A stretch of 64,000 nucleotides of DNA from assembly GCA_019634385.1 (NCBI GenBank), contig JAHQVK010000175.1:333-64332 (forward strand), given 5' to 3'. Below the pieces are notes generated by a model. That model did not search any database, had not been told where the DNA came from, and was given only the letters and a program-made list of their open reading frames with translations. Both the position numbers and the translations under genes were made by a program. Each line of letters opens with the position of its first letter. Position 1 is the first letter of the stretch. The DNA is from Myxococcales bacterium. GTDB taxonomy: Bacteria > Myxococcota > Kuafuiibacteriia > Kuafuiibacteriales > Kuafuiibacteriaceae. Positions 1 through 64,000 of the stretch are shown piece by piece.

Positions 1-63
1 AATACCCCGCTGAGCGCCCACTTGTTGATTCTAACAGAATCAATTCGAGTGGTCTTTGCTGTA
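1..63. repeat. family B element, copy B1 (truncated by window edge)
   Basis: ...cacttgttgattctaacagaatcaattcgagtggtctttgctgtag matches the right half of B. Confidence 0.6.
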
Positions 64-299
64 GTTTTACGCGAACAAGCTGAACCCAAAATAAGCTTTT
101 GTCCAGGCGGTGACAGAAAGCGCGGAGGCGCAATAGGAACTGCTCTCGAGGAGGTGTGGCTAAATTCTTACAGAGACATGCCCTAGTTTTTGCAGTACTT
201 GGAGGTCCTGTGACTTAGATTTTCTTATTCAGGGCTTCTCAGTTAGCTTCAGATGTCCAGCGGACTGAGAAGCCGTTTCCGATAGTTAGTTGACGAGTT

Positions 300-486
300 T
301 AGGGCGTGTCTTCAAACTCCGGCTGCGGAGATGACGCCGTATCCCGTGTTTGTGAGGGTTCGGCCCCGGAGGGAGGGTACTGGATGTACCGGACCGAGTG
401 TCCCGAAAGGGTGGCGAAGCCACCGAGCCCTCACGCATGTCGGAAACAAGTCAGAACGCGGTCCGGAGGTTGAAAACACGCCCTAG
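300..486. repeat. family A MITE-like palindromic element, copy A1 (forward)
   Basis: tagggcgtgtcttcaaactccgg...ccggaggttgaaaacacgccctag. 187 bp. Terminal 13-bp inverted repeats with an imperfect long palindrome. Flanked by TTAG/CTAG. Confidence 0.85.
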
Positions 487-596
487 TAAGACCTGACTGG
501 CAAGAAAGGTATGGCAGGGGGAGGGCTGACTGTCGACGGGGGTGGTTGTTCGATCCGGATAATTCTGTCCTAAGACTGGTGTGAAGTATAGTAAGT

Positions 597-1514
597 ATGG
601 CAAATTGGAAAGTGATGGTTATGTATGGTGCGCTGACCAAGAGCCTGAGACCCAATGAGTCCACCACCGAGCGAGTGCTAGATACGCAACCTGATCCCTC
701 TAGTAGCGAAATCGATGATGCTGAAAGTCAGTCTTCAGAAAATCAGAGACACTCTACTGATAAACATAAATTGCTACAGACGAAGGATTCGCCGCCGATA
801 CTCGGGTGGCCTCCCAAGGCTCCTCTCCCATCGGACCACTATCGTCGAAGTCTAGGGTCAAACTGGGTAGAAGTGAGCCAAGGAGCGCCAAATGGCCAAC
901 ATACCTCTGATGGATCAGAAGGTTCGGGGTTTGAAGATACAACGGCGCCGTCTATGGTGGGGTATCTTGGCCTGAGCCGAAGCAAACCACGTATCGTTGT
1001 TGGCAAGCAAGCAGAGGAGATGCACAGAGAGTCGTTATCTCCCCCGGAGAGGAAGACATTGGATATTGTTCCCTTTGATGTTCTGATTGGGGCAATCGTT
1101 GCTCTCGTAGTAGTGATGATGCAATGTGGCACTACTGCGATTAGCCAGTGGTGGTCCGATCGGCCGGTGCTGATAACATCTGACGGAGACGGGCGAACAG
1201 ATTTTCAGCGGGCAAGATGGCTATTCGGTCAACTAAGCTTGATTTCTGATACCCATAAAACATCAGGCAAAGAATGGGTTTTTTTGGAATTGTTTTCCGA
1301 GCTTTATGACTTGAGGAAGTCTACATTAGATTCTAAGATTGTATCTGTATATGACGAAGCAAAGGAATTACCTAAGTTGTTGGAAGTAAAAAAATTCTTA
1401 AAGAAAAATTTCTGGCCTGTATATGGTGAGGCTTTAGTAGAGATCATATCAGGAGACTTTGCGAGCACATCTACTAACTCAGTTAGTGATGAGTCACGAG
1501 TAGGATTTCAGTAA
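597..1514 (+). CDS. hypothetical acidic protein with one central hydrophobic segment
   Basis: 305-aa ORF in the track. It has no recognisable motif. It starts just downstream of repeat copy A1. Confidence 0.3.
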   Translation: MANWKVMVMYGALTKSLRPNESTTERVLDTQPDPSSSEIDDAESQSSENQRHSTDKHKLLQTKDSPPILGWPPKAPLPSDHYRRSLGSNWVEVSQGAPNGQHTSDGSEGSGFEDTTAPSMVGYLGLSRSKPRIVVGKQAEEMHRESLSPPERKTLDIVPFDVLIGAIVALVVVMMQCGTTAISQWWSDRPVLITSDGDGRTDFQRARWLFGQLSLISDTHKTSGKEWVFLELFSELYDLRKSTLDSKIVSVYDEAKELPKLLEVKKFLKKNFWPVYGEALVEIISGDFASTSTNSVSDESRVGFQ

Positions 1515-1537
1515 AACAGCCGTTTGGAGTCATTTGC

Positions 1538-2044
1538 ATGATTGAAGTGGCAGGTTTAATTCGTTCTCAGGCATGTTTTTGGTGGTCTTTGGTGCTTTTG
1601 GGGTTGGTCGGAAATTATGCATGTGCAAGTTCGTATGCCCCGGCTGTAACAATGAAGAAAAGACGATGTAAAATCTGTGGAAAGATTGTTGATAGTAGAG
1701 GTAGTCCGGTTAGAGATGTAACGGTAGTTCTTTTTAGCGGCTCATCCCCAGACGACGATGAGATTGTATCTGCTACAACTAATAAAGCCGGAGTCTATGA
1801 GTTTTATGATGACTACTCTGGAATGCCTATTTCAAGTGGAAAATATCTTATAAAGGTAGGAGGGGGGAAGCTTGGTGAGCAAAGGATTAGTATCAGTTTT
1901 GATGGGATATATTTGGCTTTGAAAAAACCTATCCGACTATATCGACCTAATGAGAATGTTGGCCGTTCAATGAACGAGCCACCCGAGGAGAGTGTAGATA
2001 AAGAGTCCACAAGGCCTAACACAGTACCTGTGTATGGAGACTAG
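1538..2044 (+). CDS. secreted protein with carboxypeptidase-regulatory-like domain
   Basis: N-terminal hydrophobic signal (WWSLVLLGLVGNYACA). The stretch GKIVDSRGSPVRDVTVVLFS...TTNKAGVYEF resembles the CarboxypepD_reg fold. Confidence 0.4.
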   Translation: MIEVAGLIRSQACFWWSLVLLGLVGNYACASSYAPAVTMKKRRCKICGKIVDSRGSPVRDVTVVLFSGSSPDDDEIVSATTNKAGVYEFYDDYSGMPISSGKYLIKVGGGKLGEQRISISFDGIYLALKKPIRLYRPNENVGRSMNEPPEESVDKESTRPNTVPVYGD

Positions 2045-2224
2045 GGCGTGCCTCTAAGTCCGGCTGGGAGATGACGCTGTATCCCGTGTTTGTGAGGATT
2101 CGGCCCGGAGGGAGGGTACTGATGTACCGGACTGAGTGGCCCAAAAGGAAGGCGAAGCCATCGGCGCCTCACACATGGGGGAAACAAGTCAGAACGCGGT
2201 CCGGAGGCTAAAGGCGCGCCCTAG
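2042..2224. repeat. family A copy A2 (forward)
   Basis: About 90% identical to A1. Bounded by ctag on both sides. Confidence 0.85.
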
Positions 2225-2518
2225 GGTATGTAGTCAGATTCGGACTAAGTCTATGGTTGGTTTTTAGTACCGAGTGCCTGGTGGCACACTATTACCTACC
2301 AAATAGGAGGGGTGCCTAAGGTCACCAGATTGTCGCCGAATGAGAAACGAGCAACGCCCACGTCTGAAGTTAGGATCCGCCAGAACTAGTATCACCAAGA
2401 TTCTAGCTCATGATACAGATGGTAACTACGCAGGACCAACAAGCACTTATTGTGTTCGAGCACTTATTGTGTGCCGCTCAGGTGTGTACTTGAGGTGTGT
2501 TTTAAGGGGTGATTATAA

Positions 2519-4474
2519 GTGACTGGCAGGCGGGTTTGTAGGCTCATTATTCTAAGTATGCTCATGTTGAATAATCTCGGATGTCGTGAAGTTCGCGAAC
2601 AAGATATTCGAGTAGTGGTAATTGGGCTGCAAAATCCCATAGATATACAAGTTTTTCTGAGTGGACAAAACGCGGGTAATGTAAGCCAACAAGGCACTTT
2701 GCATGCGACCTTACTGGCCGGGGATGGAGATGTTATTGAGGTTGGTGTCCGAGCCCCCCCCTCGCTCGCCGTTAAGACACCGCGTCCTCAACGTGTACGC
2801 TTCACCGCTGATAATCATCGACAGTCACTGCTGACCTTTGAGCTATTTATAGAGCAACCAACACGTACTTACGAGTACAGCATTATTCCACGAAATCATC
2901 TGGGTGGACACCTGCGGGTAAACGGGAAAATGGTAGGAGAATGGCAGGGGGTTGATGTTGTGAAGGGGCTCTTTAGTGCAGGAATTGGAGCGGATGTTGA
3001 GTTTCAAATATGTGAAAATGGTGGAGCTCCACGTTTGCCGTGCGACTATCTTCTTAGAAGTTATGTGGCCCCGCTCACGTGGGATTTGCAGAAAGGCCTT
3101 GATAGTTGTCCAGCCCGCGGTGAAGGCAAGTCGGATGAAAAAACAGTGCGGATAGTAGCTGGCGAAGTACATGATTTAGGCTCATTAGATTTGGAGAATA
3201 TGTCGGAGAACTATGATTGGGAGCAGTTAGAAGCTCGTCCGACCGGTAATCGATTAGTTGTGCATGGGGAGCTAAGCTCCTTGACTCGGTCGAGTCCCTT
3301 GCCCATACGTAAGTTGAAATCTCGAAATCTAATGATTCCGATTGAATCGCGTAGGAATTTTAGTTCTTTGGATGAAAAACATACCAAAGCTCAGCATGTG
3401 TCCGTGGAGCAGCCTCGCACTCGCCAAAGATTCAGCATAGACAGAGGGGACCTAGATGCTTCAGGACAACGAGTCACGGAAGGGCGTAGTAAGGTCGAAG
3501 GGGAGTTAAGAAAAAGAGTTCTGAAAAAGTCTCCAAGAAAAATTAGTTCAACGATAAGTACCAGTGCTAGCACCGCCGCCGCTTTGCCGTTGATGGATTG
3601 GGAGCAGCAAGTTGTTGCAAAGGAAGGCGGCTACCAGCAAAAAATGGAGCTGAAATCAGCTGGTGATGCGGCTCGTGAAGGTCTTAGGCCTTGGGAATCT
3701 TCGCCGGTGAAACTTAGTATATTGTGTGAGCCGGGTGGATTCAATTTGTGGATGGATGAGAGTCTGCTTATTGAAAACTGTTCTGGCCTAGCTGTTGTGT
3801 GGGTACAACCTGGGATTCACAAAATTTGGCTAAAAGCTAACGGGTGCCTCTCTCTTCGAAAACAATCCGTAGATGTACCAAAGAATGGGCTACCAGCCCC
3901 TGTTGCTCTGAAAGCAAATTGTGAAGACTGCCTAGTTTTGGCAAAAAAAAGATTGGAAGTAGGCCGTTTATCGGCTCGTCATCACCGTTGTTTACGCGAG
4001 ATTCGAAAATATACCCGTCGATGGATAGAAGCACAACGACTTTTGAGTCGAGAGTTTCAACATCAAAACAATTTGAACACAGCTGCCCAAATGCTAGAAA
4101 GAGTTTTATCAACACGCAGAGGTAGGTTGAGCGGAGATGTTTACGCTCAATTGGCTGAAGTGTACTACGATCTTAAGAAATATGACAAAGCGATAGATGC
4201 TTATATGTCTGCATGGCGCTACCGTTTGACCCTGGAGGGAGATAAAAGTCGGAGGATGGCTGTCATGCTCAATCTACTACATATTAATGCCGGCGCTCGG
4301 GAAAAATTATACTACAAATCTCGAGAAAATGGAGTTGGTGATGCAGATGAGTATCAAGCAGCTCTAGGTAGTTACCAGCGCTTACTTTTGGCTGCCCGAC
4401 AAGCAAAGAGTAGACAGGTTCTTAATGAAGCGGAACAGGGATTAGCAAGACTTATACGGGATGGTGGTTCATGA
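2519..4474 (+). CDS. hypothetical lipoprotein with C-terminal TPR-like repeats
   Basis: 651-aa ORF. N-terminal signal with lipobox-like LGC. The C-terminal 150 aa are helical-repeat-like (AQLAEVYYDLKKYDKAIDAYMSAWRY). Its stop overlaps the next start (ATGA). Confidence 0.5.
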   Translation: MTGRRVCRLIILSMLMLNNLGCREVREQDIRVVVIGLQNPIDIQVFLSGQNAGNVSQQGTLHATLLAGDGDVIEVGVRAPPSLAVKTPRPQRVRFTADNHRQSLLTFELFIEQPTRTYEYSIIPRNHLGGHLRVNGKMVGEWQGVDVVKGLFSAGIGADVEFQICENGGAPRLPCDYLLRSYVAPLTWDLQKGLDSCPARGEGKSDEKTVRIVAGEVHDLGSLDLENMSENYDWEQLEARPTGNRLVVHGELSSLTRSSPLPIRKLKSRNLMIPIESRRNFSSLDEKHTKAQHVSVEQPRTRQRFSIDRGDLDASGQRVTEGRSKVEGELRKRVLKKSPRKISSTISTSASTAAALPLMDWEQQVVAKEGGYQQKMELKSAGDAAREGLRPWESSPVKLSILCEPGGFNLWMDESLLIENCSGLAVVWVQPGIHKIWLKANGCLSLRKQSVDVPKNGLPAPVALKANCEDCLVLAKKRLEVGRLSARHHRCLREIRKYTRRWIEAQRLLSREFQHQNNLNTAAQMLERVLSTRRGRLSGDVYAQLAEVYYDLKKYDKAIDAYMSAWRYRLTLEGDKSRRMAVMLNLLHINAGAREKLYYKSRENGVGDADEYQAALGSYQRLLLAARQAKSRQVLNEAEQGLARLIRDGGS

Positions 4475-5781
4475 GCTCCGCTTATGTTCAATGGATGAAG
4501 AGAACACCTTTTATTATGGTCATCTTGTGGCTGGCTTCAAATTGTCAGGAATCGCTTCCAACCTTCTCTTCTGCGGAGGAGGCTTTGGTTCCTGAGTGGG
4601 TTCGGAACACGCTTGATCATCCAGAGAAGGCACAACTGATTTTTGATAACAACCCCGGATGGCGCTATTTTATTGAGGGAGATTACCTTCGGGCGCGACG
4701 CTATTTTCGGACGCGTGAGGAAGCGGCGAGTGAGGCGAGAGTTATGTTCAACCTCAGCCTTTTTTATCGAAATATGGCGGAGATTCAAGCAGACGCTCTG
4801 AAAAAATATTTTGTGGAGCGCGCCCGACTTCAGTTGGCACCTCATCGAGAGTTGGCTGTCCTTCGGCGTAGATTACAATCGTGGAGTCAAGAGAGGCGCT
4901 TTGAAATAGAGGCCAAGCCGCTCAGGATGCTCCATCCCAAAGTTTGGTCTCCTTGTTTGCGAGCTCGTGATTTAGCTAGCCAGGTGGGGTGTGGCTCTCC
5001 CAATGGGTTAGAGAGCAAATTGGAAGAGCTTCAACAGAAAATAGACGAACCGATTGTGCAACTTGAAATCCGGGATGGTGTTACTCAGTCTGTAACCGTC
5101 TTACGCTTTTTCGATCCGTTGGCAGCACTTGGATTGGCGGATGGGTATCTTCGACTCGCACTTCGGCGGATAAAACTAAGGGCTCCAAAGGCGCTTTATA
5201 ATCAAGTTTGCGCAACTCGCCCAAAAATTTGTCGGCCCTCGGAGCCTTTGGTCGATACATTGGAAGTTTCGGATCGGATTCGCCTTTGGGCTTTTTGGGT
5301 AGATCCCCCGAGCAGTACGCCGTCAAGCTTCTCAGATAAGTTCATCGAAGGCAAACAAGAGCAAATGTTTAGTTGGGCTCGGCGAGCCCAGCAGGCGGTC
5401 CGACGACGAGTTACTCGAAATATGGTCTCTGAGGAGCTAAGTGTAGATTGGAGGTTGGGATACCTAGCTAAAGTGTCTATCGAAAGGCGATGGGCGGAAG
5501 TCTTGGCTGAGCAGGGGAAGTGTGAAGAAGCTCTGTACGCGTATCAGATGACTCTTCAGGCGAAGCAAGAACAGAGTCTAAGTAGTATAAATACTCCGGT
5601 CGTTTGGTCCAGAATTGCTGCTTTGGCTCTCTGTGTTCAACATTATCCAACCGCTGTGATGGCACTTCATGCTCTGGAGAAGATGTATCCTATTGCAGCA
5701 TGTTCTCTGGAAATGGTGAAATTATGGAGGGTTTCACAGTTGATTGATATGTCTGATGGTTATCAGGGTCGAGGAAGTTAA
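4471..5781 (+). CDS. hypothetical secreted/lipoprotein
   Basis: 436-aa ORF with a hydrophobic N-terminus (FIMVILWLASNC). Its start is translationally coupled to the upstream gene. Confidence 0.45.
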   Translation: MSSAYVQWMKRTPFIMVILWLASNCQESLPTFSSAEEALVPEWVRNTLDHPEKAQLIFDNNPGWRYFIEGDYLRARRYFRTREEAASEARVMFNLSLFYRNMAEIQADALKKYFVERARLQLAPHRELAVLRRRLQSWSQERRFEIEAKPLRMLHPKVWSPCLRARDLASQVGCGSPNGLESKLEELQQKIDEPIVQLEIRDGVTQSVTVLRFFDPLAALGLADGYLRLALRRIKLRAPKALYNQVCATRPKICRPSEPLVDTLEVSDRIRLWAFWVDPPSSTPSSFSDKFIEGKQEQMFSWARRAQQAVRRRVTRNMVSEELSVDWRLGYLAKVSIERRWAEVLAEQGKCEEALYAYQMTLQAKQEQSLSSINTPVVWSRIAALALCVQHYPTAVMALHALEKMYPIAACSLEMVKLWRVSQLIDMSDGYQGRGS

Positions 5782-5792
5782 CTGGTTGGTAT

Positions 5793-7325
5793 ATGAGATC
5801 GAATGGGCGTTTTTTATATATCGTTGTTGGATGTGTCTTAGTCTGTCGGGTGGGATATTCTCAGGAATTTCGGTATGCTGAGGATGTGGCTCCAAGTGTG
5901 ATTAATCCCATGTTCTCGAAAGAGATGGTGGAGATTCGGCTTAATGAGCTCATGTTTTCTGGGCTATTCAAGGATTCCATTTTTATGGAAGCTGAAGGAG
6001 ATCTAGCAGAGACATGGAAAGTTAGTTTAGATAAGCAAAGAGTTGAAATAACGCTTAGGGAAAAGACATGGCATGACGGTAAACCAGTAACCGCTTATGA
6101 TGTGGCTTTTACGGTTCAAGCATTGAAGAGAGCAAACAGAGGGGCTCGCGAGTTTCGTCGGGTAGCAGCAATCTCTAAGGTTGAGGTTCTGACACCCAAT
6201 AAATTGGTGATAGAGTTCCATCACAACGTGTCTCGTCCATTGAAGTTTTTGTATTTCAAGATTATCCCTAAACATATACTAGTGAAACTCGCTCAAGAGG
6301 GAGAGATTGAATCAATCAAAAATAGTCCAATAGGTTCAGGTCCATTCGCTTTGGATGACTTTGTAGCGAATGAAATTCGGCTGCGACGTGTAGTCAAATC
6401 TGCTGGTGATGACGAGCGTATATTGGAAATCAGAGCCTTGCTGGCGGTACCGAAGAGTACGCAGATAGAGATGTTGAAGTTTGGTTATTTAGAAGCGATC
6501 GTGCGAGTACCACCGGGCAGAATAGCTGAAGTCCGAGCTATTGACTCCTGTCGCCTATATTCATATGAAACTTCGACTTGGTGGTACATAGGTGTAAATC
6601 ATGCTAACCATCATCTGGCTATAAGAAATGTTAGAGAAGCTATAGTACATGCACTAGATAGAGAAAATATTCGGCAGGCTCGACTTGGCGGGGGAAAAAC
6701 TATATCTGGGCCTTTTGCGCCTTGGAGTCCGTTTTACGATAGCAAGGTCACTCCACGGGAGTTTTCTTTGTCGAGCACGGAGCGCTTGATGAAAAAAGCC
6801 GGCTATCACAAGAAAAATGGCGTCTTCAGAGATAGAAACAACAGAATGCTTAAGCTTCGCATGGTTTTGAATATGCAATGGAGCTTGGTTCTTCGCGATG
6901 TAGCCCTAAGCTTAGAGGCTGAGTTGAGGGCAGCGGGGTTCATTATTGAAGTACAATGGCTGGATACTGCGACCTGGTTTCAAGCCGTTGAACGAGATCA
7001 TATCTACGATATAACTCTGGGAATTTGGACTTTCGATGAGGGTTCGAATATTCGGCCCTTGTTTCACTCCAAGGGTGAGAAGAACTTCATTGGCTACCGA
7101 AACCAGCATATGGACAAGCTTTTTGAGCGAGTGCAAGAAGTTCGAGACCCCGATATATTAATTGCCATTAATCGAAAGCTACATCGAATTGCATACGACG
7201 ATTTACCCTATGTTTTCCTTTGGTCTACACCCACCTATTCAGCAATATCGACAAAAATTTATGATGTAGATATTCATCCATTCACTTTTTTTGGTTCGGT
7301 CACTGAGTGGCGATACCAAAAGTGA
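5793..7325 (+). CDS. ABC-transporter-type solute-binding protein, family 5 (peptide/nickel type), orphan
   Basis: 510 aa with an N-terminal signal. Its length and motifs (GPFALDDF, GIWTFDEG, WSTPTY) are typical of SBP_bac_5. No permease or ATPase genes are adjacent. Confidence 0.55.
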   Translation: MRSNGRFLYIVVGCVLVCRVGYSQEFRYAEDVAPSVINPMFSKEMVEIRLNELMFSGLFKDSIFMEAEGDLAETWKVSLDKQRVEITLREKTWHDGKPVTAYDVAFTVQALKRANRGAREFRRVAAISKVEVLTPNKLVIEFHHNVSRPLKFLYFKIIPKHILVKLAQEGEIESIKNSPIGSGPFALDDFVANEIRLRRVVKSAGDDERILEIRALLAVPKSTQIEMLKFGYLEAIVRVPPGRIAEVRAIDSCRLYSYETSTWWYIGVNHANHHLAIRNVREAIVHALDRENIRQARLGGGKTISGPFAPWSPFYDSKVTPREFSLSSTERLMKKAGYHKKNGVFRDRNNRMLKLRMVLNMQWSLVLRDVALSLEAELRAAGFIIEVQWLDTATWFQAVERDHIYDITLGIWTFDEGSNIRPLFHSKGEKNFIGYRNQHMDKLFERVQEVRDPDILIAINRKLHRIAYDDLPYVFLWSTPTYSAISTKIYDVDIHPFTFFGSVTEWRYQK

Positions 7326-7630
7326 TCCAGTGGCTTTCGTATATATTACACTGTGATTTGACCGAATTCTATTAGGTTGAATCGATTCAAGATTATTTTG
7401 AATACTGGGAGCCGTGTTGTTGTCCGTTGCTCAGGTTTTTCCCGCGGCGAGGTCAACCAATTGCCGGCTCGTTGATTCGCCCCAGTAGTGATAGTTTAAG
7501 GCTGGCTTGTGGTGAGACGCTTTGACGAAGAGGCCCTGGGGGGTACGCAGCTGATACCATGCGAAGCCGCTCGGAGTTCTTTACGACACCGGCCGCCCGA
7601 AGCGGACTTGTTGGGCCAATCAACGAGCTA

Positions 7631-7778
7631 CTAGCAGGCCATCGGAAAAGTGAGTTATGCGCTTCGCTCGTCCTTTTTCCGTGGAAGGTCTGGACCGGCT
7701 TCGCCCTCTTCATCCGGAGCGTTCCACGGAAAAGATACTTCGCGGATCACCCATCCCACTTTTCCGATGGCCTGCTAG
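7631..7778. repeat. family C palindromic element, copy C1
   Basis: ctagcaggccatcggaaaagtgagtt...cccacttttccgatggcctgctag. 148 bp with 22-bp terminal inverted repeats. A3 follows after 2 bp. Confidence 0.85.
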
Positions 7779-7780
7779 GC

Positions 7781-8016
7781 TAGGGCGCGTCTTCCAACTC
7801 CGGCTGCGGAGCTGACGCGGTACAGCAAAGACCCCTTATTGATTCTTGCAGAATCAATAAGGGGTCGCGCAGCCGGGCATAGCCCGGCGTAGAATCAGGA
7901 ACTTGGGTTCAACCCAAGTGATTTCTGCTGTATCCCGCGTTTGTGAGGGTTCGTCCCCTCGGTCGGGTACATCCCGTACCTTCCCTCCGGGGCCGAAGTT
8001 GAAAGACACGCCCTAG
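7781..8016. repeat. family A copy A3 (forward, variant core) carrying nested B2
   Basis: The A termini are intact. The interior is interrupted after gacgcggta by a family-B element. It starts immediately after repeat C1. Confidence 0.8.
7823..7930. repeat. family B copy B2 (reverse), nested in A3
   Basis: cagcaaagaccccttattgattcttgcagaatcaataa...cttgggttcaacccaagtgatttctgctg. Flanked by ta/ta inside A. Confidence 0.8.
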
Positions 8017-8796
8017 CGTGATTGTGCCTAGTGGTTGAATCTCCACAATCAGTGCGGTTTCGGTGCTTGGATGCTCTTTGTTGCTGTCAGTAGGCTTTGG
8101 TGCCGCTTGAGAGTGTGGGAAGGTGTGTACGATTGCTGACTTGGCTTAGTGTTGATTGGTAAAAGGATCGCGCACGGGGTTGTAGAGCGAGGAAAGGGGG
8201 CTGGAATGTGGTGCTAGGTCAGCGAGTTATGGCGATACACAAGTGTTTGCTAAATGTAGGAGCAAAGATGTTGTACGATGGAGCGCGAGTATACGCTCGG
8301 GGGTTGTCGCCATCTTTGGCTATCCAAAGCCGACTGAAGAACTGTCAGGAGAATTCTTGGCACCGCCTGACAGACCCTGTGTCTGCTGAGATGTTGGGTT
8401 TGAAGAGCTACGGGATGGAATCGGAAGTCGATACCTCTCACCAGGGAAGTCGAGTTCGTGGCGAATTAACGTGTGTCTGGATCCTGAAGAAAGTTTGGCT
8501 CCGTTGGTGGCGTTCAATAAGGAGAGGCCAGGTGTTCAGCTTGTGGTTCAAGTTACTTCTATTTGAGTTGATTTCTCTAGGGCGGAGTGACCAGAGCAGA
8601 CCACTATGAGCTGTATCTTATTCGTGGTGAGGGGAGGTCCTGAGTAGGTGTCTTTTGGTACGTAGGAGAGCCGCATAGACTCAGTAATATTTGGCGAGCT
8701 TGCTATGGGCTTGAGGTCGAAGAGCAAGCAGATGTTGACGGAGATCATGCTGAATTTTCGATGAGCATATCTTCCGCGAATAGGTGATAGAGGTAT

Positions 8797-9639
8797 ATGG
8801 TCATGAGGTTACGATACATTTCCGGATTATGGATAGTGTCTATGCTGACGTTTTTGCTGGTTGAGGGCGTTTCTATTGGCGCTGAGCTGGTTGGTGACGA
8901 TGGAGTTCAGTCTACACTGAACCAAGCGAAGTATTACCGGGACAACGGTCGTTTGGCCGAAGCTCGAAGTGAGCTCGATACATGGCTGCGGTGCCATGGT
9001 AACCAGGACAACTTCCACATTCTTGCCGCTCTAGCTCGGGTGCAGTTTGAACAATTAGACTTTGATAACGCCTCCATGACATGGATGAAATTGCAAGGCC
9101 TATCGGAGCCCGAAGAGGTGGCCCCTTGGGTGTCATTCTTTGCTGAAAAGTGGCCGAATCTCGTGGGAGGGCTTGAAATTAAGGGCGATGGTCGTCCGGT
9201 GCTGTTCACTCTCGAACGCGCCGGATTGGTCGCTGACGCGGAGCTCACTAAAGCTTTTCTAGAGCGGGAGAAGCGGGTTCTGAAGCGTCTTACCAATCGA
9301 GTGTTTTATTTGCCAGCTGGGAGGTATCGCATCGACTCCGCATATATTGATGTTGTTGCTGATAGCATTGCGGAGGTATCAGTTTCAGAGCTCAAAATGG
9401 GGCCGGAAGCTTACGAACGAGCGAGGGACTATCCAGATAGCTATTCGTTCGTTTCAGAAGTCCGGACTTGTACGTCATCGTCTATGTTTAGTGATTCGCC
9501 GAAGCCTACAAATTTCTTTAGAAAAACGTGGCCTTGGTGGGTTGGCGGGATTGTGGTGGTGGGAACAGCTGTTGGGATCGCCGCGATGATTTCACCTGAA
9601 GATAACTATGTCATTGATTTCCAAAGAGATGGGAGATGA
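8797..9639 (+). CDS. hypothetical membrane-anchored protein
   Basis: 280-aa ORF with a signal-like N-terminus and a C-terminal TM segment (WWVGGIVVVGTAVGIAAMI). It is immediately followed by the TolB-like gene. Confidence 0.4.
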   Translation: MVMRLRYISGLWIVSMLTFLLVEGVSIGAELVGDDGVQSTLNQAKYYRDNGRLAEARSELDTWLRCHGNQDNFHILAALARVQFEQLDFDNASMTWMKLQGLSEPEEVAPWVSFFAEKWPNLVGGLEIKGDGRPVLFTLERAGLVADAELTKAFLEREKRVLKRLTNRVFYLPAGRYRIDSAYIDVVADSIAEVSVSELKMGPEAYERARDYPDSYSFVSEVRTCTSSSMFSDSPKPTNFFRKTWPWWVGGIVVVGTAVGIAAMISPEDNYVIDFQRDGR

Positions 9640-9646
9640 GTAGAGA

Positions 9647-10885
9647 GTGGGATGGATCGAACTGCTGCTGATCCTTGGCGAAACGATGTCCGCCCAAGCA
9701 CTCTCGCAAGCAAGGCTCCATCCACAATTGACGGCGGTACCGTTAGGTGCGGTAGCACCGGGAGACGTTACTTGTCCTCGATGGTCCAAAGACGGAAGGC
9801 ACATTGCCTTTGAACGTGTATTTCATGCTCAGAAACGAGTGGAACTCTATCTGCTCGAGAATGTTCATAGTGGTCACTCCAGTACCGTTCGGTTGAGTGG
9901 TCAACAATCAGCGGGTAGCAAGGAGGGGCGCCGCTCAGAGGATGGCAAGGGGCGGCTACGCTCATTGTTCAAGGGACTGGAGATTGAGCGATGTCATGAT
10001 CTTGCTTGGGCGACAGAGGATGTGGCGTTTGTCTGCAACGATGGGGGAGAGCAACTATACATAAGACGTGGGAAAAGAAGATCGGTTGCAGTCACTGAGA
10101 AGGGTGTGTCTGCTCAACCAACTTGGTCCGCGGATGGGATGACATTGGTGTTTGTGTCTACTCGGGATGGTTTGGGAGCCCTGCATCAGATTTCGTTTGA
10201 AGGGGACCGTCTTGATGGGCCGAGCCCGCTCCTTAAGCGTTCGGAGAATCTAGAGCTCTACCCACAGTGGCACCCGAAAAAACCTTACTTGTTGTACACA
10301 GCCATGACGTCGGGACGGGGCAGTGATGTTCATTTGCTTTCTGAGATAGCTGCGCAAGCTAAAATCCGCCAACTTGTTAGTACCCCATACGATGAATTTC
10401 ATGCTACTTGGTCCCCAAACGGTCAGAAAATCGCGTTTTATAGAGTAAGAAACCGGGGGGAGGGAGGCCCGAGGCAGACATTGCCACGGGCTCTGACTGC
10501 TGACGAATCTGACATCTGGATTAAAGACGTCAGCGCGGACCAGCCTTCATTTCGATTGGCTTCTGCGGTCCATGTGACTACGGGCGGTCCAGCGTGGAGC
10601 CCGGATGGAGACTGGGTCGTATATACATCGGGGGCCAGTGATCAATTGTTTGCCGCGGAGGCAAAAATTGACGGACAAGTTATAGAAATTCCGTTAGCGA
10701 CTATTTCGAACCGGGAGCCGGTGCTAACTAAGTATCAAGAGCGCTGGTTTGTAGCTTATACCACTCTCGGTGAGGCGAAAAACGACAAACGGATGTGGAG
10801 AAGGCTTTATTGGACTCATCTGGACTCTACGATTTTCAGAGTTGCTGGTGATAAAGAAGACAAACGAAATGGGAATGCCTACTAG
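9647..10885 (+). CDS. TolB-like PD40/WD40 beta-propeller protein
   Basis: Repeated WS(P/A)DG...VF/VY motifs (WSADGMTLVFVSTRDG, WSPNGQKIAFYR, WSPDGDWVVYTS) typical of PD40 repeats. N-terminal signal. Confidence 0.6.
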   Translation: MGWIELLLILGETMSAQALSQARLHPQLTAVPLGAVAPGDVTCPRWSKDGRHIAFERVFHAQKRVELYLLENVHSGHSSTVRLSGQQSAGSKEGRRSEDGKGRLRSLFKGLEIERCHDLAWATEDVAFVCNDGGEQLYIRRGKRRSVAVTEKGVSAQPTWSADGMTLVFVSTRDGLGALHQISFEGDRLDGPSPLLKRSENLELYPQWHPKKPYLLYTAMTSGRGSDVHLLSEIAAQAKIRQLVSTPYDEFHATWSPNGQKIAFYRVRNRGEGGPRQTLPRALTADESDIWIKDVSADQPSFRLASAVHVTTGGPAWSPDGDWVVYTSGASDQLFAAEAKIDGQVIEIPLATISNREPVLTKYQERWFVAYTTLGEAKNDKRMWRRLYWTHLDSTIFRVAGDKEDKRNGNAY

Positions 10886-10886
10886 C

Positions 10887-11072
10887 TAGGGCGTGTCTTT
10901 AACCTCTGGATGTGGAGCTGACGCGGTATCTCGCGCGTGTGAAGGGTCGGTCCCGGAGGGAGGGTACCGGATGTACCGGACCGAGGGGCCCGAAAGGGGG
11001 GCGAAGCCACCGGCCCCTCACAAACGATGGAAACAAGTCAGCACGCGGTCCGGAGGGTAAAGACACGCCCTA
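10887..11072. repeat. family A copy A4 (forward)
   Basis: ctagctagggcgtgtctttaacc...ggagggtaaagacacgccctaa. Confidence 0.85.
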
Positions 11073-11074
11073 AC

Positions 11075-11330
11075 ATTACCTGATTGGTGTTGTCCTGAGA
11101 TGTCTGGGCATCCATTGTTCACAACAGGGGTACCGTGCCATTTTCCGTATGAGACTTCTTTTAGGAACCCAGAAAATTGGTTCCAATTCTGAGTAGAGGA
11201 CGGAAAAGTGCTTTCGGTATTGTCCACACCCCGGACGTTGAGCTCGGCCTGTTGTTTCTCCTGGATAATGTGTTGGAGCCGCTCAAACCCTTGTGAGGAC
11301 TGCTTGGCCTTGTGCCACCGCCATCTGCAT
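11075..11330 (-). pseudogene. IS5-family (IS1031/IS427-like) transposase N-terminal fragment, decayed
   Basis: The minus-strand translation PNCYVANVCRWRWHKAKQSSQGFERLQHIIQ...VDNTESTFP resembles the conserved NRWRKKGVWQRIFE...MIDSTIVRAH block of IS5-group transposases. It is truncated by a stop and has no DDE domain. It lies between repeat copies A4 and B3. Confidence 0.35.
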
Positions 11331-11552
11331 ACATTGGCTACATAACAATTAGGTATTGCGAGGTGGCATTTTAATGTCGGAGGTGGTCTATTACTTGTCC
11401 TCGAGGTACCTTAATATCCAGCAACCTGAGCTTTCCCTTTCTCATCATTTGTCTCTTCGGAGGCTAACTGTGGCTAGTCTCCTACGAGTTCAGACATTCG
11501 GTGGATCCGATATTCGCTATAGTTATTTGCCAACTTTGAGTACACATTGCAT

Positions 11553-11665
11553 ACAGCAGAAATCACTTGGGTTGAACCCAAGTTTCTGCTTCTACTCGGG
11601 CCTATACCCCGCCGCGCGCGCCTTGTTGATTCTTACAACATCAATTCAAGTGGGCTTTGCTGTAG
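11553..11665. repeat. family B copy B3 (forward)
   Basis: acagcagaaatcacttgggttgaacccaagtttctgcttctactcgggcctataccccgccgcgcgcgccttgttgattcttacaacatcaattcaagtgggctttgctgtag. Confidence 0.8.
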
Positions 11666-11781
11666 TTGGTATATATAGCTGCACTTAGTAAGAAATATGG
11701 CGCAGGGGAAATCAAAATATTTCGACCCTGCTACTTCATTATGTTTGAATATGAGTGATACAATACCCTCAGCAGTATGAC

Positions 11782-12246
11782 CTAAAAGCAAAAACTAATG
11801 CGCTTTTCTGACAGTGTGCGCAATTTTTTATCTTTGATAGTTCGCAGCTTGATGAGAACTTTACCACAAGTGGCGCTGCTTTGCTCAATTTGGTGGACTT
11901 TTATTCCAACTAGCTTGCTATCGATGTCAATGAACCGCTCGTAGGGTAGCTTGACGGGGCCATTAACGACCGGTTGAAAGCTCGAGACGGGGGTTTTACA
12001 GTGGGTTTCAACAGACATAGAACTATTCATGAGCAACGGCCAGTTTTCCCGAGAGGTGTCGGCACGCATTATGACTTTACAATGGTACCCATCACTTATG
12101 AGCTCTTGAGTGACAACTGTAGGGAGCTGTGACTTCACGGTGTGTGAGGAGCATCCGTGAGCACTGAGTACCAAAGTCGTAATTCGCAGTACCGAAGTCA
12201 AGCGCCAACACGTTGACCGTAGCTTGAAGGGGAGAGAATGCCTCAT
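11782..12246 (-). CDS. hypothetical small secreted/lipoprotein
   Basis: 154-aa ORF with a signal-like N-terminus ending HGCSS. No motif recognised. Its 5' end overlaps the annotated FIST start, so one of the two starts is probably internal. Confidence 0.3.
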   Translation of the reverse strand: MRHSLPFKLRSTCWRLTSVLRITTLVLSAHGCSSHTVKSQLPTVVTQELISDGYHCKVIMRADTSRENWPLLMNSSMSVETHCKTPVSSFQPVVNGPVKLPYERFIDIDSKLVGIKVHQIEQSSATCGKVLIKLRTIKDKKLRTLSEKRISFCF

Positions 12247-13540
12247 GATCTACCTTTATTATGCTATCGGCGCTTTGGTCCTTAAACTAAGGGGGGTCAG
12301 CCGTGGTTATGCACTGGCGGCTCATTTGGTACCACGCTTATTGGTATTGATGGTCTCGATCTGGATGTGGCTGCAAATGGTTGAGAATTTGTCGACTATT
12401 TTAGCTATGCAGCTTACTACCTTTATCCATCAGCTTGGCGTAGGGTGGAATAGCGCTTTTCCCGACCTAGACTCTGAGACTACCCTAGTTCTTGTATTTG
12501 GCTCCCCTGAGTATCGTGGTTCACCGGATGCAGTGATGGAACTACAGCGAGCCTATCCGCGCTCCGTTGTCATTGGTTGCTCAACAGCGGGGGAGGTAGC
12601 GCAGCACAATGTCAATGATAATAGTTTATCCGTGGCGGTGGCGAAGTTTAGTCATACACCGCTCAGAAGTGCCTATGCCGATGTAGATACAAGACGGTCT
12701 CGAGCGGCGGGCTTTGAATTGGCTCAGCAGTTGAAGAGTCCGGAACTAAAAGGAGTATTCGTTGTCTCTGATGGCTTGCAGGTCAATGGTAGTGACTTGG
12801 TACAAGGGCTCTACGATGGATTAGGTACCGAGGTGCCAGTTTGTGGGGGACTAGCGGCTGATGGTGAACGTTTCCAGCAGACCTGGATTGTGCAACGCGA
12901 CGGCTTGGTAAGCGGTAAAGTTGGTGCTGTTGGTTTCTATGGTGAACGGATAAGGCTTGATTGTGGCTCTAAAGGGGGATGGCAGATTTTCGGTCCCGAG
13001 CGAAAGATAACAAGCGCGGAAGGAAATATCGTCTACACCTTTGATGATCAGTCTGCGCTTGAGCTATATAAAGTCTATCTAGGGGAGCACGCGAATGATT
13101 TGCCAGCAGCGGCACTGTTGTTTCCCTTGTCGGTGCGCCGAAGGCCAAATGGACCTGCGGTGGTTCGGACCATACTATCTACGGATGAAGATAGAAAGTC
13201 CATGACTTTTGCTGGTGATATGCCGGTGGGAGCACGGACACAGTTGATGCGTGCTAGTTTTGATCGACTGATTGATGGGGCGGAGGGGGCGGCGAAGATG
13301 TTGAGTAGTCCGGGTGAGCCGAAAGAGTCTCCCATGCTCTGTGTTCTTGTCAGCTGTGTTGGGCGTAGACTGGTCCTGGGCGAGAGGATTGAAGAAGAAG
13401 TTGAAGCAGTACTTGAGGTCCTGCCCGCAAACGCCCAACAGATTGGCTTTTATGCTTATGGTGAAATATCTCCCGACGTCTCTGGGGTATGTGACTTACA
13501 CAACCAGACCATGACCCTAATGACAATCTATGAGCAATAG
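12224..13540 (+). CDS. FIST-domain sensor protein
   Basis: The body matches the FIST_N/FIST_C pattern (VVIGCSTAGEV..., GVFVVSDGLQVNGSDLV, VCGGLAADG, GFYAYGEISP). The true start is probably an internal Met (12245 or later). It overlaps the downstream histidine kinase start. Confidence 0.65.
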   Translation: MKGRECLMIYLYYAIGALVLKLRGVSRGYALAAHLVPRLLVLMVSIWMWLQMVENLSTILAMQLTTFIHQLGVGWNSAFPDLDSETTLVLVFGSPEYRGSPDAVMELQRAYPRSVVIGCSTAGEVAQHNVNDNSLSVAVAKFSHTPLRSAYADVDTRRSRAAGFELAQQLKSPELKGVFVVSDGLQVNGSDLVQGLYDGLGTEVPVCGGLAADGERFQQTWIVQRDGLVSGKVGAVGFYGERIRLDCGSKGGWQIFGPERKITSAEGNIVYTFDDQSALELYKVYLGEHANDLPAAALLFPLSVRRRPNGPAVVRTILSTDEDRKSMTFAGDMPVGARTQLMRASFDRLIDGAEGAAKMLSSPGEPKESPMLCVLVSCVGRRLVLGERIEEEVEAVLEVLPANAQQIGFYAYGEISPDVSGVCDLHNQTMTLMTIYEQ

Positions 13541-15650
13541 TAAGTATCATAGGGCGCTGAGACGACAGTTGCGCCGCTTAGATATAGATGCGGAGAAGGG
13601 TCCCGAGGATGAGAAAGGATGGCGGGCCTTCTTAGCGGCGGTCAGCCAGGCTTATGTTCATAGTGATCGAGATCGATACTTACTCGAGAGATCGCTTAAC
13701 CTCTCTTTCGTTGAGACCTCGGAGCTGCACCGAAATTTGAACACAGAGCGCGACCGTCTACTTGCTGTGCTTAGGGCGATGACTGATGGTTTGTTTGCAC
13801 TGACCTTGGAGGCAAAGGTTATTGTTGCCAACGAAGCGGCGGCGCGGATGCTAGGTGATTCGGTGTCTACGCTCAATGGGGCGAGCGTGCTCGAGCGATT
13901 TCAGTTCTCCAAGCTCAACCACCGAGAGCTTTTTGAGGCGATTAAGAACGGTGAGCCCTACGAAGAGCAAAATGCCTCACTACATTTGGCATCACGCTGT
14001 ATTGATATATCGTGTTCGCTTACGCCGCTTCATGAACATGGGGAGCTTGTGGGCACTGTATTTGTGTTTCGAGACGTCAGTGAACAGCGACTTGCAAAAT
14101 GTCGCCTTGCCAAGGCGTTGAATGAGGCTCAGGAGGCGGTTAGGGTAAAGTCAAGCTTTCTGGCTAATATGAGTCATGAGATTCGCACGCCAATGAATGG
14201 TATCATTGGTATGACTACACTGCTTCTCGATACTTCGCTGTCCTCTACGCAACGCGAGTTCGCCAAAACGATAGGCAATTCAGCTGACGCACTGCTGGTG
14301 ATTATTAATGATATCTTAGATATCTCAAAGCTAGAGGCCGATAGCCTTGAGTTGGAAGAGGTGGATATTGACTTTGTCCAACTTATTGAAGAGGTGGCGA
14401 ATTTGCTTGCGATTCAGGCCCATCGAAAACGGGTTGAATTCGTAATTCGGCTATCACCGAACATACCTAAGTTGGTCACTGGTGATCCAGGGAGGATACG
14501 GCAGATTCTCCTCAATTTGGTCAGTAATGCTATTAAGTTTACGTCTGTTGGTGAGGTTCGGGTGAGTGTCGATGCGATGATTGATGATGGCGTTGCACTC
14601 ATGGAGTGTGCGGTGAGTGATACTGGTATTGGTATCGAGGCAGAGTCGCAGGATAAACTATTTCGACCGTTCTCTCAAGTTGATGCATCGACAACCCGAA
14701 AGTTTGGAGGGACAGGGCTCGGGTTGGCGATTAGTCATCAGTTGGCGGTTGCTATGGGAGGAGATATAACTTTGTCTAGTGCGCCGGGCGTAGGGTCATG
14801 CTTTACGCTACAGGTGCCTCTTAAAGTAAGCGATTTATCACTGGCGGGGCATAGAATTTCTTGTAAATGGGTTGTTGGACTCCTAGAGGGTAATGATAGT
14901 ACAAGAAATATTTTAAGAACTTATCTGAAGGAATTAGGATGCATAACCGTTGATATATCTCCAGATGTTATAGAGATGCCCAATGTAGACATTGATGTAG
15001 TTATATGTGATATCTATTCCATTTGTATAGATGCAGAAAAACGCCTAGAAAAATGGCATTCTGAGCCAATGTTAGCCAGCGGTGGTTGGATCTTTTTGAC
15101 GAAGGTGACGACCCAAAAAAAAGTACAGGAATTGGCGGATCGGTATGGCGCAAGAGTGTTGCCCAAACCGGTGCAGCGCTCAGCGTTTACCAAACTGGTT
15201 ACCGAAGTGGCATCAGGCAAAGCAATGTCTGGGGTTTCAGGCACAGAAGCGCCAGTTATTCCATTGCCCCAATTTAGCGGAACCGCACTGGTGGTTGACG
15301 ATAGCTCGGTCAATCAGCGGGTAGCTCAGGGATTGCTTAACCGCATCGGAATCAAGACAGAGGTGGCTGACAATGGGGAGGATGCGGTTCAAAAGGTTTG
15401 TACGAAGGCATACGACGTAGTGTTTATGGACTGTCAGATGCCGATTGTAGATGGTTACGAAGCAACTCGGCGTATTCGGCAATATGAAAAGGAACAGGCA
15501 CTAGGTCAGCACCAGCTCATTGTTGCAATGACTGCAAATGCTATGAGTGGAGATGTAGCTCGTTGCTTGGAGTCAGGTATGGATGACTACATGTCTAAGC
15601 CGGTATCACGGGAGCAGCTAATAGAAATGCTTATTCGGCGTATAGGCTGA
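13530..15650 (+). CDS. hybrid sensor histidine kinase/response regulator (PAS-HisKA-HATPase-REC)
   Basis: H-box MSHEIRTPMNGIIGMTTLL. N, G1 and G2 boxes are present (LVSNAIKF, DTGIGI, GGTGLGLAIS). The C-terminal receiver has VVDDSSVNQ...DVVFMDCQMP...MTANAMSGD. Confidence 0.85.
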   Translation: MSNSKYHRALRRQLRRLDIDAEKGPEDEKGWRAFLAAVSQAYVHSDRDRYLLERSLNLSFVETSELHRNLNTERDRLLAVLRAMTDGLFALTLEAKVIVANEAAARMLGDSVSTLNGASVLERFQFSKLNHRELFEAIKNGEPYEEQNASLHLASRCIDISCSLTPLHEHGELVGTVFVFRDVSEQRLAKCRLAKALNEAQEAVRVKSSFLANMSHEIRTPMNGIIGMTTLLLDTSLSSTQREFAKTIGNSADALLVIINDILDISKLEADSLELEEVDIDFVQLIEEVANLLAIQAHRKRVEFVIRLSPNIPKLVTGDPGRIRQILLNLVSNAIKFTSVGEVRVSVDAMIDDGVALMECAVSDTGIGIEAESQDKLFRPFSQVDASTTRKFGGTGLGLAISHQLAVAMGGDITLSSAPGVGSCFTLQVPLKVSDLSLAGHRISCKWVVGLLEGNDSTRNILRTYLKELGCITVDISPDVIEMPNVDIDVVICDIYSICIDAEKRLEKWHSEPMLASGGWIFLTKVTTQKKVQELADRYGARVLPKPVQRSAFTKLVTEVASGKAMSGVSGTEAPVIPLPQFSGTALVVDDSSVNQRVAQGLLNRIGIKTEVADNGEDAVQKVCTKAYDVVFMDCQMPIVDGYEATRRIRQYEKEQALGQHQLIVAMTANAMSGDVARCLESGMDDYMSKPVSREQLIEMLIRRIG

Positions 15651-15671
15651 AATCGCGATATTTCGACGACT

Positions 15672-15858
15672 TAGGGCGTGTTTTTACCCTCCGGATCGCG
15701 TTCTGACTTGTATCCTGCGTTGGTGAGTGGTCGGTGGCTTCGCCACCTTTTCGGGCCCCTTGGCCAGGTAGATCCAGTCCCCTCCCTCCGTGGCCGCCCC
15801 CTCACAAACGTGGGCTACGGCGTCATCTCCGCAGCTGGAGGGTAAAGACACGCCCTAG
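15672..15858. repeat. family A copy A5 (reverse orientation)
   Basis: Reverse complement of the A consensus. Its right terminus shares CTAG with the start of repeat C2. Confidence 0.8.
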
Positions 15859-16033
15859 CAGGCCATCGGAAAAGTGAGTTAGGCGCTTCGCGGGTCCTTT
15901 TTCCGTGGAACGTCCGGACCGGCTTCGCCTTTCATCGGTTGCATACGCCCGGTATGCGCCTTCTTCATCCGGAGCGTTCCACGGAAAAGATACTTCGCGG
16001 ATCACCCATCTCACTTCTCCGATGGCCTGCAAG
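15855..16033. repeat. family C copy C2 (with ~30-bp internal insertion)
   Basis: Same termini (the right end reads cctgcaag). It carries an extra tttcatcggttgcatacgcccggtatgcgcc block. It shares CTAG with A5. Confidence 0.8.
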
Positions 16034-16097
16034 TGAGCACTTTGTTGGTGGAGGTAGGTCTGAGTCGAAGTAAGAGGTGAAAGAAGCAGTATGATTC

Positions 16098-17453
16098 TTG
16101 GTGAAGCCTGCAATAGACTCCGTGAGTAGGCTGGATATGGAAGACTTAGCACTGCAGCGACTGCCGCGACCCAAGCAAAGCGAGCTGATGATTAAGAAGC
16201 TCGGCCCCTGCGAATATCCGTCCCCACTCGAAGTGCGAGGGAGACGGTTTATTGCTGATGATTGCCGAGTAGAGTTGAGCAAGCATATTGTCGGGGGGGT
16301 CCTCAACGAGGAGTTATCGTTTGAGGCGGCTGGTCCCCGGGCCAACGTATTCTTCAACCCAGAGAACACAACCGCGGCATTCGTGACCTGTGGAGGTTTA
16401 TCACCAGGACTAAACAATGTGATTCGATCCGGATACCTTGAGCTATTCTTTAACTATGGAGTGCAGCGTATCTTGGGAATTCATAATGGGTACAGGGGGT
16501 TGAATCCTAAATCTGGTTTGGAACCTACGGTGATGACCCATCGATTTGTACAGGATATCCATTACATGGGTGGTACGGTTTTGGGGAGCTCTCGAGGCGC
16601 GCATGACCCAGTTCTTCTCGTGGATGCCATGGAAGCCCATCAGATTGATATTCTCTTTTGTATTGGGGGGGATGGAACTCAGCGAGGTGCGCATCGGGTC
16701 CAGCAAGAGATTGCCCGGCGAGCTCTGAAGAAATCTGTTGTAGGTATTCCTAAGACTATCGATAATGATGTGCCCTATGTGGAATTGAGCTTCGGCCATG
16801 TGACGGCGCTTGAAGTAGCGGCGGATGTCTTGCGTGGTGCACATGTCGAAGCAAAAGGGGCGCCCAATGGCGTCGGTTTGGTTAAGGTTATGGGCCGGGG
16901 CGCCGGATTTATTGCGGCGGGCGCTGCGCTTGCGAGCCAGGAGGCTAATTTTGTCCTGGTCCCTGAAGTACCCTTCCCTCTAGAGGGAGAAGGAGGCTTC
17001 CTTGATTGTCTAGAACAGCGTCTACTGGCCCGCGATCATGCTCTGGTGGTAGTCGCTGAGGGAGCGGGTCAGCATCTTTTTAACGATACAAGCTCAGAAG
17101 TGGATCAGTCAGGTAATCAGCGGTTTCGAGACATTGGCGTCTTCCTCAGGGATCGAATCAAAGAGCACTTCAAGAGAAAGCGCATTGAACTCAATCTCAA
17201 ATATATTGATCCAAGCTACGCTATTCGCAGCGTACCGGCGAATGCGTGGGATCGCATACTAAGCGATCGAATGGCGAGAGCTGCTGTTCATGCGGCTATG
17301 GCAGGGAAGACGGATACAATGATTGGCTACTGGAGTAATGAGATCGTTCACGTACCTATCTCAGCGGCGGTAGCACAAAAGAAGCAGATGTTTCTGGGTG
17401 GGGATCTTTGGAATGCGGTAATGGCTACCACTGGTCAGCCAGAGTGGTATTAA
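16098..17453 (+). CDS. pfk: 6-phosphofructokinase (long type; ATP versus PPi dependence not decidable)
   Basis: GGLSPGLNNVIRS, GGDGTQRGA and IPKTIDNDV are canonical PFK motifs. Confidence 0.85.
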   Translation: MVKPAIDSVSRLDMEDLALQRLPRPKQSELMIKKLGPCEYPSPLEVRGRRFIADDCRVELSKHIVGGVLNEELSFEAAGPRANVFFNPENTTAAFVTCGGLSPGLNNVIRSGYLELFFNYGVQRILGIHNGYRGLNPKSGLEPTVMTHRFVQDIHYMGGTVLGSSRGAHDPVLLVDAMEAHQIDILFCIGGDGTQRGAHRVQQEIARRALKKSVVGIPKTIDNDVPYVELSFGHVTALEVAADVLRGAHVEAKGAPNGVGLVKVMGRGAGFIAAGAALASQEANFVLVPEVPFPLEGEGGFLDCLEQRLLARDHALVVVAEGAGQHLFNDTSSEVDQSGNQRFRDIGVFLRDRIKEHFKRKRIELNLKYIDPSYAIRSVPANAWDRILSDRMARAAVHAAMAGKTDTMIGYWSNEIVHVPISAAVAQKKQMFLGGDLWNAVMATTGQPEWY

Positions 17454-17464
17454 CAAGATGGCTG

Positions 17465-18529
17465 TTAGCTGCTGTGGGTGCGCCGTTGGCGCACAGCAGC
17501 GGCGAGTTGTTCCAGGACTGGAACGGTATCTTCCCATCCTAGACAGGCGTCGGTGATCGACTGACCATATCGTAGATCCTCGGGCCTGGTGAGGTTTTGC
17601 CGGCCGGCAACCAAGTGACTCTCCAGCATGGTACCAACAAGTGCTTGATTACCCTTAGTGACTTGCTCCGCGAGATCGCCGGCAACTATTGGTTGTCGGC
17701 TGTGATCTTTTTGGCTGTTCGCGTGTGAGCAATCGACCATGATCCCCGTAGAGATTTCAGCGCTGTCGAGATGTTTCTCTAGAATTGAGAGGTGATCGGC
17801 TGAGTAATTAGGGCCAGAGGCGCCTCCACGGAGAATGACGTGGCAGGCGTCGTTACCCTTGGTCGCTACGATGGCAGAGATCCCTTGTTTTGTGACGGAG
17901 AGAAAGTGATGTGGAGCTCGAGCCGCTCGAATGGCATCTACGGCAATGGCTACATCTCCTCCCGTACTATTTTTGAAGCCCACTGCCATCGATAATCCTG
18001 AAGCGAGTTCGCGATGGATCTGGCTCTCTGTCGTACGAGCGCCGATGGCACCCCATGCGACAAGGTCAGCGATAAATTGAGGGCTAATAGTGTCCAAAAA
18101 CTCGGTGCCTACCGGAACCCCAAGTTGCGAGATTGTGAGAACCAAGTTACGAGCGATCCGGAGGCCTTCGTTGATTCGAAAGGTGCCATCTAGGTAAGGA
18201 TCGTTGATAAGTCCTTTCCAACCGACGGTCGTGCGAGGCTTTTCAAAATAGACTCGCATCACAATAAATAGATCGTCTTGTAGGCGTTCAGCGCAAGCTT
18301 TGAGCAGGCGGGCGTATTCCACGGCCGCGCCTGGATCGTGCACGGAGCACGGCCCAACAACCACAAGCAGACGATCATCTTTTTGCTTGACGATATCATC
18401 AACGGTGGAACGCCACTGTCGCACAGCAGTTGCGATTTCCTCGGTTGCGGGAAGTTCCTCCATCAAGATTTGGGGAGGAATCAGAGGCTTGAGTTGGAGT
18501 ATGCGCACATCGTCTGTGGCGGAGGACAT
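17465..18529 (-). CDS. aroG: 3-deoxy-7-phosphoheptulonate (DAHP) synthase, class I alpha
   Basis: LLVVVGPCSVHD, KPRTTVGWKGLINDP and the C-terminal architecture of the AroG/F/H family. 354 aa. Confidence 0.85.
   Translation of the reverse strand: MSSATDDVRILQLKPLIPPQILMEELPATEEIATAVRQWRSTVDDIVKQKDDRLLVVVGPCSVHDPGAAVEYARLLKACAERLQDDLFIVMRVYFEKPRTTVGWKGLINDPYLDGTFRINEGLRIARNLVLTISQLGVPVGTEFLDTISPQFIADLVAWGAIGARTTESQIHRELASGLSMAVGFKNSTGGDVAIAVDAIRAARAPHHFLSVTKQGISAIVATKGNDACHVILRGGASGPNYSADHLSILEKHLDSAEISTGIMVDCSHANSQKDHSRQPIVAGDLAEQVTKGNQALVGTMLESHLVAGRQNLTRPEDLRYGQSITDACLGWEDTVPVLEQLAAAVRQRRTHSS
17468..17500. terminator. hairpin between convergent pfk and DAHP synthase
   Basis: gctgctgtgggtgcgcc-gtt-ggcgcacagcagc is an imperfect inverted repeat lying 15 bp after the pfk stop and overlapping the last codons of the convergent gene. 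Confidence 0.3.
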
Positions 18530-18862
18530 GTCGCCTTACGAGTACGGTGCGCGTCCCAATTCAGCAAGTGTCGCAAATAGCTAGCGCGTTTTATGGGCAT
18601 TGAAGGCTGGTTCTGAGGGGTGATGAACCGGACTGACACCTTCAAAGTGGGTGGTTCCCGCACTTTCGGGGGGGTATTGCCGGAGCGCTGCAAACCGCGT
18701 GATATTCGACGACCGAAATAGAGCTACGACGTTTCTTTTACGTCGGCGTGAAACTATTGCGAAGAATTTGCTTTGGCCGAATGTGCGGACTGGGGGGCAG
18801 GCTAGCCATAGCCCGCTGACTGAGAATCCCGATTAGATAGGTGGCCGCAAGTTACAGGATAT

Positions 18863-19159
18863 TAGGGCGTGTCTTTAAACTCCAGCTGCGGAGATGACGC
18901 TGTACAGCAGAAATCACTTGGGTTGAACCCAGGTTCCTGCTTCTACGCGGGGCTATGCCCCGCTGCGCGACCACTTGTTGATTCTTATAGAATCAACAAG
19001 TGGTGTTTGCTGTATCCCGTGTTTGCGAGGGTTCGGCCCCGAAGGGAGGGTACGGTAAGTACCGGACCGAGGGGCCCAAAAGGGGGGTGAAGCCACCGAC
19101 GCCTCACAAATGAGGGAAACAAGTCAGACCGCGGTCCGGAGTCTAAAGACACGCCCTAG
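18863..19159. repeat. family A copy A6 (forward) carrying nested B4
   Basis: A termini intact. B4 is inserted at the same internal ...gta|tcccgtg site as in A3 but in the opposite orientation. Confidence 0.85.
18905..19012. repeat. family B copy B4 (forward), nested in A6
   Basis: cagcagaaatcacttgggttgaacccaggttcctgcttctacgcggggctatgccccgctgcgcgaccacttgttgattcttatagaatcaacaagtggtgtttgctg. Flanked by ta/ta. Confidence 0.8.
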
Positions 19160-20007
19160 CTAGGTGGAATCATGGACGAGTACCAACCGTAAGAGACGTC
19201 CTAATGAGGGACAATACGGACTCAAGTCTGCAGAGCGAAGATGGAGCCTTTATATCTCCGCCCCGAATACAAAACACCACGAGGTGATCCGCCATTGGGG
19301 GTAAAGTGCTGGCGAAGATAATGTTTCGCGGTGCGCGACTGGTTTGGGGTCTTGTTTTTGGCTCTGCACCAAGCGGACCGACCTCGGCCTCTTGTTGAGG
19401 GGTGCTTACGTCGATTGAGGGATGCGTAAGTTGTTCCATTCTCGCTAGCCCATTGGGGCAAAACTATCCCTGAATGCAGAGCGCCACGGGACTAGAGTGA
19501 TATGTACAGTTTGCTGTACAATAGTTCTACGTAGCCCTAGCATTGATAGTCTCTATGTGACTGGAGTAGTTGGTATGGAGCGGTCACAAAGTTGATGGTT
19601 TTCAATACGCGGTTGCCGAAAGTTGGTCTCAGCGGGGTTTGTGGTCGCGGGGTGTTCTGGCGGTTGAATTGTCGGTTGCTACGACACTTAGGCGGAGTTG
19701 GGCACAAGTACACTATGCTCCGTCCCCGAATGGCGAGGACGAGTCACTAGGTAGGTTATTGACTGATACTGCGTGTGAGTCGGATTCATAGCTTTCTTGT
19801 GTATTGAGACAACGAATGCTTGAGTGTCTACGCTGTCTGTTGGTGAGGGTTGGGTGTTGGAAGGTTATAAAGTGCCTTAATCCGTTGTTGACCAGTTCGT
19901 AGGAGACCCACTTGACAGCTGGCTTGATGTATCGGTTCAAAGTTTCCCAGCATCAATGTGGGGAGGTGCACAGCTGATGTCGGCAGAGCTGGCAAAATTG
20001 ACTGGCT

Positions 20008-20121
20008 ACAGCGGAAATCACTTGGGTTGAATCCAAGTTCCTGCTTCTACGCGGGGCTATGCCCCGCTGCGCGACCCCCATGTTGATTCTTACAGAATCA
20101 ATTCAAGTGGTCTTTGCTGTA
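20008..20121. repeat. family B copy B5 (forward)
   Basis: It has the same structure as B4. It lies at the left edge of the AT-rich leader of the MotAB-helicase island. Confidence 0.8.
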
Positions 20122-20668
20122 TTAATCTCTTATCTAGACGCTTTCTGCGACTGGTTCCGCAGGGCGGAGAAAACTCGTTAACTGCGAGTTTTTCGAGTAT
20201 CTGTTTGACAAAACATTATCCTAGGAGATCGCCCGGCAGTTTTTGTGTTGATGGGATCAAGAGCACAAAAATGATATCTGTAACGTACCAATAATTGGGT
20301 AGCCGCGCGGTTGCTTACCCTGCCGGGGTATGCGTACCTCATGAGATCCTTGAATCAGCTTATGATAAATTACCATATTGAATGTTTTCCCAAAGTGCTT
20401 CAACTCTAATGAGGATATTTACACGTTGAACTCCGTGAGGTTTCCCACGTATATAAGCCGACATAGCAGTAGATAATAATGTAGGGTGACTAGATGAGCT
20501 GTAGAGATAACGATCGGTTAGGATTTAATCCTTGAACCTTAGCTATTGGGGGAGCGGAAAGATGGCACTTGCTTATGATGATCGAGGTCAAACAATGACC
20601 AACAGTCACCTATTGTATCTTCGGGGGCTTTGAGGGCAGACCCTCAATAGCACTCCGAAGCAAGTATA

Positions 20669-20675
20669 GAAGGAG
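20669..20675 (+). promoter_or_regulatory. Shine-Dalgarno-like AAGGAG upstream of TTG start of first operon gene
   Basis: aaggag lies 5-6 nt upstream of the TTG at 20681 that opens the 366-codon ORF. Confidence 0.4.
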
Positions 20676-20680
20676 CCTCT

Positions 20681-21781
20681 TTGAGAGCCGTCAACGACGA
20701 AGCGTGTAGAGTTGTTATCGAGCCGGATCGCTGTGATCTGCAAGAGGCAACCTACGATCCCCGGCTGTCATCGGCTGGACGAGATGATGGTCAGCATGTT
20801 GTTTATACAACAGTAGATCGGGTTGTCTATCAGCCGGCACCAGACGTCGTGGAGAAGATCCTCGATGCCAATGGATATTCAATGAATCTCGAGAATATCC
20901 TTGCGGTACTTGACGAGGTCAAAATTGGTTACCGGCTTCAGGTGTCGAACGAGCCTTTGGCCCCCAACTCTGTCCCCATCGCCAAGACTTTTCTGCCTGC
21001 ACTCACCCTGCGACTCCCGATGAAGAACCGGGTGGGTCCACTGCTTGCAAAGTTCTATGCTGAGGTTGGTGGATACCAGAATGAACTTGTTCGGCTGCGT
21101 GAGCAAGCGGGACGAGCTCATGGAGGACAACGAAAAGAGCTGGAAGACCTTCGTCGAGAGCACGAGAAACTCAAGGCGGAGAATGAGCAGCTTCGAACCC
21201 AGGTTGACAGTCTCAATGCTGAGTTGGGTCAACTTCGAAAATCCCACGCAGCGGCCAATCACGCCTTGGCTGAACAGAATATTTTGCCGGCTCAGGTGCG
21301 TGTGGCTCAGGTGCACAAGGTTGACTTGGAGGAGCGATATGTTGCGCTTAAGTCAGGGCGCAAAGTCTTCAGTGTCCCCTTGGTGGCCATCTGGGTCTAC
21401 CCGGAAAAAGACGAGCCGTGTTTAGTTAGTATCCAAGACGGTGAAGTATCGGGCGTATTTTTTCATGAAGGTGCTCAGCCTATCCCCGGTATGGTCCTGG
21501 GTGAGGTGCTTCATGTGGCTGAGGGGCAGTGCAAAGTTCGGGAAGAAAACCGCCGTACACGGGTCATTCAAGCTCAAAATCCTGCGGAGAAGGAACTCAT
21601 CAGTCAAATGAGACGAGGGGACCGAGTCTTGTTATTCCTTCACAACGATGAGCTTCTGAGGTTTGTTCCCTGTGGAACGTTCAACGCGGAAGCTTTTGCT
21701 CGCGCGGTACAAGAATCTATCGCTCGTTGGGAAATTGCACAGTCGGAAGAACAGGGGTCAGATGGAACAGGGCCTGTATAG
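20681..21781 (+). CDS. hypothetical cytoplasmic coiled-coil protein (first gene of MotAB-helicase operon)
   Basis: 366 codons with a probable TTG start. The central segment (residues ~130-190; ELVRLREQAGRAHGGQRKELEDLRREHEKLKAENEQLRTQVDSLNAELGQLRK) is heptad-rich. Its 3' end overlaps the next gene by 20 nt. Confidence 0.5.
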   Translation: MRAVNDEACRVVIEPDRCDLQEATYDPRLSSAGRDDGQHVVYTTVDRVVYQPAPDVVEKILDANGYSMNLENILAVLDEVKIGYRLQVSNEPLAPNSVPIAKTFLPALTLRLPMKNRVGPLLAKFYAEVGGYQNELVRLREQAGRAHGGQRKELEDLRREHEKLKAENEQLRTQVDSLNAELGQLRKSHAAANHALAEQNILPAQVRVAQVHKVDLEERYVALKSGRKVFSVPLVAIWVYPEKDEPCLVSIQDGEVSGVFFHEGAQPIPGMVLGEVLHVAEGQCKVREENRRTRVIQAQNPAEKELISQMRRGDRVLLFLHNDELLRFVPCGTFNAEAFARAVQESIARWEIAQSEEQGSDGTGPV

Positions 21782-22586
21782 TCGAGCCTATTTCTCTAAG
21801 CCGCGAGCGGGAAGAGATTTCTTATCTGTTGTTACCAGCGCAATTGGGCTGGGTGCTGTAGGTTGGGCCGTTACACAAACTAGCTCTTTGGAGCAACTAG
21901 TTGATGTACGGAGTATTTTCATTGTGGGAGTGGGAACGGTCGCCACTACTCTGCTACAATATAATTTCCGGACGTGTTGGCTCACCTTAGTATCTATTCT
22001 GCGGTCGCTTTTGGGTACGCCCGTCAAAGCCGCAGTGGCCATGCGGAGAGAAATTGACGACGCGATCATCAATGGTGATCACTTGGTTACCTTGCGTGAG
22101 GGAACTCGCGTGACCGGGGAGCTTCTAAACGATATCGTATTTATGTATCGGCAAGGGCTCTTGTTTGACGAGATCGACCAATTTGTTACCTCCCGTTTGG
22201 AGGCTGAATTGAGCGACAAGCGGGTAGCGGCAGAATTACTTCGACGAGCAGCGCTTACGGCACCAGCCCTCGGACTGTTTGGAACGGTATTAGGTCTGAC
22301 AGGGGTGCTCCGATCCATGGATGATCCAACCAAGATAGGGCCATTGATGTCCCTGGCCCTGATGACAACCGCTTATGGATCAGGCCTTGGATCCTTTGCG
22401 TGTACACCACTAGCTGGTCGATTAGAGCATCATAATACCGTTTTTGTGGAAGTCCATCGACAGCTATTGAGTCGGGTAGGGATCCTTCTTGCTCGCGAGG
22501 AGCGTACTTTTGGTGTGACCCATGCACCTCAGATTAGTGACAATGCATCAGACCAGATTAGAACTTCCGAGCACGCCGATAACTGA
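21762..22586 (+). CDS. MotA/PomA-family proton-channel subunit (stator-like, compact, no C-terminal tail)
   Basis: Four TM segments. TM3 APALGLFGTVLGLTGVL and TM4 ALMTTAYGSGLGSFACTPLAGRL carry the conserved prolines of MotA. The ATG at 21762 is preferred over the track start at 21663. Confidence 0.7.
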   Translation: MEQGLYSRAYFSKPRAGRDFLSVVTSAIGLGAVGWAVTQTSSLEQLVDVRSIFIVGVGTVATTLLQYNFRTCWLTLVSILRSLLGTPVKAAVAMRREIDDAIINGDHLVTLREGTRVTGELLNDIVFMYRQGLLFDEIDQFVTSRLEAELSDKRVAAELLRRAALTAPALGLFGTVLGLTGVLRSMDDPTKIGPLMSLALMTTAYGSGLGSFACTPLAGRLEHHNTVFVEVHRQLLSRVGILLAREERTFGVTHAPQISDNASDQIRTSEHADN

Positions 22587-23193
22587 CGAGTCTAGCGCAT
22601 TCTTCATCAGTCTAAGCGATCTGATGATCCTGCTGTGCGTCTTTTTTATTATGATGGTTAGTGTAAGTAAGATCGATATGGGCTCTTTTGAGCGGGTACG
22701 CAGTGCTCTACAAGGTCATACCCAAAATACCCTGGTTGAGCTGTCGGATCGATTGGAGGAGATGGTCACTGAAGAAGCTGGTATCTCCGGGGTAGAGGTC
22801 GGTATTGGTCGGGAGGGGGTACGCCTGGATTTTGAGGCCGCTGCTCTTTTTGATTCAGGCAGTGCTGTGCTGAAAACTGGCGCTTTAGACGGCATGTTAC
22901 CAATTTTTGAAATCATTAGTACCACTCGCTACCGTATTGATGTTGAGGGACACAGCGATGATGTTCCGCTACACCGAAAAAGTGGAGATGAACTAGAAAC
23001 AAATTGGTCACTGAGTGGACGGCGAGCGAGCAGCGTGGTTCATCGTCTACAGGAATTGGGTTTTCCGCCTAGCCGGCTTCGTATCGTGGGGTATGCGGCG
23101 ACGCGGCCCAAAGTACCTATTGATGGACTCAGCGAGGAGGCCCTTGATCGTGCCCGCGCTGAGAATCGAAGGGTGTCTATCTTAATTCGATGA
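22522..23193 (+). CDS. MotB-like protein: single TM with conserved Asp plus OmpA-like peptidoglycan-binding domain
   Basis: SLSDLMILLCVFFIMMV contains the protonatable Asp at the MotB/TolR/ExbD position. The C-terminal part has OmpA-like motifs (VEGHSDDVPL ... NWSLSGRRASSVVHRL). The alternative start at 22543 is equally possible. The stop overlaps the next start. Confidence 0.7.
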   Translation: MHLRLVTMHQTRLELPSTPITDESSAFFISLSDLMILLCVFFIMMVSVSKIDMGSFERVRSALQGHTQNTLVELSDRLEEMVTEEAGISGVEVGIGREGVRLDFEAAALFDSGSAVLKTGALDGMLPIFEIISTTRYRIDVEGHSDDVPLHRKSGDELETNWSLSGRRASSVVHRLQELGFPPSRLRIVGYAATRPKVPIDGLSEEALDRARAENRRVSILIR

Positions 23194-26100
23194 GCGCGGC
23201 TATGAACCCTCCGGAAATTGAGCATCCGCATGCTCTTCAGCAACAGGTGGTCGTTAAGCACGACCGTTGGCACCGCTTTGTCATCAGTCGGAACTTGGAT
23301 CCCAGTGGTCTATATAGTTATCGACTGACTAATGCAGCTAAGCGAGAGGCACTGATAGTGCCTCTTGATCTTTTTGAGCGCTTTAGGCTAGACGTGCGTT
23401 CTTTCGCAGTGAGTGACAGGGTTGGGGATGAGGACCAACCGACCTATACCGAGCTGCGTTTTGGGGGTCGAGTATGCTTTGCCTTTCAGCGGGGACGGTT
23501 ACCGGCTGACTGGATAAAAATTCTAAGTTTCGGTGCAGATGAAGTTCCCAATCAAGAGTTTTCTATTGCTGCATCCGCCGGAGCATCATTGGTATCGGTG
23601 TTGTTCCATCCGCAGCTTGAGCATCCTCATGATCTCTTAATTCGAATTGTAACCTACCACCGATTGTTTTCCGCGACATTTCAAGGAGGAAGCGAAAGTA
23701 TCACCAGTAATTTGCAACTAAGAAAAGATCTCCTTTGTCATGTTGATCGATATACGCCGTCGCTCGTAAAAAAATCGCCAGAGGCGCAAACGGAGGAAGT
23801 ACTCTCAGATCCGGCGATGTTGAAAGACCTAGCGGTGGGGACCCCAACCCCAAAAAATAGCTCAACTTTTAAGTCGCGTCTTGGGGAAAGAGATGAGGAA
23901 AACAAATATCTGGTGGACTATGAGTCCTTGTTTTCGAGTAGGGCTACCCGTGGTCGAAAGAAGAGTCCGTCTAATCCTGCTTTGGATTTAAATACAACCT
24001 CGTCATCGGACGAGAACGTGGGGCACTTTGCGGTGCCACTTTTAGCAAAAGATATAAAGGCGTTTGCCAAGGTACCATTTCGATGTGAGCTCTCTCGAGG
24101 GGATGCGAAAATCCTTCGACAAAATTTCTTAGACGACCGAGATGCTTCCTTCTTTCTTGGTTTCGAGATGCTGGACTGCATATTCGAACAGCGCAAGAAA
24201 TTATATACTTATCGATTTCCGTTATACTATATTCCGGTACGAATTGTAGAGTCGGGGCGAGAGGCTATTCTTCATCCGCTGGAGGATAATCGTTTCTACT
24301 TGAATCATTTTGCGTTGGCGAATCTTGTAGAAACCTATTCTTCGGCTGGGCAAGCGGCAAAGCGACTGTCCGGTTTATTATCTTCGCTGCTGACCCACCA
24401 GTTTATCGTCCGTGGTGCCCAAGATCGGGTTCGAATCATACGGATGCTTCCATCACATTCGGAGGTGTTTGAGCGAACGAGGGAAATACTTCTCGGGCTG
24501 CCCGGTGAAGAAGGAAAAGGAGGGCTACTTTCTGAGGTTAAAGTTCGTGCGATTGAATGTGACTTGGAAAGTGTTGTTCTTTACAAAGCACCTCAGTCTT
24601 CCTCCCCAATCATTCGTGCTTTGGACGATGATCTAACCAAGATTGTGGCTCTCGCGAAGCGAGGAAAAGGTGCTTACCAGTCATCGCTGTTGTCTCGCGC
24701 CCTTTCGGGGAATCTCGTGAGTGTTGATGGAGGCCAAGACGAGGCGTTTTCTCGCGCTCTGTCCATGCACAGCGCGCCAACGCGGGCGGTTCGGGCGTTG
24801 ATGGGACGTCTCAATTCAAGTGATCTGGTGCTGCTTGAAGGTCCCCCAGGAACCGGAAAGACCTACACGATTGCCAACCTTCTGATTCACTGCGTTGCGA
24901 CCGGTCGCCGTCTGCTAGTGGTCAGTGATCAGAAGGCAGCGATTCAGGCCCTGGTGGAGCAAATACAGCAGTATGTGGTCGGGTCAAAGAAGAATACCGC
25001 CGAGGGAAAGCAGCTAGGTTTGTTATGGCGACTTGCAATAAAGGTAGTGGACGAGCTCCCGGAGAACACCGAATCTTTAGCTTCTTGGTCGAGGCAAGTT
25101 CGGCGTATGCTCGGCGTGGACATATCTTTAGAATTGGACTGGGGCAGTCCGGTTGATGGGTATGAGCGGGCGATTTCTCGTATAGATGTAAAAATAGCAG
25201 AAGCTGTGAAAGAAGTTGGGCTGGCCGTTCGGCGTCGCTTCGGACAGGATAAGCGATGGCGAATCCCTGTGGTGGCGGACAAGTCGGAGCATCCTAACTC
25301 AGAGAATGACGTGCAGGCTGCTCTTGAGTTGTCAGAGCGTTTACTTAGCATGGAGGGACTGCGGGAGTGGTTGGCTAGCTATTTGGGATCTCTTCAGCGT
25401 TTACTTGAGCTTAAGCTTTCCGCAATGTTCGAGTTGTTCGCGTTACGAGGCCGCAAAGATGTGGCTGTTCAACGTCTTGAACGGACCGTTGATTGGCTGA
25501 GGCGCTTGCTCCTCGAAATGCCGACCAGCATGGAAGAGTATGAGCAGCTTGAGGTAGCGGATACGGTAAAGGCGGTTCAGGCCGGCCTTGCACCCCGATG
25601 GAGAGAGTTCTATCCCCCGAAACTGGGTTGGGCGGCGAGAGCCGCTCGACTCGTGAGTCCGTTCTCTGGTGGGGCGCAACTCCGTAAATTGGTTCGGGAG
25701 TTGATCTCTATGGTTGAGAAGCAGCTGCTACTTTGGGAGCAGCAGCCAGCCTGGGATGGTGAGGTATGGCAGAGCCTTGGACGACTGCACGCGACAATAT
25801 CGCCGGATACTAAGGGATCTATTGATATTGCGCTGGAATTGCTTCTTGCTGAGTGTAGTGATCTTCACCAGGAAGAGTCGATTCACGAGAAGCTAGAATA
25901 CATTGCTCAAATGCAGCGAGATCGAGATGATCTGGTGCGTCAGCAATTTTTGTATGGGCTTGGGCGTATCGGTCAGCGCGCGTTTGCCTCTGCTCGTGGT
26001 GGGGGAACCAGTCGCCTCACGAGTATACTGGCGATGCTCGACCGCTTAGAGTCAGCACAATCTTGGGCTAAAGCTCAAGATACTGTCCGAGAGCTCCGAG

Positions 26101-27440
26101 AGTTGCTGTTTGATGTTTTCCCGATTTGGTTGTCTCGCAAGCAGGCTGTTTCGTTCTTACTACCATGTCAGGAGCAGAGTTTTGACCTTGTGGTGGTGGA
26201 TGAGGCGACGCAGTGTCGGGTTGATGATGCGCTTCCTCTGTTATTTCGGGGGAAGAAGCTCATGGCGGTTGGAGATGAACGCCAAACAGTACTCGCAAAG
26301 AACTCGGCGATCGATGATTACCTGTTTGACGACTTTGAGCTTGATGAGCATCTAAGCTTAGCTCAGGCTCGTGGTATTAAAGGCGGGGGATCTCACCTTT
26401 TTGGTCTTATTAAACGAATCAAGCAGGCATCGGTCATGTTGGATGAGCACTACCGCTGTCCGCCGGATATAATTGAGTTTTCGAATAGGTATGTATATGA
26501 AAACCAACTGCGTACCATGCAGTGGAAGATGCTCGGTTCCCCACAGTCGGTGATTGTTGATAATAGTGAATCTCGAGTACCACCCAGCGAACGGGTCCGT
26601 TCTGGAAAGTACAAGGGCACTGAAATCAGCATGATCGATCGATTTTTCGTTTACGTAGCTCGAACCATTCGACGTCTGGAGCGAGAAACCGGTCAGGAAA
26701 TAGATCCAGAAACGGATGTGGCGATTGTCTACTTTCTTCTTAAAAACGAGGCCTATATTAAAGATAAAAAGAGTGAACTGCTGAGAAAGTTACCCAGGGG
26801 TCGAGATATTCTCGATGGAGCGGGCGCGGCTCTTCAGGGTAAAGAGCGGGATTATATCTTTTATCTATGGGATATGACTCGATACAATATGGCTGCATTT
26901 CGTCAAGGAGATGATGAAAGTAAGCGTAAGGGTGAGCTAAATGTCCTGATGAGTCGTCCAAAAAAGCGAGCGTATCATTTTCTCCATAGAGAATTTGACC
27001 AGCTTAAGCATCAAACCAGTTCGATATCAGACTACCTTATGCGTGTTCAGCAAAGGAGCTATCGTAACCGAAGTTTGTCCAGTGAGCGAGGTTCTGGGTT
27101 GCTCATGCGGATGCTACTCGAGCGAGCACTGTCTGAAGATGGGGTAGAGCGCAGCGAGCTTCAACTGGAGGTCCCCATTGGTAACCAGTTACTTGGTGTT
27201 GATCTCATGTGGCTCCCTCCTAAGAAACGAGAGGAACAGTCTTCAATTGGACTGGTAGATCTGAGTATATTTGGCAGTAGTAGAGATCCTGGTCAAGATG
27301 TGGTGGACTATTTCTTTCAGGTGCAGCGAGCGATACCACGGGTCCAACCAGTATTTGGCTTTGTACACGAGTTTGCTCGTTCGTCTTCGGTGGTGATAGC
27401 TCGGCTTAAGTCACTCGCCCGGCAACGAAAAGAGGATTAA
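23190..27440 (+). CDS. 1416-aa multidomain protein: DUF4011-like N-terminal region, Upf1/DNA2-type SF1 helicase core (AAA_11/AAA_12), uncharacterised C-terminal domain (possible nuclease)
   Basis: The N-terminal YRFPLYYIPVRIV...ILHPLEDNRFYLNHFALANL block resembles DUF4011. Walker A LLEGPPGTGKTYTIANLL is at ~aa 545. Motif II VVVDEATQCRVDDA, then MAVGDERQ, and motif IV-like YRCPPDIIEFSNRYVYENQL follow. The C-terminal 170 aa (GVDLMW...IGLVDLSIF) are unassigned. Confidence 0.75.
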   Translation: MSAAMNPPEIEHPHALQQQVVVKHDRWHRFVISRNLDPSGLYSYRLTNAAKREALIVPLDLFERFRLDVRSFAVSDRVGDEDQPTYTELRFGGRVCFAFQRGRLPADWIKILSFGADEVPNQEFSIAASAGASLVSVLFHPQLEHPHDLLIRIVTYHRLFSATFQGGSESITSNLQLRKDLLCHVDRYTPSLVKKSPEAQTEEVLSDPAMLKDLAVGTPTPKNSSTFKSRLGERDEENKYLVDYESLFSSRATRGRKKSPSNPALDLNTTSSSDENVGHFAVPLLAKDIKAFAKVPFRCELSRGDAKILRQNFLDDRDASFFLGFEMLDCIFEQRKKLYTYRFPLYYIPVRIVESGREAILHPLEDNRFYLNHFALANLVETYSSAGQAAKRLSGLLSSLLTHQFIVRGAQDRVRIIRMLPSHSEVFERTREILLGLPGEEGKGGLLSEVKVRAIECDLESVVLYKAPQSSSPIIRALDDDLTKIVALAKRGKGAYQSSLLSRALSGNLVSVDGGQDEAFSRALSMHSAPTRAVRALMGRLNSSDLVLLEGPPGTGKTYTIANLLIHCVATGRRLLVVSDQKAAIQALVEQIQQYVVGSKKNTAEGKQLGLLWRLAIKVVDELPENTESLASWSRQVRRMLGVDISLELDWGSPVDGYERAISRIDVKIAEAVKEVGLAVRRRFGQDKRWRIPVVADKSEHPNSENDVQAALELSERLLSMEGLREWLASYLGSLQRLLELKLSAMFELFALRGRKDVAVQRLERTVDWLRRLLLEMPTSMEEYEQLEVADTVKAVQAGLAPRWREFYPPKLGWAARAARLVSPFSGGAQLRKLVRELISMVEKQLLLWEQQPAWDGEVWQSLGRLHATISPDTKGSIDIALELLLAECSDLHQEESIHEKLEYIAQMQRDRDDLVRQQFLYGLGRIGQRAFASARGGGTSRLTSILAMLDRLESAQSWAKAQDTVRELRELLFDVFPIWLSRKQAVSFLLPCQEQSFDLVVVDEATQCRVDDALPLLFRGKKLMAVGDERQTVLAKNSAIDDYLFDDFELDEHLSLAQARGIKGGGSHLFGLIKRIKQASVMLDEHYRCPPDIIEFSNRYVYENQLRTMQWKMLGSPQSVIVDNSESRVPPSERVRSGKYKGTEISMIDRFFVYVARTIRRLERETGQEIDPETDVAIVYFLLKNEAYIKDKKSELLRKLPRGRDILDGAGAALQGKERDYIFYLWDMTRYNMAAFRQGDDESKRKGELNVLMSRPKKRAYHFLHREFDQLKHQTSSISDYLMRVQQRSYRNRSLSSERGSGLLMRMLLERALSEDGVERSELQLEVPIGNQLLGVDLMWLPPKKREEQSSIGLVDLSIFGSSRDPGQDVVDYFFQVQRAIPRVQPVFGFVHEFARSSSVVIARLKSLARQRKED

Positions 27441-27542
27441 AGTCTTACTCTTTAAGCGAAAACTATTGATCTCACTCCCTATCATTTTTACTGAGATGTT
27501 ATCGCCCACAAGGAGCTTTGATGGCTGAAGCTGAATTGTGTT

Positions 27543-27724
27543 CTAGCAGCCTGTTGATTTGTCCATGTGTGTAGCTATCGAGCCAGGATTTTCGAGAAAC
27601 GCTCTGACGACGAGGCGAGCGTACCTGGCGGTGCGTGACCGAGGAGAGACTTTTAGTGGTCAGAAAGTTTCACGCAAAGACTGGCCGATAGATGCGTGCA
27701 GGGCTAGATCAACAGGCTGCTAGG
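27543..27724. repeat. family D palindromic element, copy D1
   Basis: ctagcagcctgttgatttgtcc...ggctagatcaacaggctgctag. 182 bp with 16-bp perfect terminal inverted repeats. Confidence 0.8.
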
Positions 27725-27908
27725 GGGTGTCTTTACGCTCCGGCTACGGAGATGATGCCGTGTCCCACGTTTGTGAGGGGTCGTGCTCGGAGGGAGGGTA
27801 CCGGGATGTATTGGGTCGAGTGGCCCGAAAAGGGGGCGAAACCACCGACACCCTCACAAACGCGGGAAAGAGTCAGAACGCGGTCCGGAGTTTATAGACA
27901 CGCCCTAG
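27721..27908. repeat. family A copy A7 (forward)
   Basis: tagggggtgtctttacgctccgg...gtttatagacacgccctag. Shares CTAG with the end of D1. Confidence 0.8.
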
Positions 27909-29851
27909 CAAGAGAACGGTTGCTTCTGTGTTCGAGCCGTTTCTGTATAGTGTGCTGGGAGTTGATTTAGTGATTCGCGAAGCTGTTGCTCACCAAGCTC
28001 AAGGAGCTTCTCGCCCCGATTCAGAAGATCCTCTACAGTGTGAAACCAACGAGTATATTGATCTATGAAGTTTCGGCCCAGCTCGGTAGGTGTTTTAGCC
28101 ATACGTTCCGCTGCGTAGCGTTCAATTTCAATTTCTAGAAACATAGTCTGAATAATGGGCGTGCTGAACGAGAGGAAAATATCACCTCCCTCAATGATAA
28201 CCTTTTGACGTATGATATCAAGAGTTTGGTAGGGATCCGTTTTTATCAGAGCGTCAAGATGTAACTCGGAGATATCGGGCGGACTATAGTTTATTTGGCA
28301 TTGTGAGGAGAATGATTTGCCTAAATCTAGCAATTTCCGTGTTTTCTGATTGGCTTCTCGTGTATCCTGAATTTGTGCTAAGAGCTGTTGCTGTTTAGAA
28401 GACTGCTCTGTTTGGTCTTTCGGCAGACAAGCAGCTAGCAGGAGGGGGCGGGGATCAGTACCCTTTCTGAGAGAGGTTAAGAGCTCAGGTAGTTCGCCAA
28501 CTTCGGTACGTGGAATATGAAGACCACGGGCCGTTGCGTTGATAACCCGGCCTGAGTAGTCTGCAATGTCGAGATCAAATTGCCGTTGGAATTCCAGCCA
28601 CCGGGAGGTGGTGGTGACGGTATCGCCTCGGGAGCCTTTGGCCTCAATTGCAGGCTGTGTGTTGAACCACTTGATCCTATTTCCGGTTGCAGTACCCTCA
28701 GCGTGTGTATTGCCGTTTTCGGCAAAACATAAATCTTGTCCAACAAGGATAATGGGATTACATCCCGCTAGAGCAGCGATTCGAAAGGCTAAGTTACCTG
28801 CGGAACCACCAAACTCAAACTCTGGTTCATCAACACCTAGCCATTGATGAAAATCTGCGGAGCGAAAAATCAGAGCAAGCGGGCCTTGGTAGTTAGATAG
28901 TATACTTGGTTGCAGTACTGGACAACATGCAAGTACTGTGTCCGGCGCTTCAAGATTCTCAAAATGACGAATGGTCATCTCTACGCGCTCTCGAGAGGTG
29001 GCGACATGTGGGCGAATTCCAGCAGCCTGTAAGATGCGTATAGATGTGTCGGGACAAAAAATAGGTACTTGGTCTTGAATGGGTTTTAAGTATGGAAGAC
29101 TGGCTTGTAAGGAAGGGCCCGCAGAAGCAACGATCGCGGGACGGCCTTTTAATATGTCTTTGAAAGCCCAGATGCTTTTCGATCGAGAAAGTATAGGTAG
29201 GTTGTGACAAATGTTTTCAAGGCCAAGCAAGACATCATTGTAGTCGTTGCCTATCATACGGGCACCGTTTTTCACTGAGTCTAAGAATATATTGGATGCT
29301 GCAACAACATAGTTGGGATATCGATGGGCAGCTCCGTGGGGTACAACCTGAGCAATACTTTTGCAGAAAAAATTATAGCGAGCATGGATGGTGTTCACGT
29401 TGAGCCTGAGTTTCAGCTCGTCGAGTGTTTGACCTATTTGCCAATCGACATGTTTATGGGCAATGGCAGAACGTAAATCAGTCATTCGTATTGCGCACTG
29501 GAAAAGGGCTACATCGGGCTCAACAACGAGGATAGTGCGATCTCTACCTTTGAAGAGTTGGAGAAGCGCATTGAGCTCCAGGCCGAGACCCAGCCCGAAG
29601 AGTCCGACCAAACGGCATTTCTGGATATCTTCGCGGCGTTGTAGCTGCTCCAGTGCGCTAGTAACAGTAGGTGTATACCATTTCTCCTGGTTGTTGGTGT
29701 CCAATAAATTGAGCGTTCCGTCAGGATCTTGGACCGTCCGTAGTGATGAAGGAGAGAGTGTGCTGGCAAGCTCGACGAGCTGCGGTCGATGCTCTTGTAG
29801 AGCAGCCATATTGGCGTCAAAGAATGGCCCGTGCATGCAGTCCCTTTTCAT
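27905..29851 (-). CDS. Maf-like (motility-accessory-factor family) protein with MptE-like/DUF115 domain
   Basis: 648 aa. AIVASAGPSLQASLPYL...FCPDTSIRILQAAGIRPH matches the GPSL-containing DUF115 core of Maf glycosyltransferase-family proteins. No flagellin genes lie nearby. Confidence 0.45.
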   Translation of the reverse strand: MKRDCMHGPFFDANMAALQEHRPQLVELASTLSPSSLRTVQDPDGTLNLLDTNNQEKWYTPTVTSALEQLQRREDIQKCRLVGLFGLGLGLELNALLQLFKGRDRTILVVEPDVALFQCAIRMTDLRSAIAHKHVDWQIGQTLDELKLRLNVNTIHARYNFFCKSIAQVVPHGAAHRYPNYVVAASNIFLDSVKNGARMIGNDYNDVLLGLENICHNLPILSRSKSIWAFKDILKGRPAIVASAGPSLQASLPYLKPIQDQVPIFCPDTSIRILQAAGIRPHVATSRERVEMTIRHFENLEAPDTVLACCPVLQPSILSNYQGPLALIFRSADFHQWLGVDEPEFEFGGSAGNLAFRIAALAGCNPIILVGQDLCFAENGNTHAEGTATGNRIKWFNTQPAIEAKGSRGDTVTTTSRWLEFQRQFDLDIADYSGRVINATARGLHIPRTEVGELPELLTSLRKGTDPRPLLLAACLPKDQTEQSSKQQQLLAQIQDTREANQKTRKLLDLGKSFSSQCQINYSPPDISELHLDALIKTDPYQTLDIIRQKVIIEGGDIFLSFSTPIIQTMFLEIEIERYAAERMAKTPTELGRNFIDQYTRWFHTVEDLLNRGEKLLELGEQQLRESLNQLPAHYTETARTQKQPFSC

Positions 29852-29966
29852 CGGCTGCTAGAGCATTAATGACAGTGTGGTGACGAAGATTGGTTCGGGC
29901 TGCAGTGGAGATTCAGTTTTTTGCTAACAATGCGCACTCGACCTCAGTAGGTCTTCGTCTTAAAGT

Positions 29967-30827
29967 TTGTCATGTTTCATGACGTATGAATTCGTCGATA
30001 TTGGCAGAGCGTCTATGCGCTTACGTCGCATTGGGACCGGAAAGCCTACGATCCTACTCGATGCTGGTTGGGGTCACTGGTCCACCGTGTGGATACGTAT
30101 CCAGGAGCTCCTAGCTACTCAGTTCCAAACGGTTGCCTTCGACCGAATGGGACTAGGTGGGAGTACACGAGTGGGATCGGATCGGCACGCCTTTCAAATA
30201 GTAGACGAACTGCAGGCCGCCTTGCTTGCGGCTCAGGTCGCGGGACCATACGTGTATGTTGGTCATGCCATAGGTGCTGTCCACGCACGAATTCATGCAC
30301 GACGAGACCATCGGGTCCAGGCTATGGTCTTGGTTGAACCTATTGTTGAGACTTTGGCTATGCAGCGGGTCTTCTCTAATTATCGTTACGGCCTTGAGAA
30401 ATCCTACCGGCGGGCATTGAGGTCCGCACGGTGGGGAGTGATTCAACCCACAGCGTGGTTGTTAGGGTGGCCGAAATTTGGCCGGAATTTACCATCAACA
30501 GGTCGCCGAGATCTCCGACGGGGCTATCGTCGGTCGGTTATGCAGACCGTATTGGATGAACTGGACTCGTGTGAGCAAAGTATGCAGCAGCTCGCTGGGG
30601 TGGGCAGTCCCGCGGTACCTATACATGTACTATCAGCCGGTCGAGACTGGTTGTTTGCCCGCCGGGACGGTCATGAGAATCATGTACAGGTGATGCATCG
30701 AAAACTGGCTTCGATGTCGCCGGTTGGATTTCATTCTGTTGTCCCAAATGCAGGGCATAATCTACATCTAGAGTATCCGCGGGAGGTGTTGTCAGCGGTT
30801 CAAGGACTCGTTAAGAAAGTGTGCTAG
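29967..30827 (+). CDS. alpha/beta-hydrolase-fold protein, probable pseudo-enzyme (Ala at nucleophile position)
   Basis: TILLDAGWGHWSTVW is an HG-like oxyanion region. The nucleophile elbow reads YVGHAIGAV (G-H-A-I-G) instead of G-x-S-x-G. C-terminal His region PNAGHNLHLEYP. Confidence 0.5.
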   Translation: MSCFMTYEFVDIGRASMRLRRIGTGKPTILLDAGWGHWSTVWIRIQELLATQFQTVAFDRMGLGGSTRVGSDRHAFQIVDELQAALLAAQVAGPYVYVGHAIGAVHARIHARRDHRVQAMVLVEPIVETLAMQRVFSNYRYGLEKSYRRALRSARWGVIQPTAWLLGWPKFGRNLPSTGRRDLRRGYRRSVMQTVLDELDSCEQSMQQLAGVGSPAVPIHVLSAGRDWLFARRDGHENHVQVMHRKLASMSPVGFHSVVPNAGHNLHLEYPREVLSAVQGLVKKVC

Positions 30828-30961
30828 CAGCCGGTTGGTTTGGCTAGGTAGCTCTTCTTCGGGAGGTTCTTTCGGTGGAATATCTCGAGCGGTCCGCCTC
30901 CTTATTGGTTACATACCCTTTGTGTACTCTCATTTTTTGCAAAAAAATTTCAGCGATAGTC

Positions 30962-31147
30962 TAGGGCTGTTTTTATACTCCAGCTGTGGAAATGCCGCCT
31001 TAGCCTGCGTTTGTGAGGGGTCAGCGTCGGAGGGAGGGTACCGCACGTACCGGGCCACGAGGCCCGAAAGGGTGGCGAAGCCACCGACTCGTAGCAAATG
31101 CGGGAAACAAGTCAGAACGTGGTTCGGAGTTGCAAGACACGCCATAG
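30962..31147. repeat. family A copy A8 (forward, degenerate)
   Basis: ctagggctgtttttatactccagc...gttgcaagacacgccatag. Diverged about 20%. Confidence 0.65.
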
Positions 31148-31194
31148 TGTTGGCGATCGTGGCTCAGTCAAATCAACGGCTGCTAGAGCCAGAA

Positions 31195-31307
31195 TACGGC
31201 AAAGACCCCTTGAATTGCTTCTGTAAGAATCACCAAGCGGTCGCGCAGCGGGGCACAGCCCGGCGTAGAAGCAGTCACTTGGGTTCAACCCAAGTGATTT
31301 CTGCTGT
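31195..31307. repeat. family B copy B6 (reverse, degenerate start)
   Basis: ...caaagaccccttgaattgcttctgtaagaatcaccaagcggtcgcgcagcggggcacagcccggcgtagaagcagtcacttgggttcaacccaagtgatttctgctgtag. It lies 48 bp from A8. A solo D-type terminus (atcaacggctgctag, 31172-31187) sits between them. Confidence 0.7.
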
Positions 31308-31504
31308 AGTCTTGAGCTGTCTATCTTTATCATCAATAAGACTCCCTTGCTGACCGGATAGATGTTCGGCTGTCCTCCCAGAACCTATGAGTTGCCGAGC
31401 CGTACTTGGGTAAAGCACAGTATTGTACCCCTCCGATCAACAAGACTTTGAATTACATAAGTCAGCTATTGTCAGCCACCTTTGGCAAGACGCTCCGCAT
31501 TGTT

Positions 31505-31853
31505 GTAGCTTCACAGCCGGTTGATCTAGCCCTGCACGCATCTATCGGCCGGTCTTTCCGTGAAAGGTCCTGACCACTAGCAGGCCATCGGAAAAGTGGG
31601 ATGGGTGATCCGCGAAGTATCTTTTCCGTGGACCGCTCCGGATGAAGAGGGCGCATACAACCGATGAAAGGCGAAGCCGGTCCAGACGTTCCACGGAAAA
31701 AAACCCGCGAAGCGCCTAACTCACTTTTCCGATGGCCTGCTAGAAGTCTCTCCTCGGTCGCGTACCGCCAGGTACGCTCGCCTCGTCGTCAGAGCGTTTC
31801 ACGAAAAGCCTGGCTCGATAGCTACACACAGGGCTAAATCAACCGGCTGTTCA
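31505..31853. repeat. family D copy D2 (reverse orientation relative to D1, split by C3)
   Basis: 31505-31576 and 31745-31853 are the reverse complement of D1 (about 90% identity). C3 is inserted between them. Confidence 0.75.
31577..31744. repeat. family C copy C3 (reverse), inserted inside D2
   Basis: ctagcaggccatcggaaaagtgggatgggtgatccgcgaagtatcttttccgtgg...cacttttccgatggcctgctag interrupts the D sequence at a CTAA site. Confidence 0.8.
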
Positions 31854-31861
31854 GTGAAAAA

Positions 31862-33586
31862 CTATCCTGCTACACCCACCGCGTCCCAGGCTTCGCTAAT
31901 GATCTGTGAAGTACGCTGATCCTCGGCGAAAATATCATTAGCGGATTGTAGTGTGGCTCTTCTTGCGTCACGAAAGGTACTAGCTGGTTGAAGGTAATGT
32001 TGGAGAGCGTGCATCCATATTTGACCCGCACTACGCATGGCTCGTTCCATATCGCCACTATAGTGGGCTTTGAGACCGATTGTATGACCACCTAGGCGGT
32101 GTTGACCACCTTCAACGCTCAGATAAAAAGCATGGTTTTGTATGCCGGAGGAGTAATGAACATCAATGTTCTCTTGATAGTTGTCAAAATGATCAAGAGA
32201 CCTTCCATCAGCGAGAGGATCATCCATAAATCGAAGTGCATCGTCGTCTGAGCCATGCGGAGTAAATGTATCCTCACCAAGACGCCAGTCGAACGGATGA
32301 ACATTTGAAGTTTCTGGATCTGCAGATTGGGTATGCCACCATTCGAATAGAGTGCCGATGATGTCGCTATAGGATTCGTTTAGCCCACCTGATTCCCCTC
32401 TGTAAATGAGTCCTGCGGACTTCTCCGTGATTCCATGAGCAAGCTCATGACCAATAATATCAATGGTTGATAATCTACCAAATGTTTGGTTGTCACCGTG
32501 TCCGATATGAATGACATCTTGATACCAGAATGCATTGTTGTAGTCTTTCCCAACGTTAGTCAAAGCTTGTAGTTTCAGCTGTCGATTATCCAACGATCTC
32601 AATCCAAAGAAGTCCTGCAAAAAGTCTAGGAAGGTTGTGGTGGCGTAGTGCGTTTCGACGGCCGCCTTGATTCGGTTCGAGGCTTGTGGTCCACCCCACG
32701 TATCGTCAGCGCTTACAAATGGGCTTCCGAGATCAAAATGTCCCGCGATTTGTTCGGGATCTTGCTCTTGCGCGTCGCGGGTCTCTGCGTAGTCTTTGGG
32801 CGTTCGAAGCTCGTAGCCAGCGGTGCTAAGGGTTGTACGGAGCTGTACAAAACCAACTAAGTCCCCAAAATCGTCAGCTTGATCTGCGCCAGGGCTAAAC
32901 TGTCTCACCCTACGAAGAGTAGGGTGTTCAGTGAGGTTGATGTGGGGATCGTGGCCTCGGATTTGGTCCCAGGATAATAGTACGTGGTCAGAAAGTGCAT
33001 CGATCAGCAGGTGGGGAATAAGAGGGAGAGACTGAGTCTCGGCACGGGATAGGCAGAAATCTGCCATGCGAATGTAGTAGGCTAACTGGATAGTCCGGGC
33101 GGAGCCGCGGTAATTGACCAACTCAATGGACGTGGTTTGAATGGTATCATGGCTACATCCATAGTAGTTTACAACAAAGTTCCGGGCGATGGCGTCGACT
33201 TCATCAATAGTGTGTACGTGGGTGTTAGACGGCACGAGAGATGAAAATGGTTGCCATAGATCTGTGGATGTTCCGGAGAACTTAATCTCGCCATCGGGAT
33301 GAATTTGTGCGAGAAAGTATTCCCCGAATAGTGACCGACGATCGTACTCGATACCTAAACGCACATGGATAATGCTTTGCGCATCAACATCTATACGAAG
33401 TGGCACAAGGCGGTGAAAGGTACCTGGGCGTAAGATGGTTTCGTTTTTGCTGCATTCTGGTCTAAAATGGTCGGGTAATTGTTGCTCAACGGTAGCGAGG
33501 ATGTACTTACCTGCTTCACTTTGGAGTGTCACTGGTGTGCTAGGGGCTAGGGTCGACAATTGGTCCGAAAATGGTTGGGTGCTCAT
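31862..33586 (-). CDS. M4 (thermolysin-like) zinc metallopeptidase without recognisable signal peptide
   Basis: HELAHGITE (HExxH) plus GGLNESYSDIIG (ExxxD zinc ligand) are M4 hallmarks. The N-terminal 30 aa are hydrophilic (MSTQPFSDQLSTLAPSTPVT). Confidence 0.7.
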   Translation of the reverse strand: MSTQPFSDQLSTLAPSTPVTLQSEAGKYILATVEQQLPDHFRPECSKNETILRPGTFHRLVPLRIDVDAQSIIHVRLGIEYDRRSLFGEYFLAQIHPDGEIKFSGTSTDLWQPFSSLVPSNTHVHTIDEVDAIARNFVVNYYGCSHDTIQTTSIELVNYRGSARTIQLAYYIRMADFCLSRAETQSLPLIPHLLIDALSDHVLLSWDQIRGHDPHINLTEHPTLRRVRQFSPGADQADDFGDLVGFVQLRTTLSTAGYELRTPKDYAETRDAQEQDPEQIAGHFDLGSPFVSADDTWGGPQASNRIKAAVETHYATTTFLDFLQDFFGLRSLDNRQLKLQALTNVGKDYNNAFWYQDVIHIGHGDNQTFGRLSTIDIIGHELAHGITEKSAGLIYRGESGGLNESYSDIIGTLFEWWHTQSADPETSNVHPFDWRLGEDTFTPHGSDDDALRFMDDPLADGRSLDHFDNYQENIDVHYSSGIQNHAFYLSVEGGQHRLGGHTIGLKAHYSGDMERAMRSAGQIWMHALQHYLQPASTFRDARRATLQSANDIFAEDQRTSQIISEAWDAVGVAG

Positions 33587-33588
33587 GA

Positions 33589-34521
33589 TTGGGTGTGGCG
33601 GATCCTTTACGTTTTAGGCATACGATGCAAGTGCTTAGCCAGGCTGGTGATATGCGTTGGGTTGTTCATAGTGTTCCAGAGAATGCGAGGGTGGTGTGCT
33701 TATCGGATATACATGGAAATCGTGCTGCGCTTGAGGCGGTTTGGACAACTTCCAACCTGGATCAGGCAGAGTTGGTGGTGATGCACGGTGACCTGGTGAA
33801 TCGGGGGCCGTGCTCTGATGTCGTTTGGGATATGTGTGTTTCCGAGCCTCGCTGGAGGTTGATCTCAGGTAATCACGAGCGATACGTCCGAAATCATCTT
33901 ATACCAGGTGCTGCTCCGCAGGGTCGATGGGCTGAAATCCATTCTACCTCCGCCTGGACGTGTCGAAAGTTAGGAACTCGCGCACGTGGGCTCTTCGATT
34001 GGCCGGATGGTGTTATTCTTCAGTCACCGGGCCTTCCCGAGATTCGGGTGGTACACGCCTCGCTCTTAGGAGATGATCGAGGAGTAGGTCCAGGTGACTC
34101 ACCAAAATATCAACGGATGGCCGCAGAGGGGCTGTGGTCACTTCTGGTTGTTGGCCATATTCACCGGTGTTATGACTTTTGGGCAGGCACGACGCAGGTA
34201 CTAAATGCTGGATCCGTGGGATCCGCCTCTGATGGGGTGCACCAGGCTGGATGGGTTGAGCTACGGGCGCTTCCGACCGGATGGTCAACGACCATTCACC
34301 GAATACCGTACGATGAACAGCGTGCAGATGACGATTTCTACCACTCTGGTTTTTTGAGCGAAGGAGGGCCAACGGCAAGATTGATTTACCGCGAATGGCA
34401 GCTTGCGCGCCCGGTGATAAGACCATGGTTCGAGCGGTATGTAGAGCGAGTATTGCAGGAGGAGCTTTCGATCGAAAAAGCGGTTTCAGACTATCTGGAG
34501 GAACTGGATGAGGACTTATAA
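33589..34521 (+). CDS. calcineurin-like metallophosphoesterase (PPP/ApaH-like)
   Basis: LSDIHGN, GDLVNRGP and GNHE motifs. The start is probably the internal Met at 33625, because the annotated start abuts the divergent M4 gene. Confidence 0.7.
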   Translation: MGVADPLRFRHTMQVLSQAGDMRWVVHSVPENARVVCLSDIHGNRAALEAVWTTSNLDQAELVVMHGDLVNRGPCSDVVWDMCVSEPRWRLISGNHERYVRNHLIPGAAPQGRWAEIHSTSAWTCRKLGTRARGLFDWPDGVILQSPGLPEIRVVHASLLGDDRGVGPGDSPKYQRMAAEGLWSLLVVGHIHRCYDFWAGTTQVLNAGSVGSASDGVHQAGWVELRALPTGWSTTIHRIPYDEQRADDDFYHSGFLSEGGPTARLIYREWQLARPVIRPWFERYVERVLQEELSIEKAVSDYLEELDEDL

Positions 34522-35343
34522 ACTTAGGCTGAGGCCAAAGTTAAGGCCGTAGAAACCGTCGCTATCAAATGCGAAGCCATATGGCTCGGTGAGATTCATC
34601 CACAGCCCGGCATGGGCGGTAAGCAAACCAGCGATAGAGGCTTCCACAAAGGGTTCGATGGCGACCTGTGCGTCGGAGCTAGCGTATGCTTCCGGTAGTA
34701 CGGCGGTTTGGATTCTTAGGCCAATTCCTGCAATCCCCAGCAACGGTAGCATGGCTTGGGCCCCGGCCTGAAATCCGACACCATCGGCGTCACTACTGAC
34801 ATTTGCGGTGCTAAATAGGGCGATAGGGGTGATATCGCCGGCTACTTGGATGGGACCAACATTGAGCTCAGCTTCAGCAGTAGCGGTGAGCCCAAAAGTC
34901 TGAGGTGCATACATGAAGGCATTGTATCCCCCTCGAGTTGCAATATTAGCACGTGCGATGTTTATTGCGTTGGTTCTGTCTGGGTTCGAGAGGGGAATTG
35001 AAGCTCCAACTCCCAGACGAAGGGTTAAAATCTTTATGTCGAAGGTATGTAGTACATTAAAGTAGGGATTAAAAAAGACAACATCGTCCGTCTTTTCTTC
35101 GTTATTAAAGAAACCGTTGGAATTGGCGAAGCCCCATCGTCCACGAAAAGCTAACTGACCGGTCGTAAATTGTACGCCAAACTCCGGAGAATGAACGGTT
35201 GTTTCGTTTTGAGAAAAGAAGGTGTACTCCGCTTCAACATCCATAGCGGCTCGGGCGGGGGAAACTACCCCGACTAGGGTGGTTGCAGCGAGGAGAACGT
35301 GGCTACTGACGATCCCAAAGTGCTTCTGATTCAAAACCCTCAT
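34516..35343 (-). CDS. hypothetical outer-membrane (beta-barrel-like) protein
   Basis: Cleavable signal (LLAATTLVGVVSPARAA). The sequence has alternating hydrophobic periodicity and a glycine-rich C-terminus ending GLSLSL. Confidence 0.4.
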   Translation of the reverse strand: MRVLNQKHFGIVSSHVLLAATTLVGVVSPARAAMDVEAEYTFFSQNETTVHSPEFGVQFTTGQLAFRGRWGFANSNGFFNNEEKTDDVVFFNPYFNVLHTFDIKILTLRLGVGASIPLSNPDRTNAINIARANIATRGGYNAFMYAPQTFGLTATAEAELNVGPIQVAGDITPIALFSTANVSSDADGVGFQAGAQAMLPLLGIAGIGLRIQTAVLPEAYASSDAQVAIEPFVEASIAGLLTAHAGLWMNLTEPYGFAFDSDGFYGLNFGLSLSL

Positions 35344-35650
35344 AGCAAGAGGTTAGTGGACTCGAAGAATGAAACCAAGCCATCATATGATGTGTCGACA
35401 CGCACAGGATATATTTTGAGGGGGCTCGCCCTAGAACGTCGGATTGGTTGAAATAGGCCTTTGTTACTGATTCTTATAAGTTTTAGGCGTTGTGCTCGTG
35501 CCTCAAGGAGCGTCTTAGTCTTTGGGATTCATTCAGCCCCTCCGGCGCGCAAGCCTTAGAACTCACGAAAATGGTGTATGTCAGGCGATTTCAACCCATT
35601 GGTCTTGAACCAAGTCGAAGCCGAGGCGTGGGATAAAGCAGGGAAGTTCC

Positions 35651-36232
35651 TCAGCGGTAGGTGAGATTGCGCGGCGGTACCGGATGATTTCGGCTGGCAA
35701 ATAGTGCAATAGCGGCAGCGTTGGTTACATTGATAGATGAGTTGCGTCCGAACATCGAAATGTGAAAAATTTTATCGCAGGCAGCAAGAAGGTCATCTGG
35801 CAGACCAAATTTCTCCGATCCAACTAACCAACATAACTGGGAACCTAGTAGTCGTGGCAATTCACAGATGTCTTGACTTAATGAGGCTATTTCGAGAGCT
35901 ACGAGCTGAAATTGTTTTCTTCGAAGCTCCTCTATGTATGGTTGGGGTTGGGCGGAGTAAGAATAAGGAACCCAACGATCTGCGCTGCGCGCATTCCGAT
36001 GTATCTTAACATTTGGTGGTTTGGATGCACGTCCGGAGAGATAGATATGCTCTACGTCGAACGCATCAGCGAGTCGAAATAGTCCACCAACATTAGCCGG
36101 GTTGTGCACATCGTGAGCCCACAAGCGAAGAGGAGACGAGACGCGTGAACTGGGCCATGCACCAGGGGGTGAATTCATTTTTGATAGTCCTCTCATCATT
36201 ATCGTAATCCCCAGTGTGTTAAGACGATACAC
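35651..36232 (-). CDS. SpoU/TrmH-family RNA 2'-O-methyltransferase
   Basis: HNPANVGGLFRLADAF (motif 1) and SINVTNAAAIALF (motif 3) of the SPOUT class. 193 aa. Confidence 0.6.
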   Translation of the reverse strand: MYRLNTLGITIMMRGLSKMNSPPGAWPSSRVSSPLRLWAHDVHNPANVGGLFRLADAFDVEHIYLSGRASKPPNVKIHRNARSADRWVPYSYSAQPQPYIEELRRKQFQLVALEIASLSQDICELPRLLGSQLCWLVGSEKFGLPDDLLAACDKIFHISMFGRNSSINVTNAAAIALFASRNHPVPPRNLTYR

Positions 36233-36282
36233 TTATGTAATCATCCTTGAGCCGACGCGACTGAAAGCTTACATGTGCTCAT

Positions 36283-36606
36283 ATGAAAGATTTTACTCAT
36301 GCAGTCGTTCAAACCATTGGAGAAGATGGTCGAGCTCGATCCGTGCTATTGGATATAGAGACTGCTTCACAATTAACCAACGCGAAAGTGAGTCAGCTCG
36401 TGGCCGCTGGATCTTCCATAGAAAATATTCCCCCAGAAGTTCAGCAAATTCTAAGCTGGGATTTGGCGGGCATGAAACGGGCTCTGGTCGAGGGTGAGAA
36501 ACGGGGAGAGATCTCAGCCGATTCATCAATGGAACAAATCGAAAAGTATCTCAAGGACTATCAACAACGCCATAAAGTTGATTTTGGCTTGCCCAAACTT
36601 ACCTGA
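36283..36606 (+). CDS. hypothetical small protein
   Basis: 107-aa ORF with no motif recognised. It is followed by a 19-bp tandem duplication. Confidence 0.3.
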   Translation: MKDFTHAVVQTIGEDGRARSVLLDIETASQLTNAKVSQLVAAGSSIENIPPEVQQILSWDLAGMKRALVEGEKRGEISADSSMEQIEKYLKDYQQRHKVDFGLPKLT

Positions 36607-36723
36607 ACTTGGTTTCGCCTAACGCTAAATGAGGTTTAACGCTAAATGAGGTTTGCCTTGCCAGGCACAGCTCAGTCCTCTTTGGTGATTTAAGATGCTG
36701 AATATGTTGAATCCTCCGCAGCA

Positions 36724-36838
36724 CTACAGCGGAAATCACTTGGGTTGAACCAAAGTTCCTGCTTCTACGCTGGGCTATGCCGCGCTGCGCGACCCCTTGT
36801 TGATTCTCACAGAATCAATTCAAGTGGTCTTTGCTGTG
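36724..36838. repeat. family B copy B7 (forward)
   Basis: ctacagcggaaatcacttgggttgaaccaaagttcctgcttctacgctgggctatgccgcgctgcgcgaccccttgttgattctcacagaatcaattcaagtggtctttgctgtg. Confidence 0.8.
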
Positions 36839-36891
36839 TAGCCGCTATTTGCCGTTGATTGTTCCCTCTGGATTTTAGCGATAGTTCTAGC

Positions 36892-37071
36892 TAGGGCATG
36901 TCTTTAAACTCTGGCTGGGGTGATGACGCTTTATCCAGCGCTTGTGAAGGGCCGGCCCCGGAAGATACTGGATGTACTGGGCCGAGGGCCCGAAAGGGTG
37001 GCGAGCCAACGACCCCTCAAAAATACAGGAAACAAGTCAGAATGCGGTCCGGAGCTTAAAGACACGCCTAA
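36892..37071. repeat. family A copy A13 (forward)
   Basis: ctagctagggcatgtctttaaactctgg...ggagcttaaagacacgcctaa. It lies 54 bp from B7. Confidence 0.8.
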
Positions 37072-37159
37072 ACCACCGGCTGGAAATCCTCTCCGGGTAG
37101 CAACGGACGTGGAGTGAATTTGCTGGTCACCATTCGGCGGGTTCGATGTAAACGATGAC

Positions 37160-38740
37160 GTGGATGCTAAAGCCACCCGGCCGCTTGGTACAAGCTGGTT
37201 ACGAGGTGAACCAGAAGCTCAACCTTTTCTACCACAAATCTACACAGACTCTGTTCAGCGCAGGCTGTCTGTGAATCGAGCTGCCAGGGTTTGTGCGGAA
37301 TCGAAGGCTGTTTTGGCTTTGAGGGAGAGTTGGGACTCTAGCCGACCAAGAGCGCTGGAGGCTTGGGGGCGGTTGGCTGCGGGGCAGGCCACAGTGGTGA
37401 TTACTGGTCAGCAAGCGGGTCTTCTACTTGGTCCAAGGTATACTTTTCATAAAGCGCTGAGCGCAATTCTCATTGCCCAAGCGCTCGAAGCAGAAACCAG
37501 AGTACCGTGCGTGCCGGTTTTTTGGGTTCAAGACGAAGATCACGATTTTCCAGAAGTTGCCAGTTACGCCTGGATAACTCGTGCAGGGAAGCTCCGGCAC
37601 TATCAGTTATCTGACGAACAGCCGCGAGTTCCAGTTGGAGATCGTCAAATCCCGACTTCGATTCACAAAGTCTTGGACGCTTTGGAGGCTGACCTTTCAG
37701 GAGAGCCGTTTGCGGATGAAGCTTTTGCGTTGACTCAAATCTGGCGAGATCGGTCATCTTGGTCTGAAGCGTTTTGCGAAACTCTAGTTGAGGTCTTTCG
37801 GGATGAACCGCTGCTGGTGATAAGAGGGCGCAGCAATGAGATGAGTGCGCTTGCACAGAGTTATCATCACCTAGCGCTCGAAGAACGAGAACCAGTGGAG
37901 ACTTGTCTTCGTGAACAAACTTCTCGAATTGAGGCGGCTGGGTTTAAGATTCAGGTCCCGATTGTCACAAAGCGCTTCTTGTCTTTTTACCAGCCGGACG
38001 GTGTTGGCTCACCAAGATATCGCTTTGATGTTACTCCGAACGGTTGCCTCAGAATACGTGATCGAACGTGGACCTTGCCGGAGATCCTTGAAAGCTTGCA
38101 CAAGGAACCACAACGGTTTAGCACCTCCGCCTTGCTCCGCCCCATTGTTCAAGACGGTGTCTTCCCGGTAGTTGCTCAGATTGTTGGTCCAGGCGAGGCA
38201 TCGTATTTGGCGCAGCTAGAACCTACTAGGCAGTTGTTTGGGGTTCCAACTCCGATGGTCATCCCACGTGGCCAGGCCCGATGGATTGAGCCTCCTGTAC
38301 GCCGGTGCTTAATGGCGATGCACGCAACTGCTGACGAGGTCTGTGGAGATCGGTACGCGTTTCTGACCCGGCGCTCGACAATATCCTCGTCACCAGAACG
38401 CCTTAGGGAGCAGGTGTTGGGGGTCCTTAGTGAACATCTTCTTAACTTTGGTGAGCTCTCACCGGTCTTAGATAAAGCTAGACGTAGAACGTTCCGAAGT
38501 GTTCAGAGGAATATCGACCGGTTTGTGGGACAGATGACACGCCAGTTAGCGACACAAGATCAGCTGGCGGTTTGGCGTCTATCTGTCGCTAGGACTGCAT
38601 TACTCCCTAAGCAACACCCGCAGGAACGATTTCTTGGCATATTGGACCTGGTAGCTCGCTATGGCTCGGCTCAGCTCAAGCACCAGTTTAAGGCGGAGTA
38701 CCAACCATACACCCATCAAAAAATGGAGTTCACTCTGTGA
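37160..38740 (+). CDS. bshC: bacillithiol biosynthesis cysteine-adding enzyme
   Basis: VVITGQQAGLLLGPRYTFHKALSAILIAQ...VPVFWVQDEDHDFPEV closely matches the conserved N-terminal block of BshC/YllA (GGQQAGLLTGPLYTIHK...IFWVAGEDHDLDE). 526 aa. Coupled (GTGA) to a downstream GT4 gene. Confidence 0.7.
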   Translation: MDAKATRPLGTSWLRGEPEAQPFLPQIYTDSVQRRLSVNRAARVCAESKAVLALRESWDSSRPRALEAWGRLAAGQATVVITGQQAGLLLGPRYTFHKALSAILIAQALEAETRVPCVPVFWVQDEDHDFPEVASYAWITRAGKLRHYQLSDEQPRVPVGDRQIPTSIHKVLDALEADLSGEPFADEAFALTQIWRDRSSWSEAFCETLVEVFRDEPLLVIRGRSNEMSALAQSYHHLALEEREPVETCLREQTSRIEAAGFKIQVPIVTKRFLSFYQPDGVGSPRYRFDVTPNGCLRIRDRTWTLPEILESLHKEPQRFSTSALLRPIVQDGVFPVVAQIVGPGEASYLAQLEPTRQLFGVPTPMVIPRGQARWIEPPVRRCLMAMHATADEVCGDRYAFLTRRSTISSSPERLREQVLGVLSEHLLNFGELSPVLDKARRRTFRSVQRNIDRFVGQMTRQLATQDQLAVWRLSVARTALLPKQHPQERFLGILDLVARYGSAQLKHQFKAEYQPYTHQKMEFTL

Positions 38741-39861
38741 CACGACAACGTTTTGGTATAGCCACCGTCTGTTTGTCTGGAGTGGGGGGTAGTGGCATTG
38801 TAGCCGCAGAAGTAGCTATCGGCTTAGCGCAACGCGGTCATCGCGTACATGTTATTTCGGACCGGCTACCATTTCGCGGTAAAGAACTTGCAGAGGCCGG
38901 TGTACGGCTCCATGAGGCGCATCTGCCGCATTCCCCATCTTTGGTTTACCCCCCTATCACTTTGGCACTTGCCTCTACGTTGGCTGAGGTTGTTGCTCAA
39001 GAAAAGCTTGATCGAATTCATGTTCATTATGCGTTACCCAATGCGGTAGTTGCACAGCTTGCTAGGAGTGTTCTTGGGCCCGAAGCTCCGCGCTCGATAG
39101 TGACATTGCATGGCACCGATGTATCTCCGCTTGGTGGGGATCCGGCTTACTGGCCAGTATTGCGGCGGGCTCTCTCTGACGCATCAATACTTACAACTCC
39201 TTCTCAGTATTTGGCGGATCAAGTATCGGACATTTTTAAGCTTCCGAATACCCATCAGCCGTGGGTTATTCCTAATTTTGTTGATGTTTCTCGTTACGCT
39301 GGAGGTCCCGATCTATTGGAGCGTTCGTTCACTGTTATCCATGCGTCAAACTTTCGACCAGTGAAGCGAGCCTTGGATGCTGTGCTAGCGTTTGCCCGTT
39401 TGGCTAAGGTTGAGCCCGCTCGTATGATAATGGTAGGTGACGGGCCACAGCAACCAGAGGCTAGAGCGTTGGTGGACAAACTGGGTCTGTTGGACCAAGT
39501 ACGGTTTGTGGGGGTGCACAACCAAATAGTAACTTTTCTGCGGGAAAGCGACGTAGCATTGATGCCTAGTGCTAGCGAAAGTTTTGGACTATTTGCGCTG
39601 GAGGCCTTGGGTGCGGGTCTGCCGGTGGTGGCGTCGCGAGTGGGAGGGCTGACCACTGTCGTTCGTGAAGGTGAGACCGGTCTACTTGCTGAGGTTGGAG
39701 ATATAAACGGTTTTGGGCAGTGTTTGATTCATCTGGCTCGGAATGCTTCCTTGCGACGCCAGTTGGGTAGAGCTGGAAGGATAGATGTGGAACGTAGGTT
39801 TCATCCTAATGTGGCTATTGATAGATATGAGTCAGCAATAGAAGCAGTGGATAAGGTATAA
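38737..39861 (+). CDS. bshA: GT4 glycosyltransferase, probable N-acetylglucosaminyl-malate synthase
   Basis: GT4 EX7E region SESFGLFALEALGAGLPVVASRVGG. 374 aa. GTG start overlapping the bshC stop. Sits between bshC and the LmbE-type deacetylase. Confidence 0.65.
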   Translation: MTRQRFGIATVCLSGVGGSGIVAAEVAIGLAQRGHRVHVISDRLPFRGKELAEAGVRLHEAHLPHSPSLVYPPITLALASTLAEVVAQEKLDRIHVHYALPNAVVAQLARSVLGPEAPRSIVTLHGTDVSPLGGDPAYWPVLRRALSDASILTTPSQYLADQVSDIFKLPNTHQPWVIPNFVDVSRYAGGPDLLERSFTVIHASNFRPVKRALDAVLAFARLAKVEPARMIMVGDGPQQPEARALVDKLGLLDQVRFVGVHNQIVTFLRESDVALMPSASESFGLFALEALGAGLPVVASRVGGLTTVVREGETGLLAEVGDINGFGQCLIHLARNASLRRQLGRAGRIDVERRFHPNVAIDRYESAIEAVDKV

Positions 39862-39867
39862 GGTATC

Positions 39868-42333
39868 GTGAGGGAAATGATGGTTTTGGGGTTGTTGACG
39901 GCGATGACTTCTGGGTCCGCGGCAGAGATTGCTCACCGGCTAGAGCGACTACGAAGTCCGGTGAGAGTACTTTATGTCGCTGCACATCCGGATGATGAGA
40001 ATACTCAGTTGTTGACCTGGTTGTCTCGTGGACGTAAGGTCCGAGCGGCATATCTATCACTTACTAGGGGAGATGGGGGACAAAATCTAATAGGTCCCGA
40101 ACAGCGTCCTCTGTTGGGAGTTATGCGAACCCACGAGTTACTTGCCGCTCGTAAACTGGATGGGGCCGAACAGCTGTTTACTCGCCTGCGAGACTTTGGC
40201 TACTCAAAATCTGCGGATGAGTCTCTAAAGAGGTGGGGGGAAGAGTTTGCACTTTCCGAAGTAGTCTATGCATTTCGGTCGTTTCGACCCCACGTAGTTA
40301 TAACGCGGTTTCCGGAAGTTGGTGACACTCATGGGCATCATTTGGCTTCGGCCCAGCTTGCCCGTCGGGCTATGCAAGCAGCCAATGATCCAAAAATGTT
40401 TCCCGAGCAACTTACTCGAGGATTGAAGCCATGGAAGACTCACCGTCTATTTTATAACTTCCCCCATTTTTTTCGGCGAAGAGGTGTGATGCCACCCCCC
40501 GACTCGAAGTATGAGATCGATATTGGGGGCTATGATTCCTGGTTGGGACAGTCGTACGGCGAGATATCAGCTCTGTCGCGGTCGATGCACAAGAGTCAGG
40601 GATTTGGCGCAAGTGCTCGTATTGGACCGTGGAAGGAGACCTTGGTTCTTCTTGAGGGATCTCGTCCGCAACAAGATGACCCGCTATCTGGATTACCCAC
40701 CTGGATGACCGTGCCCGGCGGTGGACCATTCGCGGAGGCGATCGAGCAAGCAAACCGGGCCATGGATGGTCGACTGCCATCAGCTGTGATTCCTTGGCTT
40801 GGAAAGGCTCACAAAGCAACCGAGGGTATAAAAGACCCGATCTTGCGAGAAGAGCTTCGTGCGGCAGTCGAGTCACTACTCATAGATGCTGCTGGATTAC
40901 ACCTCGAAGCGCGGACAGAGAGTGCTGAAGTTGAACCAGGTGCTAGGGTATCGATCGAGGTGCAGGCTTTAGCACGAACACCTGGAGCAAGTGTTGTTCT
41001 TAGGAAGGTCTCGGGTCCTGGGTTTGAAGATATTCCTCGGATGGTTCTCGATGGAAAGAATGTCTATCGTTTTCAGGCCTCAGTAGAGGCTGATGCGTCA
41101 ATGGGACCGACCCGGCCGCACTGGTTGGAAGTACCTGCTACACCCGCTCGGTATATGAGTCCCGAAATAGACCATGCGCAGCAACCCACAGTACCTGCTC
41201 CGTTCCAGGTTGCATTTGAAGTAGGTATCGGAGGCGTTGGGGTTCGAGCCGAGCGCCCGATACAGCGTCATTGGGTAGATCCGGTTGAAGGGGAGCGTAC
41301 GGAAGCCTTGGAAGTGGCTCCAGCGGTGAGTGTTACTCCGGAGGTTGGCGTGGTGGTGGTTCCAAAAGGTCGAGGTCAGTCGCTGTCGGTTGAAGTTCGG
41401 GCTGGGCCCAGAGGGTTCTCGGGTACCATCGGCTGGCAGGGGGCGGACGGGGCGATTACTCCGGAAAGGCAAAGAGCAACGCTTAAGCCAGGAGCCGTGA
41501 CTCGTCTAGAGTTCCAGGTTCTCGGATCATTGCGGGCGCGCAGCTCAGTAAGAGGGACCTTTGCCGGTGATGGAAAGAAGCCCCAGCCGGCGTGGACCCG
41601 GCAGGTGATTGACCATTCTCATATTTCTCGGATGACTTACCGGTCACCCTCCGCTGTAGAATTGGTCCCGGCTGAACTTTCCGTGCCGGAGGGGCTTTTT
41701 GGTTATGTCCCCGGCTCAGGTGACGTGGTGGCTCCGATTTTGGCTCGATTGGGGCTTAATTTAGAAACCCTGGATGACCAGGCGTTGCTAAATGGTGAGC
41801 TTAACCGTTTTCGAGCCATACTGCTTGGTATCCGAGCGTTTAACGTCAACCAAAGTTTACTCCGAGCTCGGGATAAACTTATGAATTATGTGAGGCAGGG
41901 CGGCACGCTAGTTGTCCAATATAATACCAAAAATTGGTCGTCAAAATTGGATGTGGCCTTTGGTCCGTATCCTATATCTATCTCAAGATTGCGCGTGACT
42001 GATGAAGGAGCATCGGTAAATATTTTAGCACCAGAGCATTTTCTTTTGACCACTCCGCACCAGATTACGAACAAAGACTTTGATGGTTGGATACAAGAGC
42101 GAGGTTTATATTTTGCTGAGTCTTGGAATAAGGCTTATATACCGCTGTTTTCGATGAATGACCCCGGCGAAAGTCCTTGTGAAGGGAGCACATTGTATGC
42201 GCCATATGGCAAGGGGCATTACATTTTCTCTGGCCTCTCTTTTTTTCGTCAACTACCAGCTGGTAACGCGGGAGCTCTTCGACTGCTCATCAATTTTCTT
42301 GAAGCCAGTCGTTCGCAAGGAGAGAAATCATGA
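39868..42333 (+). CDS. bshB: PIG-L/LmbE-family deacetylase (BshB-like) fused to a ~580-aa uncharacterised C-terminal region
   Basis: N-terminal LYVAAHPDDENTQLLTWL...LTRGDGGQN is the LmbE zinc-binding signature. The remaining ~580 aa have no motif I can assign. Confidence 0.6.
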   Translation: MREMMVLGLLTAMTSGSAAEIAHRLERLRSPVRVLYVAAHPDDENTQLLTWLSRGRKVRAAYLSLTRGDGGQNLIGPEQRPLLGVMRTHELLAARKLDGAEQLFTRLRDFGYSKSADESLKRWGEEFALSEVVYAFRSFRPHVVITRFPEVGDTHGHHLASAQLARRAMQAANDPKMFPEQLTRGLKPWKTHRLFYNFPHFFRRRGVMPPPDSKYEIDIGGYDSWLGQSYGEISALSRSMHKSQGFGASARIGPWKETLVLLEGSRPQQDDPLSGLPTWMTVPGGGPFAEAIEQANRAMDGRLPSAVIPWLGKAHKATEGIKDPILREELRAAVESLLIDAAGLHLEARTESAEVEPGARVSIEVQALARTPGASVVLRKVSGPGFEDIPRMVLDGKNVYRFQASVEADASMGPTRPHWLEVPATPARYMSPEIDHAQQPTVPAPFQVAFEVGIGGVGVRAERPIQRHWVDPVEGERTEALEVAPAVSVTPEVGVVVVPKGRGQSLSVEVRAGPRGFSGTIGWQGADGAITPERQRATLKPGAVTRLEFQVLGSLRARSSVRGTFAGDGKKPQPAWTRQVIDHSHISRMTYRSPSAVELVPAELSVPEGLFGYVPGSGDVVAPILARLGLNLETLDDQALLNGELNRFRAILLGIRAFNVNQSLLRARDKLMNYVRQGGTLVVQYNTKNWSSKLDVAFGPYPISISRLRVTDEGASVNILAPEHFLLTTPHQITNKDFDGWIQERGLYFAESWNKAYIPLFSMNDPGESPCEGSTLYAPYGKGHYIFSGLSFFRQLPAGNAGALRLLINFLEASRSQGEKS

Positions 42334-42464
42334 GGTCGGTAAATGGAGAAGAAGAACCGCCGCCGTCGGTGCTTGGGTCTTGGGTGCAACTATATATACT
42401 TGAAATCGTCGTATTGGTGGTTCTAGTGGCTCTTTTTGTTGGGATTGGACGATATTACCAATGA
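42330..42464 (+). CDS. small single-TM membrane protein, symporter-associated (DUF4212/DUF3311-like position)
   Basis: 44 codons (MRSVNGEEEPPPSVLGSWVQLYILEIVVLVVLVALFVGIGRYYQ). Its ATG overlaps the TGA of the upstream gene, and its TGA overlaps the ATG of the symporter. Confidence 0.45.
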   Translation: MRSVNGEEEPPPSVLGSWVQLYILEIVVLVVLVALFVGIGRYYQ

Positions 42465-44143
42465 CCGCTATCGATTGGGGTGTTCTTGTAGGCACGATTT
42501 TGGCGATTGTTTTCTATGGGATATGGGCTTCACGACGAACTAATACGGTTGAAGCATATCTTCGCGGTAGCGGGCAGTTTGGGTGGATGACGATTGGGTT
42601 GTCTGTTATGGCAACCCAAGCGAGTGCCATAACGTTCTTGTCTACTCCAGGGAAAGCCTTCGAAGATGGCATGGGCTTCATACAGTTCTACTTAGGTCTG
42701 CCTTTAGCCACGATCGTTGTTTCTGCTGTTTTTATTCCTATGTTCTATCGGTTAGAAGTATATACAGCATATGAATACCTGGAGAAGCGATTCGACCTAA
42801 GAATGCGGCTCATTGGTGCAGCTATTTTTCTCGTTAGCCGAGGTATTGCAACTGGGTTTACAATATATGCCCCGGCGATAATACTATCATCGATATTGGG
42901 TTGGTCGTTGAACCTTTTGATCGTCGTCATTGGAACCTTGGTGATCGTGTATACGGTATCGGGGGGTACAACCGCAGTTAGCTACACTCAGAAGCAGCAA
43001 ATGATTGTGATTATGCTAGGTATGATATTGGCGGCGGGTACGCTTGTCTGGGCTCTACCGTCAGGCGTTGATGTAGATAGTGCAACAGCGGTGGCTGGTG
43101 CACTAGGGCGGATGCAGTTCATAAATTTTGAGTTGGATTTTCAGGAACGCTATAACCTTTGGTCTGGCCTGATTGGTGGATTTTTTCTGCAACTTTCGTA
43201 TTTTGGCACCGACCAGTCCCAGGTTCAGCGATATATTGCTGGGAGATCCCTTGTAGCGGGGCGCTTGGGGTTGTTGTTTAATGGATTCGTAAAGATTCCG
43301 ATGCAGGCATTTATTCTGTATGTCGGTATTTTACTTTTCGTATTTCACATCTTTGTTCGCGGACCAGTGTTCTTTGATGATGTTCGGTGGAGCCAAGTAG
43401 ATGAAGGCCGTCGAACCGAGATTGAGGAGGCGTTTGACGAGGCGTTCGTCGTCAGGAAATCAGCCGCCTTGGCCTATGTTCAGGCTCGCAAGCAAAGGCA
43501 AGACGTGGGTTTTTTTGCGGAACGCTTGCAAGTGGCGCAAGGAGAGGTGCAGCGCGTTCGCGAGCAGGCTAAGGCCTTGATTTCTTCTTCAGGGGTTGCG
43601 GACAATGACGGGGACTATATCTTTGTTCAATTTGTGCTCTCGACGTTGCCGCGAGGGCTGGTGGGATTGCTCATTGCGGTGATCCTATCCGCGGCGATGT
43701 CAAGCACCGCGAGTGAGTTGAATGCGCTAGGCACCACGACAATGGTTGATGTCTTCAAGCGGCTGGGCTGGGTGGGGGGTTCCGAAGCCCGAATGTTGTT
43801 GGTTTCTAAGGGACTTACGGCGTTTTGGGGTGTGGCGGCGATCGCTTTTGCCGCTTTCGCTAGTTTGTTTGACAACTTGATTGAGGTTGTTAACTTACTC
43901 GGATCCATATTTTACGGTCCAGTGTTGGGCATTTTCATCGTGGCCTTCTTTCTCAAGAGGGTCAAAGGGCGATCCGTTTTTGTGGGCACTCTCATTGGCC
44001 AGCTGATGGTGTTCGTGTTGCTTGGGATGGGGCAGCTCAGCTATTTGTGGTTCAACGTGGCTGGGTGCTTAGTGGTAGTGATGGTTGCTTGGAGTGTCGA
44101 GCGTGTTCTGCCTCAGCCAGTGATGTCGTCAGAGGCAGGGTAG
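42461..44143 (+). CDS. sodium:solute symporter (SSS family)
   Basis: 560 aa with about 13 TM segments. It has the SSF-type profile (GGTTAVSYTQKQQMIV, and a central insertion followed by TM helices). Confidence 0.8.
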   Translation: MTAIDWGVLVGTILAIVFYGIWASRRTNTVEAYLRGSGQFGWMTIGLSVMATQASAITFLSTPGKAFEDGMGFIQFYLGLPLATIVVSAVFIPMFYRLEVYTAYEYLEKRFDLRMRLIGAAIFLVSRGIATGFTIYAPAIILSSILGWSLNLLIVVIGTLVIVYTVSGGTTAVSYTQKQQMIVIMLGMILAAGTLVWALPSGVDVDSATAVAGALGRMQFINFELDFQERYNLWSGLIGGFFLQLSYFGTDQSQVQRYIAGRSLVAGRLGLLFNGFVKIPMQAFILYVGILLFVFHIFVRGPVFFDDVRWSQVDEGRRTEIEEAFDEAFVVRKSAALAYVQARKQRQDVGFFAERLQVAQGEVQRVREQAKALISSSGVADNDGDYIFVQFVLSTLPRGLVGLLIAVILSAAMSSTASELNALGTTTMVDVFKRLGWVGGSEARMLLVSKGLTAFWGVAAIAFAAFASLFDNLIEVVNLLGSIFYGPVLGIFIVAFFLKRVKGRSVFVGTLIGQLMVFVLLGMGQLSYLWFNVAGCLVVVMVAWSVERVLPQPVMSSEAG

Positions 44144-44196
44144 GAAAGGTTCGTAAACGATTGGCCTGGGTAGCAATACAGTCTAGGTCCTGCTTT

Positions 44197-44733
44197 GTGC
44201 TTCGCTTCATCCGGACTGGTCTCATCTTTTTGAGCGTGTGGGTACTCCAGGGGTGTTCGTCTCGCACTATGCCGGATGCAACCGACGAAGGGGAGCTTCT
44301 TTTGGTGGATGGTCCGGCGTTGAATCGGCGCATTGATGGGTTGGTAGGCTCACCAGCGGTAGTGGTTAACTTTTGGGCTACATGGTGCGAGCCGTGTCTT
44401 GAGGAGTTCCCAGGCTTTGTGAGTGTTGCCCGAGCGTATGCCTCAAAAGAGGTGAAAGTGCTCTTTGTGAGCATGGATTTTCCAGATGAGCAGGAGCCGG
44501 TGCTGGCCTTTCTTCGTGAGGCGGGTGCTTCATTACCAAGCTATCTTCGGCGGGGTAAAGATCATGACTTCATTATGACAGTCCATAGTTCTTGGTCGGG
44601 GGCGTTGCCCGCCACCCTCATATATGGATCCAAGAAAAAGATTCGCTACTTTTGGGAAGGAAAGGTCGACGAAGCCCAGCTACGTAAAGCTCTAGATGAG
44701 CTTATTGCTGAGGCTTCGGCTGATAGGAAATAA
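44197..44733 (+). CDS. TlpA/ResA-like thiol-disulfide oxidoreductase lipoprotein
   Basis: WATWCEPC thioredoxin active site. An in-frame GTG at 44197 gives the lipoprotein signal LIFLSVWVLQGC. The track ATG at 44047 would overlap the symporter by 96 nt. Confidence 0.6.
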   Translation: MLRFIRTGLIFLSVWVLQGCSSRTMPDATDEGELLLVDGPALNRRIDGLVGSPAVVVNFWATWCEPCLEEFPGFVSVARAYASKEVKVLFVSMDFPDEQEPVLAFLREAGASLPSYLRRGKDHDFIMTVHSSWSGALPATLIYGSKKKIRYFWEGKVDEAQLRKALDELIAEASADRK

Positions 44734-44736
44734 ATC

Positions 44737-45483
44737 ATGAAATTATCTATGACGTCATTGATAGCAACGACCGGGCTGATGCTGAGTCTAGCATGCCAGA
44801 GCAACTCGGAGACTTCACATGAGGCGACTCATGTAGAGCCAGCGGCTGCTGCCGCCACTCAACCTTCGAGGAATTCTGCGGAGCATTCGAAAACGCCCTC
44901 TGGAGATACTCATGAGGCGAAAAAATATCGAGCGACTAGTAAATTAGCGATTGGTGATACCGCCCCAGCTAAAGATGTAGAGATGAAGAATGTAGATGGC
45001 CAGATGGTAACCATTGCTAAGGTTGCACAAAAAAAGGGAACGTTGGTTGTATTCACTTGTAACCATTGTCCTTTCGCTAAGGCTTGGGAGGGCCGCATCG
45101 CCGCTCTTGGTAATGAGTTTCTTTCTCAGGAGGTTGGGGTGATCGCGATTAATTCGAATGATCCCAAAAAGGCACCTGAGGACGGATTTTCAGCTATGCA
45201 AAAGCGTGCTCATGAATTGGGAATGAAGTTCCCATATGTTGTGGATGCTGACTCTGGAATGGCTCGAGCTTATGGCGCAACAAAAACTCCGGAGCTATTT
45301 CTCTTCGCTGGTGATGGCAAGCTTGTGTATCACGGGGCGGTTGATGATAATTCTCGAGAGCCTGACAAGGTGGAGTCACACTACCTTCGAGATGCCCTGC
45401 AAGCGCTCGTTGCAGGCCATCCTATTAAGCAACCGGTGACAAAGGCGGTGGGTTGCTCTATTAAACTTAGAGCACAGAGCTAG
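44737..45483 (+). CDS. thioredoxin-fold (AhpC/TSA-like) lipoprotein
   Basis: Lipoprotein signal MLSLAC. CxxC in FTCNHCPFAKAW. The thioredoxin-fold body PELFLFAGDGKLVYHG. Confidence 0.55.
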   Translation: MKLSMTSLIATTGLMLSLACQSNSETSHEATHVEPAAAAATQPSRNSAEHSKTPSGDTHEAKKYRATSKLAIGDTAPAKDVEMKNVDGQMVTIAKVAQKKGTLVVFTCNHCPFAKAWEGRIAALGNEFLSQEVGVIAINSNDPKKAPEDGFSAMQKRAHELGMKFPYVVDADSGMARAYGATKTPELFLFAGDGKLVYHGAVDDNSREPDKVESHYLRDALQALVAGHPIKQPVTKAVGCSIKLRAQS

Positions 45484-46044
45484 GAGGTTTTTGGCTTTCT
45501 CCGCTGCCTATCATTTCAAAAAGATAGTTTGGAATACGACACAATATCTTTGCTAAGCGACGGAGGCCTTGGCAAACTGTGCTTATCGCTTCTTTGCCAA
45601 GACTGGTCCCTATTGACCGAAGGCCTGACCATAATCGTTTAATAAAATTGGGAGGTTGGGTTTTGTGTGCGGCCGGCGAGCGCGTTTCTTGGGCTTGCGG
45701 CTGGGCAGTGGGCATAGATAGAGTTTGTTCTGTGGATCTAGAGGCTAGGGAGGTTGTGATCCAATGATAGGTCGCGGTTGACGTTTCAGTATGGACGGGT
45801 GGTGGTGAGGAGGAGTAAACCGTGCGGGGGTTGATAGAGGTATCTGCAACATTGGTTGAAGTTGTTGTTGGTGTACCGGCTTTAGATGTAGAGTCGAAGC
45901 CGGAAATGGGACCGGGGAAGGTCGAGGACAGTGATGAGGTATCCACACTGAGGCTAGGAAACAATGTCTATGCCAACCCCAGAAATATATGAGATTTCAC
46001 TCTTTCGTTCAGATAGTTGGGTGTTAGCATTCGCCGAACGTGCT

Positions 46045-46220
46045 TATGGCGTGTCTTCAAATTCCGGCCCGCGTTCCTACTTATTTCCCACATGGGTGAG
46101 GGGTCGTTGGCTTCGCCCCCTTTCGGGCCCCTCGGTTAGGTACATCCCGTACCCTTCCTCCGGGGCCGGCCCTTCACAAACACGGGATACGTCGTCATCT
46201 CCGCAGTCGAAGTTTGAAGA
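46045..46220. repeat. family A copy A9 (reverse, right terminus truncated, abutting B8)
   Basis: Reverse-complement A core (ggcttcgccccctttcgggcccctcgg...). It ends at gtttgaaga without a terminal inverted repeat and is joined directly to a 5'-truncated B8. Confidence 0.7.
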
Positions 46221-46221
46221 T

Positions 46222-46309
46222 GAATTGATTCTGTAAGAATCAACAAGTGGTCGCGCAGCGGGGTATAGTCCGGCGTAGAGGCTGGGTTCAACCCCAGTGA
46301 TTTCTGCTG
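46222..46309. repeat. family B copy B8 (reverse, 5' truncated) abutting A9
   Basis: gaattgattctgtaagaatcaacaagtggtcgcgcagcggggtatagtccggcgtagaggctgggttcaaccccagtgatttctgctg. Confidence 0.7.
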
Positions 46310-46321
46310 AATTGTTGACGT

Positions 46322-48592
46322 TCAGATAGTTGGAGGCTGCCATCGACGAAGCAAGAGCGCATTGCTGACGACACTGATGCTCGAGAGGGCCATCATGGTG
46401 CCTGCGAGTATCGGTGTGAGCAGGCCAGCGGCTGCCAACGGGAGGCCGAGTAGGTTGTAGGTAAATACCCAAAAGATGTTATGGTGGAGTTTGACATGCA
46501 TTTGTTGGGCAATATCTATGGCGGCCAAAACCAGCTGGGGGTCTGCTTTCATGAGGGTAATATCCGCCGCTTGCTTGGCTAGATCAGTTCCGGTGCCCAT
46601 GGCTATACTCAGATTGGCTACAGAGAGGGCAGGGGCATCGTTGATACCGTCTCCGACCATGACTACTCTGTGCCCATCAGCTTGGAGGCGTTGAATGCAC
46701 TCTGCCTTAGCCTCCGGTAAGATCTCACTTTCTACATCAGTGATACGGAGCTCTTTGGCGAGGGTTTCGGCGGTATGTCGGTTGTCTCCCGTGAGCAGAA
46801 TTACTTTGAGATTTGCCCGGTGAAGGGCTTCAATGGCGGAGGGCGTGCTAGGGCGGAGGGGGTCTTCTACTGCAATACCTCCACAGAGCTTGTGGTCTAT
46901 TTCTATCAGCATGACCGTTCCAACGCGTTGGTGACTGGTTATTAGGTTTTTATGGGCAACGAGATTGTGACCACGTTCGGCCATCCACTGGGGACTACCT
47001 ATAGCTACTTCCATGTGAGCAAGACTATTGGTGGCTGAGCCCCTGAGGGTTGCTATTACTCCACGACCAGGAACAGCAACGAGTTCGGAGGGGGCTGAGC
47101 CTAAAGATGTTTGAGATGGATGGCTTTGCCAGGCTTGGACTACCGCCCGAGCCAGCGGGTGTTCGGAACCGGCTTGGGTTTGCGCTGCTAGTTCAAGCAA
47201 ACGCTCTTCGGAGAAGATAGATTCAGGAAAAGACCAAGTATTTCGAACTTTTGGCACTCCGAGGGTCAGGGTGCCGGTCTTGTCCAAAACCACTGCTGAT
47301 AATCGGAGCGCCTTTTCCATTGCCGCCGGACGACGAATGAGAATTCCGGCTCGAGCGGCGGTGCCCAGCCCAACCGCAATGACTGTGGGTGTAGCGAGAC
47401 CCAAAGCACAGGGGCAGGCAACAACCAGAACGGCCACCGCGCGTAACACTGCCTCTGTTGGGGGGAGGCCAAGTGCCCACCATCCTCCGCCGGTACAGAT
47501 AGCAAGCAGTACAACAGTGGGAACAAACACGGCCGACACCCGATCGATGGTGCGCTCTACCGAGGCTTTTTCTGCCTGAGCTCGTTCGACGACGGCGACA
47601 ATTTGCGCAAGTCTACTGGTGTGACCAACATGGGTGGTCCGTACCCGCAGCATACCTGAATGATTAAGAGCTCCGGTGAGTACCTGGTCGCCTTCGTGTT
47701 TGCCAACGGGCATGGATTCTCCGGTCAACAGAGATTCGTCCACAGTGGAGGTCCCAGAAATGATTGTGCCGTCTACGGGGATATGTTCACCGGGCCGAAC
47801 CACCACCGTGGTGTTGGTGCCTACGGCTTCAATGGGTACTTCAACCGTACCGTCAGGCGTTTCTAGACTGGCCCTGGTCGGATAAAGTTTGCTTAGGCCA
47901 TCAAGGGCTTCCGTAGTTTGCTGTTTTGCTCTTCGCTCGATGAACTTGCCGCTGAGAATCAGGGTGAGAATCAACGCGGAACTTTCAAAGTAGAGCGGAC
48001 CGTCGGTGATGAGACCGTATATGGACAGCCCAAGTGCGGCGGTAGTACCAAGAGCCACCAACACATCCATATTGGCGCCTCGGTGCCGGACAGCTTGCCA
48101 TGCTCCAGCGTAGATTCGAGCACCAATGGTACCCTGAATGACCATAGCTAGTAGACACTGAGTCCAACCGGGTAGTTCCCACCGTACGCCGAGGGGATGT
48201 AGGAGCATGGGCAGTACAAGAGGAGTGCTGAATAGGACGGCGATCATCAGCAATTTCCGGTCCCGCTGCGCCTGTGCAGCCTGAGCTTGCTGACGAGCAT
48301 TTCGGCCTTCTACAACGGAATCAACCGGATTCGCGGTGAAGCCGATATGCTCTACCGCATCTACCAAGGTATCGGAGGAGGCTGTACCTACGACCGAGGC
48401 GGTTTCGTTGGCAAAATTGACTCGGACGGATATCACTCCTGGGGTTTGTTGCAGGGTTCGTTCTATGCGCCGCGCGCATCCTGCGCAGCTTAGTCCACCC
48501 AGGGTCAGCCGTACCGGCTCCAGAACAGTAGTAGGGGGGAAAAGGCGATCATGTGCGGGGGGGGGCGCACTGGTGTTCATAGATTGAGTCAT
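46322..48592 (-). CDS. copA: copper-translocating P1B-type ATPase
   Basis: N-terminal HMA GLSCAGCARRIERTL. CPC motif ACPCALGLATP. Phosphorylation site DKTGTLT. Hinge GDGINDAPAL. Confidence 0.85.
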   Translation of the reverse strand: MTQSMNTSAPPPAHDRLFPPTTVLEPVRLTLGGLSCAGCARRIERTLQQTPGVISVRVNFANETASVVGTASSDTLVDAVEHIGFTANPVDSVVEGRNARQQAQAAQAQRDRKLLMIAVLFSTPLVLPMLLHPLGVRWELPGWTQCLLAMVIQGTIGARIYAGAWQAVRHRGANMDVLVALGTTAALGLSIYGLITDGPLYFESSALILTLILSGKFIERRAKQQTTEALDGLSKLYPTRASLETPDGTVEVPIEAVGTNTTVVVRPGEHIPVDGTIISGTSTVDESLLTGESMPVGKHEGDQVLTGALNHSGMLRVRTTHVGHTSRLAQIVAVVERAQAEKASVERTIDRVSAVFVPTVVLLAICTGGGWWALGLPPTEAVLRAVAVLVVACPCALGLATPTVIAVGLGTAARAGILIRRPAAMEKALRLSAVVLDKTGTLTLGVPKVRNTWSFPESIFSEERLLELAAQTQAGSEHPLARAVVQAWQSHPSQTSLGSAPSELVAVPGRGVIATLRGSATNSLAHMEVAIGSPQWMAERGHNLVAHKNLITSHQRVGTVMLIEIDHKLCGGIAVEDPLRPSTPSAIEALHRANLKVILLTGDNRHTAETLAKELRITDVESEILPEAKAECIQRLQADGHRVVMVGDGINDAPALSVANLSIAMGTGTDLAKQAADITLMKADPQLVLAAIDIAQQMHVKLHHNIFWVFTYNLLGLPLAAAGLLTPILAGTMMALSSISVVSNALLLRRWQPPTI

Positions 48593-48597
48593 ATCTT

Positions 48598-48645
48598 GAG
48601 GGAACGAGTGTGAGTGGGCTCGGATACACTCGAAGCCCGTCCCTC
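48598..48645. promoter_or_regulatory. 48-bp palindrome in copA leader/divergent promoter region
   Basis: gagggaacgagtgtgagtgggctcggatacactcgaagcccgtccctc has outer arms gaggga/tccctc and inner arms cgagtgt/acactcg. It starts 6 nt upstream of the copA start codon. Confidence 0.35.
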
Positions 48646-48677
48646 ATACATGCTACACTCATACTTCCGGAGCCGCT

Positions 48678-49190
48678 GTGAGAATCGAATCTAAGGTATA
48701 CGTCTCGGCACCGACGACCACCGTGTTTAGCTTTTTCACATGGCTTGATCACTTGCCATTGATCAGTGCTGAGCAGCGGCGAGAGTGGTGCCCCTCGGAG
48801 GGGCAGAGACTGGTAGAGGGGCAGAGTCAGGAGGTTTTTCTTGAGCAGGGTCGGCACCGATTGAAGCTGGCTTTTACAACCCGGGTTATGCTGGAAAACG
48901 AGCGTATTGAGGATGTGTTCTCCACATGGCCGTTTCAGGGGGCCCTACGGATCCTGACATTTACCGAGGGCAATGACCACACCGTTGTGACCGAGGTGTA
49001 TGTTTGGAAGCCACCATTTTTCCTGAAACAATTGGTGGATCGCAGGGTGAGTGCCCAGGAGAATGTATTTCTCGAAAAATTAAGTAATGCTAAGCGCTTG
49101 ATTGAGACTGCTTACAACGCCTCCGGTGAGCATGCGTTTGCGGGAGGGGTTTTGGAGTCGGCGAAGGTTGTGAGTTGGCCAATGGTGTGA
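48678..49190 (+). CDS. SRPBCC-like (START/Bet v1-fold) hypothetical protein
   Basis: IESKVYVSAPTTTVFSFFTWLDHLP is typical of the N-terminal strand and helix of SRPBCC proteins. Weak. Confidence 0.35.
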   Translation: MRIESKVYVSAPTTTVFSFFTWLDHLPLISAEQRREWCPSEGQRLVEGQSQEVFLEQGRHRLKLAFTTRVMLENERIEDVFSTWPFQGALRILTFTEGNDHTVVTEVYVWKPPFFLKQLVDRRVSAQENVFLEKLSNAKRLIETAYNASGEHAFAGGVLESAKVVSWPMV

Positions 49191-49212
49191 GTTGTGTGCT
49201 TGATCCCCTGGG

Positions 49213-50334
49213 ATGTCGACAACTGCGCTTGTAGCATGGCTGCCGGGGGATGGAATTGGTCCGGAGGTTGCCCAAGCGGCCAGAGAAGTTTTGGATGTTG
49301 TGCTCCAACGATGTTCGCTGGTGGCAAACCATGATGTTATTCCCTGTGGAGGAAAGTACTATCTTCGGCACGGACAAGACTGGCCGTCTGATGGTGCCGA
49401 ACGATGTGCTCGCGCGGATGTCATGTTTTTGGGGGCGGTAGGGTACCCATCGCCCACTGGGTCTGGTCCGGTGACGAGAGGGGATGGTCGGATGGCTGGC
49501 TACTCAGCGGTCCTCGGAAATCGCCAGAAGTTTGATCTATTTGCGAACATCCGCCCCGTTCGCCTGTGGCCTGGACTCAGTCGCCGAATAACGGGGCGTT
49601 TACGGTCGGTGTGGTCACCCGAAGACGTTAATCTAGAGATCATTCGAGAGAACACTGAAGGCTTGTATATTGAAGCCGGGGCAACCTTGCGCTCTGGTGG
49701 CTCTCCGGTTGGGCAGGTGGCAGTGGACACAAGAGTTGTCACCCGAGCCGCCTCAATGCGAATATGTGAGGTTGCTTTCCAGCGAGCATCTCGTAGCGTG
49801 ACTGCGGTGGTCAAACATAACCTTCTTGAAGGCTGTCGATTATTTGTAGATACCTTTAAAGAAGTCTCTTTAAGGTATCCTCACATTGAGGCTAACGTGA
49901 CTTTGGTGGACGCTTTTGCACCGGACCTCATACAGAGTCCAGAGAAGTATGATGTAGTGGTGACGACTAATCTATTTGGTGATATCTTGACTGACCTGGC
50001 GGCGGTACTACAAGGAGGGATGGGAATGGCAATAGGTGGCAATATAGGTCTATCTCATGCCATGTTTGAGCCAATACATGGCTCGGCACCGGATATTGCG
50101 GGACAGGGTAAAGCAAACCCGCTTGCGATGATACTTTCGGTGGCAGAAGGGCTTCGTTGGTTATCTCTCCAAAAAGGGAGTCCTTGGAGGGAGGCTGCGG
50201 AGAGGATCGAGCGAGCAGTAGGGCATATTATTAGCCAAGGACCACTCACTGCCGACTTGGTGGGGAGTGCTGGAGGGGCTTCAACCGCTGAGGTTACTGA
50301 GGCCCTAGTGGACGTGATTCGGCGAGTTGAATAG
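49213..50334 (+). CDS. isopropylmalate/tartrate dehydrogenase-family oxidative decarboxylase (LeuB-like)
   Basis: The N-terminal LPGDGIGPEV and the NLFGDILTDLAAVLQGGMGMAIGGNIG signature of the IDH/IMDH family. Confidence 0.8.
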   Translation: MSTTALVAWLPGDGIGPEVAQAAREVLDVVLQRCSLVANHDVIPCGGKYYLRHGQDWPSDGAERCARADVMFLGAVGYPSPTGSGPVTRGDGRMAGYSAVLGNRQKFDLFANIRPVRLWPGLSRRITGRLRSVWSPEDVNLEIIRENTEGLYIEAGATLRSGGSPVGQVAVDTRVVTRAASMRICEVAFQRASRSVTAVVKHNLLEGCRLFVDTFKEVSLRYPHIEANVTLVDAFAPDLIQSPEKYDVVVTTNLFGDILTDLAAVLQGGMGMAIGGNIGLSHAMFEPIHGSAPDIAGQGKANPLAMILSVAEGLRWLSLQKGSPWREAAERIERAVGHIISQGPLTADLVGSAGGASTAEVTEALVDVIRRVE

Positions 50335-51525
50335 TTACTTTGCCCAGCTGTGTAGCAATCGCTCTTTGAGTAGGTTTTGATTGGCTGAGAGGTCAGCTGG
50401 TTCTTTGACGGGAAAGAAGCGGCCTTCAGGGCCTTCCCGGGGTACTCGAAGTAGGGATACTTTAAATATTGGCTTGCCAGATAGATCGAGTGTGCCACTT
50501 GCCTCGCATGTGATGGTTTCTAGCTGGAGTGCTGGGCGGTTTGCGACTTTCTTTTGCACCAGGTAACGATCAAGAATGACATCTTGGTTTAGAGCTTGGA
50601 CACTGAAGATCATGTTGTTGGTAGAGAAGTCGGGTAGCTTTTCTTGGGGAAAGTCATGAGGAAACCGAAACCCCTCAACGACTTGATTGGATCTCCCGTT
50701 GATCCGTGCCGGTGCGCCACCTTTATCCCAATTCCCTGAGGCCGTACGTTGTTTCTGTGTCACCTCTAGCGTCATTTCACCTTGTGATAAGATATGATGA
50801 CCAATGATGACAGGGCTGATAGTTGCACCCAGGTTGTCGACGTTAGAGAAGAGGATATATTTGATGCCTCTTGTTTCTAGTTTTTTGAGCACCCCTGATT
50901 TTCGGATGCAGTGAAAAAAATCTCCGTGCCCTGGTGCGTGGTATGAGGGCTGACCCTCGTCGTCGACAAACAGGGAACCATCCGGATTCATTCGAATAGA
51001 GATGGACTGAGAAAAATCGAGAATATTCTGCGGTGCCAAATGGAAGTTGTTGTGCTCCGATATATGCGCCAGCGTCTTTTGCTGCGTAGCAAAAGAATTC
51101 ATTAACACTAAAGGCACATCCTGTCCGTATCGTTCGTGTGCGCGTCGGGTGTCTTCCCCTTTGAGGGCCAGGAAGCTCTTACCATCAAAGACTTCTACGA
51201 CCCCTTTCACTACTCCACCAAAGCGGGTAGCCATGCCTCCGTTGAGGACAACGGAAGCCACTTCGCCTCCTTTGAGGGCTGTCTCCCCGGCCTCGCGGGC
51301 GGCTTCCTTATTTTGTTCCACATCGATGACACCTTCTGCGGGTTCGATGTTGCCGGTGATTCGATGGGTCTCGGTCGTCAAACGCCCGTCCACAATGGCC
51401 GCTTGGTTCTCTCGGAACCGAGGCTCGTCAAAGCCGAAACGGCTGAGGAGGGCAAAGTCGAGGCGGGTGTCCTCGAGAGGGTGGGTCATATCAAAGGTTT
51501 TTTCTGTCAGCGGGTCCGGTGTCAA
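50335..51525 (-). CDS. UDPGP-family nucleotide-sugar pyrophosphorylase (eukaryotic-type UTP-hexose-1-P uridylyltransferase-like)
   Basis: VVLNGGMATRFGGVVKG corresponds to the LNGGLGT/LAGGQGTRLG nucleotide-binding loop of the UDPGP family. 396 aa. Confidence 0.5.
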   Translation of the reverse strand: MTPDPLTEKTFDMTHPLEDTRLDFALLSRFGFDEPRFRENQAAIVDGRLTTETHRITGNIEPAEGVIDVEQNKEAAREAGETALKGGEVASVVLNGGMATRFGGVVKGVVEVFDGKSFLALKGEDTRRAHERYGQDVPLVLMNSFATQQKTLAHISEHNNFHLAPQNILDFSQSISIRMNPDGSLFVDDEGQPSYHAPGHGDFFHCIRKSGVLKKLETRGIKYILFSNVDNLGATISPVIIGHHILSQGEMTLEVTQKQRTASGNWDKGGAPARINGRSNQVVEGFRFPHDFPQEKLPDFSTNNMIFSVQALNQDVILDRYLVQKKVANRPALQLETITCEASGTLDLSGKPIFKVSLLRVPREGPEGRFFPVKEPADLSANQNLLKERLLHSWAK

Positions 51526-51534
51526 TGGTTGAGC

Positions 51535-54500
51535 CTATGCAGTTTGAGAGCTGGACGGTTCTTCAATTTTTTCCATAACTCGCTGGGCAACCCGGTCGAC
51601 TCGTAAGCGGGTAGCTTCCATGAGTTTTTTAAGTTGGTGCCCATAATCACCACGAATTCCGACAACGGACAGAGGTTTGAGATTGTTGGCGATGTCGATC
51701 ATCAATTGCGGCTCCATGTAGTCATCAAATGCAACCATGAGCCGATAGAGATCTCTGGCTCTGCGGAGTTCGTCATGCGCAACCATCAGGAATCGCAGTT
51801 CACCACCACACCCATCGAGTTGTGCAACCATGGCTCGTAAGTCTGCTGCACCAAATGGATGATCGAGTTTGGCGAAGGCGCGTAGGGCCAGCCAGAGCAA
51901 GTGAATATCTCGAAGGCCTCCGGGCCCGAGTTTGGCGTTCAGGCCGTGGGGAGGGACCTGTTGTCGCTCACGGATTTCACCGAGGATATCGTAAATGAAT
52001 GCTTTGCGATTATCTTGAGTAACAACGGTTCTTACCTCCGCATCGAACCGTCGGGCGAGCAGGGGATCTCCGAGAAAAAATCTCCCTTCCAATACTTCCG
52101 CTTCATCGATGAAAACGTCAGGATGTCGTTCTTTTAAGTACCGAAGCAGTTCGGGCAAGCTAACGGTGTATGAGCAGAAAATGTCCGCGAAGCGATTGTG
52201 AGGTTGAAGACCACATCGCGCCATAGTGGCGCTGACTCGCTGTAGAATCTTGCCGAAGAATTTTTGCAAACCCGGGTCGTTTTCCGAGACTAGAGCAATA
52301 TAGTCAAAGTCACTACCAAAGGCCTCCCCGCGCCCATAACCACCGGTTGCAAAGATGGCTACTCGGGAACCCGGACGGTAATGTTGGAACATGGGGGAAC
52401 GTTGTCGGACTTCTCGAAAATATGCTTTAAACAACTCTCTGACAAACTGGTCGACCGCAGCCACATGTTCTTTGTCTTGGCTCGCTGGGGCGCCCTTTAG
52501 GACCCCCTGAATGGCTGCTCGTAGGGTGGCGACGTCACCAGCGTCCGCCAGCAATCTCACCTGTTCAGCGGGACGAGGCTCTTGGGCTGCTCGCTGCATA
52601 ATTTCCGTCGCCAACTCTTTTAGCCGCCGCCCATCCCCGATGCGCTGAACAAACTCAGTCGTGCGGGCGAGCACTCGGCTTGCGATGCGTCCGATAGCGT
52701 TCGAGCGATGATGTACAAGAACGAGCATGGAGCGCAGAGCTCGGGTCACGCGGGCGCCGCGGGGGGTTGGATCCGCGGCCTCAATCAGGTCAGCGAGGTG
52801 GGCCAAGTATTTGGAAGGAAACGCGTTGGCGAGTCTGAAGAGAGCCTCTGATTTTGTTTCGGTGTCGAGGCGTTGGGTGAATTGTTCGAGTGCTCTAGGA
52901 TGAGCTTCTAGGTGAGCTATCAGTCGACTCCAAAACAAACGAGCATTGGTACCAGTGGTTGTGATGTCATAAGATTCGGGTTCGTTTTGCTCGCTTGGGA
53001 GACTAAGGGGGCTGAACTCTGAGGTGGTTTCGTAGGCGCTGGATGCGGTGTTGAGTGCGGATGTGGTGGCAGAGCCTTGGGGGACTGGGATTTGATTACA
53101 ACTTACAAGTATGTCATCACTCGGGAGCGCGTTTGGGTTTCGTCTGGTTTGTGCGAGGTCCCGGTCTTTGTCCGCAAGAAACACCAAAAAATCGACGAAA
53201 GAAGGGGCGTCCTCGCACATCATTTCTACGTAGCGAGTGGCGAGAGTTACTCGGCGTTCCGAACTCAGATTAGCGAAATCTTGGACAAAACGATGACCGG
53301 TTTCGTATTGGCGACTGATAAGCTCCACAACCTCATCCCAAAAGACCCCCCCTTGATGGGCTTCCAGGGCAGCCATGAGGTTTTCAGCCATGTTCTCGGA
53401 GCTGCTACCATCCATATTCTTGCCGCGCTCAACGATCTTTCGGAAGGTCGAAACACGGTTGAGATGTCGGCTAATCTCCTCGCTAAGTGTTGCGAAAGCA
53501 GTCAGTGCTCGGCTGCGAAGTTCAGCATAGTATCCGAGAAGTCGGTTGGCAGTGGTGCGACGAGGGCTTTCGCGAAGGCCTAACAGCAAGGCAACGTGCT
53601 CACTCGCTTTGAGAGATGCTGGGTCCTGAAGCTGTATTTCGTCACCGGCATAAACATATAGAAAGATGAGAGCCCGCATGACCTCTACTTGGACGGCGCT
53701 GTTGGCGAGGGTTACATAAATATCTCGTCGTTCGGGATCTCGTTCGGCAACCGCTTTCAGTGCTAGAGGATGAAGCGGCTCAACCACCCCGTGTACCACT
53801 CGCATGGCCGCGGTGACCAGCTTGGTTGGAATATATACTTCGCGTTTGGGGGCAAGTACTCCGGGGGTAGTTGTCGGAACGAGATAGTGCTTCAGCTCAG
53901 CCATGATCGAACGCAAGAAGCCTTCATGGATAATGGGTTCTCCTTGGCCGGCATAGTAGGCGCTGATGACCTCGTCTTGGAGGCGTTTATGCAGGGTTTG
54001 GCTTCCACATAAATACTGCGCGCCCAGTAACTGCATAATGGAAACGATACTTCGGGTGGGGCGTTCTTTGAGCTCTGCGTACTCATCAACAAGTGCACAC
54101 ACGCGAGGTGTATCTAGCTCTTCTGTTAGAAACAGCTGGATCTTAGAGGCATAACGAACAAAAGTTCTGCTGACCAGACTAAAGCCGCGAGACAAGGCCG
54201 TTCGGGCTTCTACATTGGTCACGACAAAAGCGAGGTCAACGTCCTCATGGTCAATGAGGGCCCCAGTGTTTAGTGCAACGTAGTCATTAGGATCCAGGTC
54301 TGGGCATGCCTCGCGTATAGACAATTCCAAGAGGCTAGCGACCCATTCCCGCCGGGTCTTCTCCGCACTTTGGTATATTCGCCAACAGGTTCGCACGCGA
54401 TGACCGGGGGTCATGCGGTAACTTTCGCGGAGCAAATCTCTAGATAGCTCAGCTTGGCTCCGTAGATAGTGATGCGCAAAATAAGCACCTACGAGAGTGG

Positions 54501-54744
54501 TGCGTTTTTCCCTATGGAGTCGGGCAAATCTATCAACCGCTGCTAGTGCTTTGGTAGGATTGATCGGAGTTGTATCTAAAGGGGCTTGCCCATTGCTCCA
54601 ATCGTTCACCTTGGTGAGGATCGTTCGGTGTCGCAGACTCGCCATGAGGTATCGCCGAGTATGATTGGCGAAGCGACTGATAGGTTTACCAAGCTTTCTA
54701 AAGCCAGGGTCAAACGTGAGTGGTTTTTCTGGAGGCCAAGTCAT
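51535..54744 (-). CDS. glnE: GlnE-like bifunctional nucleotidyltransferase (probable glutamine synthetase adenylyltransferase/removing enzyme)
   Basis: Two Pol-beta-type NTase signatures: NTGALIDHEDVDLAFVV near the N-terminus and FATGGYGRGEAFGSDFDYIALV near residue 800. 1069 aa. GlnD is not excluded. Confidence 0.5.
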   Translation of the reverse strand: MTWPPEKPLTFDPGFRKLGKPISRFANHTRRYLMASLRHRTILTKVNDWSNGQAPLDTTPINPTKALAAVDRFARLHREKRTTLVGAYFAHHYLRSQAELSRDLLRESYRMTPGHRVRTCWRIYQSAEKTRREWVASLLELSIREACPDLDPNDYVALNTGALIDHEDVDLAFVVTNVEARTALSRGFSLVSRTFVRYASKIQLFLTEELDTPRVCALVDEYAELKERPTRSIVSIMQLLGAQYLCGSQTLHKRLQDEVISAYYAGQGEPIIHEGFLRSIMAELKHYLVPTTTPGVLAPKREVYIPTKLVTAAMRVVHGVVEPLHPLALKAVAERDPERRDIYVTLANSAVQVEVMRALIFLYVYAGDEIQLQDPASLKASEHVALLLGLRESPRRTTANRLLGYYAELRSRALTAFATLSEEISRHLNRVSTFRKIVERGKNMDGSSSENMAENLMAALEAHQGGVFWDEVVELISRQYETGHRFVQDFANLSSERRVTLATRYVEMMCEDAPSFVDFLVFLADKDRDLAQTRRNPNALPSDDILVSCNQIPVPQGSATTSALNTASSAYETTSEFSPLSLPSEQNEPESYDITTTGTNARLFWSRLIAHLEAHPRALEQFTQRLDTETKSEALFRLANAFPSKYLAHLADLIEAADPTPRGARVTRALRSMLVLVHHRSNAIGRIASRVLARTTEFVQRIGDGRRLKELATEIMQRAAQEPRPAEQVRLLADAGDVATLRAAIQGVLKGAPASQDKEHVAAVDQFVRELFKAYFREVRQRSPMFQHYRPGSRVAIFATGGYGRGEAFGSDFDYIALVSENDPGLQKFFGKILQRVSATMARCGLQPHNRFADIFCSYTVSLPELLRYLKERHPDVFIDEAEVLEGRFFLGDPLLARRFDAEVRTVVTQDNRKAFIYDILGEIRERQQVPPHGLNAKLGPGGLRDIHLLWLALRAFAKLDHPFGAADLRAMVAQLDGCGGELRFLMVAHDELRRARDLYRLMVAFDDYMEPQLMIDIANNLKPLSVVGIRGDYGHQLKKLMEATRLRVDRVAQRVMEKIEEPSSSQTA

Positions 54745-55586
54745 TGTACAATCTGAATGGCGGACAAGTGTCGCCCGGTGCGACCTTGGTCGCGTCTATG
54801 AGAAAAAAATAGCTCTGGCTCAGAGATGGTACATCGGCCCAAGGTATCCACGTTACCAACCCCTACGTCCTTGAGGTGAGTATGCACCAAGTGGGCAAGA
54901 TCTAGGAGAGGACGACCACGAGGACCGGGTTGAGTTTTGGGGCTTCGGTATGGGCCTAAACTTTCGCTTGCGGCCAGTATAACCTCTTCGCCCACTTCAA
55001 AGGCTTGAGGGCCTATCGTAGGGCCTATTGCTGCCCGCATGTGGGCTGGTTGGTAACCAGCATCGACCAAACTTCGGATCGTGTGGTGGACAATACCCAT
55101 GACCGCGCTGCGCCAACCGGCGTGGATGGCTGCAACAGCCTTCGGTTGTCCTCCGGGAGCCAGTGCGACCAGCAGAATAGGTGCGCAGTCGGCCGTGGTG
55201 ACGGCCACCGCTAAGCCTGGCTCTGAAGTCCAGAGCGCATCAGCATTGGTTTGACGGAGTTCCCCGGACTGAAGGGTTGCCCACGTGGCTTTAACTACAT
55301 TGATTCCATGGATTTGTGTGATCTCACCAAGGGTTTGGGGATCGCCAAAGAGCGCCTCACTAGCGAATGTGTGTCGGTTACTAGTTACCTTGGAGTTCTG
55401 ATCACCCACAGTGTAGCTCAGGTTTAGAGAGGCGTATGGTCCTACTGAGGTCCCCCCCTTTCTTGTAGAAAAGGCGTGCCGAAGATGCGCTATGTCTAGC
55501 GCGCTACTACGGAGAAGCACTTGAGCATGGTACTGGAGTCGTCGGGCACGAACCATGTTGCAGTGCCCTAAGGAGCAATTGAGCAT
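54741..55586 (-). CDS. pgeF: YfiH/PgeF-family (DUF152, laccase-domain) purine-nucleoside/peptidoglycan-editing enzyme
   Basis: HAFSTRKGGTS, HGINVV and ADALWTSEPGLAVAVTTADCAPILL motifs. The start may be an internal Met because it abuts the divergent queD-like start. Confidence 0.7.
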   Translation of the reverse strand: MLNCSLGHCNMVRARRLQYHAQVLLRSSALDIAHLRHAFSTRKGGTSVGPYASLNLSYTVGDQNSKVTSNRHTFASEALFGDPQTLGEITQIHGINVVKATWATLQSGELRQTNADALWTSEPGLAVAVTTADCAPILLVALAPGGQPKAVAAIHAGWRSAVMGIVHHTIRSLVDAGYQPAHMRAAIGPTIGPQAFEVGEEVILAASESLGPYRSPKTQPGPRGRPLLDLAHLVHTHLKDVGVGNVDTLGRCTISEPELFFSHRRDQGRTGRHLSAIQIVQ

Positions 55587-56118
55587 GTACCGTATTCAAA
55601 AAAGTATTGATGTGAGTATGGCCCACCATGTTCGAGGGCATACGGGCCCATGTATCAATGTGCACGGCCACACTTGGAAGCTCGAGGTTGGACTCAGCGC
55701 AAAGACGCTGGATACTCAAGGTTTTGTTGTGGATTTTGCTGAGCTGCGGACTGAGGTGCTCATGCCGTGTTTTCGGCTCCTTGATCATGCACTGGCTGTG
55801 GGAGCCGAAACTTATGCCGAAACGGAAGAGGCTCTGGCGCGGTTGGGTGAATCACTGATTCACAGTCGTGTGCTCATTCATGGCCACGAACTGGCGTCTT
55901 CCCAGCCGAAACTCATCCTCAATGGGGCGCAGCTGCACTATCCCGGGAATATGAAAGTCTGTGTATTTCCGTTCAATCCAACATCTGAACGGCTTGCGGA
56001 ATGGTTGTACGGCTTGGCTGAACAAACTGTAGCCAATGATCGGGTACGGGTGGATGTGGCTCGGGTTTACGAGACTCTCCATCCGGTAGAGTCGGTGGCT
56101 GAGTTTGATCGGCGCTAG
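55585..56118 (+). CDS. queD: 6-carboxy-tetrahydropterin synthase / 6-pyruvoyl-tetrahydropterin synthase family
   Basis: CINVHGHTWKLEV (Cx5HGH zinc motif) and DFAEL. The start is taken at MYRIQK. Confidence 0.65.
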   Translation: MYRIQKSIDVSMAHHVRGHTGPCINVHGHTWKLEVGLSAKTLDTQGFVVDFAELRTEVLMPCFRLLDHALAVGAETYAETEEALARLGESLIHSRVLIHGHELASSQPKLILNGAQLHYPGNMKVCVFPFNPTSERLAEWLYGLAEQTVANDRVRVDVARVYETLHPVESVAEFDRR

Positions 56119-56194
56119 GTTTTATTTTCCTCCGAGGTGTGTCCTCGAACCAGCCACCGGCGCGAATGAGGCTACTTACCGACCTTTTGGTGGT

Positions 56195-57430
56195 TTAGAA
56201 CACAACCCGGGCACGGATGGTGCCATCGATTTGTTTGAGCGCGCTTAATAGCTCGGGGGAACTTGCTCGATCCACGTCCATGACGACGTAGCCGAGATCT
56301 ACATTGGTGCCGAGGTATTGGCCGAGTACATTCGCTTCCGCAGAAGCGATCGCGCGGTTGATAGCTCCGAGAACCCCCGCACGGTTCTCATGGATATGTA
56401 GTAGGCGGTGGGCTCCCTCTCGGCTGGGTGGGAGGGATATATTCGGGAAATTAACGGCCCCAATGGTGCGGCCCAAATCGCTGTAACTCATCAATTTATT
56501 GGTGACTTCAATCCCGATGTTCGCTTGCGCCTCTTGGGTGGAGCCACCGATATGAGGGGTGAGTATTACGTTGGGGAGGCCGCGGAGAGGGCTTGCAAAT
56601 TGTTCATGGTTGGAACCTGGTTCGGTGGGGAAGACATCGATCGCGGCTCCGCCCAGGTGACCACCCTTAATGGCCTCTGCGAGGGCATCAACATCTACGA
56701 CGGTGCCTCGGCTCGCGTTGAGCAGCATGGCCCCTGGTTTCATCTGCTTTAGACGTTCCCGGTTGATAAGGTGCTGAGTGGTGGGATCCTGAGGTACGTG
56801 GAGTGTGACGAGATCTGATTGCCCAAGGAGCTCCTCTAGGCTCTCGAGTTGACGAGCATTTCCCATCGAGAGCTTCGGTTCCAGATCGTGATAGATGACC
56901 TGCATGCCAAATGCTTCTGCAAGTATCGAAACCTGTGAGCCGATATGCCCATAGCCGATGATGCCCAGGGTTTTTCCCCGAAGCTCGTAGCTATTTGTGG
57001 CCGACTTTGTCCATTTCCCAGCGTGAGCAGCGAGGCTTTTATCAAACAGCCCTCGAACCAAAAATATGCATTCCGCGAGGACCATTTCCGCGACACTGCG
57101 TGTGTTGGAATGGGGAGCATTAAATACGGGGATGCCTCGCTTTGCGGTGGTGTTGAGGTCCACTTGGTTGGTTCCGATGCAATAGCAACCAACCGCCACT
57201 AGTTTTTTAGCGGCCTCAATCATTTCTTGGGTCAACTTGGTTCGCGACCGAATACCAACAAAATGGGCGTCGGATAGCGCTTCCTTTAGCTCCTCACCAT
57301 CGAGGGCTTTTGGATGGGTGGTCACGTGAGTGTAGCCCGCACGCTCGAAAGATGCGGTTGCTGAAGCATGGATCGACTCCAACAATACGATGTGAATGCG
57401 CTCTCGGGGGAAGGATAACCGTTCGGGCAT
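56195..57430 (-). CDS. serA: D-3-phosphoglycerate dehydrogenase with C-terminal ACT domain
   Basis: Rossmann motif GIIGYGHIGSQV. Catalytic region ASRGTVVDVDALAEAIKGGHLGGAAIDVFPTEP. 411 aa, like E. coli SerA. Confidence 0.85.
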   Translation of the reverse strand: MPERLSFPRERIHIVLLESIHASATASFERAGYTHVTTHPKALDGEELKEALSDAHFVGIRSRTKLTQEMIEAAKKLVAVGCYCIGTNQVDLNTTAKRGIPVFNAPHSNTRSVAEMVLAECIFLVRGLFDKSLAAHAGKWTKSATNSYELRGKTLGIIGYGHIGSQVSILAEAFGMQVIYHDLEPKLSMGNARQLESLEELLGQSDLVTLHVPQDPTTQHLINRERLKQMKPGAMLLNASRGTVVDVDALAEAIKGGHLGGAAIDVFPTEPGSNHEQFASPLRGLPNVILTPHIGGSTQEAQANIGIEVTNKLMSYSDLGRTIGAVNFPNISLPPSREGAHRLLHIHENRAGVLGAINRAIASAEANVLGQYLGTNVDLGYVVMDVDRASSPELLSALKQIDGTIRARVVF

Positions 57431-57439
57431 GGCTCGCCG

Positions 57440-58282
57440 TTACTTGGGGACGACATCTCGGGGCAAGACTTCGAGCACCATACCATCGTCAGCAAAGTCC
57501 AAACGAGGTCCGGGCGGAGCATTGGCAAGGAGCTTAGTGCTGGCCTCCCGAACGGCTCGGCCCAGGTGGGTAAGCACCACCCGCTTTGCGGTCATTGTGG
57601 GCAATTCTTGTTTCCAGTCTTCCCAGGTGCAATGACGTCCGGCTGGTGGAGCTAAAGCTGAGCACTCGGCGATCAACAGATCCACCTGGTGGGCGGCATT
57701 TCGAAGGCCCTCGGCCATTTCTGTGTCCCCGGAAAACGCAATAGATTCCCCAGTGGAAGCCTCAAATCGCAAGCACAACGGCTGGTGAGGAGGATCCATA
57801 TGGGCGGCTGGAAACGTCTTCAAAGCCATCCCGTTAAGGAGGCGGGTGTGGCCCGGTTGAATCTCTTCAAAGATAAGTTGTGGGGCGGTGGGGTACTTAA
57901 GAAATTCTAGACCATAAGTGAGTTCCAGCAAGGCTCTTATGGTTTTTTCTAGTCCGATTGGCCCAACAAAACGGAGTGGTGTTGAACGCACATCGGAAAA
58001 CGTACTGTCGATGATCAAGAAGGGGATGCCACCTATGTGATCGCCGTGGAGATGAGTGAAGGTAAAAGTTTCAATATTGCAGGCTTTTCGGCCGATTTGA
58101 TGCAGGCCCGCGAGCGCGGTGGCACCAAAGTCCACCATGGTGGACTTCAATCTGGTGCCTTCTATCAGGTAGCAGGAATGTAAACGGCCACTGGCATTAA
58201 ATGCATCTCCGGAACCAACGACGGTCACCTGCATAGGCGGAAGTTGGACGCCAAGCAAGAGTGGGTCAACCCATGGTACCAA
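57440..58282 (-). CDS. MBL-fold metallo-hydrolase
   Basis: FTHLHGDHIGG (HxHxDH) plus downstream His/Asp ligands. 280 aa. Lies 10 bp downstream of serA on the same strand. Confidence 0.7.
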   Translation of the reverse strand: MVPWVDPLLLGVQLPPMQVTVVGSGDAFNASGRLHSCYLIEGTRLKSTMVDFGATALAGLHQIGRKACNIETFTFTHLHGDHIGGIPFLIIDSTFSDVRSTPLRFVGPIGLEKTIRALLELTYGLEFLKYPTAPQLIFEEIQPGHTRLLNGMALKTFPAAHMDPPHQPLCLRFEASTGESIAFSGDTEMAEGLRNAAHQVDLLIAECSALAPPAGRHCTWEDWKQELPTMTAKRVVLTHLGRAVREASTKLLANAPPGPRLDFADDGMVLEVLPRDVVPK

Positions 58283-58453
58283 TAGGCGGCCTGAAAAAAG
58301 GTTCTCGCGCTTTGCTCGGTTCGTCCGTGAAACATCCAGCTCGGCTCTGTGGTTTTTGGCGGTTGGACCCGACTAAGCCTGTTTCCCCTTTCCTCCAAGG
58401 TTTCACGCAAGGACCGAGCGGAGCGCGGGGACGCTTGTTCGGGCCGCCGGATA

Positions 58454-58578
58454 GCTAGGGGCGCGTTGCTGAGTTCGGTCAGGAACTATCGCTAAGCGCC
58501 TGGATCCCTCCGGGGCCAACCCCTCACAAGGCGGGCTACGTGTCAGCTCCGCAGCCGGAGGCTAAAGACACGCCCTGC
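58454..58578. repeat. family A copy A10 (reverse, internally deleted)
   Basis: ctaggggcgcg...ccctccggggccaacccctcacaaggcggg...gcagccggaggctaaagacacgccc. It keeps both ends and lacks part of the core. Confidence 0.55.
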
Positions 58579-58602
58579 CTTACGGAGACGCTCCGAGTGC
58601 AG

Positions 58603-58890
58603 TCACAGCAGCATGCGTACACCAGCGATCTTACGAAAGCGCGCATACAGGGCGTACACCGTTTCTGCGTCCGGCACGGGTATGATGAGGGTAATCGATT
58701 GATGATTGCCTTTGTCCGATTCTTTTCGGCTTACCTGTGGTTTGGCTGCTGGCAAAATTTGTCTGGTGGTTTCCAGAGCAGAATTTAGCAATTGTGCCTG
58801 GTTATCGCCGATGAGTTTAAAGGTGTAGTTCGCTGGGAACTGATGGGTAGCGTTAAGAGTTTGAAGAAAACGCTCTCGCTCTTCGCTCAT
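58603..58890 (-). CDS. YbeD-like DUF493 small protein
   Basis: 95 aa. The central YTFKLIGDN motif matches the DUF493/UPF0250 family. Its start overlaps the upstream ORF stop. Confidence 0.4.
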   Translation of the reverse strand: MSEERERFLQTLNATHQFPANYTFKLIGDNQAQLLNSALETTRQILPAAKPQVSRKESDKGNHQSITLIIPVPDAETVYALYARFRKIAGVRMLL

Positions 58891-59687
58891 TCGTTTGTTT
58901 TTGCCACGTCCATTGGGATTTCGGGAAGATCGAGTGTGCTGGAATCTGAAAAACCCTCAATCGCCGCATCCTGGAGGGCGGTTAATATTTCCGCGAGAGC
59001 AGAGCCTGATCGGGGTGATACCGCGTCAAACATTACGCCAACGTGAAATATACCCTCATGCAAAGTAGGGGTTTGCCGAATAACGCGGGCGCTGACTCGG
59101 AATGGTTCGCCGGTGGCTGGATGGATACACTCTATGAGAAGGTGACCGCTCAGATGTTCTTTGACGAGAAAACCGAGGCCCCCCAGGGATATCTCTACCC
59201 GTGGATCTGGTTCGACCCAAGCACCACTGGGCGAGTTCGGTTGTTCCTCAACCGCCCAACTGCGGACATCGAAGCCTTCTGGGGGACTGAGATACCGGAA
59301 TCGGAGTCGCCCTTTTTCACGGGGGGACCACCGATCTTCGCGGTGGCCGGTACGGCGGATCTCGACCGCTATGTGTGTTCCCAGAACATGCCGAACAATA
59401 CCAATAAGTTCCAAGTTGCGTTTGCCCTCTGGTCTGATGGATACACCCAGTCCCTCAACCAGTCCTGCGGGCGGGTCGTGGGTGAGCTCAACCTCCGCAT
59501 ACCCATCTGTCACCTCAGTAAGCCTGCCGCTTACAGCCGCCCGTTGGGAGCCCCAGTAGAGTGAGACTGGCAAGAGGATCCCTATAGGAGAAGTTTCGGG
59601 CATGACCGCCTTCATATCATGGAGCCCTCTGTGGGGGGGGGAAGCTTTGCTTTCGTTGAAGCACGTTGAATTGTGGAGTTTGCACAT
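58887..59687 (-). CDS. hypothetical protein
   Basis: 266-aa ORF coupled to the ybeD-like gene. A LipB identity was tested and not supported (no RGGxxTYHGPGQ). Confidence 0.3.
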   Translation of the reverse strand: MCKLHNSTCFNESKASPPHRGLHDMKAVMPETSPIGILLPVSLYWGSQRAAVSGRLTEVTDGYAEVELTHDPPAGLVEGLGVSIRPEGKRNLELIGIVRHVLGTHIAVEIRRTGHREDRWSPREKGRLRFRYLSPPEGFDVRSWAVEEQPNSPSGAWVEPDPRVEISLGGLGFLVKEHLSGHLLIECIHPATGEPFRVSARVIRQTPTLHEGIFHVGVMFDAVSPRSGSALAEILTALQDAAIEGFSDSSTLDLPEIPMDVAKTNE

Positions 59688-60569
59688 GAGTTGAGGGCTA
59701 GAAGAGCCACATCTGATAGAGCCTCCGGTATGCAGTGGTTTGTTTCTCGAAATGTGGTATACATACTTCTATTTGCCTTCATGCACCTCAGTGGGTGCGC
59801 TACAGTAAGTAGCGTGCTGTCTTCCAGCGTTCAAAAGCCTTCGTTTGTATTTACGAAGCTACATCTGCGTGACATAAGCTTTGAAACGGTGACGATGGAT
59901 TTTGAGTTTTTGGTTAATAATCCTAATGATTTGGGAGTAAGTCTGAACAGTTTGGACTATGCTCTGGATCTTGATGGTAAAAGCGTCGCAAAAGGTACAT
60001 CTAATCAAGGTATTGAGCTGAAAGCTCGGGCGTCGGCACCAGTACGGCTGCCGCTGACGATAACGTTTAAGGATTTTGCGGAGAACGTGGCGACCTTGTT
60101 CTCTACAAAACCTTCGGTACCTTATGCGATTTCTGCAGGACTTGGGGTAGCGACACCGGTGGGACCAATCCGCATCCCAGCTAGGCATAACGGTGACCTC
60201 CCTCTTCCAAAAGCTCCGGATGTAGCGGTGGAAGATGTACGCCTGGCAAAAATGGGTTTGACTGGCGCAAAATTAGAATTCCAATTGAGTGTAAAGAACC
60301 GTAGTGCGTTTTCTATTATTCCTAAAGGTATGAGTTATAATCTTTCTTTGGCGGGGGTAGATGTGACGAAAGGGCAAAGGAAGATACCCACTATTGATGC
60401 TAACGAAAAACAGACGATCGTTTTACCCTTGGAGGTGAGCTTCTTTAGTTTAGGCCAGGCGGTTGTACAGGCCATTCAAACCAAAAGTGTGCCATATGTG
60501 GTCAAAGGGGATGTGGATCTGGGAGTATTCAAGCAGCCCTTTCACGTTGATGGAGAGGCAAAGCTATAG
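59673..60569 (+). CDS. membrane-anchored LEA_2/WHy-domain (LEA14-like) protein
   Basis: N-terminal TM, then two WHy-like repeats (FLVNNPNDLGVSLNSLDYALDLDGKSVAKG and LSVKNRSAFSIIPKGMSYNLSLAGVDVTKG). Confidence 0.55.
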   Translation: MEFAHELRARRATSDRASGMQWFVSRNVVYILLFAFMHLSGCATVSSVLSSSVQKPSFVFTKLHLRDISFETVTMDFEFLVNNPNDLGVSLNSLDYALDLDGKSVAKGTSNQGIELKARASAPVRLPLTITFKDFAENVATLFSTKPSVPYAISAGLGVATPVGPIRIPARHNGDLPLPKAPDVAVEDVRLAKMGLTGAKLEFQLSVKNRSAFSIIPKGMSYNLSLAGVDVTKGQRKIPTIDANEKQTIVLPLEVSFFSLGQAVVQAIQTKSVPYVVKGDVDLGVFKQPFHVDGEAKL

Positions 60570-60638
60570 GCTGACTGCGGGAGGAATGACCCCTGGGTAC
60601 CAGAATGGGTGGGCTTGGCAAGGAGGCCAAGTTGAGAG

Positions 60639-61643
60639 TTATTTTCTCTTAAGTATAGATTCACGGAGTTGAATATTCGGTTGCAATGAAATGGGAGAGG
60701 CGATGGTGTTATCTATCCTACTCCGATCGTTGTGACGAACGGCGTTACATCGTTGCTCGGTGGTTCGAAGGAGCTGGTACAACGTTCGTTGTGCATAACG
60801 GACAGGGTTGGCTACCGGCAACAAGGCATCTACTTCAGTACTACGTAGGTGCTTAGCCCATGCTTTAAGTCGAAAAATCAATTGATCGGTTAAGTATACA
60901 ATTTCTTCGATTGTATACTTATGGATATCATCTGCGGGAAGGGTGAGTTTGTCGAAATTTGTCCGCCAGCCAGTCAGGAACCTTGCACGGTCTTCAATGC
61001 TTTGGGCTTGTTGTCCTGGTGTCTGTGGCTCGGATAGGGCTAATGTATTCAGAAGACGATTACGAATATCTCTCTGATGCACTTCTATGATAGGCTGAAG
61101 TGTCATACATGTGTTTGCTCGGGACCGAGGATAGACGTATTGAGGACTGAGAGCAAAGGCAAACACAGTGAGAATGACAACTTGGGTCAAGATGGCTTTT
61201 AGGATACTAGCGAGTGATCCCCCGTGGATAAGAAGATGAAGAGCACTCCACCCAGCCACCACAAATGAACTCCCCATAAGAAGTGTGGTGCAAGGGTAAC
61301 CCAACCACCAAGGTATGAAGGTGGGGCTTAGCCCACCGATGATCGCTCCGAGCATGAGCAGCATCACGGCTAGATGGCTACGTCGATGGTCACGAGCATG
61401 GAGTGGTTCACGAAGCCACATTGGCAGAGGGTTTTTGTTCCGCTGTTTCCGATTGGGTGTCGCTTGAACCGTTGGTGTAGGGGTTGTCGGTTGCTCGGTG
61501 GGTAGAAGAGCAGGGGGTGTGGATGTCTGTGTATGAAGTTGTTTAGGGGTGATGGAAGATGTTTTCTTATCGTAAGCAATAGATTCGAGTTGCTGACGAA
61601 TGTGGTTCATGAAGTTTTGGAAGCTGGAGGCGGGGCTTGGCAC
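60639..61643 (-). CDS. hypothetical polytopic membrane protein with Pro/Thr-rich N-terminus
   Basis: 334 aa with several hydrophobic helices (LAVMLLMLGAIIGGL, VVAGWSALHLLIHG, VVILTVFAFALS). No motif. Confidence 0.4.
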   Translation of the reverse strand: MPSPASSFQNFMNHIRQQLESIAYDKKTSSITPKQLHTQTSTPPALLPTEQPTTPTPTVQATPNRKQRNKNPLPMWLREPLHARDHRRSHLAVMLLMLGAIIGGLSPTFIPWWLGYPCTTLLMGSSFVVAGWSALHLLIHGGSLASILKAILTQVVILTVFAFALSPQYVYPRSRANTCMTLQPIIEVHQRDIRNRLLNTLALSEPQTPGQQAQSIEDRARFLTGWRTNFDKLTLPADDIHKYTIEEIVYLTDQLIFRLKAWAKHLRSTEVDALLPVANPVRYAQRTLYQLLRTTEQRCNAVRHNDRSRIDNTIASPISLQPNIQLRESILKRK

Positions 61644-61765
61644 GACACCATCCAGAGTCGACTAAGGTCGATGAACGTCCATGGCGACCACCGTGTAAGC
61701 TAAAAAGCGAGTGTCTGTTGCGCCAGCTAGTTGGTGAGTTTAGCTAAAAGCACGGGTTATGCACC

Positions 61766-61856
61766 TACAGCAAAGACCCCTTGGTCCAGACACGGACCCC
61801 TCACAAATGTGGGAAACGAGTCAGAACGCGGTCCGGTGTTTGAAGACACATCCTAA
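61766..61856. repeat. composite fragment: B-like terminus joined to right half of A (A11)
   Basis: ctacagcaaagacccc (B end) followed by ccctcacaaatgtgggaaacgagtcagaacgcggtccggtgtttgaagacacatcctaa (A right arm). Confidence 0.5.
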
Positions 61857-61954
61857 ACTCGACGTCTCAAAACGTGATAGTTGGGCGAGCTATCTTTACT
61901 GCGGTTTGGTTCCACTTTGCGGAGGTTACATTGAAGAAGCTATACACAAAGTCC

Positions 61955-62872
61955 TTATTGGCTTACGGAAAAGCAAACGGCGTTAGAGACTAGTTCCGTG
62001 CCATCTCTTTCGCCGCGTAAGAAGATGGCGTTAATTGCATCTTCATCTTCCAGGCAGAGCGTGAAAATGAGGTCTATGATATTATCATTATCATCACTAT
62101 CCGGCTCGCTCAGACTGGGATGAGAGGGGGAGTCTACGCCAGCTGAGTATACAAGCCTCTCACCGCCATTGGGGCCGAGGCCTTTGAGCCGCTGACTATA
62201 GAGGGAGCTCTGAATATCTACATTTTCGTCAGGTAGGGCAATTTGCGCGGCAAATTCACGAACAAAACGACAGTCATCGGTGGTCTCAAGGTCTCGTCCA
62301 TAGGCTACGGAGAGAATGATAGGCCCATCACTGTCACGCTGGTGATTGCTAGCGTTGTCGCAGCTACCGTTGATTTGCTGTGGGTCTACACATTGATTGT
62401 AGTCGTCGCCGGCATTGACGTCGGTTTGGCATAGCTGCTGCTGAGCGAGACAACCGGTTTCCCCTAAATTCACGCAAGTCAGAGGATCACCCTCCTGGCA
62501 TCCATCAGCGGTGCACGTTTCACCGTCGGGACACGTGCCTTGTTCTCCGATGGTACCACAGAGAGGGGCGCCTTCTTCACCGCAGAGACCGTTGGCGAGG
62601 CATACTTCGCCGTCAGGACAAGAGGTTTCGTTGCAAACACACACGCCTAAAGGAGCGTTATTGGTGGGCTCAGTATTGCACTCCGGAATGGTTCCCGCGC
62701 AGCTGTTGTCGAGTTCACAGCTTGTGACGCAACCAGGGTCGATGGTGCGGTCATCACAAACCTCTTCATCGCTACAGGCGTCATTACAAGCATCTCCAAG
62801 AGAAAAGTCTTCGTCGTCACCGCAGGCGCCGATCGTGGTAAACAAGGCTAGGGCAAGAAGATAGCGTTTCAT
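61955..62872 (-). CDS. cysteine-rich repeat lipoprotein (secreted, acidic)
   Basis: Lipoprotein signal LFTTIGAC. More than 30 Cys in repeated CxDGExC / CPDGETC modules resembling myxococcal-type Cys-rich repeats. Asp/Glu-rich. Confidence 0.5.
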   Translation of the reverse strand: MKRYLLALALFTTIGACGDDEDFSLGDACNDACSDEEVCDDRTIDPGCVTSCELDNSCAGTIPECNTEPTNNAPLGVCVCNETSCPDGEVCLANGLCGEEGAPLCGTIGEQGTCPDGETCTADGCQEGDPLTCVNLGETGCLAQQQLCQTDVNAGDDYNQCVDPQQINGSCDNASNHQRDSDGPIILSVAYGRDLETTDDCRFVREFAAQIALPDENVDIQSSLYSQRLKGLGPNGGERLVYSAGVDSPSHPSLSEPDSDDNDNIIDLIFTLCLEDEDAINAIFLRGERDGTELVSNAVCFSVSQ

Positions 62873-63281
62873 AAGTTCCTATGGTGTTGGCTACGGTTTA
62901 CGGATGCTTCTTTCAAGAAGTGCTCGCGATCAATCACTGTCGAATGATTGAGGACAAAGGTCAGATGCATACCAACGCCGTATGGGATTGCTACAGCTTT
63001 AATAGTCGCCCACAAGCCAAAAGTGCATTGGGTTTCGATCTTGTCGACGAGGATGGGTGCGGTTGCGAGCCTTGGAGCCAATGGGATCGGTGCCTAGTTA
63101 CCGTGTGTTCCACTAATCTTGGTACATCCCCTTTCTCCCCAGTACGAGTTCAAGAGGAGGGGAAAAGCTGCACTCTGCAGGGAAAACTTCTCTTTGGATG
63201 TCGGAATACTGCCAAGATTTTGTTCCTGAGCATGACGAAGCTTGACCGAACCGGCCAGCTCACGGCTTTTGTACGAGCTAG

Positions 63282-63620
63282 GTGACGACGACCCCAAACC
63301 CATGGCTGATCCTCGGCTGTGCCATCATCCTCGAGGTGGCGGGAACTACGTTTTTAAAGCTGTCTGATGGCTTCCGAAACGTGGGGGCTTCCGCGATTAT
63401 GGCTGTTTTTTATGCAGCCTCATTCTTTTGTGTGTCTATCGTGATTCGGCAACTCAGTATGGGGATGGCCTACGCGATATGGGCGGGAGTAGGCACGGTG
63501 CTTATCGCTTTGGTTGGGCACACTATCCTTGGAGACCGCCTCACACCCACCCAAGGCATTTTCATTCTTATGGTAGCTATAGGCGTGGCTGGCTTGAAGC
63601 TTTCTGCCCCCTCGTCGTGA
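63282..63620 (+). CDS. SMR-family small multidrug efflux protein (EmrE/SugE-like)
   Basis: 112 aa with four TM segments. The conserved Glu is in TM1 (ILEVAGTTFLK), with AYAIWAGVG and GIFILMVAIGVAGLKL. Confidence 0.75.
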   Translation: MTTTPNPWLILGCAIILEVAGTTFLKLSDGFRNVGASAIMAVFYAASFFCVSIVIRQLSMGMAYAIWAGVGTVLIALVGHTILGDRLTPTQGIFILMVAIGVAGLKLSAPSS

Positions 63621-63725
63621 CTGGTTATTTGGTCAGTGATGAGTGCCCGGTCTGGTGTTTCTCTTAGGCATGGAATGCTTGTGGGTTAAATGCCCACACA
63701 GCTGCGAACTGCATGGCTGCCGCCA

Positions 63726-63820
63726 TAAGGGCGCGTCTTTGCCCTCTGGCCGTGGAGATGGGGCCGTATCCGGCATGTGCGAAGTGTCGGCCCCGGAGGG
63801 AGGGCAAAGACACGCCATAA
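63726..63820. repeat. family A copy A12, internally deleted 95-bp derivative
   Basis: taagggcgcgtctttgccctctggccgtggagatggggccgtatcc...cggccccggagggagggcaaagacacgccataa. Both arms are kept and the central hairpins are lost. Confidence 0.6.
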
Positions 63821-64000
63821 TGTCCTTCAGGTGTCAGGGGATGTGACCAGGTGACGGCGTAGAAATTGACGTTGAGCAGCCCAGCTGCTCTGGGCTGCAG
63901 GACGCCAGCCCAGAGCATGAAATGCGTGAGGCTCTCCTGGATAGATGTCCAGCTCGTGCAGGATATTACGCTCGTGGAGGGCGGTGGCCAGGCGGAGGGT

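What the first reader, a model, noticed from the sequence alone, without database searches (positions are those of the whole stretch)
23190..27440. Unusual domain layout of the 1416-aa effector: about 540-aa DUF4011-like N-terminus, about 460-aa insertion between helicase motifs I and II, and an orphan C-terminal module
Walker A sits at about residue 545 and motif II (VVVDEATQ) only at about residue 1010. The RecA1 domain therefore carries a very long, partly coiled-coil insertion (EELS...LRLRL-like segments).

The N-terminal block containing FPLYYIPV and LNHFALANL resembles the DUF4011 module seen in long Upf1-like bacterial helicases.

The last 170 aa (ELQLEVPIGNQLLGVDLMWLPP...IGLVDLSIFGSS...VVDYFFQ) carry acidic residues in a spacing compatible with a PD-(D/E)xK or Vsr-like nuclease fold. 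This is inference from residue spacing only.
Basis: inference. Interest (0 to 1): 0.6.

Follow-up and report, generated by a model that had tools for sequence, protein, structure and literature searches.

The report
Stator-linked giant helicase with nuclease-like tail
The 1416-residue protein is a real, highly diverged helicase carrying an unnoticed single-strand-binding domain and a worn-down nuclease-type tail, and it always sits behind a flagellar-motor-like membrane pair, which suggests an undescribed Zorya-like machine of untested function.

Summary
The ORF and its motif spacing are real: Walker A is at 551-558 and motif II at 1001-1008.

The domain reading is only partly right.
- **N-terminus.** It is three parts, not one DUF4011 block. 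Residues 17-165 form a PUR-alpha/Whirly-type domain (Foldseek prob 1.0). Residues 193-274 are a disordered linker with a conserved short motif. Residues 275-510 form an alpha/beta domain whose hairpin core only faintly resembles half of DUF4011.
- **Insertion.** The motif I-II insertion (about 375 unannotated residues) is conserved and free of gaps. It looks like a bundle of short helices rather than a long coiled coil. Even longer insertions occur in DUF4011 helicases.
- **C-terminus.** It is a sequence orphan. It folds alpha-beta-beta-beta-alpha-beta like DUF559/Vsr/MTES_1575 nucleases and sits where MTES_1575 sits. D1338 is invariant and D1357 nearly so. The family's Glu and His are replaced, and no Lys is conserved, so nuclease activity is doubtful.

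**Context.** The gene is always the last of a four-gene cassette: an orphan coiled-coil protein, a short PomA-like MotA, a MotB with plug, Asp and OmpA domain, and the helicase. The cassette is rare, patchy and surrounded by housekeeping genes. It matches no described Zorya type.

The most likely role is a Zorya-like, envelope-anchored nucleic-acid effector. This is inferred, not shown.

The parts
20681..21781 (+). First cassette gene ('cc366', 366 aa): conserved N-domain (LDANGY.LNLENIL..LD), a central coiled coil at about 135-200, and a beta-rich C-domain. It is an orphan.
   Evidence: There is no real Pfam, PADLOC or NCBIfam hit; only coiled-coil noise appears. Homologues occur only beside the helicase. 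It is 100% identical to KTR25_14905 of a Myxococcales MAG. Alignment A6.
21762..22586 (+). MotA/PomA-like stator A subunit. The ORF opens at 21663; the probable start is the ATG at 21762, which gives about 275 aa.
   Evidence: Pfam MotA_ExbB scores 62.9 bits against a cut-off of 22.9. The best NCBIfam match is PomA at 2e-22, below the equivalog cut-off. There is no PADLOC ZorA hit. Homologues are 260-273 aa. The TM3/TM4 motifs PALGLFGTV.GL and MSLAL.TTAYG are conserved.
22522..23193 (+). MotB-like stator B subunit with plug, a transmembrane Asp and an OmpA-type peptidoglycan-binding domain.
   Evidence: Pfam MotB_plug and OmpA are both above cut-off. NCBIfam MotD/MotB score 1e-32 to 1e-22, and PADLOC ZorB only 5e-15. 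'S(F/L)SDLM' Asp and 'TNWSLSGRRA' are conserved in 6/6. Its stop codon overlaps the helicase start (ATGA).
23190..27440 (+). 1416-aa SF1B (Upf1-like) helicase, the large subunit of the cassette.
   Evidence: Motifs I, Ia, II, III, V and VI are conserved, nearly every core residue invariant, in 58 homologues: GPPGTGKT, VVSDQ, DEATQ, GDxxQ, LQGKER, GELNVLMSRP.
23238..23684 (+). PUR-alpha/Whirly-type domain (aa 17-165): two beta-beta-beta-beta-alpha repeats. Predicted to bind single-stranded nucleic acid.
   Evidence: AlphaFold2 pLDDT is about 85-95. Foldseek against PDB finds PURA/Pur-alpha repeat I-II (8chv, 5fgp, 8cht, 3k44) at E 2e-4 to 3e-3, prob 1.0 and TM(target) 0.56-0.62. WHY1 and MRP1/2 follow. 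There is no Pfam hit.
23766..24011 (+). Disordered linker (aa 193-274) containing the conserved short motif FKSRLGER-x5-Y.VDY..LF (aa 227-248).
   Evidence: pLDDT is below 50. The motif is conserved across 58 members while its flanks are variable and contain gaps.
24012..24719 (+). Domain B (aa 275-510): an alpha/beta domain with a long beta-hairpin (319-355). Its core faintly resembles the C-terminal half of DUF4011.
   Evidence: pLDDT is about 85-95. hhalign gives P 0.02. 3 of 150 shuffles reach the score. There is no hit in Pfam or PDB sequences, and none in the 50 listed Foldseek matches, all to domain A or with poor superposition.
24795..24989 (+). N-terminal part of RecA1 with Walker A (551-558) and motif Ia.
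   Evidence: AAA_11 matches 537-600 to profile positions 10-75.
24990..26114 (+). Insertion in RecA1 (aa 601-975): conserved, gap-free, Leu/Glu/Arg-rich, probably a bundle of short helices.
   Evidence: There is no family hit. Column identity is 0.31-0.58 with gaps of about 0. Pro/Gly breaks occur every 20-46 residues. It has no detectable similarity to the insertions of DUF4011 helicases. Its structure was not predicted.
26115..26975 (+). C-terminal part of RecA1 (motifs II and III) plus RecA2 (motifs IV-VI).
   Evidence: AAA_12 covers 1073-1258 at 25.6 bits against a cut-off of 27. hhalign gives Prob 99.6 to DUF4011 helicases. This is the most conserved part of the protein.
27090..27437 (+). 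C-terminal restriction-endonuclease-like domain (aa about 1301-1416): alpha-beta-beta-beta-alpha-beta. D1338 lies on beta2, D1357 at the end of beta3, and D1373/Q1377/R1380 on or just after alpha2.
   Evidence: AlphaFold2 pLDDT is 89-96. Foldseek lists are enriched in PD-(D/E)xK and DUF559 folds. It aligns collinearly with MTES_1575. It is a sequence orphan in 1.84 billion representatives.

Best explanation
**Identity.** The protein is a strongly diverged offshoot of the bacterial 'DUF4011 - SF1B helicase - Vsr-like nuclease' lineage. The anti-phage proteins Hhe and ProA belong to that lineage. This offshoot has been rebuilt as the large subunit of a fixed four-gene cassette: orphan coiled-coil protein, short PomA-like MotA, MotB with plug/Asp/OmpA, then the helicase.

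**Anatomy (shown by prediction and comparison).**
- PUR/Whirly-type single-strand-binding domain (17-165).
- Disordered linker with a conserved docking-type motif (193-274).
- Alpha/beta domain with a DUF4011-like hairpin core (275-510).
- RecA1 split by a conserved insertion of about 375 residues, probably helical (601-975).
- RecA2.
- A C-terminal restriction-endonuclease-fold domain at the position of MTES_1575. It keeps two Asp residues but has lost that family's Glu and His and has no Lys.

**Mechanism (inferred).**
1. A peptidoglycan-anchored, ion-conducting MotA5B2-type unit tethers or gates the helicase at the inner face of the membrane. The link would run through the coiled-coil protein and/or the linker motif.
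2. The PUR domain captures single-stranded or melted nucleic acid.
3. The intact ATPase core translocates 5'->3', as SF1B enzymes do.
4. The C-terminal domain binds the substrate, or cleaves it using a non-canonical site.

By analogy with Zorya, the most likely target is DNA entering through the envelope.
For: - **Helicase core.** The core is intact, and the nearest annotated relatives are ProA, Hhe, PDC-S37 and MkoA.
- **PUR fold.**
- **Domain architecture.**
- **C-terminal fold and collinearity with MTES_1575.**
- **Conserved Asp residues.**
- **Synteny.** The cassette is syntenic in every locus with enough flank: 10 of the loci L001-L012 (9 distinct places, L001 and L003 being one contig) plus L082-L084. 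These come from Oligoflexales, Myxococcota and Gammaproteobacteria, including Teredinibacter sp. ISS155.
- **Gene coupling.** Genes overlap, and the helicase start overlaps the MotB stop as ATGA.
- **Stator features.** The MotB Asp, plug and OmpA motifs and the MotA TM3/TM4 motifs are conserved.
- **Orphan partners.** cc366 and the C-terminal module occur nowhere outside the cassette.
- **Distribution.** Only 11 loci in one-genome-per-species for 185,579 species, and patchy within genera.
- **Precedent.** Zorya is a MotAB-like unit paired with a helicase/nuclease (PMC11946911, PMC11890865).
Against: - No experiment exists.
- Flanks in 8 examined contexts are housekeeping genes, with no defence genes, integrases or transposases.
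- There is no copy on plasmids or phages.
- MotA lacks the long ZorA tail and has no ZorA hit.
- Links to DUF4011 and MTES_1575 fail every HMMER-level test. They rest on P of about 0.02 profile alignments plus collinearity.
- No Foldseek hit for the C-terminus reaches E<=1e-3.
- The catalytic set is incomplete.
- No physical contact between the stator, cc366 and the helicase was modelled.
Confidence: 0.5

Rival explanations
1. The architecture is the same, but the C-terminal domain is a dead nuclease fold. It would be kept for DNA binding, dimerisation or docking. The protein would then act purely as a membrane-tethered translocase or remodeller, for example stripping or reeling nucleic acid. 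Any cleavage would be done by host enzymes.
For: - The Glu and His of the MTES_1575 'E.DG..H' motif are replaced by Ile/Val and Phe in all members.
- The conserved Glu of helix alpha1 ('fE') is lost, and there is no conserved Lys.
- Sequence-level links to nuclease families are absent.
Against: D1338 is invariant and D1357 (Asp or Glu) nearly invariant. They sit on adjacent strands facing the same side. D1373, Q1377, R1380 and E1394 are also nearly invariant. This pattern is more typical of a functional site than of a pure scaffold.
Confidence: 0.35
2. The cassette is not an immune system. It is an accessory, envelope-coupled nucleic-acid machine of Oligoflexales, Myxococcota and a few Gammaproteobacteria. 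Possible roles include DNA uptake or export, or membrane-localised RNA processing. The stator would supply anchoring or energy.
For: - Neighbourhoods are housekeeping in all 8 contexts, with no mobile-element marks.
- Several Oligoflexus species carry it.
- PUR and Upf1-like proteins often act on RNA (established knowledge).
- The stator is flagellar-type rather than Zorya-type.
Against: - The cassette is very rare and patchy: only one Teredinibacter species in the scan.
- The nearest annotated relatives of the helicase are anti-phage proteins.
- No uptake, secretion or RNA-metabolism genes are linked to it.
Confidence: 0.3
3. Domain B and the C-terminal domain are unrelated to DUF4011 and MTES_1575. 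The family would be an independent Upf1-like lineage that acquired unrelated accessory domains, and the similarities would be chance or convergence.
For: - All HMMER tests are negative.
- hhalign probabilities are about 2%, and 3 of 150 shuffles match the domain B score.
- Foldseek E-values are 0.04-0.3.
Against: - Both weak matches fall in the same order as in DUF4011 helicases.
- The C-terminal match is part of one continuous Prob 99.6 alignment.
- 0 of 150 shuffles reach the C-terminal score.
- DUF559/Vsr folds recur at the top of two independent libraries.
Confidence: 0.2
4. The MotAB pair is an ordinary flagellar stator, and its position next to the helicase is incidental.
For: The best family matches are PomA/MotP and MotD/MotB. 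A Maf flagellin glycosyltransferase gene lies downstream on the other strand.
Against: - The four-gene order is identical in three phyla, with different flanks and overlapping genes.
- All NCBIfam flagellar equivalog cut-offs are missed by wide margins.
- No flagellar genes flank the cassette in the other loci.
Confidence: 0.03

Closest known systems
DUF4011 helicase / Vsr-like nuclease proteins (Hhe, NF042953; ProA, NF058533; PADLOC PDC-S37)
   Same: - SF1B AAA_11/AAA_12 core, with best partial matches of 1e-20 to 1e-23.
- A very long insertion between motifs I and II.
- A restriction-endonuclease-fold domain directly after RecA2.
- A faint DUF4011-like hairpin upstream of Walker A.
   Different: - No Pfam DUF4011, MTES_1575 or DUF3320 hit.
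- Scores are 72-78 bits against equivalog cut-offs of 1500-2000.
- It has an extra PUR domain and a disordered linker.
- The nuclease motif E.DG..H is degenerate.
- It is embedded in a MotAB cassette, whereas, from my own knowledge, Hhe is a single-gene system.
Zorya anti-phage systems, types I-III (ZorAB plus ZorC/D, ZorE or ZorF/G)
   Same: - An operon with a MotA-like and a MotB-like protein carrying a peptidoglycan-binding domain, followed by a large nucleic-acid enzyme. ZorD is a helicase/nuclease (PMC11946911, PMC11890865).
- MotB gives weak PADLOC ZorB hits.
   Different: - MotA is 260-275 aa, PomA-like, without the ZorA tail and with no ZorA hit.
- The partners are an orphan coiled-coil protein and an SF1B helicase, not ZorC/D/E/F/G.
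- It is not found in defence islands.
- Defence has not been tested.
PUR-alpha / Whirly-fold single-strand binders
   Same: Two beta-beta-beta-beta-alpha repeats forming one PUR domain, with TM 0.56-0.62 and prob 1.0.
   Different: Sequence identity is 10-14%, and there is no PurA Pfam hit. Here the domain is fused to a helicase.
Flagellar stator PomAB/MotAB
   Same: Domain content, size, the transmembrane Asp, the plug and the OmpA domain.
   Different: It scores below all equivalog cut-offs. It always travels with the helicase and cc366, and never with flagellar genes in the loci examined.

Membership tests
SF1B / Upf1-like helicase | Motifs I, Ia, II, III, V and VI present and conserved; AAA_11/AAA_12 match | tested here: met
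   AAA_11 scores 51.3 bits (cut-off 27), and AAA_12 scores 25.6 (cut-off 27, just below). The PDB sequence hits are IGHMBP2, Sen1 and Upf1. The motifs are conserved, nearly every core residue invariant, in 58 members.
DUF4011 (PF13195) | Match to the Pfam model at or above the gathering score of 22.2 bits | tested here: not met
   There is no hit for the window protein at E<=10, and none in 21 family members. A seed HMM built from 4 true DUF4011 domains gives E>=0.38 at inconsistent positions.
DUF4011 (PF13195) | Remote homology by profile-profile comparison, in the same position upstream of Walker A | tested here: inconclusive
   hhalign gives P 0.018-0.02 over 47-49 columns. 3 of 150 column shuffles reach the score. 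The position is collinear. No DUF4011 structure is available to compare.
MTES_1575 / DUF559 (Vsr-like endonucleases) | Match to PF18741 or PF04480 | tested here: not met
   No hit in the window protein or in 27 members. A seed HMM gives E>=0.19. An exhaustive HMMER search of the C-terminal profile finds only the family itself.
MTES_1575 / DUF559 (Vsr-like endonucleases) | Alpha-beta-beta-beta-alpha-beta restriction-endonuclease fold, located right after RecA2 | tested here: met
   The model has this topology. 3hrl (DUF559) is the top PDB hit, and three DUF559 proteins plus one Vsr appear in the BFVD list with TM(target) 0.46-0.60; all have E>1e-3. The collinear alignment has Prob 99.6. 0 of 150 shuffles reach the score.
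MTES_1575 / DUF559 (Vsr-like endonucleases) | Conserved 'D ... E.DG..H' residues | tested here: not met
   The first Asp is kept (D1338, 58/58). In 'GiVDL..F' the Glu position is Ile/Val and the His position is Phe.
PD-(D/E)xK nuclease superfamily | Catalytic D ... (D/E)xK triad | tested here: not met
   D1338 and D1357 (Asp or Glu) are conserved. The residue two positions after D1357 is Ser, Cys, Ala or Gly, and no Lys is conserved anywhere in 1300-1416. R1380 is nearly invariant.
Hhe / ProA anti-phage proteins (NCBIfam equivalogs) | Score at or above the curated cut-off (2000 / 1500 bits) | tested here: not met
   The scores are 71.8 and 77.5 bits, and the best-scoring stretches fall in the motif II/III region (about 969-1109).
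Zorya | ZorA: MotA-like protein with a long C-terminal tail | tested here: not met
   The MotA-like protein is 260-275 aa and has no PADLOC ZorA hit.
Zorya | ZorB-like protein with a peptidoglycan-binding domain | tested here: inconclusive
   PADLOC ZorB models score 5e-15 to 6e-5. MotD/MotB models score much better, at 1e-32.
Zorya | Subtype partner ZorC/D, ZorE or ZorF/G | tested here: not met
   There are no such PADLOC hits for cc366 or the helicase.
Zorya | Protects against phage | not testable with these tools
   This requires an experiment.
PUR domain (PUR-alpha-like) | Two beta-beta-beta-beta-alpha PUR repeats packing into one domain | tested here: met
   The secondary structure is E19-58/H59-74 and E85-127/H128-138. 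Foldseek gives prob 1.0, E 2e-4 and full-length coverage of PURA repeats I-II. The sequence-level PurA model does not match.
Flagellar stator MotAB/PomAB | MotA_ExbB plus MotB_plug/OmpA, a transmembrane Asp, and equivalog-level scores | tested here: inconclusive
   The domains and the Asp are present. All equivalog cut-offs are missed: 79.6 against 341, and 113 against 283. No flagellar genes are linked in the other loci.

The most novel reading that the evidence does not exclude
The cassette is a fourth, undescribed way of coupling a 5:2 ion-driven stator unit to a nucleic-acid enzyme. A flagellar-type (PomA-like, tail-less) MotAB unit would use a dedicated coiled-coil adaptor (cc366) to recruit, gate or mechanically drive a PUR-domain SF1B helicase at the membrane. 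Its nuclease-fold tail would have been re-tooled. The function could be immune, as a 'Zorya-like type' with entirely different soluble parts, or something not yet known.
Probability: 0.3. Interest if true: 0.85.

Novelty: new variant of a known kind. Interest (0 to 1): 0.6.

Why it matters
Zorya showed that MotAB-type motors can serve immunity, but only three partner sets are described. This is a small, sharply bounded family of about 60 clusters among 1.84 billion representatives. It pairs a flagellar-type stator with an orphan coiled-coil protein and a helicase that combines a PUR domain with a degenerate Vsr-type fold.

If the parts interact, the family offers a compact system for asking how stator units signal to cytoplasmic enzymes without the ZorA tail. 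One copy sits in a named, non-MAG genome (Teredinibacter sp. ISS155), presumably a cultured isolate. The family would also show how the Hhe/ProA helicase lineage is re-used in multi-gene systems.

At the protein level, it gives DUF4011-type helicases a first tentative structural reading. It also adds a bacterial helicase-fused PUR domain.

Tried and rejected
- **Family scans of each accessory segment.** Pfam, PADLOC and NCBIfam scans of the whole protein and Pfam scans of each segment and of 21-27 family members found nothing beyond the helicase core.
- **PDB sequence searches.** Searches with the whole protein and with profiles of the C-terminus, domain B and cc366 returned only helicase cores, coiled-coil noise or chance hits.
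- **Solved DUF4011 structure.** None exists.
- **Word-indexed profile search with domain B.** It returned only two N-terminal fragments and missed the family itself, so it says nothing about DUF4011.
- **Exhaustive HMMER with the C-terminal profile.** It found only family members. P0112, which looked like a tail-less sister protein, is a truncated member.
- **Propensity and periodicity analysis of the insertion.** It was too crude to assign structure.
- **Plasmid and phage searches with the N-terminus.** No match.
- **Literature.** No description of a helicase-linked short MotAB cassette was found in the Zorya papers or in a MotAB evolution survey. A search for 'PLuB' returned nothing containing that term.
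- **Rejected readings.** 'Incidental adjacency to a flagellar stator' is rejected by synteny. 'The C-terminus is a helicase 1B/2B accessory domain' is rejected because it models as an independent domain after RecA2.

Full report
**1. The observation**

ORF 23190..27440 (+) exists and encodes 1416 aa.
- GPPGTGKT lies at 551-558 and VVVDEATQ at 1001-1008, so 442 residues separate motifs I and II.
- All peptides quoted for the N- and C-termini are present at 343-350, 371-379, 1323-1332, 1353-1364 and 1371-1377.
- The 'EELS' and 'LRLRL' strings are not in the protein.
- Pfam sees only the helicase core. AAA_11 scores 51.3 bits and is split in two, its best stretch at 537-600; the second stretch was not printed, and other helicase models pick up again at about 969-996. 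AAA_12 covers 1073-1258 and is just sub-threshold.
- The nearest solved relatives by sequence are IGHMBP2, Sen1 and Upf1, which makes this an SF1B helicase.

**2. A small, sharply bounded family**

A search of 5.8 billion clusters gave 38 homologues spanning most or all of the query (38-72% identity, mostly about 1390-1470 aa). Scores then drop from 931 to 81 bits. The weaker hits are DUF4011 / AAA_11 / AAA_12 / MTES_1575 helicases.

With the exhaustive search, 58 members of at least 1340 aa were aligned, at 31-72% identity to the window protein. The helicase motifs are conserved, nearly every core residue invariant (GPPGTGKT, SDQ, DEAxQ, GDxxQ, LQGKER, GELNVLMxR), so the ATPase is almost certainly active.

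**3. N-terminus: three parts, not one DUF4011 block**

The AlphaFold2 model of 1-535, built from a 34-sequence alignment, has pTM 0.70. It shows three parts.
- **Domain A (17-165).** It consists of two beta-beta-beta-beta-alpha units with pLDDT of about 85-95. Foldseek against PDB matches PUR-alpha repeat I-II (8chv, 5fgp, 8cht, 3k44) at E 2e-4 to 3e-3, probability 1.0, TM(target) 0.56-0.62 and full target coverage. Whirly proteins and MRP1/2 follow. This is a PUR/Whirly-type fold, known for binding single-stranded nucleic acid.
- **Residues 193-274.** They are predicted to be disordered. They contain the conserved motif FKSRLGER-x5-Y.VDY..LF between variable, gapped flanks. This looks like a docking motif; that reading is an inference.
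- **Domain B (275-510).** It is a confident alpha/beta domain with a long hairpin at 319-355, followed by the helix LNH.ALANL.

DUF4011 was tested in several ways.
- Pfam gives no hit, even at E<=10, for the segment or for any of 21 family members.
- An HMM built from true DUF4011 domains gives no hit.
- hhalign gives P of about 0.02. It aligns 'ylGFEI.DaIF...fRFPLYY..V.I...(E/D)...LNH' with 'lfLA.GfL.W...r.aPLlLvPv.L...ED...N'.
- 3 of 150 column shuffles reach this score.
- The match falls in the collinear position, upstream of Walker A.

The verdict is a faint, partial resemblance of about 50-70 residues to the C-terminal half of DUF4011. It is not established homology, and it certainly does not cover 540 residues.

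**4. The insertion**

- Residues 601-975 match no family model.
- They are conserved (column identity 0.31-0.58) and almost free of gaps, so they form a folded domain of fixed length rather than a linker.
- The composition is Leu/Glu/Arg-rich.
- Pro/Gly-free runs are 46, 36 and about 20-24 residues. This suggests a bundle of short helices rather than a long coiled coil.
- I could not predict its structure, and crude propensity analysis was uninformative.
- True DUF4011 helicases from the same search have about 500-900 residues between the two AAA_11 halves. The long split is therefore a trait of the clade.
- The inserted sequences themselves show no detectable similarity between the two groups.

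**5. C-terminus**

The model of 1262-1416 has pLDDT 86 and pTM 0.72. It shows a connector helix followed by alpha(1303-1313) - beta(1324-1329) - beta(1336-1341) - beta(1352-1357) - alpha(1367-1379) - beta(1385-1390) - alpha. This is the restriction-endonuclease core topology.

Foldseek finds nothing at E<=1e-3, but the tops of both lists are dominated by this fold.
- **PDB:** 3hrl (DUF559, rank 1, prob 0.54, TM(target) 0.49), XisH, Can2, Card1, MspJI, TnsA and the R2 endonuclease.
- **BFVD:** proteins named PD-(D/E)XK, Mrr, 'restriction enzyme', RecB-family, UL24, three DUF559 (TM(target) 0.46-0.60) and Vsr. The two top hits have prob 0.97-0.98.

In a full-length profile-profile alignment with DUF4011 helicases, one continuous Prob 99.6 alignment runs from motif II through RecA2. 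It ends with 'Q.sVvVGdP..kVDLm......siGiVDL..F' aligned on 'V.tqVGvsgFRiDl......l.gveCDGatyH' of MTES_1575. The isolated comparison scores P 0.02, and 0 of 150 shuffles reach it.

At the HMMER level the module is an orphan.
- The C-terminal profile, searched against 1.84 billion representatives, finds 62 proteins. All are family members or fragments of them.
- No member hits PF18741 or PF04480.

Residue conservation across 58 members:

| Residue | Conservation |
|---|---|
| D1338 | 58/58 |
| D1357 | 55/58 (otherwise Glu or gap) |
| D1373 | 55/58 |
| Q1377 | 54/58 |
| R1380 | 57/58 |
| E1394 | >=90% in the first 34-member set |

No Lys is conserved. The Glu and His of the MTES_1575 'E.DG..H' motif are Ile/Val and Phe in every member.

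The fold assignment (Vsr/DUF559-like) is reasonably supported. Homology with MTES_1575 is likely. Catalytic competence is uncertain: I put an active nuclease at roughly 35-40%.

**6. Context**

The gene is the last of four tightly packed genes.
- **cc366 (20681-21781).** It has no family and a central coiled coil.
- **MotA_ExbB protein.** It is best matched by PomA and is about 275 aa from the probable start at 21762.
- **MotB_plug + OmpA protein.** Its stop overlaps the helicase start as ATGA.

The same four genes, in the same order, occur in every related locus with enough flank. These are 10 of the loci L001-L012 (9 distinct places, since L001 and L003 are the same contig) plus L082-L084, from Oligoflexus and Oligoflexales, Myxococcota and Gammaproteobacteria, including Teredinibacter sp. 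ISS155. The flanks differ in every case.

cc366 homologues occur only in these cassettes. That search also identifies the window as a Myxococcales MAG, through a 100% match to KTR25_14905.

MotB keeps the transmembrane Asp (S(F/L)SDLM), the plug and the OmpA 'NWSLSGRRA' motif. MotA keeps the TM3/TM4 motifs and a conserved cytoplasmic surface. This is consistent with a working, peptidoglycan-anchored ion channel unit.

The cassette is rare: 11 loci among one genome each of 185,579 species. It is absent from the plasmid and phage collections. The flanking genes are housekeeping, with no defence genes or integrases.

**7. Comparison with the known**

- **DUF4011 helicases.** The helicase core is closest to ProA, Hhe, PDC-S37 and MkoA. 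It scores 72-80 bits against cut-offs of 1500-2000 for the two with curated cut-offs, ProA and Hhe, and the best-scoring stretches fall in the motif II/III region. It is not a member of those equivalogs.
- **Zorya.** The operon logic resembles Zorya: a MotAB-like pair plus a helicase/nuclease (PMC11946911, PMC11890865). The defining ZorA tail and the ZorC/D/E/F/G partners are absent, and no ZorA model matches. Only three Zorya types are described in those papers.
- **MotAB survey.** A 2025 survey of MotAB homologues does not mention helicase-linked stators.

I therefore file this as a new variant. At the protein level it is a rebuilt DUF4011-type helicase. At the system level it is a Zorya-like arrangement with different parts.

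**8. Mechanism**

Shown by prediction or comparison:
- the domain order;
- an intact ATPase;
- the PUR fold;
- the restriction-endonuclease fold with a degenerate motif;
- obligate synteny with a stator-like pair.

Inferred:
- The stator tethers or gates the helicase through cc366 and/or the linker motif.
- The PUR domain captures single strands.
- Translocation is 5'->3', as in SF1B enzymes.
- The C-terminal domain binds or cuts the substrate.
- The target is incoming foreign DNA.

Overall confidence in this picture is 0.5. The defence role alone is about 0.35-0.4. The main rivals are a dead nuclease fold (0.35, compatible with the rest of the picture), a non-immune envelope-coupled function (0.3), and no true relation to DUF4011 or MTES_1575 (0.2).

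Noticed in passing
window 18903-18996, 20007-20101, 7876-7920 (-), 36737-36781; probably also inside 30835-31353: A dispersed, highly structured repeat of about 100 nt. Two copies lie 1104 nt apart (96%/88% identity). The 45-nt core is found four times with at most 3 mismatches, where 0 are expected by chance. It folds into three hairpins, including a perfect 12-bp stem, with MFE -46.9 and z = -7.6. There is no Rfam match. It may be a REP/MITE-like element or a small RNA family.
   Followed up: partly
window 18530-20680: A 2.1-kb stretch directly upstream of the cassette has no ORF longer than 94 aa and holds two copies of the repeat. Homologous loci have only about 170-340 bp at this position.
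   Followed up: no
window 30835-31353 (+): This 172-aa TTG ORF is probably spurious. Its translation contains the peptide VAQRG.A.RRS..LGSTQVISAV, which also appears in ORFs that overlap the repeat copies. It is therefore likely to be a read-through of another repeat copy.
   Followed up: no
window 23868-23933 (helicase aa 227-248): The short motif FKSRLGER-x5-Y.VDY..LF is conserved inside an otherwise variable, disordered linker. It is a candidate docking site for MotA or cc366.
   Followed up: partly
window 27905-29851 (-): A Maf-type flagellin glycosyltransferase (MptE-like plus Maf_flag10_N) lies immediately downstream on the opposite strand. It is the only flagellum-related gene seen near any copy of the cassette.
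   Followed up: no
P0114 / P0115 (JGI metagenome proteins, 465-467 aa): These proteins cover only the helicase N-terminus (PUR domain, linker and domain B; 35% identity over residues 19-474) and end inside domain B. They may be cut by contig ends or frameshifts, or they may be genuine split genes.
   Followed up: no
window 21663-21781 and 22522-22586: The cassette ORFs overlap one another, by about 20 nt between cc366 and MotA from the probable ATG at 21762, by 44-65 nt between MotA and MotB, and by 4 nt between MotB and the helicase. This suggests translational coupling. The 100% identical database protein P0001 starts at Met5 and is 1412 aa.
   Followed up: no
window 37160-42333: A bshC-like gene, a GT4 glycosyltransferase and a PIG-L deacetylase lie in a row, which looks like a bacillithiol-type thiol biosynthesis cluster. 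It is unrelated to the finding.
   Followed up: no
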